A stretch of 64,000 nt of DNA from an uncultured cyanobacterium (GCA_963718615.1 OY970368.1:4128001-4192000), one strand, 5' to 3'; shown: positions 1 through 64,000, counted from the first letter of the stretch. Notes: generated from the letters alone by a model not told the origin. Made by a program: numbers and translations.

Positions 1-136
1 GATTGTGAAAGAAACAGAGGGTGCGAGGAGAATAAAGCTTATGCATGAATTTCTTTTCAGAGTTCATAAAGCCCCTGCTGTGAGTGAAAGCACTCATGGA
101 CTTTGAAGGAATGAGTTTCTAGGAGGCTCCAGACCT

Positions 137-3100
137 CTACCCAGAAATAGCGTATGACAGTGGAGTAGAGAGTTGTTGCTTTAACATTGCAGTACGGATC
201 GCCTCAGGCCATGGAGCAGGTATAGGCGTTCCATTGGCTTGACGATTTGCCCAAATCACCTCTTGCGCTCCAGTGTGTAGCTTTTCTAGCTCTTGGTTGG
301 GCAGTTCTCGGAAAAACTCAAAGTTGAATACAGCACCACATTCAGTCATCTGCTGAAGATAGAGATGAACACGAACTTTATCAAAGGGCATTGCCTCTCG
401 CATATAGTTCATGTGGCTATAGAGTGGTATTACCTCCCCTTGTGCAGTTGAGACTCGAAAATATTGAGGTGCCAACGAGTACAGAAAAAGATCAATGGCC
501 CGACCTTGCCAAATGAAATAATTACCGTAGTAAACGTTTCCAACTAGGTTAGCCTCTTCCAATGTAGTTTGGAAAACTTCAGTAAAGATCAAATCCCCAT
601 AGGGTACTTGTGGAGATTGGTAATGGATAGGACCTAAGTCAATTTCAGTCAAACTAGAGGGCAAAGCCTGTAATGTATCCGTTGGTGATTCTTTCAAATC
701 AATCGCTGCGGGAGATTTCGCTGCGAACTGAGCCATGTAGTCTTGCAAGTAATCTGGCATCGCTTCTGGTGAAGGAATACCATAGCTGAGTAACCGAACC
801 CATGTGGCATTCACTTCTGCCATGGCAATCCGCTCTAAGCTTTGATCGGATAATACTTTACAAAATTCGATGTAGGTTGCGAACGAAGAGTTAACAAGGT
901 TACCCAGCCAACACCGGGCTTGGATCGTGTCGTAGGTGGTGGCTTCTCCTAAGACCCGTAAGCTCACACTGTTGGTTACCATACCGAATTGACCACTAAG
1001 GAAGTCGGGAATCAGTTTTTCTGCCATGCTTCGCATGGGTAATTCCCGAATTTTTCCAACCCAACTGATGTACTGGGATACAGTTACTTTGCGACTGATG
1101 CTACATCCTTCTTTGAAAGTGACTGGAAAACGCTTCTCGTAGACGGGTTGGTTTTGGGGACCATCTTCCGTAATTCGAGTTCGATGTTCCCCTGGACGAA
1201 TGATTCCATAGGGATCGATGTAGTTCTCTTCTCCTTGGGTTAACGGATTGACCTGCACGAGTCCACGCTCAGATTGCTCCACGACCACTGCCAGCATTCG
1301 CTTAGGATGACGGGTGAGTTGCAAGGGGAGAGTTAAGACGTAGTAATTCGCTTGGGGGGTCTGAGCTTTCAGAAGGACTACACTGCCCTCACGCTGTTCG
1401 ATCTGGAGGGTAACTTCAAGGCCATTGAAAGCCTTATGAGTTGCCTCCAGAGCTGACCACACCCTAGTGCCCGCCACATCACAATCGTCACCGGATGCAA
1501 TGAGCTGATTAACGATTGTGGATCGAGCCTGACTCAACAACGCGACCCAATCCGCTTGGGAACGATGCTCAATGGACTCGATATCACAGCCTTGAGGGGT
1601 TGCTGCAACGCTACAGATACAGTAGTGATCATCGTGGGACAGCGAGAGTGAGGGCGGTAACTTTAGATCTTGAAACACCTTTCCCGTCAAATAGGGTTGA
1701 CCAGAACGATGGGTTCTAATGGCAAAGTCAAGGTCAGCCTTATCTGAGTCAAGGGCAAGAGTCTTTTGGATGGCCCGTTCAACAATACTTTTTTCAACCT
1801 GTCGGCGCTTTTTTTTGCTCTGTGCGCCTAGGGCGGGAGCATAGCCCAAGGCCATGATAGGGGAAATAAGGCCCATTTGATTGCAGGATATGCTGAGAGC
1901 TTGTTGCAAATTCATCTGATCTCGCTGCTCTGGCATAGCCAATTCCGCTGCGGTCGGATTCTCGGGATGCTCTTCCAAGATTCTCAGTCGATATCCCTGC
2001 AAATGCTCGACGATCGCCCCAAGTTCATTAGTAGCGATGACTTCACAAATATATTCCTTGTCGATTTTTTCCTTGAGAATAGCGGTGATGAGCCGTCGGC
2101 CTTCTCCTGTAGCAGGATTTTGGCAGAAATCGATCCGTTTGATTTCAACAGGGAGACAAATATCTTGAGGAATATTGAGCTGCATGCACTGAAGCAGAAC
2201 ATCCCGAAAATAGGGGTCACCTAGGAGAAAAGCACTGCCATGACCGATGGGAAATCCAGTTTCTTGTAGGTCCGTTGAAGTCTGAGCATGGGATTCCAGT
2301 AGACTCTGTTCTCGACTGAGGGAGAAGATCTGATCCATTTGCTGAAACAAGTTACCCTGGAACAGCAAACTTCCATAGAGATCTCGTTTGGGTTCAATGG
2401 CTAATGCTTGACCCAGTTCGTGTTTTAGGGGTTGACTGGATTGCCGTTTTCCGAGGACCAAGGTTGCAGAAAAATGATCGGCTTGAAATCCAGTTTGTTC
2501 AGTTCGAATCCCAACTTTAATGGCGCGTTCTCCCTCGGCATTCAGTTCAGCCACTTCTGCGTGGATTTCGATGACTACGCCGGAGTTCGGATCCACGACC
2601 ACAGGGCGGCGCAGGGAAATGTTTTCAAAACGAGCGATCGCAGGCTCGGTCTCACCAACCACTACTGCCGCCGCTTGAGCCATAGCTTCTAGGCCAAACA
2701 CGGTGGGAAAAAGATAGGAACCTCGCCAGATATGGTCCTTGATGTATAGATCTCGTTCCAAATTCAGATGGGTCCGAACGGTCAATTCTACCCCAGGCTC
2801 CAGATACCGAATCTGTTCAATAAACCGAAGGTTATCCGTTGCAATCTGAGGTAAGGGTGACCAGGTGTCTAACCCCCCCAGGGGCGCTGCAATGACAACT
2901 TGTTGGACGCCGGGGTTACGGTGGAAGAGTTTGACACAGCGTTCAATCCCTTCCTGAGGAGAGATGGCACCAATTCCCATGCGTTCCAGATTTTTGACGC
3001 TGCCCATGCGGGCCCCCATGCCCACTTCATCCCAAACACTATAAGCCAAGGAGATGATTTGGGTCTCTGGATGTAAATGGGCAAAGCGTTGTAGGAGTAA

Positions 3101-5323
3101 GTTTAAGGTTTCATTGGCAAAGCCATACCAACTGTTTCCAGGCATTCCGGTGACACCAATAATGGAGGTGAAGGCCAGAAAGAGTTTAGGAGGGCAATCC
3201 GCCATTGTCTGCAATAGATTCTGAGCTCCGATCAGTTTCGGGCTCACTTCTGCCTGAGCGGATTCTAGGCTAACTTGCTCAACGCGACGGGGCGTGTTCA
3301 AACCAGCGCCATGGATCACACCGGTCACGGGACCCAGGTCTGTCTTGATAGTCTGGAGCAGGGCTTCAACGGATGCGAGGTTGGTAATATCACAGCAATA
3401 GTATTGAGCGGACAGATCCCGTTGACGATATCGATCGAGAGTTTTGATAATTTCGCTTTTACCGGTTTCTAGGTCTGGTGTAGGTAGAGGGGAACGACCA
3501 ACGAGGGCCATTTTTGCACCAGTGGATTCGGCGATCGCCAGGGCACATTCAGCCGTGATCCCCTTGGCACCTCCCGTTACAAGAATGACATCATCGCTAG
3601 TCCAAGACTGTTCTCTTGGTGTATAGTCAACGGGCTGTTGTAGCTGTGATTGAGGGACTCGACGGACCTGCTGGACATCGTAGCCTGCGGTGACGATGGG
3701 GTCTGCTCCGGACAGCTCCGTCATCACGAGCTCAGCTCCTACCGTGGGAGAGAGCGTAGCACACAGGTCGATAACCCTCACTCGCAAAGACAGGCGTTCT
3801 AGGTGCAAGCTACGCGCAAAAGCCGCAGCACAACAGGATTCTGGAGAAGGAGCGATCGCCTCATCGCTCCATTGAGTACCAAAATAACCTCCCCCAAATT
3901 GAACATAGGCCAAACAAAACTCTGGGCTATTATTGACCAGTATTGCCACACTTTTAAGCCTTGCAATCATCGACTCCAAGGGCAAAGGCGATAACTCTGC
4001 ATTGGAGTCAACAGGCTGCGGAAGAACAGCCACAATATGGGTATCGTTAGCCTGCTGCACCACATCTTGAGTAGACAACAGTTCCGCGAAGGTCAGGGTA
4101 GAAACCTCACCGCCTAGAGACCGAATCTGAAAGCCTAGGGCAGCGACAAACGGATCATCAGCAGTATCTGCAATCAAGCGAACTTGGGCCTGAGACCAAT
4201 TTTCGACGGATCGAGTTGGCACCGCTGCCTCTACATATTCAACTGCAAAGTTCCTCACCCATTGGCCCAATGTCGGACGATTCAATGGGGCAGATTGAAG
4301 ATTACTTTTGGCCTTTGAAGTCGCAACAAGCACCGCCTGAGTCAGAGCCGAAGCATCCTCCAAGGCGATTACCACATCTGCTAAAGTGGCATTCGCCAAG
4401 CTGGATGGATCTAGCTGACCATCAATCCCGAGCTGCTTTGCAGCCCTAGCAACGAGATCCGCTGCTTTGATCGAATCAAGGTTCAAATCATCAAGCAATC
4501 GCATCTCCATCGTTAGGGATGATTGGGGAAAGCCAGTACTCGCCTCCACCAAGTTCAACAGCATTTGCGATATGTTTTTCCCAGGGGGAACATTCGCGAG
4601 GGGAAGGGCGTCAATTCCCCTATCAGCTCCCCCATCAACCTTTGGGAGGGTGTCACAAATGGCTTTTGCCACCTCAGCCAACGTAGCATTTGCTAGGGCA
4701 GCGGGCTCCAAGTCTCCTGTGACTCCAAACTGCTTAGCCGTTAAAGCAACTACCTCCCCAGCCTTGATGGAATCAAGGTTCAAATCATCCAGTAGCCGTG
4801 AGTCTAAGCCAATGCTGTCCTTAGGATATCCAGTCTTGTCAACAATCAGGTTCACGAGAGTCGCAACAACCTGATCGTAAACAGATTGAGTCGGAACTGG
4901 AATGGGAACAGGCTGAGGAGAAACAGGTTGATGAGACAATACTGCACTGTCTACAGAAGAAGGCTTAAAGGCCGTCACAGGTTCTGCAAGAATTGAGCTC
5001 TTTAAACGGCCATTTTCATGATGGCGATCGCCATGGTTCCCATTATTATTTCCTTGATTAAAATAATGACCGTGGCCATTGAGGTTACCATTACTAACAC
5101 CATTTGTACTCCCATTAGAATCGTCACAAGGAACAGCATTGCCATTGCGATGATGATGTTCAATAGCAGTAGAACGACTATCACTATGATTACGGGAAAT
5201 CAGTTTTTGATGGGGCAATGTCCGCAAATCGGCGCGAATCACCTGAGCAAGGAATTCACCTCTAGTCGAAAAGTATTGAGAGAGTAGTTGAAGTATCTCT
5301 CGATCTAAATGATTATCCTTCAT
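137..5323 (-). CDS. Enediyne-type (PksE-like) iterative PKS, C-terminal subunit: ACP-ACP-KR-DH-PPTase-hotdog TE-hotdog TE
   Basis: Two ACPs (LLDDLNLDSIKA); KR (VTGGAKGIT, WYGFAN); DH (KDHIWRGSYLFP, LLGDPYFRD); PksE-style PPTase (SLSH...GCDIE...RVWSALEA); C-terminal EEANLVGNVYYGNYFIWQG resembles SgcE10/CalE7 thioesterases. ORF track starts at 5341; ATG at 5323 preceded by AGGA is preferred. Confidence 0.88.
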   Translation of the reverse strand: MKDNHLDREILQLLSQYFSTRGEFLAQVIRADLRTLPHQKLISRNHSDSRSTAIEHHHRNGNAVPCDDSNGSTNGVSNGNLNGHGHYFNQGNNNGNHGDRHHENGRLKSSILAEPVTAFKPSSVDSAVLSHQPVSPQPVPIPVPTQSVYDQVVATLVNLIVDKTGYPKDSIGLDSRLLDDLNLDSIKAGEVVALTAKQFGVTGDLEPAALANATLAEVAKAICDTLPKVDGGADRGIDALPLANVPPGKNISQMLLNLVEASTGFPQSSLTMEMRLLDDLNLDSIKAADLVARAAKQLGIDGQLDPSSLANATLADVVIALEDASALTQAVLVATSKAKSNLQSAPLNRPTLGQWVRNFAVEYVEAAVPTRSVENWSQAQVRLIADTADDPFVAALGFQIRSLGGEVSTLTFAELLSTQDVVQQANDTHIVAVLPQPVDSNAELSPLPLESMIARLKSVAILVNNSPEFCLAYVQFGGGYFGTQWSDEAIAPSPESCCAAAFARSLHLERLSLRVRVIDLCATLSPTVGAELVMTELSGADPIVTAGYDVQQVRRVPQSQLQQPVDYTPREQSWTSDDVILVTGGAKGITAECALAIAESTGAKMALVGRSPLPTPDLETGKSEIIKTLDRYRQRDLSAQYYCCDITNLASVEALLQTIKTDLGPVTGVIHGAGLNTPRRVEQVSLESAQAEVSPKLIGAQNLLQTMADCPPKLFLAFTSIIGVTGMPGNSWYGFANETLNLLLQRFAHLHPETQIISLAYSVWDEVGMGARMGSVKNLERMGIGAISPQEGIERCVKLFHRNPGVQQVVIAAPLGGLDTWSPLPQIATDNLRFIEQIRYLEPGVELTVRTHLNLERDLYIKDHIWRGSYLFPTVFGLEAMAQAAAVVVGETEPAIARFENISLRRPVVVDPNSGVVIEIHAEVAELNAEGERAIKVGIRTEQTGFQADHFSATLVLGKRQSSQPLKHELGQALAIEPKRDLYGSLLFQGNLFQQMDQIFSLSREQSLLESHAQTSTDLQETGFPIGHGSAFLLGDPYFRDVLLQCMQLNIPQDICLPVEIKRIDFCQNPATGEGRRLITAILKEKIDKEYICEVIATNELGAIVEHLQGYRLRILEEHPENPTAAELAMPEQRDQMNLQQALSISCNQMGLISPIMALGYAPALGAQSKKKRRQVEKSIVERAIQKTLALDSDKADLDFAIRTHRSGQPYLTGKVFQDLKLPPSLSLSHDDHYCICSVAATPQGCDIESIEHRSQADWVALLSQARSTIVNQLIASGDDCDVAGTRVWSALEATHKAFNGLEVTLQIEQREGSVVLLKAQTPQANYYVLTLPLQLTRHPKRMLAVVVEQSERGLVQVNPLTQGEENYIDPYGIIRPGEHRTRITEDGPQNQPVYEKRFPVTFKEGCSISRKVTVSQYISWVGKIRELPMRSMAEKLIPDFLSGQFGMVTNSVSLRVLGEATTYDTIQARCWLGNLVNSSFATYIEFCKVLSDQSLERIAMAEVNATWVRLLSYGIPSPEAMPDYLQDYMAQFAAKSPAAIDLKESPTDTLQALPSSLTEIDLGPIHYQSPQVPYGDLIFTEVFQTTLEEANLVGNVYYGNYFIWQGRAIDLFLYSLAPQYFRVSTAQGEVIPLYSHMNYMREAMPFDKVRVHLYLQQMTECGAVFNFEFFRELPNQELEKLHTGAQEVIWANRQANGTPIPAPWPEAIRTAMLKQQLSTPLSYAISG

Positions 5324-5330
5324 GATGGTC

Positions 5331-8300
5331 CTATTGAGCAAAAGAAACGAAATTCATATCAGCCTGAATGATTTCAGCTAGAAAATCTCCCCGACGGGCA
5401 AAGTAGTCCGACAAGACATCAAGAAATTCATCTTCGGTGAATTGTCTATTAGACGTAGGTTGCAGCAATTTGTCTGATGTTTCTACAGGGGTAAGCCCCA
5501 CATAGGCAGAGGAGAAAAAGGGTTGGGTCTCGGGGACCTGTAAAGGGTTTTCGCAGGGATTGCCAATGAATAGAAGCTTAGAGGGAGAAACGTATGGACG
5601 AACCATGCGATTTTCAAAAACCTTATTCCATTGAATCGCACCGCCGTAGATAAAAATGTTGGCAAGGAACGTATTGAAACTTAGGTCTTCTCCGGCTCTT
5701 GATTCCACCGAAAAAGCATCAGGAGGATTGCCATTGGTATTGGCCTGTACTAGTTTCGACAATACTTGCCCTGTCCCCACTTCAACCATCAGGTCACACC
5801 TGGAACTCATGGTGTTGATGAGTGCGATAAAATTGACCTGAGAGGTGAGTTGCTGAGCGAAGTATTCATGCAGCTTAGTTCCTGCTTCGACGGGCTGCCC
5901 CGTCATGGCAGAAATAATCGGGATATCCAGGGATGGTAATTGAAGAGGGATTGGAGCATTAGCCTTGATGTGGACCGCTGCCTCTTGCACCAGTGCAGAG
6001 TGAAACCCATTGGAAACCGCGAGCTGGCGAACGTATATGCTGCGTTCTGCGGCCAATTGCATCACTTGCTCCAGGCTGTGGTGATGCCCTGAGACAACGG
6101 TCTGCTGAGGATGGTTGATATTGGCAACAACGGCATAGCCTTGAACCTGTTGCAACAGCATTTCTGCCGTTGAGCGATCGCATCCCAAACTCACCATCGT
6201 CCCCGCTTGATCCTTCGGCAACAGAGTCGCTTTGCCACGAATGGCCGCGAACTGAATCAGGGTTTTTGCATCATAGGCACCAGCCGCGTAGAAGGCTGCT
6301 AACTCGCCCAAACTATGCCCCCCCACAGCGACAGGCCTGACTCCCAGTTGTATTAAATACCGATACCACAACAGCGAAGCTAAACAAATGGCAACGGGTG
6401 CAATATCAGCACGGGCCAAGGCCTGCTTCCAAACCTCTAACTCTTCCGAACTTGCCGCGCGGTCGATGGGGCGTAGCATATAGCCACTAATGGGCTCACA
6501 GCCAATTTCCGCCAGCCAACCATCCGCTTCTTGGAGCAACGTCTGCGCCCAGGGATGACGTTCGATCAAGACCCTCGCCATGTTGAGTTGTTGCGACCCC
6601 TGACCTGGAAAGAGGAAGGCCACGCGATCGTGTCGGATAGCATTACTAAGCCAAACTGTCGGCAATGGCTCCTGTACCCCTGTGAGCACCGTTCCCGGTG
6701 GGCAGGGCCGTTTTTTGGCTAAGTCCTGCAATTGCTCCAGTCGTTGTACCAAACCCTTGGGCGAATTTGCAATGACAGCAGCCCGAATCGGCTGGTGAGG
6801 ATTCACCTGTTGAGCTAAGTGCGCCGCCAAGTCTACCATTTCCGCTAGACTGATATCTTTGGCATCAACAGCAATAGCAGCTACTCGATCAATCAAAGCA
6901 GGAATGCTATCAGCGGTTAGAACAAATAATTCAGTTTCCTGATGAGAAACCAACAGCGCGCGCTCCGGCAACCTCGGTTTCCATCGATCCCTGGGCGGAT
7001 CCCCTGAGGTAATCGTCGCATGACAGTTAATCCCCCCAAAGCCCATGGCGGAGATTCCTGCGGTTAAGACTTCACTGGGTTGTCGCACCTCTCCCTGGAG
7101 GATGGGATAAACAGACTGGGCCACCGAATTAAAGATGGGATTGGGCTCTTTACAACCACAGGTGGGCGGCAAAATACGCTGATTGACCGCCATCACAGCC
7201 TTGATGAAGCCTCCCACACCCGCCGCCGCTTTTGTATGTCCAACCAATGATTTAAAAGATGTCAATCCCACTTTGCGTGGGGCTAGCTCCCCATCCGCAG
7301 CTAAGGCTAGGGCAATGGCTTCGACTTCCGTGCGATCGCCCACGGGAGTGCCAGTCCCATGTCCCTCAATGAAATCAAGTTGATGACTGCTATATCCAGC
7401 ACGCTCGTAGGCACGTCGCAAGGCCTTCGACTGACCGATTTTAGAGGGTGCCGTGATACCTCCCTTGCCATCGGAGGAAATGGCCCAGCCATTGAGCAAA
7501 GCATAAACATAATCTCCATCTCGGCGGGCATCTTCTAAGCGCTTCAGCACCACACAGCCACAGCCTTCCCCAGGGATAAAGCCGCTCGCAACGCGATCGT
7601 AAACGGTCATGTCTTGGGCGGTTAAAGCTCCAACCTTGGCAAAACCAATCAGCTCAAAGGTATCGAGACTAATATCTACGCCCCCGGCCAAAGCAATATC
7701 TAAATCGCCGTTGACGAGAGCATTAGCTGCTGTTGCGATAGCAATGAGAGAAGAAGAACAAGCCCCATCAACGGTGTAGCCCCCCCCCTTAAAATCAAAG
7801 AAGTTACAAACGCGACCGGCGATTGTATTGGAGAGTCCACCGGCTAAAGAATCTTCAGTAATGGGTGCGAATGCAGATTTATAAACCTCCTCCATCAAAG
7901 CAACGAGTTCTTCGGTGACGAGATCCGACATGCCCTTGGCCGCAGCGGCTGCACGCAGAGCACGTCTTACAAATGGCCAACGCAACCGGACAGTGGTCGA
8001 TCGAGTTTGCTCACCGGTCAATGTATTTCCTAGGACAAAACCAGTACGTTCCGTTGGAATAGTTTCTTTTGTGTAACCAGCATCTTCCAATGCTTTCATT
8101 GCTGTTTCCAAGGCCAGCCAATGCACAACATCCGTTGATTCAAATGCTGTTTTAGGAATGCGCCGCTTTACCCAATCAAATTCAAAGCCATCAATCACCG
8201 CTGCTCGGTCCCCGTAAGTCTTATCCATCGCAGCAGGATCGGGATCATAATAGTCTGCAATGGGAAGTCGAATGTCAAGGGACCGACGAAACTGTTGTCG

Positions 8301-8444
8301 CTTGGATAAAATGTTTTCCCAAAGCGATCGCAAATCACTAGCCCCAGGATAATGGCACCCCATACCCACGACAGCTATTTTGGGACTTGAATCTTTGAAA
8401 CCCGATTGAAGATCAGGCGTTTGAACAGTGCTCGAATCATTCAT
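5331..8444 (-). CDS. Enediyne-type (PksE-like) iterative PKS, KS-AT subunit
   Basis: KS motifs DGACSSS, EGHGTGT, GHTKAAAG; PksE-characteristic segments STDVVHWLAL, GNTLTGE...LRWPFVRR, EDSLAGGLSNTIAGR; AT motifs FPGQGSQ, GHSLG, GFHS. ATG at 8444 (ORF track 8459). Confidence 0.9.
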   Translation of the reverse strand: MNDSSTVQTPDLQSGFKDSSPKIAVVGMGCHYPGASDLRSLWENILSKRQQFRRSLDIRLPIADYYDPDPAAMDKTYGDRAAVIDGFEFDWVKRRIPKTAFESTDVVHWLALETAMKALEDAGYTKETIPTERTGFVLGNTLTGEQTRSTTVRLRWPFVRRALRAAAAAKGMSDLVTEELVALMEEVYKSAFAPITEDSLAGGLSNTIAGRVCNFFDFKGGGYTVDGACSSSLIAIATAANALVNGDLDIALAGGVDISLDTFELIGFAKVGALTAQDMTVYDRVASGFIPGEGCGCVVLKRLEDARRDGDYVYALLNGWAISSDGKGGITAPSKIGQSKALRRAYERAGYSSHQLDFIEGHGTGTPVGDRTEVEAIALALAADGELAPRKVGLTSFKSLVGHTKAAAGVGGFIKAVMAVNQRILPPTCGCKEPNPIFNSVAQSVYPILQGEVRQPSEVLTAGISAMGFGGINCHATITSGDPPRDRWKPRLPERALLVSHQETELFVLTADSIPALIDRVAAIAVDAKDISLAEMVDLAAHLAQQVNPHQPIRAAVIANSPKGLVQRLEQLQDLAKKRPCPPGTVLTGVQEPLPTVWLSNAIRHDRVAFLFPGQGSQQLNMARVLIERHPWAQTLLQEADGWLAEIGCEPISGYMLRPIDRAASSEELEVWKQALARADIAPVAICLASLLWYRYLIQLGVRPVAVGGHSLGELAAFYAAGAYDAKTLIQFAAIRGKATLLPKDQAGTMVSLGCDRSTAEMLLQQVQGYAVVANINHPQQTVVSGHHHSLEQVMQLAAERSIYVRQLAVSNGFHSALVQEAAVHIKANAPIPLQLPSLDIPIISAMTGQPVEAGTKLHEYFAQQLTSQVNFIALINTMSSRCDLMVEVGTGQVLSKLVQANTNGNPPDAFSVESRAGEDLSFNTFLANIFIYGGAIQWNKVFENRMVRPYVSPSKLLFIGNPCENPLQVPETQPFFSSAYVGLTPVETSDKLLQPTSNRQFTEDEFLDVLSDYFARRGDFLAEIIQADMNFVSFAQ

Positions 8445-8686
8445 CTTTAAGCATCCCAAAAGACAATCAAAATCACCTAATGAGTCTCGATTAAGCAGTC
8501 AGGCTAGAATGAATGAATCTCAAGGCATAGCCTCAAGGTATAGCCACTTAATTTACGACTAGCTACTACTACGAAATCACAGCACCAAATCCGGAAGAAC
8601 TCGGACTTCAAACAACAGGTAAATTAAGGATCAAAAAGTTTTTACTCAAGACCAAGAAGGCAATAGCATCTCCACCTCAATTTGTT

Positions 8687-8734
8687 CACAAAGTCATACA
8701 AAACAGATCACAAAGAGGCACAAAGAGGCACAAA
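8687..8734. promoter_or_regulatory. Phased YACAAA direct repeats in a divergent intergenic region
   Basis: YACAAA at 8687, 8697, 8709, 8719 and 8729 (10-12 bp spacing) between the divergent KS-AT and hydrolase genes; function inferred. Confidence 0.35.
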
Positions 8735-8906
8735 ACAGAAAAGATGCGCACCCAAGCGACCAAACAAAATCACACGAATAAACGAGCGAACGTGTTCCTC
8801 CCTGTCATGGTATGCGTAAAGTTAACTGTAATTGAGTCAGAACGTTACGATAATGATCCAACAGAATGACTATCAAACATTGAAGAGAAGATTAGGGGAC
8901 AACATC

Positions 8907-9692
8907 ATGCAGACCCAGACAATAACCACAGAGCTGGGAGAGATCTCGGTTAGTCTCACACTCAGCCTCGATCCACAGGCCAAAGGACAGCCCCTTGTGT
9001 TTATGCATGGCATTTTTCTAGACAAGACGTTGTGGTTTGACTGCTCCAGAGCCTTTTCAGACCGTCAGCACATCTATATTGATATGCCTGCCCACGGTCA
9101 GAGCTCAGATGTGGGTCGCCCTTGGAGGCTGGAAGAATGCGTAGCTATGTTGATCCGAGTCCTAGATACCCTAAAGGTCGAAACCTGTATTGCGGTTGGT
9201 CACTCTTGGGGAGGCATGACGGCTTTACGGGCGGCAGCACAGCATCCTGAACGATTCAAAGCCCTATGCTTGTTTAATACACCTTTTCAAGCAGCCACTG
9301 GGATGCGCAGAGTTGGCTTTCACTTGCAAAAGTTCGTGGCTCGTTTTCAACGCTTCTATGCCCAACAGGCTGCTAAATCGATGTATTCCCAAACTTGTCG
9401 AGAGGCTCACCCTGAACTCTCACAACAGATGCAGGGGCGGCTTGCCGTAAGGTCAGGTCAGGAAATTGCACAGGTTATCGATGCGGTGATTCTCGGCGCG
9501 GGTGACTCAACCCCTCTGCTACAGCATTTACAAATTCCTATTTTATTTGTAATAGGTCAGTCAGACTTTGTCGGGATACCTCCCAGGGAGACGCTCATCG
9601 TTCCAGGGCGGCACATCAGCCCCCATGAGGCTCCTGAAGAGATCAGGTTGGCTATGCAATATTTTCTTAGCTCACTAGAGACATCTTTTTAG
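8907..9692 (+). CDS. Alpha/beta fold hydrolase
   Basis: HG oxyanion motif, DMPAHGQS, nucleophile elbow GHSWG, C-terminal catalytic His (GRHISPHE); ATG at 8907 after AGGGG (ORF track 8832). Confidence 0.88.
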   Translation: MQTQTITTELGEISVSLTLSLDPQAKGQPLVFMHGIFLDKTLWFDCSRAFSDRQHIYIDMPAHGQSSDVGRPWRLEECVAMLIRVLDTLKVETCIAVGHSWGGMTALRAAAQHPERFKALCLFNTPFQAATGMRRVGFHLQKFVARFQRFYAQQAAKSMYSQTCREAHPELSQQMQGRLAVRSGQEIAQVIDAVILGAGDSTPLLQHLQIPILFVIGQSDFVGIPPRETLIVPGRHISPHEAPEEIRLAMQYFLSSLETSF

Positions 9693-9739
9693 ATAATTGC
9701 GACCTAGGAGGTAGATCGACCTAAAAGGAGACAGAGGAT

Positions 9740-9761
9740 CTCTTGCGCGATCGCGCAAGAG
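9740..9761. terminator. Perfect 22-bp palindrome centred on HIP1; probable terminator/hairpin after the hydrolase
   Basis: CTCTTGCGCGA|TCGCGCAAGAG, about 50 bp downstream of the hydrolase stop. Confidence 0.45.
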
Positions 9762-10186
9762 GTTTAGATTCAAATGGCTTGATCCGATAGCACTTGAAAA
9801 TGTCCGTCAAGCCTGAATTCACGCCAAAATGATCTTCTGTCGTGCAACACAATGACCAACCTTTATAAAGCAAAACTTAAAAATCTCAAGCCCATTCAGA
9901 ATCTCCCTGCCTAGGCTTTAGACTTTTCTATCCAATCAAGAAAACGGCAGAACCCTCTAAAGACAGGCCTTACGAGCCTATTTCCTGACTTTTCATATTG
10001 AAGAAAAACACAGAATACTTATCTTTTAGATCACTAAAAACCACAAAAAACAACTCTACAAAATCTCTAATTGGCGAACAAAAATCCATTGGCCAGGTTG
10101 ACTTTTAAGGCGGCTTTTGCAACAATAATGCATGCGAGTCAGGTGCTGTTAGATATAGCTTGAGCGTGGCTCCGAGAGGCTAAGAA

Positions 10187-13100
10187 ATGAACGTGAAACA
10201 AAGTTTGCTGGCGATCGTTGGAATGGCCTGTCGGTTTCCAGGTGGCATTGATTCAGTTGTGGATCTAACTGATGCTCTCGAAAGTAAAATTAATGCAACC
10301 TGTGCTGTCCCTACCGATCGTTGGAATTCAAATTTTTATCATTCATCAGATTCCAAGTCGCGTGGGAAATCCTACATGCGTCGAGGGGCGTTTCTCAGGC
10401 ATGACATTTCTGAGTTTGATCCCTCATTTTTTGGTATTTCTCCCCGTGATGCTGAAAATATGGACCCTCAGCAGCGGACGCTGTTAGAAGTGGTATGGGA
10501 ATCTTTTGAAAATGCTGGCCTCTCTCTCCCGAGCTATGCGAGCAAAAGCGTTGGGGTATATGTGGGGGGATTCATGCTGGATCACATGATCAACCAAATG
10601 AGCCCTGGCAATCGTTCGATCATCAACCAGCACACCGCCACAGGCATGATGATGACGATGTTGTCCAATCGTATCTCCCACGTCTTCGATTTTCGGGGAC
10701 CCAGTCTGTCGATTGACACCGCTTGTTCCTCCTCCTTGGTGGCTTTTCACTATGCCTGTCAGGATCTATGGCGTGGCACGACCCAGATGGCAGTTGTGGG
10801 GGGGGTCAACATCATGCTGCGCCCGGAATACCCTATCGGCATGTGCAAGGGTCAGTTTTTATCCCGTGACGGTGAGTGCAAATCCTTTGATGAGCGGGCG
10901 GATGGCTACGGTCGGGGGGAGGGTGCTGGCATTGTTCTATTGAAACCTTTAGAGGCAGCCCTGGCGGATGGCGATCAAATTTTGGCCACCGTGCTGGGAA
11001 CCGGAATTAACCAAGATGGTCACACCTCGGGTATCTCCTTGCCCAATGGCGAAGCCCAGCGTGACTTAATTTATGACGTGTGGGATCGTTACCAGGTCGA
11101 TCCCACATCGGTCCGATATGTGGAATGCCACGGCACCGGAACAGCTGCAGGGGACCCCATTGAAGCAAGGGCCATTGGAGAGACCTATGGTCAGGCGCGC
11201 AAGGGGATTGCCCCTGTGGTCATTGGTTCGATCAAGAGCAATATTGGTCACACAGAGGCCGCCGCAGGAATTGCAGGCGTCATTAAGGCTGTGCTGACTT
11301 TGATGAATCGCAAGACCTATCCCCTGGCGAACCTACAGACCCCGAACTCCAAGATTCCCTTTCAAGATCTGAATCTTCAGTTATCCGACCAAATGATGGT
11401 GTTGAGTCAAGACCAAGAGCCATTCTGCGTCGCAGTCAATTCCTTTGGCTATGGCGGAACCAATGCTCATGCGATCCTCCAAACAGCACCGATCGCCACT
11501 AACGAGCAGGAGCTCGAATCAGCCCTCCAGCCGTCCCATGATCGATATCCCTGGGATCAGTCAACGAGCTCACCAGCCAAGCCGTTTCCCTTCTTTTTAC
11601 CCCTATCTGCCCGTAATCCAAAAGCCATTGGAGTACTGGCTAGCCGGTACCGGGAACTCTTAAGCAACGATCACATTTGCTTAGCGGATCTACTCTATTC
11701 GGCTTCTTTGCGGCGTACCCATCTATCCCATCGTGCCGTGGTGAAAGGGAACAGCCGGACAGAACTGCTGGCTGCCCTTGAAACCCTGAGCAACAACGAG
11801 GAAAACGACGACGTTATCCAGGGGGTTGAACCCTTTAAAGGTCACCGGAAACCGGTGTTTGTTTTTACAGGGATGGGACCTCAGCGTTGGGATATGGGGC
11901 GCGAGTTGTATCAACATAGTCCTATCTATCGCGCCGCCGTCGAAGAAGCGGATACCGTTTTTCAAGCGGTTGCCGGGTTTTCAATTCTGGCGGAAATGCT
12001 CAAGGATGAGCAGGGTTCACAAATTTCACGCACAGAAATTGCTCAACCGGCTAACTTAGTTTTACAAATTGGACTTTTGGCCGTGCTGAAAGCCGCAGGG
12101 GTTGAGCCCGGTGCTGTGGTTGGACATTCTGTGGGAGAACTGGGTTCCGCCTATGCTGCAGGTGTACTTAATCTAGAAGATGTGATGACGGTGGCCTACC
12201 ATCGAAGTCGTCTTCAGGCGACCCGAGCCGGTACGGGTGGAATGCTTGCAGTGGGGTTGGGTAAGGAGCAGGCCTTGGAAAGAATTGCCCCCTGCTCGGA
12301 TCGGGTTTCGGTGGCGGCGGTCAATAGTCCCTCCAGTGTGACATTGGCGGGTGATGCCCAGGCCCTAGAACAGTTGGCGAACGTCTTCACAGAGGAAGGA
12401 ATCTTCAATCGCCAGCTTACGGTCGAAGTCCCCTATCACAGCCCAATGATGGATCCGATCCTACAGCCTATGATTGAGGCCATGGCGCAGATCCGTCCCC
12501 AATACCCTCAGGTCGATCTGTACTCGACCGTAACGGGGGCAAGGGTGGAGGGCATTTCCTACGACGCTGAATACTGGACACTCAATACGCGTCAGTCTGT
12601 TGAATTTGCCGCTGCAATTTTCTCACTACTAGAGGACGGATACAATACGTTTCTTGAGGTTGGCCCCCACCCCGTCTTGGCCAATTCTATCCGGGACTGT
12701 ATCCGCAGTTCGGACAAAGACTGTCGAACCATTTTTACCTTAAATCGCAAGATGCCAGAGCTAGCTAGCCTGCATCGGGCGATCGCCAGCGTTTATACAT
12801 CGGGTTGTGAAATCAACTGGTCTATTCACAATGGCCAAGGACATTGGATCACGCTACCGAACTACCCCTGGCAACGGGAACGGCTCTGGGTGGAAAATGA
12901 CCGAGCCGCCCAAGATCGGTTGGCCGTCATGAGTGCCCCTATCCTAGGTTTGCAAGAAGCCCCGGCAACCCCTGCTTGGCGAAACGATTTTGAGCATGAA
13001 AGTGTCAAATATCTTAAGGATCACGTGATCACTGGCGTGCCTATTTTGCCGGCTGCGGCTTATATTGAGGCATTGTTGGAGCTGTTAATGTCGAAGGCTA

Positions 13101-16100
13101 ATAGTCAAGCCGCGCTGATCCTCCGGAATCTCAAAATCTTTTCCCCCATGCTGCTCTCTAGCGATCGGGCGCTGGATGCGGTGACAACTTATGATCCTTT
13201 TACCCAATCGGCAACGATCCGCAGTCTGACCAACGGGTCACTGGGAGAGGGGCAAATCCACATTACCGCCAACCTTGCTTGGGCTAAAACGTACATTCCC
13301 AAACAGCAAGATTTACAGGCGCTCCTCGCGGCGGCTGAGCATCAGGTTGATATTCCCGAGTTTTATCAACGTTTGGATCGACTGAATCTCAGCTACGGGC
13401 CTGCTTTTCAGAGCATTCGTGCCATGCAGGTCAATCAGACCGAGCGACGGGTCGTCGCACGCATTGAAATGGATGCAAACCTCGCTCAAGCCTTAGACGG
13501 TTATGTGATTCATCCCTCCCTACTGGATGCTTGTTTCCAAACCCAGATTGCTTTGTTGAAGGTTCTGGAAACGACCTATTTACCGACTGGTTTTCAGGAA
13601 ATGTGTGTCTATAGCACCCAACTCCCTGAGAGCATCTGGTGCTTAACCGAACTGATAGAACAAACAGAACGACAGATTCTGTGCAATATTTCGCTTCTGG
13701 ATGAGGAGGGCCGATGTTTGGCCGTCATTCGAGGCATGTGCTCCACAGCAGCGGCTAAACAGGAACGAGTCGATCGGTTTGGTGACCCGGTAAAGCGCCA
13801 AATCTTGACCTACAACTGGTCCTACGGTGAGCCCCTGACCGAGCCCAAGCGTTTGGGTTATTGGTTGGTGGTGGGTGCGGATGTTCAAATAACCCAAAAA
13901 ACCAGCAAGAATCTGGAGCAGTATGGAGCGATCCAGGCGTTTCCGGTTGTTCTTCGGGCTCAAGCACTAGGGAGCGATCCCCCGACAGAGGCAGTCGCCC
14001 TCGCTCAGGTCGAAACAACGGCAGATGCAACTCGCCTGTTGGAGCATTATTCCAGCTTGGACGGTATCGTTTTTCTTCACGGTTTGGCCGCCACACCGAA
14101 CTCTGACGATCCCACAGGGGAGCGGGCGATCGCACAACTCATCGCCTTTTCCCAAGCGCTGCTCCAGCGATCGGACAGCCACCGCCCTCGAATCTATACC
14201 GTGACTCAAGGGGCCTTTTCGGTCAAGGAGCACGATACCCTCATCCAACCCAGTCAGTCTGCCATTAATGGTTTTGTACGGGTGGCGTTCAATGAACTCG
14301 AAGGGTTTCGTTTTAGTTCCATTGACCTCCCTGGCAAGATTTCTCCAGAGATCTGGGATAGCTTAACTATGGAGTTACTCTGCGATAGCCGCCACGACGA
14401 AGTCGCCCTGCGTGGTCGCTTACGGTTGGTGAGCGAACTGACAGACAGTCCCCTTCTGACTGAAGATCGTATTCAATATGTCGGCATTGACGATACCCAT
14501 CCCATCAAGGTTCGTCCCCTCAAGGCTGATACAGAAAGTATCGGCGGGGCTCGAATCTTGTCAGCTCCTCCGGCACCGCTGGGAACCGATGACATTCAGT
14601 TACGGATCGAAGCAGTCTTGGCTCCCTATCAATTACTCACTGAAGAGCCGGCCCTCTACGAAAGTCAACCGGTTGTTGAAGTCGTAGCTGAAGTCATCGG
14701 CGTCGGGTCTGAGGTGAATGATTTGCAACCGGGTCTACGAGTCTGTGGCTATGCCCCCACCGAGATTGCCAGTCATATTTCCGGTCCTCGGGAGCAATTT
14801 GCGTTAGTTCCCATTCGCCCAGAGACCAACGCCGCTAAACTCGTGAGTACGATGGGTCTGACAACTCGGGCTCAACTGGCGATCGCCAATCAGGATCTAA
14901 GCAAAAATGATCAGGCATTGATCTATACAGACCCCCTGGGATTAGTCATCGCTGACATCCTCGATCGGCAAGGGATCAAGGTTATCCTCATCTCCGAAGC
15001 CCAAGACAAGCTCGAATTCAAGGTTCTGGAGCGCTACGTTGTTGTGTCATTTTGCCCAGAAGAGCTGCACGAGGTCTTTGAACAAACCAGAGAAAGTAAG
15101 GGTTTTGATCTGTTGGTTGCTCCCTTAGGCCGTTGGGTCCAGACCTTTGATTTCAGTAGCCTGCGGCAGGGTGGCAGCATCATTGATACGGACAGTGACG
15201 CAACCCCAATCGCCCTAGGACAGCATCAGTTAACCAGAACTGATCTGAAGATGTATTTGCAGCGCCCTGCTCGTCTTCAGCAGATGCTCACACAAGTCGT
15301 GGAACAGTTTGAGCAGCAGCAGATGGCACCACTACAAAGTCTGACCGTTTCGGTTCATGATATTGCTTGGCAAAAGCTTAGCTTGTCCAGCGATATTCGG
15401 ACTGTCGTGATGACCTTTAGTACCCATGGTCAAGAGTTGCCCGTGGTCCAGAAAGACATCGCAGTTTTTGATCCCAATGGTACCTATTTCATTACAGGTG
15501 GTTTTGGCGGCTTTGGTCAAAAAACGGCTGAGTGGCTGGTTTCCAAAGGCGTTCGCCACCTGGTGCTGACGGGGCGTACGGGAGCAAACACCCCAGCGCG
15601 CCAGGCCATCCTTCAGCATCTCAGGGAACTGGGTGCAACGGTCAAGGCAGTAGCCTGCGACACCGCTGATCTGGAAGCTCTCAGCGAACTGTTTGCCGAC
15701 ATTCAGGCAACTTGTCCGCCGCTCAAGGGCATTTTCCACTCCGGTGCGCTGATCTTAGATCAGCCGATTGAGGCCATTGACCCCAATATCTACCAAAAGG
15801 TGATGCGTAGCAAAGCCTTGGGCGCATGGAACTTGCACCAGCTCACCCTGTCCCTGTCCCTGTCCCTTGATCACTTTGTGTTGTACTCCTCCGTGGCCAA
15901 CCTGGTCGGGAACACCCGTCAAGCGGCCTACAGTGCAGCCAATGGATTCCTCAACGGCTTAGCCCATCTTCGTCGGACGCAGGGGCTGGCGGGAACTAGC
16001 GTTAACTGGGGGGCGATCGCCGATGTCGGGGTTGTTGCCCAGGATGAAACCCTGGAGCAATTCCTACGGTACACCGGTCTTAGAGGAATCAGCTCCGCAG

Positions 16101-16570
16101 AGGCCTTGGATGTCCTGGATGTTGCCCTAGCCAGAGATGTGACCCAGTTTGGCGTTTCCATGATTTCCAGTTGGGCCGACTGGTCTCGCTATGAAACGCG
16201 TGGCGCAACTTCACCTCGCTTCCAAAGCCTAATCGCCAGTGATACCCAAGACAAAGACCATTCAATGCGCACGGTCCTCAAAGAGGAATTAAGGGGTCTT
16301 AAAGAGGAAGAAAAAGTTGAGTTACTCGGCTCCTTACTGCTGGAAATTATTGCGTCTGTTCTCAAGTCTGACCCAGAAGGAATCCCCTTAGATACGGTCG
16401 TCAGCCAATTGGGTGTCGACTCATTAATGGCGACCGAACTACAGCTCCAGATTGACACCCAGTTAGGACTCAGCATTTCCATCATGGAACTTCTTGGAGA
16501 TACAACCATTCGCTCTTTTGCGCGGAGTTCACTAACCTCACTCTTCACAGAAGAAGCCAGCCTGGTCTAG
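10187..16570 (+). CDS. Reducing type I PKS: KS-AT-DH-ER(degenerate)-KR-ACP
   Basis: KS (DTACSSS, ECHGTGT, GHTEAAAG); AT (GHSVG, PYHS); DH (DHVITGVPILP, HPSLLDACFQ); ER-like region lacking the GGVG motif; KR (ITGGFGGFG, YSAAN); ACP (LGVDSLMA). Confidence 0.93.
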   Translation: MNVKQSLLAIVGMACRFPGGIDSVVDLTDALESKINATCAVPTDRWNSNFYHSSDSKSRGKSYMRRGAFLRHDISEFDPSFFGISPRDAENMDPQQRTLLEVVWESFENAGLSLPSYASKSVGVYVGGFMLDHMINQMSPGNRSIINQHTATGMMMTMLSNRISHVFDFRGPSLSIDTACSSSLVAFHYACQDLWRGTTQMAVVGGVNIMLRPEYPIGMCKGQFLSRDGECKSFDERADGYGRGEGAGIVLLKPLEAALADGDQILATVLGTGINQDGHTSGISLPNGEAQRDLIYDVWDRYQVDPTSVRYVECHGTGTAAGDPIEARAIGETYGQARKGIAPVVIGSIKSNIGHTEAAAGIAGVIKAVLTLMNRKTYPLANLQTPNSKIPFQDLNLQLSDQMMVLSQDQEPFCVAVNSFGYGGTNAHAILQTAPIATNEQELESALQPSHDRYPWDQSTSSPAKPFPFFLPLSARNPKAIGVLASRYRELLSNDHICLADLLYSASLRRTHLSHRAVVKGNSRTELLAALETLSNNEENDDVIQGVEPFKGHRKPVFVFTGMGPQRWDMGRELYQHSPIYRAAVEEADTVFQAVAGFSILAEMLKDEQGSQISRTEIAQPANLVLQIGLLAVLKAAGVEPGAVVGHSVGELGSAYAAGVLNLEDVMTVAYHRSRLQATRAGTGGMLAVGLGKEQALERIAPCSDRVSVAAVNSPSSVTLAGDAQALEQLANVFTEEGIFNRQLTVEVPYHSPMMDPILQPMIEAMAQIRPQYPQVDLYSTVTGARVEGISYDAEYWTLNTRQSVEFAAAIFSLLEDGYNTFLEVGPHPVLANSIRDCIRSSDKDCRTIFTLNRKMPELASLHRAIASVYTSGCEINWSIHNGQGHWITLPNYPWQRERLWVENDRAAQDRLAVMSAPILGLQEAPATPAWRNDFEHESVKYLKDHVITGVPILPAAAYIEALLELLMSKANSQAALILRNLKIFSPMLLSSDRALDAVTTYDPFTQSATIRSLTNGSLGEGQIHITANLAWAKTYIPKQQDLQALLAAAEHQVDIPEFYQRLDRLNLSYGPAFQSIRAMQVNQTERRVVARIEMDANLAQALDGYVIHPSLLDACFQTQIALLKVLETTYLPTGFQEMCVYSTQLPESIWCLTELIEQTERQILCNISLLDEEGRCLAVIRGMCSTAAAKQERVDRFGDPVKRQILTYNWSYGEPLTEPKRLGYWLVVGADVQITQKTSKNLEQYGAIQAFPVVLRAQALGSDPPTEAVALAQVETTADATRLLEHYSSLDGIVFLHGLAATPNSDDPTGERAIAQLIAFSQALLQRSDSHRPRIYTVTQGAFSVKEHDTLIQPSQSAINGFVRVAFNELEGFRFSSIDLPGKISPEIWDSLTMELLCDSRHDEVALRGRLRLVSELTDSPLLTEDRIQYVGIDDTHPIKVRPLKADTESIGGARILSAPPAPLGTDDIQLRIEAVLAPYQLLTEEPALYESQPVVEVVAEVIGVGSEVNDLQPGLRVCGYAPTEIASHISGPREQFALVPIRPETNAAKLVSTMGLTTRAQLAIANQDLSKNDQALIYTDPLGLVIADILDRQGIKVILISEAQDKLEFKVLERYVVVSFCPEELHEVFEQTRESKGFDLLVAPLGRWVQTFDFSSLRQGGSIIDTDSDATPIALGQHQLTRTDLKMYLQRPARLQQMLTQVVEQFEQQQMAPLQSLTVSVHDIAWQKLSLSSDIRTVVMTFSTHGQELPVVQKDIAVFDPNGTYFITGGFGGFGQKTAEWLVSKGVRHLVLTGRTGANTPARQAILQHLRELGATVKAVACDTADLEALSELFADIQATCPPLKGIFHSGALILDQPIEAIDPNIYQKVMRSKALGAWNLHQLTLSLSLSLDHFVLYSSVANLVGNTRQAAYSAANGFLNGLAHLRRTQGLAGTSVNWGAIADVGVVAQDETLEQFLRYTGLRGISSAEALDVLDVALARDVTQFGVSMISSWADWSRYETRGATSPRFQSLIASDTQDKDHSMRTVLKEELRGLKEEEKVELLGSLLLEIIASVLKSDPEGIPLDTVVSQLGVDSLMATELQLQIDTQLGLSISIMELLGDTTIRSFARSSLTSLFTEEASLV

Positions 16571-16615
16571 CGATTCAGGCTGGCGATTCAGACTAGCGAT
16601 TCAGAAGCGATTCAG
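16570..16615. repeat. Short tandem repeat GCGATTCAG x4
   Basis: Copies at 16570, 16583, 16596 and 16607, starting at the PKS stop codon. Confidence 0.8.
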
Positions 16616-16667
16616 AAACCTTAAAGGCTTTGTTCGTCAACCTATCCAGAACGATTGAGTACCCCCC

Positions 16668-18002
16668 ATGACTGTACAATCCCGCTTAGAACGACTCAAG
16701 AAACAGATGAACTTGAGTGCTGAGGTTTCAACTTCAGAATCTCAAATCAAGGTATTTACCCCTAAGGAGATACAGCCTCACCATTATGATGTATCCCTGT
16801 TTCCTGAATACAAAGAATTCGCAACAATGGAGTGGTTTTATGAAAGCCAGAATTACACCAAAAATCTGTTTCAAAAGCATTTAGGCGGATCTGACGCAAC
16901 GGTTAATCTAGAAGGGCAAGAGCGGATCAATTTTTCAAGCTATAACTACTTAGCACTGGCTAATGATCCGAGGGTCAAGAAGGCAGCTCAAGATGCAGTC
17001 GAAGCCTTTGGCACTAGCACTGGATCCGGGCGTTCCATTACCGGCGAAATTGATCTCCATCAAGCATTTGAGCGGGAAATCTCAGAAGTTCTGGGCACCG
17101 AAGATGCCGTCGTTTCGGTAGGAGGATACAGTACCAATACCTTTACGATTGGTTATCTCTGTCGAGAACAGGATTTGATCATCTACGATGAATTGATTCA
17201 CAATTCTGCTTTAACGGGATGCAAGCTAGCGGGCTCAAGACGCTTTAAGTTTCCCCACAATGACTACGAAGCCCTGGAAAAAATTCTGGAACAGCAGCGC
17301 CATAAATACGAGCGTGTCTTAATCCTCGTAGAAGGAGTTTACAGCATGGATGGGGACATCCCCGATATCCCTCGTCTGATAGAAATTAAGCAGAAGTATA
17401 AGGCTCTATTGATGGTTGATGAGGCCCATTCCATGGGAGTGATTGGTCCCAATGGTTTAGGCGTGACGGATTACTTTAATGTATCGGGTCAGGACATCGA
17501 CATTCTCTATGGCTCCATGAGCAAGGCGTTCGGAACTTGCGGGGGTTACGTAGCCGGTTCTAAAGCCCTCATTGCGATTTTAAAGTATTACGCACCGGGT
17601 GTCTTGCTCTATGGCGCTGCTCCTACCCCCGCTAATACGGCTGCGGGGCTTGAATCTCTCAGAATTATGCGAGATGAACCGGAACGGGCTCGTCGGGTCC
17701 AGGAAAATGCAGCGTATTTTATTGAGAAAGCCCAGGCCGCAGGGTTAGATACCTACGTCAGCAAAGATTCAGGGGTTGTACCCATTATGATTCGAGATTC
17801 TGAGCTTGCCCTTTGGCTTTCTGTAACGCTGTTCGACCAAGGTATCTGCGCTTTTCCCATGCTTTATCCGATCGTTCCCCGAGATCAGTCGCGGTTGCGA
17901 TTCTTCATTAATACGAACCATACCCAAGCTCAACTGCATTTCACCATCGATTGCATTGTCAAAAACCTTCGTGTTGCTCCGCCTTCAACAGGTGCAATGT
18001 AA
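16668..18002 (+). CDS. PLP-dependent alpha-oxoamine synthase (BioF/serine palmitoyltransferase family)
   Basis: NFSSYNYLAL, DELIHNS, FPHND, EGVYSMDGD, VDEAHS, PLP-lysine motif GSMSKAFG, RLRFFI. Confidence 0.9.
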   Translation: MTVQSRLERLKKQMNLSAEVSTSESQIKVFTPKEIQPHHYDVSLFPEYKEFATMEWFYESQNYTKNLFQKHLGGSDATVNLEGQERINFSSYNYLALANDPRVKKAAQDAVEAFGTSTGSGRSITGEIDLHQAFEREISEVLGTEDAVVSVGGYSTNTFTIGYLCREQDLIIYDELIHNSALTGCKLAGSRRFKFPHNDYEALEKILEQQRHKYERVLILVEGVYSMDGDIPDIPRLIEIKQKYKALLMVDEAHSMGVIGPNGLGVTDYFNVSGQDIDILYGSMSKAFGTCGGYVAGSKALIAILKYYAPGVLLYGAAPTPANTAAGLESLRIMRDEPERARRVQENAAYFIEKAQAAGLDTYVSKDSGVVPIMIRDSELALWLSVTLFDQGICAFPMLYPIVPRDQSRLRFFINTNHTQAQLHFTIDCIVKNLRVAPPSTGAM

Positions 18003-18040
18003 GGACTTTAATCGATACAAATATTGTCCCGGTCAAGACC

Positions 18041-19072
18041 ATGAAGCAGGTTAAATTCAATACATTTGGTCCACCCTTTGCAGTCGCCTCTTGTGTGGAT
18101 GGAGCTGATGTTGGTGATCCTTCTCCATGGGAGGTCATTGTCAATGTAGAGGTCTTTCCCATTAATGTGGCCGATTTAGCGATGCTGGCTGGAGACTATG
18201 GAACGCTCCCACAACTCCCTGCAAGCATTGGCATGGAAGCGGTTGGGACGGTCTCCCAATGCGGGGATGCCGTTCAAGCTTTAGAGGAGGGCGATCGCGT
18301 TGTCATCTTGGCCAATAATAATTGGGCCGAACGTCGTAAAGTCACGCTCAATGCCGTTCAAAAAGTTCCTAAAGACATTGATGTGGCACAGTTGTCACTC
18401 CTCAAAGTCAACCCAACCACTGCCTACATGCTACTCAATGATTTTGTAGCACTCGAACCAGGTGATTGGATTATTCAATCTGCCCCCTTATCCAGTGTGG
18501 GGCAGTCTGTGCTCCAACTTGCCCAGTCTAGGGGCATCAAAACAGTCAATGTTATCCATCGTCCAGAACTTAAGGAAAGAGTAATGGAGCGAGGGGGTGA
18601 TGTTGTGATGGAGGATGGCCCTGATTTAAGTCAGCGGGTTCAAGCACTCATTGGTCTTGCTCCCATTTCTCTGGCCCTAGATGCAGTGGCAGGACCAGGG
18701 ACCCAGCATCTAGCCGACTGCTTGTCTGATGGGGGGCGGATTATCAATTATGGGATGTTGTCGGGGGAGAGCTGCGTTTTAGCACCGGAACATATTATCT
18801 TTCGGGGTATCTCCTTAGAAGGATTTTGGCTTTCCAAAATTGTTAATCGCATGTCCCATCAAGATCGTAATGATTTATTTGGGCAACTCACCCAACTCAT
18901 TGCGAATCAAAAGCTCAACATCGAAATCGATTCCTACTATCCCATGTCAGACCTCAAGTCCGCTATTCAACGGGCTATGGAGCGGGGTCGTCAAGGAAAA
19001 GTTTTGGTTTACACCAAATTTGCCCCAGACCACATCAAAGCGCAGAAATCCAATCATCCCAAACCAATGTAG
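18041..19072 (+). CDS. MDR-family trans-2-enoyl thioester reductase (MECR/Etr1-like)
   Basis: PINVADL, GMEAVG...GDRV, VNPTTAY, IIQSAPLSSVGQ, NYGMLSG, LEGFWL; ATG at 18041 (ORF track 17951). Confidence 0.85.
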   Translation: MKQVKFNTFGPPFAVASCVDGADVGDPSPWEVIVNVEVFPINVADLAMLAGDYGTLPQLPASIGMEAVGTVSQCGDAVQALEEGDRVVILANNNWAERRKVTLNAVQKVPKDIDVAQLSLLKVNPTTAYMLLNDFVALEPGDWIIQSAPLSSVGQSVLQLAQSRGIKTVNVIHRPELKERVMERGGDVVMEDGPDLSQRVQALIGLAPISLALDAVAGPGTQHLADCLSDGGRIINYGMLSGESCVLAPEHIIFRGISLEGFWLSKIVNRMSHQDRNDLFGQLTQLIANQKLNIEIDSYYPMSDLKSAIQRAMERGRQGKVLVYTKFAPDHIKAQKSNHPKPM

Positions 19073-19093
19073 GGGCAAATCGCTGTTCGTCGG

Positions 19094-20242
19094 ATGTCTG
19101 TCAAGCACCGTCTGAACAAAGCTTCTACATCAAGGATGGGGGTCATTGAGTTGTCATCACCCCCTCACGCTCATCGACACAACCCCATATTTATGCAAGC
19201 CCTTCAAAGCATCAAGCCTAAACCTCAGATTTTCAATTGGACTGACGCACCACCCCAGGGAGAAGCGTCAGCCATTGCTCCAGGTCTGTGGTTGCTACCT
19301 GTTCCCTTGGACTCAACCTTAGACCATGTTAATCTCTATGTGTTGGCTGATGCTGATGGCTGGACGTTGGTGGATACAGGGATTAATACCCCCCTCTGTC
19401 GTCAGGCACTGGAATCAGCCTTTAGTCGGGAACCACTGAAGCAATTTCCCATCACGCGTGTAATTTCTACTCACTTTCATCCCGATCACATTGGTCTAGC
19501 AGGCTGGTTGTGCCAGCAAGGAGCAGAACTCTGGACCAGCCGAACCTGCTGGATGCAGACTCGCCTCCTAACAGTCGATGACCGTCCAGGTCCCCTGGAA
19601 CATGAACTTCATTTTGTACGGAAAGCCGGGATGCAGGGGTTGGAGTTTGAAGCCTTTCGTCGTCGCCCCCATAACAATTACCGGCAAACCGTCTTGCCAT
19701 TGCCAGACACTTATCATCGCCTGACAGAGGGAGACCGTCTAACCATTGGCGATCGCACCTGGACTGTTCATCTAGGCTATGGCCATGCCGTTGAACATGT
19801 CACACTTTGGGCTGACGATGGCCATGTGATTACTGGGGATCAAGTGTTGCCTGGAATTTCGTCCAATATCAGCGTTCTTTCCAGTGAACCGGAAGAAGAT
19901 GTCCTCTCTGAATGGATAGAGAGCTGCAAGCGATTTGCTCAACTGGCATCGGATGAAATGCTCTGTTTACCAGGCCATAACCTTCCCTTTTATGGCATAG
20001 GTAAGCGTTGTCATCAATTAATTCATAGTCATCAACTTGCATTAGCTCGGCTTCTCCAGTATTTACAACAACCTCGCACCGTTCTCGATTGTCTAGAGGT
20101 GATTTATCGGCGAAAACTCCGCCCCGACGAACGCAGTCTTTTAATTGCAGAAGCTTTTGGCTATCTCAACCATTTACACAAGAAAAACATGGTGGAAAAA
20201 ACGATCAATTTTGAAGGTGCTTACCTATGGTTTAAGCGTTAA
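19094..20242 (+). CDS. Metallo-beta-lactamase-fold hydrolase
   Basis: LVDTG, THFHPDH, GHAVEH, TGDQ, LPGH; the start may be the downstream ATG at 19193. Confidence 0.88.
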   Translation: MSVKHRLNKASTSRMGVIELSSPPHAHRHNPIFMQALQSIKPKPQIFNWTDAPPQGEASAIAPGLWLLPVPLDSTLDHVNLYVLADADGWTLVDTGINTPLCRQALESAFSREPLKQFPITRVISTHFHPDHIGLAGWLCQQGAELWTSRTCWMQTRLLTVDDRPGPLEHELHFVRKAGMQGLEFEAFRRRPHNNYRQTVLPLPDTYHRLTEGDRLTIGDRTWTVHLGYGHAVEHVTLWADDGHVITGDQVLPGISSNISVLSSEPEEDVLSEWIESCKRFAQLASDEMLCLPGHNLPFYGIGKRCHQLIHSHQLALARLLQYLQQPRTVLDCLEVIYRRKLRPDERSLLIAEAFGYLNHLHKKNMVEKTINFEGAYLWFKR

Positions 20243-20286
20243 GGTCAACACTACTCATTTTCTCTAGATTTTTAGCATTAAAATTC

Positions 20287-21912
20287 ATGAACACAACCAT
20301 TTCTTCAGACCAATACGATGTCATTGTGATCGGCTCAGGCATTGGGGGATTAACGGTTGCAGCGATACTCGCTAAGCTAGGCCGAAAGAAAGTTTTAGTG
20401 CTAGAACAACATTTTATGCCTGGGGGATGTACCCATGCCTTTCAGCGCAAGGGTGGTTACCAGTGGGATGTGGGGCTGCACTATGTAGGGGAAATGAATC
20501 CAGGTAGCTTTGGAAGATCTGTTTTTAACTATATATCAGAAGGGCGACTGGATTGGCAAAAAATATCCGATCCCTTTGAAAGATTTGTGTATCCAGATTT
20601 TAGTTTTGATGTTTCTTCTGATCCTCATCAATACTTAAACGATTTAATCCAATCCTATCCCTTAGAGGAACAAGCAATTCGTCAGTACTTCAAAGACGTA
20701 AAGCGTGCTTCATTTTGGGTTGTATTACATAATATGATCGAAGTCTTACCCTCCTTTTCTCAAGCCCTAATTAGGCAACTATTTCAGAAATTTGGAACTT
20801 TGGTTCTAGAATCAACTGATCGCTATTTAGATCGAAACTTTAAGGACAAAACGCTCAAGGCACTTTTGACGTCCCAATGGGGAGACTATGGACTAACACC
20901 ATCCCAAAGTTGTTTTGGCATTCACAGTACGATTGTGAGTCATTATTTGAATGGAGCTTGGTATCCTGTGGGAGGAGGAGCAGCGATCGCCCAGTCGATC
21001 ATTCCTACCATCGAAAAAGCAGGGGGCAGAGTCCTCACCCAACAACAAGCCACAGAAATCCTGATTGAGTCCAGCATTGCCCAAGGTGTGGAAGTCCAAA
21101 AAACAGCATCTTCAAAGGGGAAAAAGACCATCTACCGGGCACCCATTATCGTCTCTGGCGCAGGGCTCTACAACACCTACGACAAACTTATTCCTAAACA
21201 CCATAAGATTCCAGAGCGAGAGCATGTACAACCATCTAATAAAGGATCATGTATTGTGACGCTTTATCTAGGCTTAAAGGAAAATCCTCAGTTGTTGGGA
21301 TTTCAAGGTGAAAACATCTGGTTATACACCTCCTACGATCATGAAATCAAAGATGCCTTTTCATTAATTAACCAGACACCAGAGGATGAACTATCTAATA
21401 TATTCTCATCCTGCTATATTACATTCCCTTCCCTCAAGGATCCACTCGCCCAAAAACATACCGCAGAGATTATCATTGGTGGAGAGTATGATGATTTTTC
21501 TTCATGGGAAGATAAGCATTGGAGAAAACGAGGCCAAGACTATGAACAATTCAAGTCCAAAATCTCCAAGGCACTCATCCAGTTTGTCGAAAAACACTTT
21601 CCCGGTTTTCAGGACATGATTGAATATCAAGAGCTCGCAACACCCTTGACTTACAAGCATTTCATTGACAACCAAAAGGGTGAAATTTATGGTCTTCCTT
21701 ACACATCGCATCGTTTTAGGAATAGACTGGCTCAGGCTAAGACCCCCATTCAGAACCTATATTTAACAGGAGGAGATGCCTTTACATCAGGCATTCTAGG
21801 GGCAGTGTTTGGCGGTGTTAAAACAACTAGTCTAGCTTATGGAATTTTAGGATTTCCTAGAATTGCGCTCGCCATTTTTTTGTCGAATGTTTACAAAGCA
21901 TCCCAAAAGTAA
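20287..21912 (+). CDS. FAD-dependent oxidoreductase, phytoene desaturase / retinol saturase-like
   Basis: IGSGIGG dinucleotide-binding motif, LEQHFMPGG, WDVGLHYVG, YPVGG, ATPLT, NLYLTG. Confidence 0.85.
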   Translation: MNTTISSDQYDVIVIGSGIGGLTVAAILAKLGRKKVLVLEQHFMPGGCTHAFQRKGGYQWDVGLHYVGEMNPGSFGRSVFNYISEGRLDWQKISDPFERFVYPDFSFDVSSDPHQYLNDLIQSYPLEEQAIRQYFKDVKRASFWVVLHNMIEVLPSFSQALIRQLFQKFGTLVLESTDRYLDRNFKDKTLKALLTSQWGDYGLTPSQSCFGIHSTIVSHYLNGAWYPVGGGAAIAQSIIPTIEKAGGRVLTQQQATEILIESSIAQGVEVQKTASSKGKKTIYRAPIIVSGAGLYNTYDKLIPKHHKIPEREHVQPSNKGSCIVTLYLGLKENPQLLGFQGENIWLYTSYDHEIKDAFSLINQTPEDELSNIFSSCYITFPSLKDPLAQKHTAEIIIGGEYDDFSSWEDKHWRKRGQDYEQFKSKISKALIQFVEKHFPGFQDMIEYQELATPLTYKHFIDNQKGEIYGLPYTSHRFRNRLAQAKTPIQNLYLTGGDAFTSGILGAVFGGVKTTSLAYGILGFPRIALAIFLSNVYKASQK

Positions 21913-22229
21913 CTTAAATGAAACATACGCTGAATTTTTGTTGACAACAATAGCACCTGAATGAGCACACATTAAGCAACAGAGATATTCCCGATTTTTC
22001 AGATATTTTCTGTAGATCTTAATAAGTTGGACAGAGCAGAATATGAATAGCTAAATTGACATCAATTCAGTAGATCTCTTAATCTATTAGGCCTACTGAC
22101 TGACTTAGATCTATTGATTTCGTAGATCGAATGTCAAATCATTCTATTCAGTTCATATCAATTGTCTGAACAAGTGAAGCATTCCCGAGTGAGATATTAC
22201 CATTTTAGACATTGAACTTGAGATTAGCC

Positions 22230-22694
22230 ATGAGTAATTACTGGATGAACAAACTTGCCCTAGGGGCTAGCCAATGGTTTGCGGTGGGTGCACTAGCCCT
22301 ACTTTCTGGCTTGCCAACTGCATATGCTGCAGAAGTCAAGGTGAATGTAGCAACCGATGCCAGCGCAAAGGGGCGAGTGGGATGTGCCCTCTTTAAGGGA
22401 GATGGCGGGTTTCCGATGGACCTATCCGATGCGGTTCAGATGTGGCAGAAGCCGCTCAATGGCACGGCATCTTGTGTGTTTAGTGAACTCACTGGAGGTT
22501 CCTATGCGGTGGCGGTATTCCAGGATCTAAACAATAACAATATTGTCGATCGTAACTTTTTCGGGATTCCCCAGGAACCCTGGGCCGTATCAAACAATAT
22601 CCGTCACCGCTTTCGAGAGCCAAACTTTTCCGAAAGTCAGTTCAATTTAAGCAAGGGACAGTCAATCACGTTAAATCTGACTGTTAAAAGGTAG
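22230..22694 (+). CDS. DUF2141 family exported protein
   Basis: Signal peptide ending AYA; YAVAVFQDLNNN...FFGIPQEP.AVSNN and P.F pattern typical of DUF2141. Confidence 0.85.
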   Translation: MSNYWMNKLALGASQWFAVGALALLSGLPTAYAAEVKVNVATDASAKGRVGCALFKGDGGFPMDLSDAVQMWQKPLNGTASCVFSELTGGSYAVAVFQDLNNNNIVDRNFFGIPQEPWAVSNNIRHRFREPNFSESQFNLSKGQSITLNLTVKR

Positions 22695-22718
22695 AAATTA
22701 GTTTCTCCATAGTCCCTA

Positions 22719-22770
22719 TTCGTCCGGCCTAAAGAAATCCGTTTTAGGATATTTCAGAAGGCCGGACGAA
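22719..22770. terminator. Inverted-repeat hairpin after DUF2141
   Basis: TTCGTCCGGCCT (22719-22730) / AGGCCGGACGAA (22759-22770) with an inner imperfect stem. Confidence 0.55.
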
Positions 22771-22892
22771 CGATCATAATCCAATAAGCTTCTCTTCGGA
22801 GCTAACCTTTAGCCTACGAATAACTCGGACTTCAGGTCCAAGCCTCCATGAGGATATATCAGAAAACTATAGAATTAGACAGACATCTTTAA

Positions 22893-22921
22893 AAAAGATG
22901 ACCTGTTAAAGGTCATCTTTT
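22893..22921. terminator. Hairpin between convergent DUF2141 and V4R genes
   Basis: AAAAGATGACCT-gttaa-AGGTCATCTTTT. Confidence 0.6.
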
Positions 22922-23015
22922 AATGGTTCATCTTTTGGGTATTGAAATAAGCCATTTTTGCACAGTTTATTTCAAACAACTAGGTCAAAGATTTTAGATT
23001 AAATGTCACAGCTAT

Positions 23016-23699
23016 CTACTGAGGTGTCTTGTCAACTTCCCAAATACAGGCAGCATCATCCATTGCTCGACAGGAAACTTGTTCAACGCTAAACTCTTTT
23101 CCTGTCAACCAGTTTAAAGACTCCTGTAAAGTACCACTCCAAAGCCAGCATATCGGATGATTGGCAGTCTTTCCGGCACAGCAAGCACAGCCTTCATCGA
23201 TATAAGCCCATTTACTACCACGATCTTCCAACCGTAATCCTGTAGAGTATCCTCCCGTGGCATAGACTTTCTCTACATCTGACTTGATTGAATCGAGGAC
23301 TGTCTTAATTTGTACTGATATCGGTAGCAGACGTATAGCTCTACGTGCCGCAAAGTTCATTAGCTTGCCTTGATTTTTAAGGGCGGGCTGAGCTGAGCTA
23401 CGTCCAATTTTAATCATCATCTCCTTTCCTTCAATGCCGTATCGACTGATCATCGAGGTAGAGAGATTCGCATAATCATTCAGATTCATGCTTTTAGAAA
23501 GCTGAAGAACTTCTTCAGGATAATGGTCAATGAGATGTTGCAATTGACTCGCAGATAAGATTTCCGCGAGTGCCTCCTGACCCAGCACCTCCTGAGCTGC
23601 ATTCAGAACCCATCGCATATAGGCGTCAGCAATGGGAATTTCACCGACCGGATCAGCATATTGTTTTACTTCTATCTTTAGCATCGTCTCATTTTTCAT
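23016..23699 (-). CDS. Stand-alone V4R (4-vinyl reductase) domain protein
   Basis: C-terminal CACC...PICW...G.LQE.L.WLTG...VEQVSCRAMDDAACIWEV pattern. Confidence 0.8.
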   Translation of the reverse strand: MKNETMLKIEVKQYADPVGEIPIADAYMRWVLNAAQEVLGQEALAEILSASQLQHLIDHYPEEVLQLSKSMNLNDYANLSTSMISRYGIEGKEMMIKIGRSSAQPALKNQGKLMNFAARRAIRLLPISVQIKTVLDSIKSDVEKVYATGGYSTGLRLEDRGSKWAYIDEGCACCAGKTANHPICWLWSGTLQESLNWLTGKEFSVEQVSCRAMDDAACIWEVDKTPQ

Positions 23700-24270
23700 G
23701 ACACTTAAATCTCATTAACTTCTTGCAGATCGCTCCCTGCTTCATGATAGCGGATTGATTAAACGTTGACTAAATTTTTGAATTTTTAGATCTCTTCTTA
23801 TACTAAAAATTAGCTCGGGCTTAATAAGCAAGTACTCGACTGAAACTAACCTATCAAGTTCTCCAGTAAAAGTTGAAAATTAGGATTCAAAATTTTAGAG
23901 GGTACAGGCCAAACAGCTTCTAACAGGAGGGTTTAACTGATCGATCTAAAACACCACCTCCACTAAGTTTAGTTCTTTTAGGCTCAATCGAGACATAGAT
24001 TTGATAGATCAAACTGGTAGCAAGCAAACAAAAAACAACCGATCTAGATACAAAATCAAACAACAAAAACATCACTTAAGCGTGAAGCTAATAAGACGAA
24101 ATTACAATCTGGATTATCCCGTCTATAATCTAGAGATATTGACTTTCAATAACGTTGTTGAGGCCCTGCATTCAGGGAAGGTCAGGTGTTTTGAATCTGA
24201 ACTTCTGAGTCTAGCTTTCCTGGCTAAGATTTCGGAGGTTTGGGCGTGAGTTCTGCGAGGTGAAAATGTC

Positions 24271-25719
24271 ATGAATGGCCAGCAGTTTGATTGGTTTAAC
24301 TCCCATACGTCGGCGTTTAGCTCGCGAACGAAAGCAATGATGCCTTCAAAGTCGACGGCTGGAGCATCCGCTTCGTCACGACAAACTAAGGCTCTAAGTC
24401 GTAGGCAATTGAAAATGTGGGCTATTTCTCTCATCGCCATAGTAGGCTACACCGGAGGTTATCTCGTGGCTCGACCTGCTTTTACTGCTGCTAGCTCCGA
24501 AGTTCAACCCACTGAAGGGCAGACCAAAAGGATTGGTATCCGTGACCGCCCCCTGCCGGTCGAAGTGATTGAACTCATCCCAGTTAACAGCTATACGATT
24601 CAGCGAGAGTATACTGGGGAAGTGAAGGCGGCCCGAGCGAGTAATCTAGGATTTGAGCTTTCCGGCAAGCTGATTGCTTTGAGGGTCCAGACTGGGGACA
24701 CTGTGGCGGCAGGGCAAGTGATAGCACAACTCGATACCCAAAACCTGGAAGCGCAGAGGGGTTTGCTGTTAGCGCAAAGGGATCAGGCGATCGCAGTCTT
24801 ACAGGAGTTACAAAATGGACCTCGGCAAGAGGCCATTGCAGCAGCGCGCTCTAACGTGAATGACTTTGAAAATCAGCTAGTTTTACAACGGACCAAGCAA
24901 TTGCGCCGAGAGTATCTCTATGAAGAGGGCGTGATTGCCCAAGAATCTCTTGACGAAGCGGTCTTAGGTGCCGAAGCCCTTAGCGATCGCCTCGCGGCGG
25001 CTCGCAGTCAGCTCCAGGAATTGCAAACCGGTACGCGTCCGGAACAGGTAGCTGCACAGCAAGCCGTCATTTCACAAATTGATGCTCAAATCGCAGACCT
25101 AGAGATCACGATCGCCAAAGGAACGATTCGAGCCCCCTACAACGGCAGAATTGGCGATCGCCTCGTCGACGAAGGGACAGTCCTCAATCCTGGCCAAGCG
25201 GTCGTGCGCCTCGTTGAAGGAGCCAGTCCAGAAGTAGAAATTGGTATCCCTGAGGATGGAGCAATGAGTTTAATCCCCGGTAGCTCGGCAACGGTTGAAA
25301 TTGGTGGACAAACCTACCGGGCAAGGATCATGGCACTGAAACCCGAAATCGATACCGCCACAAGGACGCGTCCACTGGTGTTGCAATTGGAAGCAACGGC
25401 CTTGCAGACTGTGGCTCCACAACAAATTGCACGGCTGCGATTGGAGCAGGGAGTAGCAACTGAGGGATATTGGGTGCCCGTGACGGCGCTGGTCAAGGGG
25501 GATAGCGGTTTGTGGGCTACCTACGCAGTGGTGGGTGCAAAAAATAGTAAAGAAAGTTCAAATGTCGGCATTGTAGAGCGTCGAGATGTTGAGGTGCTTT
25601 ATACGGAGAATGAGCGGGTCTTAGTCAGAGGAACCTTAGAAGCGGGCGATCGCATCATTGAATCGGGTGTCCAGCGCATTGTTCCCGGTCAAAGCGTTCT
25701 GGTCCAGTCCGATTCCTAG
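24271..25719 (+). CDS. RND efflux periplasmic adaptor (membrane fusion protein)
   Basis: N-terminal TM, lipoyl halves (LGFELSGK..., IRAPYNG), long coiled coil, GVQRIVPGQ. Confidence 0.9.
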   Translation: MNGQQFDWFNSHTSAFSSRTKAMMPSKSTAGASASSRQTKALSRRQLKMWAISLIAIVGYTGGYLVARPAFTAASSEVQPTEGQTKRIGIRDRPLPVEVIELIPVNSYTIQREYTGEVKAARASNLGFELSGKLIALRVQTGDTVAAGQVIAQLDTQNLEAQRGLLLAQRDQAIAVLQELQNGPRQEAIAAARSNVNDFENQLVLQRTKQLRREYLYEEGVIAQESLDEAVLGAEALSDRLAAARSQLQELQTGTRPEQVAAQQAVISQIDAQIADLEITIAKGTIRAPYNGRIGDRLVDEGTVLNPGQAVVRLVEGASPEVEIGIPEDGAMSLIPGSSATVEIGGQTYRARIMALKPEIDTATRTRPLVLQLEATALQTVAPQQIARLRLEQGVATEGYWVPVTALVKGDSGLWATYAVVGAKNSKESSNVGIVERRDVEVLYTENERVLVRGTLEAGDRIIESGVQRIVPGQSVLVQSDS

Positions 25720-25737
25720 CTCGTCTTCCTAGCTCGT
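25713..25737. repeat. Duplication of TTCCTAGCTCGT spanning the stop codon
   Basis: Copies at 25713 and 25726. Confidence 0.7.
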
Positions 25738-25839
25738 TGCCCGGTTGGCGACATGGGGGTAGAGGTCAGGTGTGTCCCATGCAACATCAGATTTATAGGT
25801 CACTCACTGTTTGGACACCCAGTGTCTGGAGCTTAGGCT

Positions 25840-28800
25840 ATGCTCACACTGCTCTATCGAAATTTTCGACTTCTGATTCTCTGTCTTATTCTAATTTCCC
25901 TTTGGGGCTATGCTTCGTTTCAGCAATTGCCCCGCCTAGAAGATCCAGAACTCACCCCACGCGCGGCGATTGTACAAACCTTCTTCCCTGGAGCCAGTGC
26001 CGATCGTGTTGAATCTCTGGTCACCGAAAAAATTGAAACAGAAATTGCCACGGTCAAGGAAGTCATGACCTACGAGTCCACTTCGCGATCGGGCGTATCT
26101 ACCATTATTGTTGAGTTGCAAGACGCGATTGGCCCTCAGGAGGTCGATACTATCTGGGCGAAGGTGCGGGACAAACTTCGCAATGCTGAACCCCTACTCC
26201 CCCCTGGGGCGACGGAACCAGAACTGGATGAAATTGAAGTTCGCGCCTACGCCCTCCTGGTGGGATTAACCTGGGAACAAAATGACCCACCCAATTATGC
26301 GATCCTACAAAGACGGGCACAGGTATTGGAAGATTCTCTGCGATCGCTTCCAGGCACTGAGTTCGTCGATACCTTTGGGGCACCGGATGAAGAAATCGCC
26401 GTAGAACTTGCCCCCCAGCAGCTTGCCGCCCTTGGCCTAACCACCCAGCAAATTGCCCAGCAAATTCAGCAGAGCGATTCCAAAGGATCGGCAGGGCAAT
26501 TGCGGGGTAACAGTGAATTAGTTCTGGAAGTGGCCGGAGAACTAGACTCTCTGGAGCGGATTCGACGGATTCCACTGCAATCGGGTGTTGGTAATACCAC
26601 AGGAAAATTTGCCTGGTTGGGAGATGTGGCCCAAGTTCGTAAGGGAATTGTGGAACCCCCTTCGGCCTTGGCTCAAGTCAGCGATCGCCCTGCCGTAGTT
26701 ATTGGTGTTTATGTCAAATCCGATTTTCGCTTGGATCAATGGACCATTGCCGCCCATAAAACCCTCAATCAGTTCCGGAAACAACTACCTAGCGGCATTG
26801 GCCTGACAGTTCTCCTGGAGCAAAATCGCTACGTCAGCGCTCGGCTCAACCAACTCTTCTCCGGCCTGATTCAAGGAGCAGGACTCCTTTTCCTCGTCAC
26901 CCTCGTGATGATGGGTTTTCAAGCGTCCCTCGTGATTCAATTCTCCCTGGTGCTCTGTGTGCTGGTTGTTTTTGGCCTCATGGTTCTCCTGGGTATGCCG
27001 CTGCACCAAATGTCAGTGATGGGATTGATTGTGTCCTTGGGGATGCTCATCGACAACGCAATTATCGTAGCGGACGATATTCACGGTCGCTTACACCAGG
27101 GACAACGGATCTCTATTGCCATCCGTGACACTGTCGTTTATCTGACTTCACCCCTCACCGCTGGCACCCTCACGACGGTCTTTTCCTTCATGCCCATTGC
27201 CCTGCTGAAAGGCAATATTGGCGAGTTCATGGGGTCCCTGGGCGTGAATGTGGTTTTGGCGGTGCTGACGTCCTTGGTTGTGGCCTTGGTCTTTACGCCA
27301 GTTTTAATGGGCTATTTGTATAACCATTGGCATCAAATCTGGGGAGTTAAATCCTTGGGTCGATGGGGCAACCAGGGCTTTTCTAATGAGAAATTACTAC
27401 GGTGGTACACGGGCACCTTACGTGGGTCATTGGCCCGTCCGCTGTTGAGTGTGTTTCTCTCACTGCTGCTTCCCCTATCTGGCTTTTTGGCAGTGGCCAC
27501 CTTGGATCTACAGTTTTTTCCTGCTGCCGATCGGGATCTAATGCAGATTCAAATTGAGTTGCCGACAACGGGAGCGATCGCCCAAACTCAAGCAACAGTA
27601 CGTGCCGTGCGAGCGCAGCTTCTCAAGCATCCTGAAGTTCAGGATCTTCATTGGTTCATTGGTGAAAGTAGCCCCCGCATCTACTACAACCAAATGAATA
27701 TTCGCGCAGGAGAAGCCAGCTATGCTGGCGGTATTTTGCAGCTCTCTCAAATTGTATCGAATGACTGGATTCTCGAAACTCAGCACGAATTAGACGCAGC
27801 TTTTCCCAGCTCCCGCATTCTCTTACGTGGGTTTGAGCAAGGTCCACCCTTTGATGCCCCCATTGAATTGCGCATTTATGGACCTGACTTAGATGTCTTG
27901 CAAACTCTGGGAGATGAAGCCCGCGCTTTGCTATCACAACTGCCAGAGGTGACCCATACACGCGCACTCTTAGGCGAAAGCCTACCGCAACTTTCCATAC
28001 AGGTTGATGAAGCGGCTGCTCGCAGCCGAGGACTCAGTCAAGCGGAGATTGCCCAACAGCTCAATACCACGCTGGAAGGAGTGACTGGCGGCTCTGTTCT
28101 GGAAGGCAACGAGGAACTGCCCGTGCGAGTCCGTTTATCCAATGCCGATCGCGCTAGTCTTGACCAGATCGCCAGCCTCAATTTGCTGGTAGCCGCTCCG
28201 TCTATCGGCAATCAACTCAACACGACCCCTCTCAATGCATTAGGCCGTTTAAGTTTAGAACCCAAGCGTTCAGCGATTACCCGCCGCAAGGGTATCCGAA
28301 TCAACACAGTACAAGGATTTTTACAAGCCGGAGCACTCCCGGCCTCTGCGCTGAAAGAGTTTCAGCAGTTGCTCAACCAATCCCTTGTCGTTCCTCCAGG
28401 CTACAATCTGTCCTTTGGGGGGGAAGCGGAAGAACGGGGTGCGGCAGTAGGCGGTTTGTTGGCGAGTATTGCAGTGCTAGTGGTGCTGATGGAGGCGACC
28501 TTGGTGTTGTCTCTCGGCTCGTTCCGGCTCTCTCTTGTGATTTGGGGCATCGCTGCTCTGTCCGCTGGCCTTGGCTTTCTATCCTTGTGGATCTTTGGCT
28601 TCCCCTTAGGTTTTAATCCGCTGATTGGCATTATTGGTCTGATTGGGGTATCGGTCAATGATTCGATTACGGTGTTGACCGCGCTGAAGTCAGATCCCTT
28701 AGCTAGTCAGGGCGATCATCACGCAATCCAGCAAGTGGTCATCCATTGTACACGCCATGTGCTGACAACAACTCTCACAACTGTAGTTGGATTTACACCC

Positions 28801-29034
28801 CTGATTCTTGGGGGGGGTACATTCTGGCCGCCGTTAGCGGTGGTGATTGCCGGGGGGGTATTATGGGCAACGCTACTATCACTCTACTTCATTCCCCCCG
28901 TCTATCTACTGTTGACAAGACGCAAATTCACTGGTGTAATTTTGCCCATAAAAAAGCCCAAAATCCCTAACATTACTGTTCACTATCAAGAGGAGAGAAA
29001 AGCCACTTTCATTCCTAAATCTTCTAAGCCTTAA
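25840..29034 (+). CDS. RND efflux permease (AcrB/AcrD/AcrF family)
   Basis: 1064 aa; LPRLEDP, FPGASA..VE..VT, GMLIDNAIIV, QFFP, R.VL.TTLTT..G..PL; two TM clusters separated by large periplasmic loops. Confidence 0.93.
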   Translation: MLTLLYRNFRLLILCLILISLWGYASFQQLPRLEDPELTPRAAIVQTFFPGASADRVESLVTEKIETEIATVKEVMTYESTSRSGVSTIIVELQDAIGPQEVDTIWAKVRDKLRNAEPLLPPGATEPELDEIEVRAYALLVGLTWEQNDPPNYAILQRRAQVLEDSLRSLPGTEFVDTFGAPDEEIAVELAPQQLAALGLTTQQIAQQIQQSDSKGSAGQLRGNSELVLEVAGELDSLERIRRIPLQSGVGNTTGKFAWLGDVAQVRKGIVEPPSALAQVSDRPAVVIGVYVKSDFRLDQWTIAAHKTLNQFRKQLPSGIGLTVLLEQNRYVSARLNQLFSGLIQGAGLLFLVTLVMMGFQASLVIQFSLVLCVLVVFGLMVLLGMPLHQMSVMGLIVSLGMLIDNAIIVADDIHGRLHQGQRISIAIRDTVVYLTSPLTAGTLTTVFSFMPIALLKGNIGEFMGSLGVNVVLAVLTSLVVALVFTPVLMGYLYNHWHQIWGVKSLGRWGNQGFSNEKLLRWYTGTLRGSLARPLLSVFLSLLLPLSGFLAVATLDLQFFPAADRDLMQIQIELPTTGAIAQTQATVRAVRAQLLKHPEVQDLHWFIGESSPRIYYNQMNIRAGEASYAGGILQLSQIVSNDWILETQHELDAAFPSSRILLRGFEQGPPFDAPIELRIYGPDLDVLQTLGDEARALLSQLPEVTHTRALLGESLPQLSIQVDEAAARSRGLSQAEIAQQLNTTLEGVTGGSVLEGNEELPVRVRLSNADRASLDQIASLNLLVAAPSIGNQLNTTPLNALGRLSLEPKRSAITRRKGIRINTVQGFLQAGALPASALKEFQQLLNQSLVVPPGYNLSFGGEAEERGAAVGGLLASIAVLVVLMEATLVLSLGSFRLSLVIWGIAALSAGLGFLSLWIFGFPLGFNPLIGIIGLIGVSVNDSITVLTALKSDPLASQGDHHAIQQVVIHCTRHVLTTTLTTVVGFTPLILGGGTFWPPLAVVIAGGVLWATLLSLYFIPPVYLLLTRRKFTGVILPIKKPKIPNITVHYQEERKATFIPKSSKP

Positions 29035-29206
29035 ATTTCTTAAAAGATTGAGACAACCTTAGGTTTTCCCATAATTTTAGTCGGACAAATAGCCAAATTA
29101 AAATTTGCCAAAATGGCAGTTTTAACCGAAAACTATCATGGAATAATTTAAGACGTATAGGGTGCTTTACAGACTTCACAACCACTATTCTTTGGAGCAG
29201 AAAGCA

Positions 29207-29494
29207 ATGGGCAATAGTCATATCAAGATCTCCGATCTCGATACACTTGAAACGCTCTCGATGGATAAGCAAACTCCTCTTGCAGGGGGCTGGTCATGGA
29301 GCGGTTGGCTAAGGGTTACCAAGGTCGAACCAGAATCCCACAAACCTGCCGAAAAAGAGAAGGAGAAGCATTCTTGGACCGTTCAGTGGCGAGTTGATCC
29401 TAAGCCTAAACATGATGACTCCTGGCGAGAAGGAACGGTCACTTATACTTCTAGTGATAAGGAGGATTGTTATTCAGTCTGGTGGGGTTGGTAG
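29207..29494 (+). CDS. Small secreted protein / RiPP-like precursor with double-glycine leader and Trp-rich core
   Basis: GGAG RBS then ATG at 29207; leader MGNSHIKISDLDTLETLSMDKQTPLAGG (28 aa); 67-aa core with 9 Trp; followed by a strong hairpin. Confidence 0.65.
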   Translation: MGNSHIKISDLDTLETLSMDKQTPLAGGWSWSGWLRVTKVEPESHKPAEKEKEKHSWTVQWRVDPKPKHDDSWREGTVTYTSSDKEDCYSVWWGW

Positions 29495-29518
29495 TTGATA
29501 GGGTATAGATCCGTCAAC

Positions 29519-29555
29519 AAGCAATACCCAACGGCTTAGTCGTTGGGTATTGCTT
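29519..29555. terminator. Bidirectional intrinsic terminator
   Basis: AAGCAATACCCAACG-gcttagt-CGTTGGGTATTGCTT, a perfect 15-bp stem between convergent genes. Confidence 0.8.
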
Positions 29556-29615
29556 TGATTACAATCCTCCTGTGGGTTAGATAACAGAACTTTTATTCTG
29601 GGCTCTCAACTACAC

Positions 29616-31952
29616 TCATTGAGAGGACAGGTTTACCGTCAACGAATTACCGTTGCTCCCTGGCACTAACTTAGCTGCAACCCACTCGTCTCCCGTCCAA
29701 AAAGCTCCATCTGGTCCAGCCGCATAAAGAGGAACAACAGCACCACTTGAATACTTGAGGTTCAACTGATCACCAGAGTAGATCGAGTCATCAAAATCAC
29801 TCTCTACAACAATCGGATCGCGGTTCCGAAGCGTACCATTGGGAGCATCCTGAATTTCTAGGAAGATCTGGTAAGACGACTGAATCCCGGCGCTTCCTAG
29901 CAAAGGATCGTCTTGGGAGAAACTTCCCCCAGCTTGTAGGATTAGGGGGGGCTGATTTTGAACAATGGAATTAAACGCTAGGTCAGGACTGCCATCACCA
30001 ATATTGACGGTAATGACATCACCAAGCGGTGTTTGTCCCGTAGAACTGGAGCGGATGATTTCGCTCTTTGACACGTCATAGCGTCCATCCAGAGTTCCTA
30101 AATTACCTAAGAGTGGGTTATTAACGATCGCATCTTCAGCTTCACCCAACAGCAACTGAGTTTCTCCACGAAGTTCTGCGCTGAAGGCAGGATCATTATT
30201 GGTGGGGTCAAAGCCAACGTTGATGATGATGGAATTAGAGAAGTTCACGATGGCACCCGCATCCATGAGCTCTAGGTTGGCCGGGGTTTGCCCCTGGGTC
30301 AATCGGCTGACGAGCGGAGGGTAAGAACCGCTTTGGAAGCCAAACTCACCGGTTTTATCATTAATAAACTCAAAGCTGGGGCTGGAAAAGCTGAGATTAG
30401 TGTTGCCGTTGAAGACGGCGATCGCATCCCGATTCTTACTAACATCATCGCTCATCCTGTAGAGCGTACTTGTATTCTGAGCCAGATTTGTTTCAATGAC
30501 ATACTGATCCGCCGAACCATGGAGAACAACCAAATCCTCACCGACGGTAAAGTCATTGACAATGGCGAAATCCCCCCATTGATTGCCAAAGTAGTAAGTT
30601 TGGTTGATGTTACCGAGGATGAAGCGATCGCCTCCAACCCCACCCGTTAAATTATCTACTTCCCACCGGCCCAAAGCGACATCATCAGTCCCGTTGAGGC
30701 TATCATCGCCCTGACCACCATAGAGATGATCGTTGCCACTACCACCGGTCAAATGGTCATCGCCATCCAATGCTTCGATTTTATCGTTGCCGCCGAGGCC
30801 GAAAATATTATCATCTTCCTTCGTACCCGTCAGTGGCCAGTTCGCTTGTTCGCTGCCCAGAATTTCAATCTTGCCACCGCTTCGCAGCTTAGCCACACCT
30901 GCATCAACTGAGCTATTGAATTCGCCAGCGGCAAGGGAAATAATCTCCGTCATTCCAGAAACTGGATCCACATCCGAATCCAAGGTTTCGTGATTGCCGA
31001 CATTAGCAGCGGTGAAGCTAAAGGCATTGGGAAGACCACTAAAGCCAACCTTATAGTTGCCCGCTGCAAGATTAGCAAATCCGTAATAGCCACTTGCGTT
31101 GACAATTTGACTGCGGCTAATATCGTCCCCTGTGCCAAAAACACCATCTTGGCCTGCACCAGTGAGTGTGACGCGAACACCACCAAAACCACCTTCACCA
31201 TCGTCATGAATACCATTTTGGTTGGCGTCGAAGAAGACACGGTTGCCGATGAAACCGGTTTTTGGGTCGCGCTGCGGAGAGACCGTTACCTGAACTTGGG
31301 CAATATCTTCACCACCCTTACCGTCGTTGACGTGGTAGGAGAAAACGTCGCTACCCACAAAGCCTGCATTGGGAACGAAACTCAGCTGGCCATTGGGTTG
31401 CAGTGTCACAGAACCGTTGGCGGTGGAAACAGCTTGGCCAGAAGCAATGGGCCAACCATTGAGGGAGGTAATCCTCAGGGCATCTCCATCGGGGTCACGG
31501 TCATTGCTCAGCACATTAAGGTTAACGGATTGACCTGCGGTGACGGAAGCAACATCATTCTGAGCCTCTGGAGCTTCCTGTAGGTTCAAAAGCTTAACGG
31601 CAAGTATCTGAGTATCGGCATAACCGGCGGCGTCTTTGACTTGGATTTTTACGTCATAGATGTTGTCGTTCGCAACAACAGATCGAGGAGTTTCAAAGTC
31701 CGGGGCTTCTTTGAAGAAGAGCTTGCCGCTAAGCTGGTCAATTTCAAAGAAATGGGCGTCAGCTCCACCAATAATGCTATATCTCAAGCGACCATTGGCC
31801 TCGGTACTAATGGCATCATAGGTTTCCACATTAGTCACGAAACGGGTATTTTCGTTGACGTTGACATGAGCACTGTCGCCACCCCCATTACTCGTAATGC
31901 GGGGCTTGTTACTAGAGAAAAGACTTCCTAAAACCATGATCGGGCTTACCAT
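29616..31952 (-). CDS. Cadherin-like / Ig-like / SdrD-B / RTX Ca-binding exoprotein with an extra C-terminal domain
   Basis: PDFE.P...NIYDVKIQVKD cadherin-like domain; P.AQND...NVLSND.DPDGD Ig-like domain; IGNRVFFDANQNG SdrD-B; GGxGxD nonapeptides; no signal peptide. Confidence 0.85.
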   Translation of the reverse strand: MVSPIMVLGSLFSSNKPRITSNGGGDSAHVNVNENTRFVTNVETYDAISTEANGRLRYSIIGGADAHFFEIDQLSGKLFFKEAPDFETPRSVVANDNIYDVKIQVKDAAGYADTQILAVKLLNLQEAPEAQNDVASVTAGQSVNLNVLSNDRDPDGDALRITSLNGWPIASGQAVSTANGSVTLQPNGQLSFVPNAGFVGSDVFSYHVNDGKGGEDIAQVQVTVSPQRDPKTGFIGNRVFFDANQNGIHDDGEGGFGGVRVTLTGAGQDGVFGTGDDISRSQIVNASGYYGFANLAAGNYKVGFSGLPNAFSFTAANVGNHETLDSDVDPVSGMTEIISLAAGEFNSSVDAGVAKLRSGGKIEILGSEQANWPLTGTKEDDNIFGLGGNDKIEALDGDDHLTGGSGNDHLYGGQGDDSLNGTDDVALGRWEVDNLTGGVGGDRFILGNINQTYYFGNQWGDFAIVNDFTVGEDLVVLHGSADQYVIETNLAQNTSTLYRMSDDVSKNRDAIAVFNGNTNLSFSSPSFEFINDKTGEFGFQSGSYPPLVSRLTQGQTPANLELMDAGAIVNFSNSIIINVGFDPTNNDPAFSAELRGETQLLLGEAEDAIVNNPLLGNLGTLDGRYDVSKSEIIRSSSTGQTPLGDVITVNIGDGSPDLAFNSIVQNQPPLILQAGGSFSQDDPLLGSAGIQSSYQIFLEIQDAPNGTLRNRDPIVVESDFDDSIYSGDQLNLKYSSGAVVPLYAAGPDGAFWTGDEWVAAKLVPGSNGNSLTVNLSSQ

Positions 31953-32321
31953 TAATTAAGAACATGGTTGATGCACTAACCTGCAATTGACGACCCAACT
32001 AAGGGGAGTTTTGATTGCTTATAAGCCCTTAAATTTGTTGACTACGGGGTAATGACTGAGCTTAGACATAGGAGCTAAAACCAATTACTTGCCAGTGGGT
32101 TAGACAAGACTTTTCAAGCGATCTGCTTAGCCAAAAGATAGACGATTTTTCGCAAAATTCCTGTACATTTTTGTGGTTATTCTTGTATTGTATCAAGCAA
32201 AAAATAGTCAACTAAAAGCAAATTCATTAATTCTCAAACTGTATCAAGTTTAAATCGTTTCGGGATGCTCTATTTAGGTGGCGATCGTGCTCTTCCCAAA
32301 AGCCAAAAGCGTCAGCCCAGC

Positions 32322-32353
32322 AAAAGCTCCTATCCCAAATTTGGAATAGGAGC
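32322..32353 (-). terminator. Intrinsic terminator of the metalloprotease gene
   Basis: GCTCCTAT.CCAA-at-TTGG.ATAGGAGC with an A-tract on the left (U-tract on the minus strand). Confidence 0.6.
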
Positions 32354-32471
32354 GAGAAAAAGGGCTAGGCCGTTATTACCAGAGATTTAAGGTTTTCATG
32401 GTCAGGTTTCTGCCTGAGAAAACTGCCCTTGTCCATCTGCAATGGGGTTACAAGTAGATGAGTCATCCCCC

Positions 32472-35444
32472 TCAATAAGAAAAGAGAGGACTCACCCAGG
32501 AACTCAGTCCTAGCAACCCAAAACTATTTTTATTCGTTTGCACTGGAGTTAGTTCTAATAGAGGATTAACCTCTAGAGTCGCGGCTCCATATTCATTCGC
32601 ATTCGTGATTGAACTTAATCCGGCGTCAGCGTTAGGAAAGGCGTTTGACGATACGCTAGGTGGATTGACAATAGGTTCTATCTCCAAGGCATCAGTCACA
32701 GCTGATATCAATGGGTCATTTTCAGTCGCATTCTGAAAACTTCCTGCTTCTGCTGATTGCAAAAGCGTTTCGCCAGTCACCCTGCTCGTTTCAGGAAGTC
32801 CAAAATCATTAAATCTGATTCTCAGGTCTTGGCGATCTATGCTTTCTTGGCCCTCTAAGCCAAATTGGGTGGCAGCAACGGTGACTTCAAAAATATTATC
32901 TTGATCCGCATCAGAGCCAGTACTGGCGATCGCCTTAAAGTTGAGTTGTCCGCTAATGGGATCAAGCTGAAATTGATTTGAATCTCGTCCTCCTACGATG
33001 CTGTAAGTGATTTCTGGTGCTATGCTGTAGCGATCTATCGCATGATTAAGGGACTCTGCAATGAAAGGAATATCAACCTCCAGAGTTTGGGAGTTGCCCA
33101 GGCCCACATAGGTCACCTGCGGTCCATTTAAAGAGAATTGCGGTTGGTTCTCAAATTGAGCAATCACATCATTACGATAGAGCAGTTGATTACGTTGAAT
33201 TCTGTAATCCGATACCTTGCCGAAGAGTTGAAGTTTATCTGAGCTATCAAAATCCGAGAGAGTCGCATGGCCTGAGCCTTGGAAATATGCCCCTTTGACA
33301 TCACCCAAAATCACAATGTCACTGCCGCCTCCCGTCGTAATTTTGGCATTCTTGCCTTGGGCGCGAATGATGTCATTGCCATTGCCCGTGGTGACAACCA
33401 TGGCCTGAGAGTCATAGCCTTGGATGGAGATAACATTGTTGCCCGACCCGGCATTGACCTCATAAGTACTGGAAATAGAGGGTTGAAGCAGTCGTCCAAG
33501 ATTCAGGAAACCTAAAAGACCACCGGACTGGGAGCTGGAGGAGCCAGAGTTGGCCGTTCCATCCAAGGGTTCAAAGTAAATGGTGTCATTTCCATCACCG
33601 GTTCGGATGGATTGATTGTCGTCCTTCGTGCCTTTGGTCCAAATTACATTGTCCCCTCCTAGGTCCTGGATGACCGTTTTTCCACCCTGGACAATTAGCG
33701 TGTCGTTGCCCAGACCCCCATTAATCTGGCCCCCTTGACGTCCCAGCACCGCAACATTGTTGCCATTCCCCGTCTCAAGAGTCTGTGCTTCGTCATAGGC
33801 CGGAAGAATCAAATCATTAGCATCATCTCCCCGCAGATTTTGCGTCCGCAGAATGAGCGGAACGCTAGGGATGGCCTGTACTTGGGTGACATTAAGGGAA
33901 CGATTATCCAGGATGATCTCAGCGCTGTTTCCCCTGCCATTGCTGATGATCTGCACAGAGGCTACATCAAAACCCTCTTCTTGCCAAAAGGAAGCGGAGC
34001 TACTACTGACAGCGGCACGCCGCCGTTCGTACAGCCCGGTGCTTGCCGATGGTGCTAGGCTGTTATAGAGGGCTTGCAGCCTACTATTTTCAAGAGATGA
34101 GGGCAGTGAGTTGCTAGATGCTGGGCTGGAGTTGCTCTGTTCGGGCAAGTTACCTTGCAATGCGTCTCGTAATTCCTCTACTTCAATGCCGAGCCGGGCC
34201 GCGAGGGAGAGCTCAGCCTGGGCTCGGAGCTGGCTGTAATCGGGATTGGCAGTTGAGGCATTGGTCAAATCGTAGCCAATGGCATCGAAGGCGCTGAGGT
34301 CAAGGTCAGAAATGCTGGAGCGATCGCCCAGCGCTACACTCGGATCCATAATGCCTAGCGTATTCACCGCTTCATCCGAGGACTGGGGAGCTAAGGTCTG
34401 TTGAGCTCCAGAAGAAGGACCCGTCAAAAGTGAACCGAGCAATCCGTCCACGAGATTAAACAGCCCCCCCAGTAAAATGCATCCTTCCCCCAAAGAGCTT
34501 TGCGAGGTGGTTTGCTGGTTTGGCGGGGCAAATAAACGATTGGGAGAATCGACCCAGTCTGCCTCACTGACTTCAAAGGACAGGTCAAACAGAATTTGAA
34601 CAAAGGCTTGTAAATTCTCGGATGAGGAGCCTTCTAGTTTAAGATCGTTTGAAAGACGGCGATCGGCGGCGGCATTGCCTGGTCCCCAATGGCTCGCCTG
34701 GTAACCATCCGCATAGTTACCCAAGGGAACAATTCCGGTGGAAAAATTAGCCAAGGAGGTCTGACCACCATCCAAGGAAAAGTATGCCGCCGCCCCTCGG
34801 GTCAATTCTCGACTGTTTTGTTCAAGGCTGCGATCGCTATAGCGGAAGAGGTCTAGCAGGGTTGTCTGGGCTAACTGTTGGGACAGTCCCCCTTGAGAGG
34901 GTGCATCTACGCCGCTGATGAAGCCGAGAATATGGCCAATTTCATGGAGCGCAACACCCAATAAATCTAAGGTGTTGGGTTCCATCTCGCCGTTGCGCTG
35001 CAAATCCTCATCCCAGGAGAGTTGCCTATTCTTGCTCAAGTCGTTAATGATAATTTGGCCATCTAGCTCCTTGGAATCAGCATAGGAAATGCCTAGAGCC
35101 TCTGCTTGAGCCTGCGTTAATGTGATGCGCTGACCGAGATAGGTTTCATCCTCCAACAGTACCGAAAAGCCATTCTCAACCTGAAGATTGGCGAGGGCTG
35201 TGGTATCCCGTCCGGATGTTGCATCAGCCGCAAGAGCCGCCTTGACCTGGGCCACATCTACTTCCACATAGGTGGGTAATGCTCCACCCAGAACATTGTC
35301 CGGTAGAGCCGATGTCGCGGCAACTTGAATATCGACAGTAATGTCATCCTGGAGATAATTAGACCACAGTTGCCCAGCCATCTCGAAGGCCAACATCTGC
35401 TGGATGGAGGTCTGTGGGGAGAATGTGAAATTAACAACAGCCAT
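32472..35444 (-). CDS. Zinc metalloprotease (cyanobacterial NF038122-like) with RTX-like repeats and a cadherin-like domain
   Basis: FEMAGQLWS.YL.D, LHEIGHILGFISG (HExxH), LLDLFRYS, YQASHW, GIMDP; later TG.GND repeats and YSIVGG.D...F.LD...G.L.F. Confidence 0.82.
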   Translation of the reverse strand: MAVVNFTFSPQTSIQQMLAFEMAGQLWSNYLQDDITVDIQVAATSALPDNVLGGALPTYVEVDVAQVKAALAADATSGRDTTALANLQVENGFSVLLEDETYLGQRITLTQAQAEALGISYADSKELDGQIIINDLSKNRQLSWDEDLQRNGEMEPNTLDLLGVALHEIGHILGFISGVDAPSQGGLSQQLAQTTLLDLFRYSDRSLEQNSRELTRGAAAYFSLDGGQTSLANFSTGIVPLGNYADGYQASHWGPGNAAADRRLSNDLKLEGSSSENLQAFVQILFDLSFEVSEADWVDSPNRLFAPPNQQTTSQSSLGEGCILLGGLFNLVDGLLGSLLTGPSSGAQQTLAPQSSDEAVNTLGIMDPSVALGDRSSISDLDLSAFDAIGYDLTNASTANPDYSQLRAQAELSLAARLGIEVEELRDALQGNLPEQSNSSPASSNSLPSSLENSRLQALYNSLAPSASTGLYERRRAAVSSSSASFWQEEGFDVASVQIISNGRGNSAEIILDNRSLNVTQVQAIPSVPLILRTQNLRGDDANDLILPAYDEAQTLETGNGNNVAVLGRQGGQINGGLGNDTLIVQGGKTVIQDLGGDNVIWTKGTKDDNQSIRTGDGNDTIYFEPLDGTANSGSSSSQSGGLLGFLNLGRLLQPSISSTYEVNAGSGNNVISIQGYDSQAMVVTTGNGNDIIRAQGKNAKITTGGGSDIVILGDVKGAYFQGSGHATLSDFDSSDKLQLFGKVSDYRIQRNQLLYRNDVIAQFENQPQFSLNGPQVTYVGLGNSQTLEVDIPFIAESLNHAIDRYSIAPEITYSIVGGRDSNQFQLDPISGQLNFKAIASTGSDADQDNIFEVTVAATQFGLEGQESIDRQDLRIRFNDFGLPETSRVTGETLLQSAEAGSFQNATENDPLISAVTDALEIEPIVNPPSVSSNAFPNADAGLSSITNANEYGAATLEVNPLLELTPVQTNKNSFGLLGLSSWVSPLFSY

Positions 35445-36454
35445 TGAGAGCTTAGCCGATAAGGTGTCGGGAATAAAGGGGACTTGAAGTGGTCGATGCG
35501 GTGGATCCTGAAAAAGCTCGGGACAGTCAGGGAGTTTATCTGGAGAACAACAGAAATTAATCCCTTAGGCGTCAATGTTTCATCAAAAAAGAGAAGTTAC
35601 TCCATTAGAATCTCGCAAAACTCAAATTTTAGAACAGGGCAATGACTCTATGGAGATGTTGGAATTTGTGAGATATAGGCATCATGTCATAGAAACTAAT
35701 TCAGGAAAAGATATATCCATATATTCACGGAGAGTTGACAGCAATTCCTTTGATTTTTTTGTTATCTTGACTTGAAAAAACTTGATTATTTAGGCAAAAG
35801 AAGATGTCCCAAATTTTATGCCTAACAAAATAAAAGACAAATCTTTGCATCACAAGAGATTAAGATATTCCAATTCAATGTCGATTTAAATCATCATCAA
35901 ATGAAATAGAACGTCAGGTTTTAGTTGATGGTTATTTCCCAAAATGATTCTCTGTCAACTTCACTCTCTAATAATCCCTGCCTCAAGACAGACGATGTTG
36001 GGGCTGCCTTCCTCCAGCATTGAGGCTGAGTTCGTGCGTCGAAAAAGGTGAAATTAACAACTGCCATGACAACAATCGCCAAGGTAACTTGGTCTCACAG
36101 AGTTTCAGCCCTGAGATAGGCGATCGCAGGCCCTGGAACCACGGAGAGCAAGAACCACAATCGGATATTCAACCCAGACTCATAAAACAAGTGATGATTT
36201 TACTGATAGCATCACTGACTAGGGATCTATGACGACTCGTAGCGAGTATGTCACAGGTATTGTTAGATCTAGGGATAATTCTCCGTTGCTTTACTAACTA
36301 TTAATCGGTTTCTACTGGATACTTTTCCTGTCTTGATTCAGAAAAACTGAGAGTGACGCCCTAAGATGGGGAACGCTGTAGGAAGAGTCTGGTCCTTGCA
36401 TTTGCCACCTTTCGTTACGGTTTTCGCTACAGATGTGGCTGCTGGCTTATTGTC

Positions 36455-39427
36455 GTGACTCATCCCAATGGTTACTTACCCGTTGCATCTGCTTCGCTGT
36501 CCTGGGTTCCTGCACTTGTGCTTCTCCCTGGAGAGTGGCTTGGGTTTGGGCTGGCTGCACAGGCTCAGGTCGTGCCCGATGCAACGTTGCCGATGCCATC
36601 TGTGGTCTCTGGGGATGGCACACCCGGTTTGCAGCGCATTACTGGGGGAACCCGGCAGGGGAATCATCTCTTCCATAGTTTTGAACAGTTCTCCATCCCC
36701 ACCGGGGAAATCGTTGAGTTTGCGAATGAGCTGGATTTAGAGATTATTTTTAGTCGGGTGACCGGGGGCGATCGCTCCACCCTAGAAGGCACCCTCACCA
36801 CCCAGGGCAACGCCGACTTCTTTTTGATCAATCCCCATGGGTTTCTCTTCGGCCCAGACGCCCAGCTCAATGTCGGTGGCTCCTTCATTGCGAGCAGCGC
36901 CAGCCAGGTGGAGTTTTCTGATGGTACAACCTTCAGCGCGGTGGCTCCCGAGGCAACGGGCCTGCTGAGCATCAATCTTCCCGTGGGATTGCAATATGGG
37001 GCAGCACCTGGCGAGATTCAGGTGCAGGGTCCGGGCCATGGCCTCGAAATTGATCCAGCCACCCTAGCTATCGCGCCGGTCAATCCGCCCTCAGCTCGCT
37101 TGGCGGTGAATCCGGGCCAGACCCTTGCCCTTGTGGGAGGCCCTGTTTGGCTAGCGGGGGGAAATGTAGCGGCTCCGGACGGGCGCATTGCCCTGGGAGG
37201 TGTCGGTGGGGGCAGTCTTGTGGGATTGCAGAGAGATGACCTCGGTTGGCAATTGGATTACCAAGAAGTGCTCCAGTTTGAAGATGTCTGGTTGGACCAG
37301 GCCGCTTCTGCGGTGACCACGGGGCCGGGGGGCGGCGAGATCGAAGTGGTAGGTCAGTTTGTGGATCTGCTGGAAGGATCAACGCTGCTGGCGAATACGA
37401 CGGGGGACCAGACCGGTCGTGGCATTACCCTCACAGCGGCAGCGGGTAGCCTCATCCAAGGCGCGGCCTATGATCCGAGTGGGGCGATCGCCGTCTTTCC
37501 CACCAGCCTCTTTGCGGAAGTGGACCTAGACGCGCTAGGGAACGGCGGCACTATTGCTATCACAACCCCCGTTTTGGAGGTGAGTGACGGCGCTCAAATT
37601 TCGACTTCAACGTTCGGGTTTGGCAATGGCGGCGATCTGATGATTCGAGCCGATGAAGTGTTATTGTCTGGCGGTACGGTGGAGCTTGGCCCCAGTGGTT
37701 TTTATTTAGATGTAGCGGATTTCTTCGCTGAGGGCAATGGAGGCAATCTGGATCTCTTGGCAGAGCAACTGACGATCGCCAACGGAGCCAATATTGCCGC
37801 CAATATCTTTGGATTAGGAGATGGCGGTCGGTTGCGGCTCCAGGCCAATCAAATCGATCTCCTGGGGGGAGCAGCGGGCTTAGGGCCGAGCCGCATTGTC
37901 GCCCAGGTTGAAGGTGGCCTGGGCAACGGTGCTCAAATCGACCTGGTGGCCGATCAGCTTAATCTCTTGGACGGTGCCCAGATTTCCAGCAGTCTGTTTT
38001 TGGCCGAAGGGAATGGCGGTGCGATTAATATTCAGGCCAGGGATCTAAATCTGAGGGGGGCCTCTCCCAGTGGGATTTCTAGCGGTATTATTTCCCAGGT
38101 GGAGGCAGAGAGTCTAGGGCGGGGCAGCGATATTACAATTCAGGCGGAGCGGGTGGCGATCGCCCAGGGAGCCGAGATCAACAGTCTCACCTTTGCCTCA
38201 GGTGACGCTGGCAATATTACCATCGACGCCACCCAGATTGACCTCGTCGGAGTAGCGGGAGATGCCACCGGCATTTTTACCACGGTCGAAACCGGGGCTT
38301 TGGGTAACGGGGGTCGCATCGACCTCAAGAGCCAAACAATCCAGATCCAGGACGGAGCTCAGGTTGCGGTGGGCACCAAGGGTCAGGGCAATGGGGGCAG
38401 TCTGGTGGTGCAGGCGAGTCAACAGGTCTTGCTCCAGGGGGGCAATGATGAGGGCCGCAGTGGTCTGTTTGCCAATGCACTGATCGATACCGGGGCAGGA
38501 GGCGATATTCAGGTGCGCAGCGATCGCCTCACCCTCCAGGATGGGGCCACAATCAGCGCCAGTAATTTTTCTAGTCAAGACAATCTCCCGCCGGGGCAGG
38601 GTCCAGCGGGCAGCATTACCGTCCAAGCCCGCCGGATTGAGCTGTTGAACGGTTCAACGATTACAGCCTCGACCTCAGTGGGCGATCGCGGCAACATCAC
38701 CCTGACCGGGGAACAACTGTTGCTGCGCCAAGGCAGCAGCATTACCACCGATGCCCAAGGCTCCGCCACGGGCGGCAACATTGCCATCAACAGTCAATTT
38801 CTCATCGCCCCCGCCGCCGAAAATAGTGATATTACCGCCAACGCCATCCAGGGCCAAGGCGGCAATGTGACGGTGACGGCCACCAGTCTTTTGGGAACTG
38901 AATTTCGGCCACGTCTGACCCCCCAAAGCGACATTACCGCTAGCTCCGAGTTTGGCCTCAATGGCACGGTCGTGATCGATCAACTCAAGGGTGATCCCGC
39001 CTCTGGCAGTACGGAATTGCCGGAAACCTTAGCGGATCAGGGCGATCGCCTCGTGGCCAGTTGCCCCTCCGAGGCCCAGGCAGAATTTATCGTCTCAGGG
39101 CGCGGCGGCATTCCCGCCGATCCGGGGCTGGCACTAGAAGAGCAAGTCTTGGTCACCCGCCAACCTCTGATCCAGACGCTCCCCACCGCCCAGGCCAATC
39201 TCCCCCAACCCGAACCGTCCCAGGTTGAATGGTCCGAAACAAGAACGCTCCCGACCCGCATCACAGAAGCCCAGGCTTGGCGCAGAACGATGAATGGAAC
39301 CATACAACTGCTGGCAACTGTTCCCTCTAGAAACTCTACGGCCTCAGGATTACCGACCCCTGGAATTGCCTCTGCACCGCCGCTCACCTGTCGTCAGCTC
39401 AAAGCCCAAGCCCCCTCTTTAAGATGA
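36455..39427 (+). CDS. Filamentous haemagglutinin N-terminal (TPS) domain beta-helix exoprotein
   Basis: AQA|QVVPD.TL, GNHLFHSFEQFSI, SRVTGG..S, LINPHG..FG..A.L..GGSF, GNGG.I.I beta-helix repeats, C-terminal GRGGIP...EAQAW. Confidence 0.9.
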   Translation: MTHPNGYLPVASASLSWVPALVLLPGEWLGFGLAAQAQVVPDATLPMPSVVSGDGTPGLQRITGGTRQGNHLFHSFEQFSIPTGEIVEFANELDLEIIFSRVTGGDRSTLEGTLTTQGNADFFLINPHGFLFGPDAQLNVGGSFIASSASQVEFSDGTTFSAVAPEATGLLSINLPVGLQYGAAPGEIQVQGPGHGLEIDPATLAIAPVNPPSARLAVNPGQTLALVGGPVWLAGGNVAAPDGRIALGGVGGGSLVGLQRDDLGWQLDYQEVLQFEDVWLDQAASAVTTGPGGGEIEVVGQFVDLLEGSTLLANTTGDQTGRGITLTAAAGSLIQGAAYDPSGAIAVFPTSLFAEVDLDALGNGGTIAITTPVLEVSDGAQISTSTFGFGNGGDLMIRADEVLLSGGTVELGPSGFYLDVADFFAEGNGGNLDLLAEQLTIANGANIAANIFGLGDGGRLRLQANQIDLLGGAAGLGPSRIVAQVEGGLGNGAQIDLVADQLNLLDGAQISSSLFLAEGNGGAINIQARDLNLRGASPSGISSGIISQVEAESLGRGSDITIQAERVAIAQGAEINSLTFASGDAGNITIDATQIDLVGVAGDATGIFTTVETGALGNGGRIDLKSQTIQIQDGAQVAVGTKGQGNGGSLVVQASQQVLLQGGNDEGRSGLFANALIDTGAGGDIQVRSDRLTLQDGATISASNFSSQDNLPPGQGPAGSITVQARRIELLNGSTITASTSVGDRGNITLTGEQLLLRQGSSITTDAQGSATGGNIAINSQFLIAPAAENSDITANAIQGQGGNVTVTATSLLGTEFRPRLTPQSDITASSEFGLNGTVVIDQLKGDPASGSTELPETLADQGDRLVASCPSEAQAEFIVSGRGGIPADPGLALEEQVLVTRQPLIQTLPTAQANLPQPEPSQVEWSETRTLPTRITEAQAWRRTMNGTIQLLATVPSRNSTASGLPTPGIASAPPLTCRQLKAQAPSLR

Positions 39428-42120
39428 ACATTTCTCCGCTTAAACCCTGGCGTTTTCTGGCATTAGTCGGTCTCACGTTTTGCCTGATTCTGGTAAGTGG
39501 GATGGGCAGCAGTGCGCGAGTGCAGGCTCGCATCGCTCCGATAGTTCAAACAGCGGCTGTTCCCGCAACTGTTGCCCAGGCCGAAATCAAGGCCGAAATC
39601 AAAGCCGAAATCAAGGATTGGGCCACCTGGGGACAACACCAACACCAAGCGGCGATCGCCCTCCAATCCCAAGGCCAATGGGCACTTGCCGATGCGATCC
39701 TCAGCCCCGCCATCGAGAAACTTGCCCCAAAATCCTTCCCCTTGCTGAGAGCCCAACTCCTGGATAGCCTCGCCCTAGGCCAACTCCAACAGGGACAAGC
39801 CGCCGCCGCCCTCGAAACCTGGCAGCAGGCGGAGCAATCCTATCGACAGGTCCGCCCTGGCCAAACCTCTCCTGAGACGGTTTCCGCCGAACAAGTGCAG
39901 CAAGCCCTGCTGGGTAATCGCATCAACCAAGTGCAGGCCCTGCGAAACCTGGGTTTCTATCGCCGAGCCCAAACCCAGCTAGAGCAGATTCAGCAAACCC
40001 TCCACCAGCGCCCCGACGATGGGCTCAAGGTGAAAGCCCTGCAAAGTCTGGGGGTAACCCTGCGAGCTGTCGGGGAGGGGGAACGCTCCCAAACCACCCT
40101 CGAAACCGCCCTGCGACTCGCCCAATCGCTTAATTTACCTCAAGCCGAGATCAATGCTCTCCGCCTCAGCCTAGCCAAAACCCTGGAAGCTCAGGGCAAT
40201 GGCCAAGCTGCCCAAGCGTTGTATCAGCAAATCAAAGATCAACCCGTCCCAAATCTGCTCTCCTCAAAACCGTCCCATCAACCCCTTCAAAACCAGCCCA
40301 CGACCCCCGCAGCCTGGGAAGCCGAACTGCAACAGCTCCGCCTCTGGAGTCAAAATCGTCAGACCGATCGAGTCTGGCAACAGGCCCCAGGCTTAGCCGC
40401 CCAGCTCATTGCTCTGCCAGCCAGCCGCTGGGGGATTGACGCCCAGGTGAATCTGGCAAACACCCTGATGGACAGCCGAGGCACCGATTCCGCCCTCAGA
40501 CCCCACCAAGCTGCGGCGATCGCGCAACTCCTCCAAAATGCCCTCCAGCAAGCCCGCAGCCTCTCCGATCCCAGGGCCGAATCCTACGCTCTGGGCTACC
40601 TCGGCCATCTGTATGAACAACAAGGACAAACCAGCGATGCCCTCAGTCTGACACGACAGGCGATCGCCCTCGCCCAGCAAGCTCAAGAAGCCAACGCCCT
40701 CACCCGCGCCCTCACCCAATGGCAATGGCAGTTGGGTCGTTTGTTAGCAGCTCAGGGGGATCGCAAAGGGGCGATCGCCCTCTATACCGAAGCCTTCCAG
40801 GGTCTCGAAACCCTCCAGCTCGATCTCGTCACCATGAACCCCGAGGTTCAATTCAGCTTTCGCGAACAAGTAGAGCCGGTCTATCGCCAACTGGTCGATC
40901 TGCTGCTCACCGATCTGGATAACCTCCCTACGCCCCAACAGCAACTGCAACTGCGTCAGGCCCGTCAGGTGATAGAGGCCCTGCAACTGGCAGAATTGCA
41001 AGACTATTTCCGCAGCGCCTGTCTCACCTATGAAGAACAGGCCATTGAGGACATCGATCCTCAGGCGGCGGTGCTGTATCCGATTGTGTTGGGCGATCGC
41101 ATCGAAGTCATCGCCTCCCTCCCCAATCAACCCCTGAAGCACTACAGCACCCAGATCTCAAGCCAGTCGCAACAACAACTGTTTGCAACGATGCAAACGG
41201 CCCTGCATCCCATTCAGCCCGCCACCCAAGTCCTCAAACCGGCTCAGCGGTTTTACGATATCCTAGTACGCCCCCTAGAGACCGAACTGGCCCAGCAGGA
41301 TATCCAAACCCTCGTTTTTGTCGCTGATGGCTTTCTCCGCAGCGTTCCCATGGCAGCCCTGCACGATGGCCAACAATTCCTCGTGGAAAAATATGCCCTG
41401 GCCCTCAGCCCCGGTTTGCAATTACTCAATGCAGCCAAGATTAGCGCCCAAACGCTACAAAAACCGGAACAACTGCTCCTAGCGGGTATTTCTCAATCGA
41501 TTCAGGGCTTCCTCCCCCTGCCTGCGGTTCCGCGAGAACTGGACAGTATCCAACAACGTTTACCCAGTAAAGCCTTGTTGAATGAGAACTTTACCCGCAG
41601 TGCTTTAACCCAGCAACTTGAGAAGAATAATCTATCCATTCTTCATTTAGCCACCCATGGTCAATTCAGTTCAAAGGCGGAGGACACTTTTGTATTGGCC
41701 TGGGATGATCGAATCAACGTTAGGGATCTTGACCCGCTCCTCGCCCCCCAGGGGCGGACAGCTCAAGCTCGCGCAGGGCTAAGGTCAGGGCTACGGTCAG
41801 GGGCAGGGTCGGGAGCATTGCGATCGCTCGAACTCCTCGTCCTCAGCGCCTGCGAAACCGCCAAAGGCGATCAGCGAGCCACCCTAGGCATGGCCGGGGT
41901 AGCAGTTCGTTCCGGAGCCCGCAGCACTGTTGCCAGTCTTTGGAGCGTCTTTGACACCTCGACATCCCTAGCCATGCCCACCTTCTACGAAAATCTCATC
42001 GAACCCGATGTCTCCCGAGCCGAGGCCCTGCGTCGTGCCCAATTGAGCTTATTGAAGAATCCGGCATATCAGCATCCCTACTACTGGGCACCGTTTGTTT
42101 TGATTGGAAACTGGCAATGA
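39424..42120 (+). CDS. Exported TPR-CHAT (caspase-like CD clan) protease
   Basis: Signal peptide, TPR repeats, catalytic LHLATHG and LSACETA, terminal HPYYWAPFVLIGNW; ATGA overlap with the upstream stop. Confidence 0.92.
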   Translation: MNISPLKPWRFLALVGLTFCLILVSGMGSSARVQARIAPIVQTAAVPATVAQAEIKAEIKAEIKDWATWGQHQHQAAIALQSQGQWALADAILSPAIEKLAPKSFPLLRAQLLDSLALGQLQQGQAAAALETWQQAEQSYRQVRPGQTSPETVSAEQVQQALLGNRINQVQALRNLGFYRRAQTQLEQIQQTLHQRPDDGLKVKALQSLGVTLRAVGEGERSQTTLETALRLAQSLNLPQAEINALRLSLAKTLEAQGNGQAAQALYQQIKDQPVPNLLSSKPSHQPLQNQPTTPAAWEAELQQLRLWSQNRQTDRVWQQAPGLAAQLIALPASRWGIDAQVNLANTLMDSRGTDSALRPHQAAAIAQLLQNALQQARSLSDPRAESYALGYLGHLYEQQGQTSDALSLTRQAIALAQQAQEANALTRALTQWQWQLGRLLAAQGDRKGAIALYTEAFQGLETLQLDLVTMNPEVQFSFREQVEPVYRQLVDLLLTDLDNLPTPQQQLQLRQARQVIEALQLAELQDYFRSACLTYEEQAIEDIDPQAAVLYPIVLGDRIEVIASLPNQPLKHYSTQISSQSQQQLFATMQTALHPIQPATQVLKPAQRFYDILVRPLETELAQQDIQTLVFVADGFLRSVPMAALHDGQQFLVEKYALALSPGLQLLNAAKISAQTLQKPEQLLLAGISQSIQGFLPLPAVPRELDSIQQRLPSKALLNENFTRSALTQQLEKNNLSILHLATHGQFSSKAEDTFVLAWDDRINVRDLDPLLAPQGRTAQARAGLRSGLRSGAGSGALRSLELLVLSACETAKGDQRATLGMAGVAVRSGARSTVASLWSVFDTSTSLAMPTFYENLIEPDVSRAEALRRAQLSLLKNPAYQHPYYWAPFVLIGNWQ
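39580..39615 (+). repeat. 12-bp in-frame repeat x3 (AEIK)
   Basis: GCCGAAATCAAR x3. Confidence 0.85.
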
Positions 42121-42164
42121 ACAGGGAGAACGGGGAGAACTGGAACTGGCAAGTGGCAAAGATT

Positions 42165-43058
42165 ATGGTAAATCCTCAAGCAATGGCGGCTCCAACCCCT
42201 TCCGTTTCTGGGTGGCCGCGCAGGATGGCGATCGCCTGCACTCTCGTTCTGCTGACTATCCCCGCCCAAAGCCTCAGGCCAGCCCAAGCTCAAACCCAAA
42301 CCCAAACCCAAACCCAAACCCAAACCCAAGAGACCTCAACCCAGGAACGCTCCCAGAAACGCCCTCAGTCCAGATCATCCAGGAATTCTATCCTGCAACG
42401 CCTGAGGAATTTTGTCAGCAACAGGTCACGGCTTGGACCCACCTTGGCAGAAGACCTGGGCTTTAACGATGCCTTTGTTCCACCGGGAAATAAAGCCCCA
42501 AAATCGACGGAAAATGGCAGCGCCCGCGACGAACTTCACTGCAAGGCGGGTGAACCAACAATTACAGCACTGATGCCCAAGGGGAATTACGGACTCACCA
42601 CCCAGTCCCGGCCCATTCTTTTTGTGGCAGCCTCCCAGCTCTCAGCGCAACGGGTGGTTATTGCCTTTCAAACGGAAACGGGAGAGGATTATCGTCAGGC
42701 CATTTTGCCCCTGCCCCGTGGTGATTCAGCCGAAAATCCCTTAGCCCAGCCTCCCTCCGGTAAGAATTCCTCCAGGATTTTGCGGTTTCAACTGCCTGAA
42801 TCCCTGGGTCCACTGGCGGTGGGTCAAAACTACCGCTGGTCCCTGGCCTTTATCTGCGGCGACTATCTGGAGCCCAGCGATCCGATGCTTAGTGGCTGGG
42901 TGCAACATGTCGAAGTGAGCCCGCTCAAGCAACAGCTTAAGGAGGCGGACATCCCATCGCTCAGTCAACAGGGCTATTGGTACGACGTGCTTAAACTTTT
43001 GGATGAGCAACTTTTGGATGAGCAACTTTTGGATGAGCCAGGAAATTTAGCCCCATAA
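42165..43058 (+). CDS. DUF928 family exported protein
   Basis: F.PP...AP....GSAR..C, ALMP....GLT....P, L.VGQNYRW....IC, GWVQ, G.WYD; start is ATG 42165 or 42117. Confidence 0.85.
   Translation: MVNPQAMAAPTPSVSGWPRRMAIACTLVLLTIPAQSLRPAQAQTQTQTQTQTQTQETSTQERSQKRPQSRSSRNSILQRLRNFVSNRSRLGPTLAEDLGFNDAFVPPGNKAPKSTENGSARDELHCKAGEPTITALMPKGNYGLTTQSRPILFVAASQLSAQRVVIAFQTETGEDYRQAILPLPRGDSAENPLAQPPSGKNSSRILRFQLPESLGPLAVGQNYRWSLAFICGDYLEPSDPMLSGWVQHVEVSPLKQQLKEADIPSLSQQGYWYDVLKLLDEQLLDEQLLDEPGNLAP
42291..42329 (+). repeat. CAAACC x6.5 microsatellite (QT repeat)
   Basis: Direct reading; encodes QTQTQT after the signal peptide. Confidence 0.9.
42994..43038 (+). repeat. 15-bp repeat x3 (LLDEQ)
   Basis: AACTTTTGGATGAGC x3 at the 3' end of DUF928. 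Confidence 0.9.
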
Positions 43059-43258
43059 AGCTTGGTTCACTGGTGTTTGCCCATGTTTCCGCCCATGCCC
43101 AATCCTGCATCCAAGTCACCGCTTCCCGAAGGTCAAACGGTTGGGAGGGTATTATCCGGGATAATCTGAGTTTGGAAGAGTACCCATAGCAATCCTGAAG
43201 AGTGATATCGATTTGATTCGGATTGAGACCCTCGCTCTGTTTCTTGAACAACTCACTC

Positions 43259-43290
43259 AAAAAAACCGAAGGCAACAAGCTGCCTTCGGT
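43259..43290 (-). terminator. Intrinsic terminator
   Basis: A-tract then ACCGAAGGCA-acaagc-TGCCTTCGGT, downstream of the minus-strand exoprotein. Confidence 0.75.
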
Positions 43291-43351
43291 CCTGAATTCA
43301 GAATTTCTCTGAAATGAGCTGGGATTGCATCAATAGAAGATGCTGTGCGGT

Positions 43352-46300
43352 CTAACCAATGAACTGGAAGCTGGAGCTTGCTAAGTTCAAGTTGGTATTG
43401 CCCTCAAAGACGGCGATCGCATCCCGACTCTTACCGGCACTATCACTCAAACAATAGAGGGTAGTAGAACCCAGTCCTGGGTGAACCTCCAGGCTGTACT
43501 GACTGGCAGGGCCATGGAGAACCGCAACATCTTCACCCACGGAGAAGTCCTTGATGACGGCAAAGCCACCCCATTCATCACCGAAGTAGTAGGAGGTATC
43601 GTTGTTGGTGAGGATGAAGCGATCGCGACCGGCACCGCCAGTTAGCGTATCAACTTCAAACCGGCCTAGCGTCAGATCATTGGTACCATTGACTGTGTCG
43701 TCACCAGCGCCACCCAGCAAGTGGTCATTGCCAGCTCCGCCGCTGAGGTGGTCGTTGCCCCCCAGACCTTCCAGTTTGTCATTGCCACCCAAGCCAAAGA
43801 TGGAGTCAGCTCCATCCGTACCCTTGAGGGGCCAATCGGCTCTCTCAGTGCCAAAGATCTCATTCTTGCCACCGCCCTGCAGTTTCACAATCCCTGCATC
43901 CACAGCGCTATTGAACTCAGCCGGAGCCAAGGCAATCACACCTGTCATGCCAGAAACGGGATCTGCATCAGAATCCAGTGCTTCGTTGCTCCCCACATTA
44001 GCGGCAGTCAAACCAAAACCGGGTGCCACTTGGCTAAAAGTCACTTTGTAGTTACCAGCAGCCAAGTTACTAAAGCCGTAGTAGCCATTATCACCGACCA
44101 CTTGACTACCCACCTTAACATCATCGCCAGTACCAATGACGCCGTCTTGACCTCCACCTGTCAGAGTCACGCGCACGCCGCCAAAGCCACCTTCGCCATT
44201 GTCATGAATTCCATTGGCATTGGCATCAAAGAAAACGCGGTTGCCAATAAAACCCGTTTTGGGATCAACCAGTGCATTAACAGACACCTGCACCTGAGCA
44301 GTATCTTCGCCACCGTTACCGTCATTGACGTGGTAAGAGAAGACCTCGTTACCCACAAAGCCAGCATTGGGAGCAAAGCTTAGTTGACCATTGGGTCGCA
44401 GCGTCACAGCACCATTGGCCGTAGCAACCGTTTGTCCTGGAGCAATGGGCCGACCATTCAAAGAGGTGATGGACAGAGGGTCTCCGTTCGGGTCGGTATC
44501 GTTCGCGAGGGCGTTGATCGTGACGGGCGTTCCAACGGTGGTGCTGGCGCTGTCGTTGACCGCATTGGGGGCCTGGTTACGGTTGACTTCCACCAAACCC
44601 GCATCAACGGAACTGAGAGATTGCCCCGGAGCCAGGTTAATGATTCCTGTTACACCAGTGGTGGGATCCGCATCGGAGTCAATGTTGTTGTTGATGCCTA
44701 CCTTGGCTGCGGTAAAGCTTAGACCATTGGGTAGCTGACTAAAGCCAACTTTGTACTGATCTGCCCCTAGGCTACCGAAACCGTAGAAACCTCCATTGCC
44801 CGTGGTTTGGGTGCGCACTACATCGTCGCTGCTGCCAAAGGCACCGTCTGATCCTGCCCCGACTAGAGTGACTCGTACGCCATCTACACCGCCTTCACCG
44901 TTATCTTGAACACCATTTTGGTTGGCATCAAAGAAAACACGGTTGCCGATAAAACCGGTCTTAGGATCGACAGGAGCATTCACCCTTACTTGGACTTGAG
45001 CCGTATCTTCGCCACCGCGCCCATCATTGGCATGGTAGGAGAAGGTTTCTGTGCCAGTGAAACCAGCATTCGGTGCAAAACTCAGTTGCCCATTGGGTTG
45101 CAGCGTCACGGAACCATTAGCGGTCGGAACTGTTTGTCCTGGTGCAATCGACTGACCATTCAAAGAAGTAATCGCCAGTGGGTCACCATTGGGGTCTGTG
45201 TCATTGCCGAGGGCATTGATCGTGACGGGTGTTCCAACGGTGGTGCTAGCGGTATCATTGACCGCATCAGGTGCTTGATTGCGGTTAACGGCCACCACCC
45301 CCGCATCAACGGAGCTGAGGGATTGTCCCGGAACCAGGTTAATGTTGGCGGTCATACCGTTGGCTGGATTGGCATCGGAATCACGAGCTTCGTCACCACC
45401 CACATCAGGAGTTGTAAAGGCACGGTCAGCAGGAAGGTTGCTGAAGGTAACCTTGTAGGTGTCAGCCGCGAGGTTGTTGAAACCATAGAAGCCACCATCA
45501 GCCGTCACTTGGCTGCCAACAGTGACATCATCGAAAGTGCCGATTGTACCGTCTTGTCCAGCACTGGTTAGGGTGACACGAATGCCAGCAGCACCTCCTT
45601 CGCCGTTGTCTTGAACACCATTTTGGTTGGCATCGAAGAAGACACGGTTGCCGATAAAACCCGTCTTGGGGTCAACCGGTGCATTAATAGACACCTGCAC
45701 CTGGGCAGTATCTTCGCCCCCCTTACCATCGTTGACATGGTAGGAAAAGACTTCATTGCCCACAAAACCAGTATTGGGGGCAAAACTCAGTTGACCATTG
45801 GGCTGCAGCGTCACAGAACCATTAGCTGTAGCAACCGTTTGTCCCGGTGCGATGGGCCGACCATTGAGAGACGTGATGGACAGCAGGTCTCCGTTGGGGT
45901 CGCTATCGTTCGCTAGGACATTGATCGTGACGGGAGTTCCAACCGTGGTGCTCGCAGTATCGTTGTTGGCATTAGGAGCCTGGTTAGGGCGAGGTGCAAC
46001 AGCAACCTCAACCTGAGCTGTATCTTCGCCTCCATTACCATCACTCACATGGTAAGAAAAGTTTGCGCTACCTACAAAGCCTGGGTTGGGGGTGAAACCC
46101 AGTTGACCATTAGCTTGTAAAGTCACAGATCCATTTGCAGTTGCAATGGTTTGTCCTGGTGCAATGGGTTGACCATTGAGGGATGTGATAACTAAGGCAT
46201 CACCATCAGGATCACTATCATTACCCAGGACATTGATGCTGACAGATTGACCGGAGATAACGGTAGCCAAATCATTCTGAGCGTTCGGAGCCTCCTGTAC

Positions 46301-46645
46301 ATTCTTAACCTTGACAGACAGAAGCTGGCTATCGGTATACCCTGCAGCATCCTTAACCTGAATTTTTACGTCATAGATGCTATCCCGAGAAATAGCATCA
46401 CGGGGATTCTCAAAGTCTGGAGCCTGTTTAAAGAAAAGTTGACCATTGCGCGCATCAATTTCAAAAAGATGGGCATCGGCCCCACCAACAATACTATATC
46501 TCAAGCGTCCATTGGCCTCGGTACTAACAGCGCCAGAGGTTTCCACATCGGTCACGAAACGGGTATTTTCGTTGACGTCAACATGGGCCTTATCACCACC
46601 GCCATTACTCTTAATGACGGGCTTATTATTCCAAAAAAAAGTCAT
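43352..46645 (-). CDS. Cadherin-like / Ig-like x4 / SdrD-B x3 / RTX exoprotein (adhesin-like; paralog of 29616-31952)
   Basis: Same N-terminal cadherin-like domain; three [Ig-like + IGNRVFFDAN SdrD-B] units; GGxGxD repeats; T1SS-like C-terminus ending FQFIG. ATG at 46645 (ORF track 46735). Confidence 0.88.
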   Translation of the reverse strand: MTFFWNNKPVIKSNGGGDKAHVDVNENTRFVTDVETSGAVSTEANGRLRYSIVGGADAHLFEIDARNGQLFFKQAPDFENPRDAISRDSIYDVKIQVKDAAGYTDSQLLSVKVKNVQEAPNAQNDLATVISGQSVSINVLGNDSDPDGDALVITSLNGQPIAPGQTIATANGSVTLQANGQLGFTPNPGFVGSANFSYHVSDGNGGEDTAQVEVAVAPRPNQAPNANNDTASTTVGTPVTINVLANDSDPNGDLLSITSLNGRPIAPGQTVATANGSVTLQPNGQLSFAPNTGFVGNEVFSYHVNDGKGGEDTAQVQVSINAPVDPKTGFIGNRVFFDANQNGVQDNGEGGAAGIRVTLTSAGQDGTIGTFDDVTVGSQVTADGGFYGFNNLAADTYKVTFSNLPADRAFTTPDVGGDEARDSDANPANGMTANINLVPGQSLSSVDAGVVAVNRNQAPDAVNDTASTTVGTPVTINALGNDTDPNGDPLAITSLNGQSIAPGQTVPTANGSVTLQPNGQLSFAPNAGFTGTETFSYHANDGRGGEDTAQVQVRVNAPVDPKTGFIGNRVFFDANQNGVQDNGEGGVDGVRVTLVGAGSDGAFGSSDDVVRTQTTGNGGFYGFGSLGADQYKVGFSQLPNGLSFTAAKVGINNNIDSDADPTTGVTGIINLAPGQSLSSVDAGLVEVNRNQAPNAVNDSASTTVGTPVTINALANDTDPNGDPLSITSLNGRPIAPGQTVATANGAVTLRPNGQLSFAPNAGFVGNEVFSYHVNDGNGGEDTAQVQVSVNALVDPKTGFIGNRVFFDANANGIHDNGEGGFGGVRVTLTGGGQDGVIGTGDDVKVGSQVVGDNGYYGFSNLAAGNYKVTFSQVAPGFGLTAANVGSNEALDSDADPVSGMTGVIALAPAEFNSAVDAGIVKLQGGGKNEIFGTERADWPLKGTDGADSIFGLGGNDKLEGLGGNDHLSGGAGNDHLLGGAGDDTVNGTNDLTLGRFEVDTLTGGAGRDRFILTNNDTSYYFGDEWGGFAVIKDFSVGEDVAVLHGPASQYSLEVHPGLGSTTLYCLSDSAGKSRDAIAVFEGNTNLNLASSSFQFIG
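43880..45990 (-). repeat. Three intragenic repeats of about 700 bp (Ig-like + SdrD-B)
   Basis: NQAP.A.ND.ASTTVGTPVTIN...DPKTGFIGNRVFFDAN recurs three times; boundaries approximate. Confidence 0.8.
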
Positions 46646-48291
46646 AGCAAATAGTCCTAACCAGAGAACATTGACAACGCACCGAATAAGCCCATAACCC
46701 AACTCACGCACTACAAAAATCCTACAAAGATTCAACTCTCAGCTTTCGGGAGGTAGGTTAAATGTAATTTTGGGATTTGCGATCGCCATACCAAAGACAA
46801 TCCAAATCACCGACAAGAGATGCAAGCAATTACTGATGCGATATTGAAATCGTACCAGACAAACTCAGCTTGTCAAATTCACCATCCTCCTTTTCAAGAA
46901 GCCATGAATTTGAATGAAAGAACACCTAAACCCCCAAAAACAAAGGAGTTTACAATCCAGACAAAAATTCATTTTTGACGAAAAATTACTTCACAGAAAA
47001 TCTTTTTATAACACTTTAATTAAGTTTCACATTAGCCACAAAAGCTCTAAATAGCATCAAGAATACTTGATACTTTCTGGTAATCAATTGTATTCTTTTG
47101 TGCCCATCGATCACACAATTCAGACAACATCGCTCTAGCACGAGAATTAAAAAAAGACATTGAAATTTACGCCAATGGCCAAGCAAGAGAGAAAAGAATG
47201 CTGTCTTGGCAGTCGACATCCAACACAAAAAAGCTAGGGCAAAGAGTGAAGAAAAAATTTTGATATAAACCCCAAGCAGCAGATCCGGACTGTTAGTTGA
47301 CCCTATTATTTGCTATTGCCGCCGTTGCTTTTAAGGCATAAATAATAGACTGATTGACAAGCTTTATTTGAGGATTGCTTTTCTTGACTATCCCTTAAAG
47401 GCAAACAAGCCATGACTGATTTTTTAATTATTCAACTTCAATCTCTAATCCCAACAGACATCCTCTTGGAGAACTTATACATCTTACAAACATAAAAAAC
47501 AGCGATTCAAATATAGAGTTTCAAAAATACGAAAGAAATCGAATGGTTTTCTCTTTCTATTTTTATCTTGTGCCGTGGACTCAGTATTGCGTGGCTTCAA
47601 AAAACTTCAATCTTATCAACCTAAATCATTCCCATCGGATGTGATCGGAAGAGAAGAAGCGGAACAGAAGCAAATACTCCTAGCTCACTGAAACGAGGGA
47701 ACCATAGTGCCTGGAAGCTCGTGAATCAGAGCTCGTGAAACAGCAGCAGATTACAACTTACTTTCACCTTAGGATCAATTCTGACTGCATTATTGCTCTA
47801 AATTTGTAGGCATCTGGATATAAGATAGATGAGTATACGCAGAAGCACTGTATACTTTTGTGGCCAGTATTGTGTTTTTTGAGGAACGGCATAGTCTGAC
47901 CGTTGAACGCGCTCAGGCTAGGAACAGGGAGTCTCACCCCTTTGGGAAAGTAAATGAGTAGCCGACAGCGCTCAATGATTTCTAGAAATATTAAGTCTAA
48001 AAAATACAGAATAAAACTTTAATCCACGTTCAAGCAAAACGACTGGTTTTTGGACCTTAATTATGCTTTAAGCATGGATCAAATTGCCTCTTGGCGTTTT
48101 TAGAGGGCTGTTTTACGATGCAAGGGCTTGCCCAAAAGAAACATTTAAAAATCAAAAACCCAATAGATTTTCAACAGTTTTTACGGATTTTTCTGGCCAC
48201 TAAAGCACCACTAAAGCAGCACCCAAGCGATAGCTCTGCGCAACAGAGTAGATCTCTGCATTTTTGTACGTACAGGAGATATTGAACCAAG

Positions 48292-50139
48292 ATGGTACCC
48301 TTGACTTTGACAACGGTTCCCTGCGAAGTGAAAGATCTAATTGATCTCACAACTTTTCGTGCAGCGAATACACCAGATAAGTTGGCCTATCGTTTTCTGG
48401 AGAACGGAGAGACCCTAGAGACCACTCTGACCTATGCTGAATTGGATCAGCGGGCTCGGGCGATCGCAGCTTGTCTTCAGGATCTTCAGCTCTACCAAAA
48501 ACCTGTACTGTTACTCTATCCCCCTGGATTGGAGTACATCTGCGCCTTTTTGGGATGTCTGTATGCGGGGGCGATCGCGGTTCCAGCCCCTCCGCCTCAA
48601 CGCAACCAAAATCTCAGCCGATTGCAATTCATTGCACACAATTGTCGAGCGAACACCTTGCTGACCAATGAGGCTGTTTGGCGTAAACTCCAAAATAATC
48701 CAACGATCCACACCGTTCTCAATCAGCTCAATCTGTACGGGGTGGTTACGGATGAGCTTGAATCCGCCACCGCCCACCTCTGGTCCAGACCGGACATTCA
48801 GCCCGAGGACATTGCCTTTTTACAATACACCTCAGGCTCAACTGGAGATCCAAAAGGGGTCATGATTAGCCATCGAAATATTTTACAAAATTCCGAATCC
48901 ATCTATCGCTTCTTTGGACATTCCAATCAAAGTCATACCCTGAGCTGGCTGCCTCCGTACGATAGTATGGGTCTTGTCGGCAGTATTTTGCAACCGCTCT
49001 ACGGCGAGTTCCCCAGCACACTATTTCCCCCCATCTACTTCCTGCGGAATCCTCTGCGCTGGTTGCGAGCGATCTCTCGATACGGAGCCACGACCAGCGG
49101 CGGACCCAACTTTGCCTACGAGCTTTGTCTCAAAACAGCAAAATCAGAGGATTTAGAAAACCTGAATTTGAGCCATTGGGCGGTTGCATTCAACGGGTCT
49201 GAACCGGTTCGCCCTCAAACCCTAGAGCGTTTTGCACGAACCTTTTTGTCCTGCGGTTTCCGGCCCGAAGCCTTCAACTCTTGCTATGGCATGGCGGAGT
49301 CTACGCTGATGCTTACAGGCGGAGAGCTTCAGACCCTCCCAACCCTCTGTCATCTGGACAGTGCTGCGCTGGAACGAGGAAAAGTAGTCGTAAAAACCCG
49401 CCCCAACGTCGGGAGTCGCACCTTGGTCAGTTCCGGTTTCCCCCAAACCCACGGAAAACTGCTGATTGTAAATCCACAGTCTGAAGAGGTCTGCCCTGAG
49501 GGTACTGTGGGAGAAATTTGGGTCGCAGAGTCAAGTATTGCCCAGGGCTATTGGGGGCGTCCGGAACAAACCCAGGCAGTCTTTCAGGCTTGGCCCTCGA
49601 AGGAGAAGAAAGGTCCCTTTTTACGTACAGGAGATTTAGGCTTCCTGTGGAAAAATGAGCTGTACGTCACAGGGCGTCTGAAGGACTTAATTGTTATCCG
49701 GGGACAAAATTACTATCCCCAAGACATTGAACTCACCACCGAACAAAGTCATCCCAGTTTGGCGGCTGGGGCGGGTGCTGCGTTTAGTGTGACCGATGTT
49801 CAAGGCGAAGAACATTTGATCATTCTGCAGGAGGTGGAGCGTTCGTTCGTCCGTCATATCGATGATAAAGCAGTTATTGCGGCAATTACTCAAACCGTAG
49901 GACGTGAGCATAACCTTCAGATCTATGCGGTTGCTCTCCTTAAACCGGGAACCCTTCCAAAAACCTTCAGCGGAAAAATTTGTCGTCGGGCTTCACGTCT
50001 AGCTTTTCTTGCAGGCAATCTTCCGATTATTAATGATTGGAGTGAAAATCCCCGTATCAAACGTCAGTTTCAATCACTACAAGCCGATATGGACAAACTG
50101 CTGGCCCAACTGGCTAAAGTCTATGCGGTTAAAGTCTAA
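48292..50139 (+). CDS. Fatty acyl-AMP ligase (FAAL)
   Basis: LTYAELDQRARAIA, LYAGAIAVP, FLQYTSGSTGDPKGV, GGPNFAYELC, CYGMAESTL, LRTGDLGF, GRLKDLIVIRGQNYYPQDIE. Confidence 0.92.
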   Translation: MVPLTLTTVPCEVKDLIDLTTFRAANTPDKLAYRFLENGETLETTLTYAELDQRARAIAACLQDLQLYQKPVLLLYPPGLEYICAFLGCLYAGAIAVPAPPPQRNQNLSRLQFIAHNCRANTLLTNEAVWRKLQNNPTIHTVLNQLNLYGVVTDELESATAHLWSRPDIQPEDIAFLQYTSGSTGDPKGVMISHRNILQNSESIYRFFGHSNQSHTLSWLPPYDSMGLVGSILQPLYGEFPSTLFPPIYFLRNPLRWLRAISRYGATTSGGPNFAYELCLKTAKSEDLENLNLSHWAVAFNGSEPVRPQTLERFARTFLSCGFRPEAFNSCYGMAESTLMLTGGELQTLPTLCHLDSAALERGKVVVKTRPNVGSRTLVSSGFPQTHGKLLIVNPQSEEVCPEGTVGEIWVAESSIAQGYWGRPEQTQAVFQAWPSKEKKGPFLRTGDLGFLWKNELYVTGRLKDLIVIRGQNYYPQDIELTTEQSHPSLAAGAGAAFSVTDVQGEEHLIILQEVERSFVRHIDDKAVIAAITQTVGREHNLQIYAVALLKPGTLPKTFSGKICRRASRLAFLAGNLPIINDWSENPRIKRQFQSLQADMDKLLAQLAKVYAVKV

Positions 50140-50455
50140 ATAATGCTCCTGATTCTAGAATCTATGGTAACTTTTGAAGTAACATTGTTCCTGGGCTGAC
50201 CCTTGAGCACAAAACTCAACCCAAGCCAAAGGAATATGAAAAGTTATGCGAAGTTGCCGGATAGATAGCTCTCCCTGGGAATTCTGGAATGAGTCAGTTG
50301 CCACAATATCAACCTGTGCCCGGTTCCTTAAAAACCTCTGCCTGGTTGTCTGAATCCTGATTATTCCTGAAATCACGACGGCCTTGAGCCAACGTCTTCG
50401 GGGAATATGGTGCATCCACCGTTTCCCAGTGAATGTCAGCTCAAGAGGGTTCTCT

Positions 50456-51964
50456 GTGCACAGTCAGTCCTTATCTAATCATCCCACCTCATCACCTGCA
50501 CTGGCAGGTCTATCCGGTTGGCCCACTCATATTCAGCCCCTGTCCCCCAGACAAGAGGAAGAATATGGAGCCGCCCTCAATTTTCTCTTAAATCTTCATA
50601 CTCCAGGCAGTCTGACAACGGTTCAAACTGCCATTTTCTACCATTGCTGGCTGGGCTTAACCTATCAGGAAATTGCCGAAGAACTGGGCTACGACGCTAG
50701 CTACATTCGCAAAAATGGGTCGCAGTTGTGGCGTTTTCTCTCAGAGCAATTGGGTGAGGAGGTCAAAAAAAGCAATTTTAAGGTCATCATCCAACGACAA
50801 CTGATCCAACCGACAGCGAGTCCATTCAACTCCCCTGGAACCGCTCCCTCTACCCGAATGCTGAGCCCCATTAATCCCTCTGCAAAACTGGTCTCTATCG
50901 CTACACAATCAACGACTCACTCCATTGCTACCGTTCATTCCAATACAGCATCCACAAGGTCTGCGGATGGCGTATCAGACTACTATCAGGAGCGGCCTCC
51001 TATTGAACATCGCTGTTGTGAAACCCTAATGAAGGAGGGCTCACTGATTCGCATTAAAGCTGCGGCCCAGATGGGCAAAACGGCGTTAATGAATCAAATT
51101 TTACAATATGCCCATCAGCAACAGTTTCAAACTGTTACGCTCAGTTTTCGGTTGGCCAGTGATTCGGTTCTTTCCAGTGTCGATCGTTTCTTTCGTTGGT
51201 TCTGTGCTACCGTGGGCCATCAGCTAGATTGCCCTAATCAGGTCGAGTCTGAATGGGATGATATTTTTGGAGAAAGTTACAACTGTACGCATTATTTTGA
51301 GACCCATTTACTTCAGAGAGATGCCTCTGCCATGGTTCTGGCCTTAGATGATGTAGATCGATTGTTTCAATATCCGGCGGTAGCCACAAATTTCTTCCAA
51401 CTGTTACGAGCTTGGCACGAGAAGGCCAAACACGGCGGTGGCAGCGGTGAAGTCTGGAAAAAGCTTCGTTTAATCATCGTCCATTCCACAGAGGTCTATC
51501 TTCCTCTCCATCACCATCAATCTCCTTTTAATATTGGACTTTCTATCAAACTACCTGAATTTACCGAGCTACAAGTTCAACAATTGGGTCAAGCCTATGG
51601 CTTGGAGCTTCCGCTCCATCAGGTTCATCAATGGGTTAACTTAGTGGGCGGTCATCCTGGTCTTGTGGAGTTAACGCTGGAATGGTTGCAACAGGAAAAC
51701 GCATCGTTGGAGCAGGTTCTGAGTAATGTTATGGAACCAGAGGGGCTTTACTACGACTATTTGCAACGACAACTGCGATCGCTACAACAATACCCAGATT
51801 TGATGCCGTTGGTCCAAGAGATCATGACCGCAGATGCCCCAGTCACGGTCGAAATCCTCCAGGCATTTCGGCTAGAGAGCCTCGGACTCGTGAAGCTTCA
51901 GGGCCATCGGGCCGTTCCCAATAGTGAACTTTATCGACAATATTTCAGGAAAGTGTTGGGCTAA
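50456..51964 (+). CDS. N-terminal HTH + AAA_35 (STAND-like) NTPase
   Basis: [14 protein letters not shown]...[21 protein letters not shown]; Y.ERPPIE; Walker A variant AAAQMGKT; Walker B LALDDVD; SPFNIG; GGHP. GTG at 50456 after AGAGGG (ORF track 50384). Confidence 0.85.
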
Positions 51965-51969
51965 GACAA

Positions 51970-54828
51970 ATGCACCGTCCGGTTAATTTTTCTGGCAGCC
52001 AGTATCAGGTTGGTGGCAGTCTTTCCCCCGACACTCCCTACTATGTCCAGCGTCAAGCGGATAGCGAGCTGTACGATGCATTACTGGCAGGGGAATTTTG
52101 CTATGTGCTCAATTCCCGGCAAATGGGAAAATCGAGTCTGCAAGTTCGAACCGCAGAGCGGTTGCGCCAGCAAGGGATTAGCTGTGCAATTCTCGATTTA
52201 ACCAGTATTGGAAATGAGCGAATCACAGCGGAACAGTGGTATGCCAGCTTGCTTCACAGCTTGAGTACTAGACTGAAGTTAGATAGATTTCGTCAGGAGT
52301 TTCGTTCCTGGTGGAATGGAGTGAGTCAGTTCTCTTTAAGTCAGCGGATGGTAATTTTCTTTGAGCAGATTTTGCTTCGAGAGATTGAAGAGCCCATTGT
52401 CATTTTCATTGATGAAATTGATAGTATTCTGGGGTTAGATTTTCCCTGTGATGATTTTTTTGCACTGATTCGTCATTGTTATAACCAACGGGCAGATGCT
52501 CCCCAGTGGAGGCGTTTGACCTTCGCCATTGTGGGGGTAGCTTCTCCTGCTGAACTGATTGCCGACGAGTATCAAACCCCTTTTAATGTGGGCCGAGCGA
52601 TTGAGCTTCAAGGCTTTAGCAAACAAGAAGCTCAACCCTTACTCAGTGGTTTAGAGACCCTGTTACCCGAGCCAGAACAAGCCCTTAAGGAAATCCTATA
52701 CTGGACCCAAGGGCAACCCTTTTTAACCCAAAAGATCTGTCAGCTCGTTGTTGATATTGAAACCGGACAACGCCTAGTTAAATCTTCCGCAACCTCGCTC
52801 CAACTACAGTATCAAGACTTTCCTATAGGGAACTACTCGGATTATATTGCCAACTTGGTGCATCACTGTGTAGTTGACAACTGGATGGAAAATGATGAAC
52901 CGGAACATCTTCGTAGTATTCGCGATCGCATCCTCCATGATTCGCGCAATGTCAATCTATTACTGAGCCTTTATCAGCAAATTCTCCAAGGAGAACGGAT
53001 TGTTACGAACAACAGCCAAGGCCAAACAGAACTCAGGTTATCTGGCTTAGTCACGACGGTTCAGAATCATTTACAGATTAAAAATCCGATCTACCAAGCG
53101 GTCTTTAATCAGGATTGGGTCACTCACCATTTAGATGCCTTAAGGCCCTATGCTTCATCTTTAAACGCCTGGGTCGAGTCCCATTATCAGGACACCTCCC
53201 ATTTGCTGAAGGGTGAGGCCTTGCAGCAGGCCCTGCTTTGGTCTCAGCAGCGACAACTGGGAAAGGTTGACTATCAATTTTTAAACGCCAGTCAGGCCGA
53301 GGAAAAGTACCAGCTTGAATATCAACTTACTCAAGAAAAAAGACGGCGGCAGCAGGCTCAAGCGACAGTGCAATCCGCCCAAAAAGCCCACCAGCTCCTA
53401 AGTCAGGCCCGAAAACAGGCGCGAATCAAGATGGCTCAGCGATCCCTAGGAAAACGTTGGTTAGTGAGCCTGAGCTGCCTAGTGACCATAGGCGTTGCAT
53501 TACTGCAATATTCAGGGGCCTTGCAGCCAGTGGAGTGGTGGCTGCTAGATGCGTTTATTCAATGGCGTTCTAATGATCGGCGACTCGCTGGCGATACATT
53601 GGAGCACACCGTTACTCACAACCTTGACCCCAAGCTCGCCTTCGCCAGCCCTCCACGGGTTGCCAACGATCGGTTTTTAGCCCCGATCACCGTGATTACG
53701 ATTGACGAAGCAGATGCCCAACAGTTGGGGCAGGCACCGGTCAGCGATGCCATTGTGCTACAAGCGCTTCAGCAGATTCAAGGCTGGAATCCCCGCCTCA
53801 TTGGCCTCGATTTGTATCGCAATTTGCCCCTAGAACCGGGTCATGACCCGCTCATGGGGTTTTTGGCGGAAAGCAATCATGTTATTGGCATCAACCGTGT
53901 AGTAGAATCTCCCCTGCCGCCAGCGCCAGCCTTGGCTAAAACTGGGCGGTTTGGTTTTGCAGATCAAATCGTCGATGGGGATGGAACTGTGCGTCGGGCT
54001 CTGCTCTCCGTCGAAGATGATGCGGGAGAGGTGCAATACAATTTTGCACTGCGCTTAGCCCTAGAATATCTTGAGGCCGATGGGATTACCCTCCAGACCC
54101 TGCAAAATCATCAGATTCAACTGGGAAAGCTACGGATAAGACCCTTCCAAAGTTATGACGGAGCCTACGTTAGAGCAGATGCAGGCGGCTACCAAGTTTT
54201 GCTCAACTATCGAGGCCCCCAGGAGCGGATTCCAACATTCTCCCTGTCTCAAGTTTTAGCCGCTCAGGTTCCTCCCCAAGCCTTCCGCGATCGCATTGTT
54301 CTGATCGGATCGATCGATCCCACCTGGAGCAACCGTCTGCTCATCCCCTACAGACAAAGGGTTTTCGGTTTACCGGAATACGCTTCTGGGGTCATGCTCC
54401 ATGCTCAGATCCTGGAACAACTCCTGGCAGGTGCGATCGCTGGCCGACCGTTGTTGCAGACTTTGCCAGAGGAATTGGAGTTGGCTTGGCTTGGCCTATG
54501 GACGCTAATCGGTGTCCTGATTAGTAGCCGCCATCGCTTTCCCCGACAGATGGTGCTATTGCTGTTGTTGGGAGAGGGAGGGTTGGTGGCGATCGCCTAT
54601 CTCTGTTTTGTAGGCAGTTGGTGGATTCCACTCGTCCCTTGCATTCTGGCCTTAAATCTAGCCACGCTGATTCATCCCCTCTGGATGGGACGTCGCTACG
54701 AGAAACAACTCATTCAAGAAATTACCCAATATTTACTGCACTCGACGGAGAGTCCCCCCGATGTGATTCACCTGGCGATCGAATATCTAAAGCAAAGCGA
54801 AAAACCGCTCTATCATCCCAAGCCGTAA
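51970..54828 (+). CDS. AAA_35 NTPase - coiled coil - TM - CHASE2 - 3 TM membrane sensor
   Basis: [40 protein letters not shown]; CHASE2 motifs [37 protein letters not shown]; three C-terminal TM helices. Confidence 0.9.
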
Positions 54829-54882
54829 TGACGGGGATTGGGTATATTCTAGAGACCTAGAGACGTTAACTTTGAGCAGACT

Positions 54883-55653
54883 ATGACGTACGGACTGGGC
54901 ATCATCACGCAGTTTGGGTTGGTTATGGCTGCCGATTCTCGTACCAATGCGGGAGTTGACTATATTTCGACCTATCGCAAACTGTTTGATTTCTCGTTGG
55001 CGGGTGAGCGGGTGATCTTGATGGTTTGCTCTGGCAATTTGTCAGTAACCCAGGCGGTGATTACGGGGATTAATCAGGATTTACGGCATCAGTCCGACGA
55101 AAATCTGCATTCGATCGGCAGTATGCACGATATTGCCCGGTATGTGGGCAGCAAAATTCGGCAGGTGCATGAGCGCGATCGCCCCTGGCTCGAAAAAGAC
55201 CGCCTCGACTATCACTGCAATTTCCTGGTCGGGGGACAGATTCGGGGCGAAGAGCATCAACTACACTTGATTTACAGCCAAGGCAACTCAATCCAGGCCA
55301 TGCCTGAGACACCGTTTTTGCAAATTGGCGAGGCCAAGTATGGCAAACCCATTCTCGATCGCACGCTAACCTTCAACACGTCGATGGATGCGGCGGCGAC
55401 CTGTGCATTACTATCGATTGACTCGACGATGAAATCAAATATTTCCGTGGGTCCGCCGATCAATTTAGTGATGTATGAGACCAATAGCTTCGCCATTCGC
55501 AATCAGCTTCAGTTGCGGTTGGGCGATCCTTATTTGGCGAAGGTTCGCAAGGCTTGGGAGACAGCCCTGAAGGCTGCGTTTGAACACATGCCTCCGATTG
55601 AATGGCAGCAGCCCATTATCGAAACCGCCGATGAGGACATTTTGATTGACTGA
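54883..55653 (+). CDS. Proteasome-type protease (Anbu family)
   Basis: N-terminal MTY (Thr1 nucleophile), ADSRTNAGVD, QIGE.KYGKPILDR, DSTMKSNISVGPP. Confidence 0.9.
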   Translation: MTYGLGIITQFGLVMAADSRTNAGVDYISTYRKLFDFSLAGERVILMVCSGNLSVTQAVITGINQDLRHQSDENLHSIGSMHDIARYVGSKIRQVHERDRPWLEKDRLDYHCNFLVGGQIRGEEHQLHLIYSQGNSIQAMPETPFLQIGEAKYGKPILDRTLTFNTSMDAAATCALLSIDSTMKSNISVGPPINLVMYETNSFAIRNQLQLRLGDPYLAKVRKAWETALKAAFEHMPPIEWQQPIIETADEDILID

Positions 55654-55676
55654 AATTGAATCCCATTCAAATGCAG

Positions 55677-55701
55677 AAAAAGGGAGGCGCGATCGCCTCC
55701 C
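55677..55701 (-). terminator. Terminator downstream of tkt
   Basis: AAAAA-GGGAGGCG-cgat-CGCCTCCC; overlaps a HIP1 site. Confidence 0.65.
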
Positions 55702-55722
55702 CCAGAATTTCGTCAGTCCACC

Positions 55723-57723
55723 CTATGCCAGGAGCGCTTTAGCCCGAGCCACCACATTGTCAACGGTGAAACCAAACTCCTTCATAATCGTGCCGCCGGG
55801 AGCCGATGCACCGAAGGTATCAACACTAATCATGTCGCCACTGTCACCGATGTACTTGTGCCAGCCAAAGCTCGACGCCGCTTCCACCACAAGACGCTTC
55901 ACACCCTTCGGCAAAATCGAATTGCGGTAGGCTTCATCCTGTTCTTCAAAGAGCTCCACACAGGGCATCGAAACCACACGAATCTTCTTATCGCCCATGG
56001 CTTTAGCCGCCTCAACACAGAGACTGACTTCGCTTCCCGTTGCCAACAGAATCAGATCCGGGTTATCGCAGCCACAATCCACCGCAATGTAAGCACCTTT
56101 TGCGACCGCTTCAATCGAACTTCCCTCTAGCTGGGGCAAGTTCTGACGGCTCATCGCCATGATGGAAGACTGCTTCCGACGCTCGATCGCGACCTTATAA
56201 GCCCCAGAGGTTTCGTTGCCATCCGCCGGACGGAATACCAACAGATTGGGAATGGCACGCAGGGACGGAATCGTCTCAACGGGCTGGTGGGTGGGACCAT
56301 CTTCACCGAGGGCGATGGAGTCGTGGGTCAAAACATGAATCACCTGGCACTGGGACAGGGCCGACAGACGAATCGCCGCCCGCATATAGTCCGCAAAGAC
56401 CAAGAAAGTTGCGTCGAACGGAATCAAACCCGTGTTGTGCAAAGCGATGCCATTACAAATCGCGCCCATGGCATGCTCCCGCACACCGAAACGGAGATTG
56501 CGACCGGCGTAGCTACCCTTTTGGAAATCCGTGGAGCACTTCAAGTAGGTGAGGTTGGAGTGGGTCAAATCCGCAGAACCGCCTACGAGTTCAGGGACAG
56601 CCTCGGCGATCGCATTCAGCGTCATCTCCGAAGTTTTCCGCGTCGCTACGGGCTTGTCTTCCGGGGTGTAAGTGGGCAAACACTTTTCCCAACCCTCAGG
56701 CAGACGATAGTTAATTTGGCGATCGAATTCCGCCGCCTCTTCAGGATATTGATCCTTGTAGGTTTGCCAGGTGGTGTTCCAATCAGACTCCGCTGCCGCA
56801 CCCCGCTCAACGGCCTTGCGCCAATGGGCCAGCGCATCCTCAGGAACCACAAAGGACTCGTGGTCCCACCCCAGGTTCTTGCGGGTTTCAGCAATTTCCG
56901 CTGCCCCGAGGGCCGCGCCGTGAATCCCAGCGGTCCCCGCCCGGTTGGGGGAACCAAACCCAATCGTGGTGCGAATCTTCAGGAGTGAGGGCTTGTCGGT
57001 GACGGCCTTGGCCGCTTCGATAGCCTGGGCGATCGCCCCCAGATCCGTATCCCCATTCGGCACTTCAATCACATGCCAGCCATAGGCTTCGTAGCGTTTG
57101 CCTACGTCTTCGGTGAAGGAAACCGTCGTATCACCATCAATGGAAATGTGGTTGTCGTCATAGAGCGCGATCAGCTTGCCCAGACCCAGGTGGCCCGCCA
57201 GGGAGCAAGCCTCACCAGAGACCCCCTCCATGTTGCAGCCGTCGCCCATAATGGCGTAGGTGTAATGGTCGATCAGCGTGCAATCGGGCTTATTAAACTT
57301 CGCCGCCAGATGCGCTTCCGCCATGGCCAGACCCACAGCGTTACAAATCCCTTGACCCAGGGGACCCGTTGTCACTTCAACCCCTTTGGTCTCAAAGTTC
57401 TCGGGGTGACCAGGAGTGCGAGAGCCCCACTGGCGGAACTGCTTGATGTCGTCGAGGTTAACACTGTCATAGCCCGTCAGGTAAAGCAGCGCATATTGCA
57501 GCATTGAACCGTGACCGGCAGACAGGACAAAGCGATCGCGATTCACCCAAGCCGGATTCTTGGGGTTGTAGCGCATGAACTGGTCCCAAAGGACAAAGGC
57601 CATGGGAGCCGCACCCATAGGCAGGCCCGGATGACCCGAGTTTGCTTTCTCAACGGCATCGATCGCCAGAAAGCGAACTGAATTAATACAAAGTTCTTCG
57701 AGGGATTGGCTTGCAACAACCAT
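55723..57723 (-). CDS. tkt: Transketolase
   Basis: [53 protein letters not shown]. Confidence 0.98.
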
Positions 57724-57842
57724 GGGTGTCTACCTAACGTGCGTTAACGAGTTGAGACCAAAAATAAGCAGTTATACTCAATCATCCCATTGACGGCGAG
57801 GATGAACAAGTGTTAAGCAAAGGACGAGATCTACAGTCGGTT

Positions 57843-59099
57843 CTAATGGTCCCGATATTTGCGGAAAACCAGCGTAACGTTGTGCCCGCCAAATCCGAAG
57901 GAATTGGATAAGGCCACCTCGACGGCTTGCTGACGGGATTGATTGGGAACGTAATCGAGATCGCAGTCAGGGTCCGGATTTTCAAGGTTGATCGTTGGCG
58001 GGATTAGATCCTGGTTGACCGCCATAACCGTTGCCACCGCCTCAATTCCACCGGAGCCTCCCAGCAAATGTCCCGTCATTGACTTGGTGGAGCTGATGGC
58101 AACCCGGTGGGCGCTCTCCCCAAGGGCTTTTTTGATCGCAGCGGTTTCCGTCGAATCATTGGCCGGAGTGCTGGTGCCGTGGGCATTGATATAGCTCACT
58201 TGGTCCGGTGTTACCCCTGCATCTTTCATCGCGAGCTCGATCGCCCGTGCAGCCCCCAATCCACCGGGAACCGGCAGCGTCATATGGTAAGCATCACAGG
58301 TCGTTCCATAGCCAACGATTTCGGCGTAGATCTTCGCGCCCCTAGCCTGGGCATGTTCCAGCGCTTCTAAGACCAAAATACCGGTGCCTTCACCCATGAC
58401 AAACCCATCCCGCCCCGTATCAAACGGGCGACAGGCATGGGCCGGATCGTCATTGCGAGACGACAGGGCGCGGCAGGCGGAAAAACCGGCGATCGACAGG
58501 GGCGTAATTGCAGCTTCTGTTCCCCCACATACCATGGCGTTGGCGTAGCCTCCTTTAATTAATCGAAAGGCATCCCCCACCGCATTGGCTCCGGCGGCGC
58601 AGGCCGTTACGGTACAGGAATTTGGCCCTTTGGCACCCAGATGAATCGCCGTCAAGCCTGCGGCCATATTGGCGATCATCATCGGAATCATAAAGGGACT
58701 ACAGCGAGACGGACCCTTCTCCAGAAAGATCGTCTGCTGCTCTTCCATAATCTTGATGCCGCCGATGCCGCTGCCGATTAAGACCCCAATATGGTCAGCA
58801 TTCAATTCCGTGATTTCCAGACCAGAATCCGCCACGGCCTGTTTTGATGCAGCCACTGCAAACTGCGAAAAGCGGTCCATCCGCTTCGCATCTTTGCGGT
58901 CCATAAAATCTTCTGGATTAAAGCCCTTGACTTCCCCCGCGATCCGGCAGGCGTGCTGAGAAGCATCAAAGAGCGTAATGGTCGCGATCCCATTGCGACC
59001 TGAAGAAAGCCCTTCCCAATAATCTGTCAGGGTATTACCAATGGGAGTAATTGCTCCCATTCCGGTGACGACAACCCGTCTGCCCGTGGAGTAAGTCAT
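57843..59099 (-). CDS. fabF: 3-oxoacyl-ACP synthase II
   Basis: RVVVTGMG, TACAAG, INAHGTST, KSMTGHLLG, SNSFGFGGHN. Confidence 0.97.
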   Translation of the reverse strand: MTYSTGRRVVVTGMGAITPIGNTLTDYWEGLSSGRNGIATITLFDASQHACRIAGEVKGFNPEDFMDRKDAKRMDRFSQFAVAASKQAVADSGLEITELNADHIGVLIGSGIGGIKIMEEQQTIFLEKGPSRCSPFMIPMMIANMAAGLTAIHLGAKGPNSCTVTACAAGANAVGDAFRLIKGGYANAMVCGGTEAAITPLSIAGFSACRALSSRNDDPAHACRPFDTGRDGFVMGEGTGILVLEALEHAQARGAKIYAEIVGYGTTCDAYHMTLPVPGGLGAARAIELAMKDAGVTPDQVSYINAHGTSTPANDSTETAAIKKALGESAHRVAISSTKSMTGHLLGGSGGIEAVATVMAVNQDLIPPTINLENPDPDCDLDYVPNQSRQQAVEVALSNSFGFGGHNVTLVFRKYRDH

Positions 59100-59400
59100 A
59101 AGATTTCAGCCAAGCTGGGTGAAAATTAGCAAAGCCCCCGATCAAGGAAACTTGAAATAAATGCGGTTTTGAAGCAAGGCGTTGGCGAATCCGCCTGCTA
59201 GAGTCGATAAAACGCGGAGGGAATCGGAATGTTCCGACCGCGCTTATGACTGCGTGGTTAACTGTGTGATTGAAGGGCGCTTTTTAAAAGCAATTTTGCA
59301 AAAAGCAATTTTACGTTTTGGCTAGCATTCCCTTTCAACATTTTCAACCTTATAAAGCAAGAGTCTGAGCGTCAGGCGATCGCCCCGAAGGGCAACATCC

Positions 59401-59646
59401 CTAAGCCGCAGACTTTTCTTCAATGTAGGCCACAGCTTCACCGACGGTGGTGATTTTTTCCGCAGCTTCATCAGGAATTTCGATATCAAATTCCTCTTCT
59501 AGTGCCATCACTAGTTCAACGGTATCCAGGGAGTCCGCACCCAGATCATTAGCGAAGCTAGCTTCTGGCTTGACCTCAGCGATATCGACACTGAGCTGCT
59601 CAGCGACGATACCTTTGACCTTGGACAAGATTTCCTCTTTGCTCAT
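59401..59646 (-). CDS. acpP: Acyl carrier protein
   Basis: [20 protein letters not shown]; ATG at 59646. Confidence 0.97.
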
Positions 59647-59856
59647 GAATTTTCCTCTGCACAACACCAGTTGCTCGGTCAGCGTTTTGGCATTTTTTCA
59701 TCTTATCGGCAAAGGGTGACAGCGATTTTAATTCTAGGGAGAAAGGTTAAGGGTCATGGCGAAATGGGCGATCGCCCCTATCCCACCCCATCATAAAAAA
59801 ACATCACCCCATCACCCCATCACTTCCCCACCCTTCTCTCCACCCCCATTTCCACC

Positions 59857-60777
59857 ATGCCCATCCTCCGCTACGCCTACTACCCCGGCTGCGTCGCCCA
59901 AGGGGCCTGCCGCGAGCTCTACCAGTCCACGGCCATTTTGGCCCAGGCCCTAGATATCGAACTGCTCGAACTCAAAAAGGCCGCCTGCTGCGGTTCCGGG
60001 ACATTTAAGGAAGAATCCCCGTTGCTCGAAGACACGGTGAACGCCCGCAATATCACCCTAGCAGAACAGCTAGGCTTGCCGCTACTGACCCATTGCAGTA
60101 CCTGTCAGGGGGTGATTGGCCATGTGGATGAGCGGTTGAAGGAGGCCCAAGGTAACGATCCAGCCTATGTTGCTCAAGTCAATGGCTGGCTCGCTCAGCA
60201 GGGCTGCCAACCCTACCAAGGTTCCACGGAGGTGAAGCATTTGCTCTGGGCCTTGGTGGGGGACTATGGCCTCGATCGCCTAGCAGAAAAAGTGACCCGA
60301 CGGCTCAGCGGCCTCAAATGCGCGGCGTTTTATGGCTGCTACCTGCTGCGGGCCCAGAAGCATTTGCCCTTTGATGACCCGTTTAATCCGCGATCGCTCG
60401 AAAATCTCTTCGAAACCCTCGGCGCAACCCCAGTGGTTTACCCCGGCAGAACTCAATGCTGCGGCTGGCCCCTATCGAGCTACGCCACGGAGACTTCGTT
60501 CAAAATGGCGGGATCCCATATTCAAGCAGCCCTTGATGCCGGAGCCGACTGTATTGTTACCCCCTGTCCCCTTTGCCATTTAAATTTAGATTCGCGTCAG
60601 CCAGAAGTGGAAAAGGTGGTGGGGCGATCGCTCAGCCTTCCGATTCTGCACCTCTCCCAGCTTGTGGCCTTGGCCCTAGGGGTGGAACCCAAAGCCCTAG
60701 GGCTCGATCGCCATGGGGTGAGCACTCAATCGGTTTTAGCAAAGCTCACCCCAGCAACCGTTTCAGCCCGTCACTAG
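59857..60777 (+). CDS. Heterodisulfide reductase subunit B-like (CCG domain) Fe-S protein
   Basis: YAYYPGC, two CCG motifs, CSTC, FYGC, TPCPLC. Confidence 0.9.
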   Translation: MPILRYAYYPGCVAQGACRELYQSTAILAQALDIELLELKKAACCGSGTFKEESPLLEDTVNARNITLAEQLGLPLLTHCSTCQGVIGHVDERLKEAQGNDPAYVAQVNGWLAQQGCQPYQGSTEVKHLLWALVGDYGLDRLAEKVTRRLSGLKCAAFYGCYLLRAQKHLPFDDPFNPRSLENLFETLGATPVVYPGRTQCCGWPLSSYATETSFKMAGSHIQAALDAGADCIVTPCPLCHLNLDSRQPEVEKVVGRSLSLPILHLSQLVALALGVEPKALGLDRHGVSTQSVLAKLTPATVSARH

Positions 60778-60997
60778 CCAAGGGGAGCCCGGATTATTAC
60801 AATCCTTGAAGTTTTGATTACAGTCCGCCGGGGCCAGTAAATCCTAGGTGTAGACTGAAATTCAATTCTGATAACAATGCCGACAGCCTGCCTAGGCAGA
60901 AGCTGCGTTACCAGATTAGCGCTCCAGGGATTCCCATGGGCGTTTTTCAGTATCGTTTGCTTTTTCTGGGTAGCTGTTATTTCACGGTGATCCTTAG

Positions 60998-61294
<297 letters not shown>

Positions 61295-61317
61295 ACTTTT
61301 TCGTTATCTAGATTTGG

Positions 61318-61348
61318 CCGAGGGAAGCTCTGTTTCCCTCGGTTTTTT
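61318..61348 (+). terminator. Intrinsic terminator of psaC
   Basis: CCGAGGGAA-gctctgt-TTCCCTCGG-TTTTTT. Confidence 0.85.
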
Positions 61349-61379
61349 ATATGGGTTTTTTATATGGGTTTTTTATATG
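61341..61379. repeat. 13-bp repeat x3
   Basis: GGTTTTTTATATG x3, starting in the terminator tail. Confidence 0.9.
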
Positions 61380-61487
61380 GCTCGACAAATGAGCCCCCAC
61401 CAGTCCACCATGGTCTATCGATCGCCAAACGCTGCGCTACCATAACAGCGATCTGCGTTCTTGTCCGCGTTCTAGGGAGTTGACCAT

Positions 61488-63416
61488 ATGTGCGGCATTG
61501 TCGGTTATGTCGGAACTCAAGCCTCGACCCCCATTCTGCTTGAAGGTCTGCGTAAGCTGGAATACCGGGGCTATGACTCGGCAGGAATTGCCACGGTCTG
61601 GGACGGCAAACTCAATCGCATTCGGGCCAAGGGCAAGCTCCTCAATCTAGAAGCCAAACTGGCAACCCATCAAACTCCCGCCCAAATCGGCATTGGCCAT
61701 ACCCGCTGGGCGACCCACGGCAAGCCAGAAGAGCATAACGCGCATCCCCACTTCGACATAACTAGCCGGGTGGCGGTCGTCCAAAACGGCATTGTGGAAA
61801 ATTACCGGGAACTGCGGGAGGAGCTCAAGGGCGGTGGCTGCGAGTTCTTTTCCGAAACGGACACAGAAGTCATTCCGAATCTGATTGAGCGCACCCTGGC
61901 GGAAATGCGGAGCCAAGGCGAACTTGATGCCTTTGATTCCCCCCTCACCGAAGCGACCAGGCGGGTGGTGAATCGGCTGGAGGGAGGATTTGCGATCGTG
62001 GTTCTCTGTGTGGACTACCCCGATGAGCTGGTGGCAGCTCGGCAACAGGCCCCGCTGGTGATCGGCTTTGGTCAGGGGGAATTTTTCTGCGCGTCGGATA
62101 CGCCGGCCCTGCTCAACCACACCCGCGCTGTTTTGACCCTGGAAAATAGTGAAATGGCGACGCTGACGCCTTTAGGGGTTTCGATCAGCGACTTTAAGGG
62201 TCGTCGCCTGCGCAAACAGCCTCGCCTCCTCAGCGGCACCCTCGATACGGCGGAAAAGGGAGGCTACAAGCACTTCATGCTCAAGGAAATCCATGAGCAA
62301 CCGGGCGTCGTGCGGGCTTGTCTAGAAGCTTATATGCCCCAGCGCCAAGAGCCTGAGGGCACCCACACTGAAAAAAATCCAGCGGTTCCCCCCCATCGCT
62401 CCCCGGTACAGCTCAATCTGCCAGAAACGCTCTATACGGATCTCCAGCATGTCCAAATTTTGGCCTGTGGCACCAGTTGGCATGCGAGCTTGGTGGGCCG
62501 TCACCTAATCGAACAATTGGCGGGAATTCCAACGACCGTTCATTACTCTTCCGAATTTCGCTATGCGCCGCCGCCCATGATGGCCCATACGCTGACCATT
62601 GGGGTGACCCAGTCTGGTGAAACCGCTGACACGCTGGCGGCTCTGGAGATGGAAAAGGAACGCCGCAAAGGCTATGCCGATCCGACTTTTGCTGCCCGAT
62701 TTTTAGGGATTACCAATCGCCCAGAAAGCACTCTGGCCCAGTTCACGCCCCATTTAATTACAACGCCTGCGGGGATTGAGGTGGGGGTTGCGGCGACGAA
62801 AACCTTCTTGGCACAGTTGGTGGCGTTTTATTTGCTGGCGATCGACCTCGCTCATTCCAAGGGGGTTGGGGGCGATCGCCTCACCCCAGTCATGGAAGGT
62901 CTCCGCAAACTCCCCCACCAGATCGAACATATTCTCGAAACCCAAGCCAGTGCCATTGAAACCCTCGCCCACGAATTCACTGAAACTCAAGACTTCATCT
63001 TCATCGGTCGGGGCATTAACTTCCCCATTGCCCTAGAAGGGGCGCTGAAGTTGAAGGAAATTAGCTATATCCATGCGGAGGGCTACCCAGCGGGTGAAAT
63101 GAAGCATGGTCCCATTGCGTTGCTCGATGCCAAGGTGCCGGTGGTGGCGATCGCCATGCCGGGACCGGTCTACGACAAAGTCCTCTCCAACGCCCAGGAA
63201 GCCAAAGCCCGCGATGCCCGTCTCATCGGCATTATGCCCGAAGATAACGACGCTGACTTCTTTGATGACCTCCTGACCGTTCCCACAGTGGATGAGCTGC
63301 TCTCGCCCATTCTCTCGGTGATTCCTTTGCAGCTCCTGTCCTACCACATCGCCGCCCGCCGGGGCCTTGACGTCGATCAGCCAAGGAACCTGGCCAAGAG
63401 CGTTACAGTGGAATAA
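61488..63416 (+). CDS. glmS: Glutamine--fructose-6-phosphate transaminase (isomerizing)
   Basis: MCGIVG, LEYRGYDSAG, GHTRWATHG, QSGETADT, EMKHGP, PRNLAKSVTVE. Confidence 0.98.
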   Translation: MCGIVGYVGTQASTPILLEGLRKLEYRGYDSAGIATVWDGKLNRIRAKGKLLNLEAKLATHQTPAQIGIGHTRWATHGKPEEHNAHPHFDITSRVAVVQNGIVENYRELREELKGGGCEFFSETDTEVIPNLIERTLAEMRSQGELDAFDSPLTEATRRVVNRLEGGFAIVVLCVDYPDELVAARQQAPLVIGFGQGEFFCASDTPALLNHTRAVLTLENSEMATLTPLGVSISDFKGRRLRKQPRLLSGTLDTAEKGGYKHFMLKEIHEQPGVVRACLEAYMPQRQEPEGTHTEKNPAVPPHRSPVQLNLPETLYTDLQHVQILACGTSWHASLVGRHLIEQLAGIPTTVHYSSEFRYAPPPMMAHTLTIGVTQSGETADTLAALEMEKERRKGYADPTFAARFLGITNRPESTLAQFTPHLITTPAGIEVGVAATKTFLAQLVAFYLLAIDLAHSKGVGGDRLTPVMEGLRKLPHQIEHILETQASAIETLAHEFTETQDFIFIGRGINFPIALEGALKLKEISYIHAEGYPAGEMKHGPIALLDAKVPVVAIAMPGPVYDKVLSNAQEAKARDARLIGIMPEDNDADFFDDLLTVPTVDELLSPILSVIPLQLLSYHIAARRGLDVDQPRNLAKSVTVE

Positions 63417-63461
63417 TTCCCCAAATGAAACAAAAGCACTACTAGGGAATAGGAATGCCCC

Positions 63462-64000
63462 ATGTATCTCACGAGTCAACAGTTCGAGGCCCTGATGCCC
63501 GACGCCAGTCAGCTTTTGAGCGATGAACCGGAAATGGAGAGTTCTTTGCACTACATGCAGCTGCTGCTTTTGGTGACTTGCTTAGAATGGCTCTGGCGAG
63601 ATCGCGAAGATTTTTTTATCGGAGCCAATCTGACGATCTATTTCAGCCGAGAACAGCTCAAAAGCCGAGACTACCGAGGCCCAGATTTCTTTTTGGTCAA
63701 AGACACTGAGAAACGCCCTCGCCCTTCCTGGGTCATTTGGGAAGAGGATGGGCAATATCCCAATGTCATCATCGAATTGCTGTCTCCCTCAACGGAGGCG
63801 GTGGATCGGGGGCTAAAGAAAACGCTTTACCAAGATCGCTTCCGCACACCGGAGTATTTTTGGTTTAGTCCTGAGACGCTGGAATTTCAGGGATTTCGCC
63901 TGGTTAGAGCCCAGTACGAAGGGATCCTGCCCAATGAACAGGGTTGGCTTTGGAGTCAGGAGTTAGGGCTGTATTTGGGCATTGAGGGGAGGCATTTACG
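63462..64000 (+). CDS. Uma2 family (PD-(D/E)XK) endonuclease, runs off the window end
   Basis: Translated by hand from ATG 63462: SDEPEMESSLH...GANLTIYFS...RGPDFFLV...SWVIWEE...PNVIIELLSPST..VD...KK.LYQ..FRTPEYFWF. Confidence 0.88.
   Translation, partial: MYLTSQQFEALMPDASQLLSDEPEMESSLHYMQLLLLVTCLEWLWRDREDFFIGANLTIYFSREQLKSRDYRGPDFFLVKDTEKRPRPSWVIWEEDGQYPNVIIELLSPSTEAVDRGLKKTLYQDRFRTPEYFWFSPETLEFQGFRLVRAQYEGILPNEQGWLWSQELGLYLGIEGRHL

Follow-up and report, generated by a model that had tools for sequence, protein, structure and literature searches.

On the minus strand of the analyzed window, a 64,000-nucleotide stretch of DNA from an uncultured cyanobacterium, positions 137-8459 are filled by two long same-strand ORFs that had been described from the sequence as an enediyne-type polyketide synthase (PksE) divided between two proteins. 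The locus raises the question of whether these genes make up one working synthase and, if they do, what it would release and which enzymes would act on its product.

Two genes with a conserved break point

Gene A (5331..8444, minus strand; ORF 5331-8459) is assigned as the KS-AT subunit of a PksE-like synthase. Its ATG at 8444 agrees with a database form of 1037 aa, and it ends in a TAG at 5333-5331. Gene B (137..5323, minus strand; ORF 137-5341) is read as an ACP-ACP-KR-DH-PPTase-double-hotdog thioesterase (TE) subunit and starts with an ATG at 5323, in agreement with a 1728-aa database form. Only 7 nt separate the gene A stop from this ATG, which lies in a different frame, so that the single polypeptide of PksE is here replaced by two.

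Such an arrangement could in principle stem from a frameshift in the assembly or from the decay of a single-chain PksE into a pseudogene, as fused single-chain relatives are known and the two ORFs are so closely spaced in different frames. We give this reading next to no credence. Of the 120 best gene A relatives, 99 are KS-AT-only proteins of about 1000-1045 aa with the identical break point, drawn from numerous genera and from assemblies made independently; moreover, the catalytic motifs are all intact, each side of the junction bears its own conserved element with invariant residues, and the source genome is closed as one 6.1 Mb contig. The split after the AT, as the preliminary description had it, is thus genuine and not an assembly frameshift, because it is kept in dozens of independent assemblies. 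Among the 120 best gene B relatives, 50 comprise the ACP-to-TE portion without KS-AT and 119 contain both hotdogs. A single clade interleaves three architectures, namely a split after the AT, a split after the ACP and a fully fused form including the TE. The arrangement had been described correctly while its novelty was overrated: it is not unique but common in cyanobacteria, occurs in other phyla as well, and has a halogenase-linked precedent in Microcystis from 2008.

The conserved elements flanking the junction are candidates for holding the two proteins together. The C-terminal element of gene A (5346..5429, minus strand) follows the pattern L..LS.YF..RG.FLA..I.AD, with a regex match at residue 1013; Y1019, R1023, F1026, and D1034 do not vary among 42 KS-AT relatives, and in a BLAST alignment this tail falls on the beginning of the SgcE ACP. 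A homologous element forms the N-terminus of gene B (5222..5299, minus strand; regex match at residue 17), where 38 relatives all keep Y23, R27, F30, I35, and D38. To judge from their sequences, these strongly conserved 25-residue elements are candidate docking partners through which the A and B proteins probably associate.

Domain content and affinities of the ketosynthase

Gene A is collinear with residues 3-967 of SgcE from Streptomyces globisporus C-1027 (BLASTP, 41% identity over 1022 aa), and Pfam recognizes in it a KS (5.6e-55 and 3.3e-31) and an AT. The KS domain (7020..8381, minus strand; residues about 27-480; PF00109 and PF02801) is 53% identical to that of SgcE (tblastn) and features PksE-type insert motifs; its active-site cysteine within DGACSSS, like the GHSLGE motif of the AT, can be read straight from the sequence. 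The AT domain (5745..6626, minus strand; residues about 612-905) matches Pfam Acyl_transf_1 (1.4e-22) and NCBIfam FabD (3.6e-41) and aligns with the SgcE AT.

Gene B continues this order, being collinear with SgcE 943-1899 (BLASTP, 28% identity over 1082 aa) and ending its match at the SgcE PPTase domain. Pfam detects two PP-binding stretches, KR (9.8e-28), PS-DH (1.9e-15), PKS_DH_N (1.1e-08), and 4HBT_2 (7e-06). The two tandem ACPs (4352..4879, minus strand; about residues 155-230 and 255-330, with NCBIfam matches at 156-208 and 258-328) each carry LDDLNLDSIKA; their DSIK motifs, which contain the two ACP serines, are invariant, and the best solved match is the CalE8 ACP (2l9f, 6.2e-5). The KR catalytic domain (3062..3589, minus strand; residues about 585-760) and the DH domain (1952..2794, minus strand; residues about 850-1130) align with their SgcE counterparts, and the HxxxGxxxxP motif of the latter (H870xxxG874xxxxP879) is invariant.

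The region that follows (1268..1912, minus strand; residues about 1144-1358) aligns with the C-terminal domain of SgcE and is recognized weakly as a PPTase by Pfam (ACPS, E 0.0035, 17.8 bits, under the cut-off of 25). The integrated PPTase domain is clear by fold: its AF2 model (pLDDT 88, with residues 1-216 mostly above 85) matches Mycobacterium tuberculosis PptT 4qvh with a VIA Z of 15.5 (rmsd 3.2, 181 residues aligned) and 7ed2 with a Z of 15.3. Three residues are invariant (G1251, W1295, and E1299), and three more (D1253, E1255, and K1303) show at least 90% conservation; we take these six to be PPTase motif residues, and a self-priming role is predicted for the domain. BLASTP, Pfam, and the PPTase fold together recover the SgcE-like order KS-AT-ACP-KR-DH-PPTase across genes A and B, to which three additions have been made: a second ACP, an N/G/H-rich linker, and C-terminal tandem E10/E7-type hotdogs. 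These domains bear out what the preliminary description had assigned to the second gene, namely KR, DH, and a PksE-type PPTase, as well as its doubled ACP.

The KS had also been credited with PksE-diagnostic segments. We found the same or nearly the same stretches as GNTLTGE, LRWPFVRR, and EDSLAGGLSNTIAGR in three of three canonical actinomycete PksE, whereas three of three PfaA-type KS differ in this region and run 8 residues shorter there. Overall, the identity of the KS amounts to 51-53% with four canonical PksE, 37-39% with twelve PfaA-type KS, and 28-31% with modular KS. A tree of 60 KS rows recovered a 45-row PksE clade with an SH-aLRT of 100, in which the 4 canonical actinomycete rows are joined by 41 non-actinomycete ones, and set the 12 PfaA-type rows apart in a clade of their own (SH-aLRT 99). 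The window's KS lies within the 41-row non-actinomycete sister clade (SH-aLRT 99), outside the 4 canonical rows. Its grouping thus supports the assignment as PksE-type rather than PfaA/HglE.

Certain features nevertheless recall a PfaA/HglE-type synthase for secondary lipids (PUFA or heterocyst-glycolipid-like). TIGR02813 (PfaA) is the second-best NCBIfam match of gene A and the best of gene B, and tandem ACPs are typical of PfaA. In addition, enediyne and PUFA KS share one supported cluster in published trees, as presented in the accessible part of that study (PMC4247773). We nevertheless consider it highly improbable that the locus encodes such an enzyme in place of a PksE. With 396.6 and 186.6 bits, genes A and B stay far below the TIGR02813 cut-off of 1010.1, whereas the genome's own true PfaA-type gene reaches 1366.7 at a distinct locus (592-606 kb); the two families part in our KS tree with SH-aLRT values of 99-100; the ER, the FabA-like DH pair, and the KS-CLF are missing; and gene B carries a PPTase and E10-type TE domains.

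A fused pair of hotdog domains and the enediyne question

The C-terminal part of gene B comprises two hotdog domains. The second, TE_C (167..628, minus strand; residues about 1572-1725), has CalE7 (2e-15), SgcE10 (1.2e-13), and DynE7 (3.5e-12) as its three best solved relatives in a phmmer search of the PDB, and its model superimposes on DynE7 with a VIA Z of 17.5 (rmsd 2.0, 137 of 145 residues aligned, 26% identity). The first, TE_N (707..1192, minus strand; residues about 1384-1545), appears to be a diverged copy: six of its seven phmmer matches come from the enediyne TE family, at weaker values than for TE_C (5vpj 2e-4, SgcE10 4.7e-4, DynE7 0.03, CalE7 0.11), while its model shows the strands and helix of the fold and matches the hotdog 3ck1 with a VIA Z of 15.3. 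These matches support membership of both hotdogs in the enediyne TE family, weakly in the case of TE_N. The cognate CalE7/SgcE10/DynE7-type TE of a PksE is accordingly found here in a fused and duplicated form and not as a free-standing protein.

Taken together, TE_N and TE_C resemble double-hotdog acyl-ACP thioesterases (VIA Z 22-23 over 236-255 aligned residues; Foldseek E about 1e-14). The earlier statement that the TE was fused twice holds insofar as two CalE7/SgcE10-family hotdogs are present, but the structure model suggests that they are better read as one pseudo-dimeric, Fat-like double-hotdog TE than as two TEs. Plant FatA/FatB and bacterial double-hotdog acyl-ACP TEs likewise place two hotdog halves in one chain as a pseudo-dimer, although they share only 8-13% sequence identity with the gene B pair. 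The gene B double hotdog most likely arose by independent duplication and fusion, since both halves derive by sequence from the single-hotdog enediyne E10/E7 family. In our alignments, TE_C has Ile in place of CalE7 Arg37 and TE_N has Ser in place of Asn19, both of which are presumably catalytic in CalE7; the release chemistry of the fused TE may therefore differ from that of CalE7.

A KS, ACP, PPTase, and TE that are all of enediyne type, together with relatives labeled "enediyne polyketide synthase" in some sources, could point to a genuine warhead pathway, in which the polyene would be turned into an enediyne core of 9 or 10 ring members. The minimal PKSE cassette, taken here as E, E10, E3, E4, and E5, is conserved in enediyne clusters according to the accessible portions of two reports (PMC9992847; PMC10760148). 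In the complete single-contig genome, neither E3 (DUF1702, PF08012) nor E4 (UnbV_ASPIC, PF07593) had a match, while the Streptomyces clavuligerus controls scored 460 and 42.7 bits, respectively; the S. clavuligerus E3 and E4 proteins matched nothing when used as queries. E5 (the membrane protein UnbU, which matches no Pfam or NCBIfam model) was likewise not found with a single S. clavuligerus query. Given the absence of E3 and E4, the failure to find E5, and the position of the KS in the sister clade outside the canonical rows, we regard an enediyne product as very unlikely. The alternative of an enediyne precursor, which the preliminary description had offered beside a polyene, is disfavored by the outcome of the E3, E4, and E5 searches.

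Halogenases, divergent neighbors and related systems

The synthase genes are members of a widespread orphan cluster, usually found beside halogenase genes and first noted in 2008. Two or three halogenase paralogs accompany the synthase at 20 of 25 related loci (three at 8, two at 12), downstream of it at all of these except one, which has one on each side. At the remaining five loci no halogenase lies nearby, and halogenation is therefore not obligatory for the family. Synthase and halogenases form the conserved core unit. The source genome encodes three halogenases just downstream of gene B, outside the window; gene B and these genes are parted by spacers of roughly 200-470 nt, so that co-transcription is only putative. 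Lying just beyond the window edge, they were invisible to the preliminary description.

Each of the three proteins carries GxGxxG (GAGFAG) and WxWxIP (WLWMIP) motifs and exceeds the Pfam Trp_halogenase (PF04820) cut-off of 21 bits (45, 38, and 55 bits), while none reached an NCBIfam model; the KIGES lysine we take to be the catalytic lysine of halogenases. For one paralog, all six matches in a PDB search were flavin halogenases, and the best of them was PltA (1.7e-17), an enzyme whose substrate is carrier-bound. The neighbors thus share the motifs and Pfam family of PltA-type enzymes but differ from them in being about 600 aa in size and in extending at the C-terminus by about 200 residues that include hydrophobic stretches.

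We consider it rather probable, as one joint explanation, that genes A and B are the two subunits of a single PksE-type (enediyne-PKS-like) iterative type I PKS, most likely a self-priming, self-releasing polyene synthase that feeds the halogenases. In this scheme, the integrated PPTase would prime both ACPs and the AT would load malonyl units, after which KS, KR, and DH would all act in each cycle; a conjugated polyene would thereby grow on the ACP, to be freed by the cis double-hotdog TE. Canonical PKSE and TE yield 1,3,5,7,9,11,13-pentadecaheptaene, as stated in the accessible part of one report (PMC9992847), and by analogy the predicted chain length of the released polyene would be C15-C16, as in pentadecaheptaene. 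The two or three downstream PltA-like flavin-dependent halogenases would subsequently halogenate this polyene, whether still ACP-bound or already released, giving an undescribed, probably halogenated, polyene-derived metabolite. We infer chain length, release chemistry, and halogenation alike.

A different fate of the chain could follow from the divergent neighbors on the other side of gene A (8832..21912, plus strand; Pfam and NCBIfam), whose connection with the synthase is tentative. They encode an alpha/beta hydrolase (8832-9692), a loader-less modular PKS with the order KS-AT-DH-KR-ACP (10187-16570), a BioF/serine-palmitoyltransferase-like acyltransferase (16668-18002), a quinone-reductase-like protein (17951-19072), an MBL-fold protein (19094-20242), and a CrtI-like FAD oxidoreductase (20287-21912), all on the plus strand. 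The modular PKS begins with its KS at residue 9, without a loading module, and is 1.7 kb away from gene A, on the far side of a shared divergent promoter region of 387 nt. In this lineage the chain could pass to the modular PKS rather than be released by the TE: the PksE-like pair would hand this PKS a (halo)polyenoyl starter and form no free hydrocarbon, the BioF-like enzyme would condense the PKS product with an amino acid, the enoyl-reductase-like, MBL-fold, and CrtI-like proteins would tailor it, and the fused TE would serve for editing or alternative release.

We hold this combination of steps to be possible but doubtful. In its favor, both Phormidesmis genomes among the five genomes searched have an acyltransferase homolog (76-80% identity) about 11 kb away from the cassette, but the other three (a Leptolyngbyaceae MAG, Microcystis, and Anabaena) lack an adjacent one. 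Nine of nine tested PksE-like proteins of about 3000 aa carry a fused C-terminal FAD domain to which the CrtI-like protein shows homology (E 1e-19 to 3e-41), although the identity of 24-27% is ordinary for that superfamily. At the 25 related loci, the flanking sequence, which reaches just about 2.7 kb past gene A, contains none of the divergent neighbors. The conserved core consists of synthase and halogenases, and a cis TE from a polyene-releasing family favors release, as the self-releasing polyene synthase would have it.

Compared with known systems, genes A and B are closest to the canonical PKSE/TE pairs SgcE/SgcE10 (C-1027), CalE8/CalE7 (calicheamicin), and DynE8/DynE7 (dynemicin), with which they share the domain order collinear with SgcE, the KS insert motifs and common KS clade, an ACP nearest to that of CalE8, and the hotdog TE family. 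They differ in having two polypeptides and two ACPs instead of one of each, a KS in the sister clade, and a cis-fused tandem of diverged hotdogs where the canonical TE is a free 150-aa protein; in S. clavuligerus, for example, a separate 152-aa TE gene directly follows the PKS gene. Halogenase genes follow the synthase in place of E3 and E4 (and of E5, which was not found). PfaA/HglE synthases are alike in a related KS with an insert at the same place, in tandem ACPs and in an iterative KS-AT...KR-DH logic, and unlike in their separate KS clade, in TIGR02813 scores that genes A and B do not approach, and in the PPTase and E10-type TE that distinguish gene B.

The nearest described counterpart is the cluster of Microcystis aeruginosa PCC 7806, for which the accessible part of the original report lists an iterative type I PKS similar to PksE and three halogenases (Frangeul et al, 2008; PMC2442094). 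"Enediyne" T1PKS clusters also appear in cyanobacterial genome surveys (PMC4247773; PMC6520454; bioRxiv 10.1101/2022.10.12.511943), and in the accessible parts of these sources, including PMC2442094, the product is given as unknown or unpredictable; the literature found reports no product for the Microcystis-type PksE-like/halogenase cluster. The Microcystis relatives are 58% (gene A) and 51-52% (gene B) identical to the proteins described here, with the same split and with halogenase paralogs directly downstream. The present copy differs in residing in a Leptolyngbyaceae/Phormidesmis-like genome and in its flanking set of modular PKS and acyltransferase, which among the five genomes only the two Phormidesmis have as well. 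A PksE-like PKS with three halogenases has thus been known from Microcystis since 2008, and the locus analyzed here is a further member of that orphan family.

A PksE-type synthase divided into two subunits

The synthase is a PksE-type (enediyne-type) iterative polyketide synthase (PKS) divided into a KS-AT and an ACP2-KR-DH-PPTase-TE subunit, and the preliminary description, which had read it in this way, was essentially right. Two long open reading frames (ORFs) occupy the minus strand at 137-8459 of the window; counted from the start codon of the first gene (8444), the limits are those previously assigned to the synthase. Gene A (ORF 5331-8459) has a likely ATG start at 8444, which gives a protein of 1037 aa (P0003 in our protein collection), and ends in a TAG codon at 5333-5331. 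Gene B (ORF 137-5341; likely ATG at 5323, 1728 aa, collection form P0123) starts seven bases further on in another frame. Pfam assigns KS (5.6e-55 and 3.3e-31) and AT (1.4e-22) domains to gene A, and two PP-binding stretches, a KR (9.8e-28), a PKS dehydratase in two halves, and one 4HBT_2 hotdog to gene B; two 4HBT_2 stretches appear when only the last 359 residues of gene B are scanned. Scanned alone, residues 1144-1375 of gene B yield a weak ACPS (PPTase) match that falls short of the cut-off (E 0.0035; 17.8 bits against 25). Among solved ACPs, that of the enediyne PKS CalE8 is the best match to gene B (6.2e-5). An Asn/Gly/His-rich low-complexity linker (4967-5194, minus strand; gene B residues ~50-125), whose homologous region is poorly conserved among relatives, lies between the N-terminal element and the first ACP.

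We modelled residues 1144-1734 of gene B with AlphaFold2 on a 53-sequence alignment (A1; mean pLDDT 88) and obtained three compact parts. Model residues 1-216 match Sfp-type PPTases (PptT, Z 15.5, rmsd 3.2, 181 residues; 7ed2, Z 15.3). Residues 245-556, taken whole, match double-hotdog acyl-ACP thioesterases (Z 22-23 over 236-255 residues; Foldseek E ~1e-14), and residues 441-580 alone match the enediyne thioesterase DynE7 (Z 17.5, rmsd 2.0, 137 of 145 residues, 26% identity). By sequence, the second hotdog domain (TE_C) has CalE7 (2e-15), SgcE10 (1.2e-13), and DynE7 (3.5e-12) as its best solved relatives, and the first (TE_N) matches the same family weakly (5vpj, 2e-4; SgcE10, 4.7e-4; DynE7, 0.03; CalE7, 0.11). 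Taken together, the domain scans, fold matches, and sequence matches show that four earlier architectural claims were correct: the chain is split after the AT, the ACP is doubled, the synthase carries its own PPTase, and the hotdog TE is present twice.

Alignments with CalE7 and 5vpj further revealed that the two hotdog domains retain different residues. TE_C keeps the equivalents of CalE7 Asn19 and Tyr29 and has Ile at position 37, and TE_N keeps those of Tyr29, Arg37, and Glu38 and has Ser at position 19; we take Asn19, Tyr29, and Arg37 to be functional residues of CalE7. In 38 relatives, Y1424, R1432, and E1433 of TE_N and N1598, Y1608, and R1614 of TE_C are invariant. This complementary retention would be consistent with a pseudo-dimer that has a single composite active site at its interface.

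Relationship of the ketosynthase to PksE and PfaA

The preliminary description had proposed KS phylogeny as a check on its reading, the alternative being a PfaA-type enzyme. When the KS was searched against a plasmid collection by tblastn, the first match was Gloeothece verrucosa PCC 7822 (73%), followed by SgcE of the Streptomyces globisporus C-1027 plasmid SGLP1 and its relatives (51-53%). Using the SgcE sequence from the S. globisporus plasmid record, gene A aligns with residues 3-967 (41% identity over 1022 residues) and gene B with residues 943-1899 (28% over 1082 residues), the latter spanning the ACP, KR, DH, and C-terminal PPTase region. The SgcE alignment ends there, whereas gene B runs on into the two hotdog domains. 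A PDB search with the whole of gene A returned mostly modular PKS KS-AT entries, with no enediyne KS among the best 60 of 134 matches. The KS stretches earlier called diagnostic of PksE are indeed common to all three canonical PksE proteins compared and differ in all three PfaA-type KS.

We then inferred a 60-row KS tree by a quick search under LG+G4, with SH-aLRT as the only support measure (one CLF-like row omitted). It comprises 41 relatives from protein searches, four canonical actinomycete PksE from annotated records, 12 PfaA-type KS from loci matching NCBIfam TIGR02813 (11 exceed its cut-off and one, G037, lies just below), one of them from the window's own genome, one PfaC-like KS, and two modular KS. 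Canonical and non-actinomycete PksE-like KS form one clade of 45 rows (SH-aLRT 100), within which the window KS belongs to a non-actinomycete sister clade (41 rows, SH-aLRT 99), and the PfaA-type rows form another clade (SH-aLRT 99). The KS therefore groups with canonical PksE and apart from PfaA. Since long branches meet at the deep nodes, as flagged by the tool, the deep order is less safe than these clade memberships. The ranking by identity is consistent with the tree: 64-87%, then 51-53% for canonical PksE, 37-39% for PfaA-type, and 28-31% for modular KS. Likewise, the synthase scores 396.6 bits against TIGR02813 (cut-off 1010), compared with 1366.7 for the genome's own PfaA-type gene. 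The latter belongs to a genuine PfaA/HglE-type multi-gene locus on the window's contig (~592000-606000; loci L003-L010), which reaches 2002.6 bits with in-frame neighbours and contains one TAA and one TAG inside two TIGR02813 matches, which would mark gene boundaries or breaks.

Architectures, junction elements, and genomic surroundings

A split of this kind could in principle be an assembly frameshift. With the domains of the window synthase as BLAST queries, we counted those present in each relative. Among the best 120 gene A relatives of similar length, 99 are KS-AT only, 17 are KS-AT-ACP, and four are partial. The best 120 gene B relatives comprise 50 ACP(1-3)-KR-DH-PPTase-TE proteins that are free of KS-AT (48 of them with at least two ACPs), 21 KR-DH-PPTase-TE proteins, 47 single chains running from KS-AT through TE, and two partial ones; 119 of the 120 carry both hotdog halves. 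In the KS tree, split-after-AT and fused-with-TE forms intermingle within one 18-row clade (SH-aLRT 94); the split label changes four times on the tree, with only one change forced by starred branches. This recurrence among relatives and the interleaving in the tree indicate that the split is a genuine inherited architecture rather than an assembly artefact. The family thus shows three interconverting architectures: split after the AT, split after the ACP, and fully fused. Longer relatives also include cyanobacterial single chains that lack a TE, and others with a fused CrtI-like FAD or PilZ domain. The PilZ domain (PF07238) is N-terminal on some single-chain PksE-like proteins (P0293, P0299, P0313, and others), in which the KS starts at about residue 111-115, and hints that a polyene synthase may be under c-di-GMP control.

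The split architecture is common, with relatives in Microcystis, Anabaena, Nostoc, Okeania, Moorea, Gloeothece, Scytonema, Prochloron, and Phormidesmis; non-cyanobacterial relatives occur in Gemmataceae and Thermoactinomycetaceae. In an even sample of the phylum that includes the window's own genome, a double-hotdog relative (E <= 1e-30) was found in eight of 401 species genomes, representing six of 155 genera, so its distribution is patchy.

Genes A and B share a sequence element, L..LS.YF..RG.FLA..I.AD, which lies within the final 30 residues of the former and the initial 40 of the latter. In 42 gene A relatives there is no variation at its Y, R, F, and D, and in 38 gene B relatives none at its Y, R, F, I, and D. 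In the fused relatives P0140 and P0158, two tandem copies lie between the AT and the ACP. We consider the junction elements candidate docking elements. Complex prediction with gene A residues 985-1042 (alignment A2) and gene B residues 7-60 (A3), run without controls, gave scores of 0.07 and 0.06 (mark 0.32), which speak neither for nor against binding. In its tail, a single BLAST alignment might hint that the element is what is left of ACP helix I; we do not press this reading.

On the window side of gene A, the plus strand at 10187-21912 begins with a loader-less modular PKS (KS-AT-DH-KR-ACP). Next come a BioF/serine-palmitoyltransferase-like acyltransferase, one quinone-reductase-like and one MBL-fold protein, and finally a CrtI-like FAD oxidoreductase; as a set, they resemble a route to a polyketide of the amino-ketone or amino-alcohol type. 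Neither these genes nor the alpha/beta hydrolase of this side were found in the flanks of 25 related loci, which extend only ~2.7 kb past gene A. Among five related genomes searched whole, an acyltransferase homologue (76-80% identity) lies ~11 kb from the cassette (the synthase and its downstream halogenases) only in two Phormidesmis genomes, a placement made on the assumption that the numbered contigs correspond to the named ones of loci L015 and L016. Within that set, the neighbours adjoin a PksE cassette only in these two genomes and here. The CrtI-like protein (20287-21912, plus strand) matches over its full length the C-terminal FAD domain of all nine ~3000-aa PksE-like proteins tested (E 1e-19 to 3e-41, 22-27% identity), which come from other bacteria and an archaeon-labelled MAG. 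Judged from these alignments, a Rosetta-stone link between PksE polyenes and enzymes of the CrtI-like kind is possible, although the hint is weak.

Further along, the window encodes two large cadherin/Big_9/SdrD-B/RTX repeat proteins (29616-31952 and 43352-46735, minus strand) and a TPS-domain (two-partner secretion) protein followed by CHAT-TPR and DUF928 proteins (36455-43058, plus strand). A 990-aa ORF at 32472-35444 gave no Pfam match. At 48292-54828 (plus strand), a fatty-acyl-AMP-ligase-like AMP-binding protein, whose C-terminal domain is DIP2-like, precedes two AAA_35 proteins; a CHASE2 sensor domain is fused to the second of these.

Downstream halogenases and the proposed product

The downstream context was drawn from 18 kb past the end of gene B (locus L038), 24 loci with double-hotdog relatives, and a Gloeothece record. 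Directly downstream of gene B and outside the window, three paralogues of ~600 aa lie on the minus strand (L038 15807-17720, 13563-15407, and 11583-13367; contig positions ~4121583-4127720), and glgB after the third indicates that the cluster ends there. All three carry GAGFAG and WLWMIP motifs, exceed the Pfam Trp_halogenase cut-off, and have a C-terminal extension of ~200 residues with hydrophobic stretches. The PDB matches of the one paralogue searched were all flavin halogenases (six of six, PltA best at 1.7e-17). Across 25 related loci, three such paralogues adjoin the synthase in eight and two in 12 (several cut by contig ends); the five halogenase-free loci are from two Okeania, Hormoscilla, one uncultured cyanobacterium, and one Bacteroidetes MAG.

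The preliminary description had left room for an enediyne precursor. Two publications state that canonical enediyne clusters keep E3, E4, E5, E, and E10 together (PMC9992847; PMC10760148), and these genes do occur together in the annotated records of S. globisporus, S. finlayi, and S. clavuligerus. Protein queries with the E3, E4, and E5 of the last-named species found no match in the complete single-contig genome; for E5, which matches no Pfam or NCBIfam model, this query was the whole of the search. The Pfam models DUF1702 (E3) and UnbV_ASPIC (E4) also found no match there, although both match in the S. clavuligerus positive control. With E3 and E4 absent from the complete genome and E5 not found by one query, the precursor option is disfavoured: the synthase is not an enediyne maker. 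Instead, we predict that it is most likely self-priming and self-releasing and that it probably makes a conjugated polyene that is modified by the adjacent halogenases.

Related clusters have surfaced in print. Frangeul et al (2008; PMC2442094) describe a PksE-like iterative PKS with three halogenases in Microcystis and give the product as unknown. In later work, Calteau et al (2014; PMC4247773) set a cyanobacterial "KS enediyne clade" beside the PUFA clades, and Schorn et al (2019; PMC6520454) list for Hormoscilla a T1PKS of the enediyne class "without predictable product structures". Yancey et al (2022; bioRxiv) describe an enediyne synthase in a Microcystis cluster from Lake Erie, and Penn et al (2014; PMC4139720) counted bloom metatranscriptome KS reads assigned to Microcystis "PKS iterative" (100) and "NIES-843 enediyne" (168). 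Our literature search, which mostly covered journals open without subscription, found no product assignment for a cyanobacterial PksE-like cluster. The window synthase belongs to a widespread orphan family that has been in print since 2008, and for this window the analysis is mostly confirmatory. It adds the halogenase coupling conserved between genera, the finding that E3 and E4 are absent and that E5 gave no match, a putatively pseudo-dimeric TE with complementary residue retention, the conserved junction elements, and the three interconverting architectures.

To our knowledge, nearly all that is known of PksE enzymes concerns the start of enediyne antitumour antibiotic synthesis in actinomycetes. 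The large non-actinomycete sister clade keeps the polyene core and the releasing TE. Whether by loss or from the outset, it lacks the warhead genes, and flavin halogenases usually accompany it. Its forms make a natural series (split after the AT, split after the ACP, fully fused) in which conserved elements mark the break, and offer a ready system for studying docking in iterative PKSs and the turning of a trans thioesterase into a cis domain. Cassette carriers include bloom-forming and symbiotic cyanobacteria (Microcystis, Okeania, Prochloron, Anabaena, and Phormidesmis); solving the product would provide the chemistry of a recurrent orphan cluster of harmful-bloom cyanobacteria and reveal the fate of a PksE polyene without E3-E5. 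The cassette joins the PksE, split or fused, and its cis double-hotdog TE to two or three PltA-like halogenases whose C-terminal extensions are long and hydrophobic. We can conceive, though we think it rather unlikely, that it represents a second, E3/E4/E5-independent PksE-polyene route and an undescribed class, leading to halogenated linear polyenes or, after halogenation and elimination, to polyynes. Such a route would parallel that of true enediynes, which reportedly involves an iodinated tetrayne (diiodotetrayne) intermediate.
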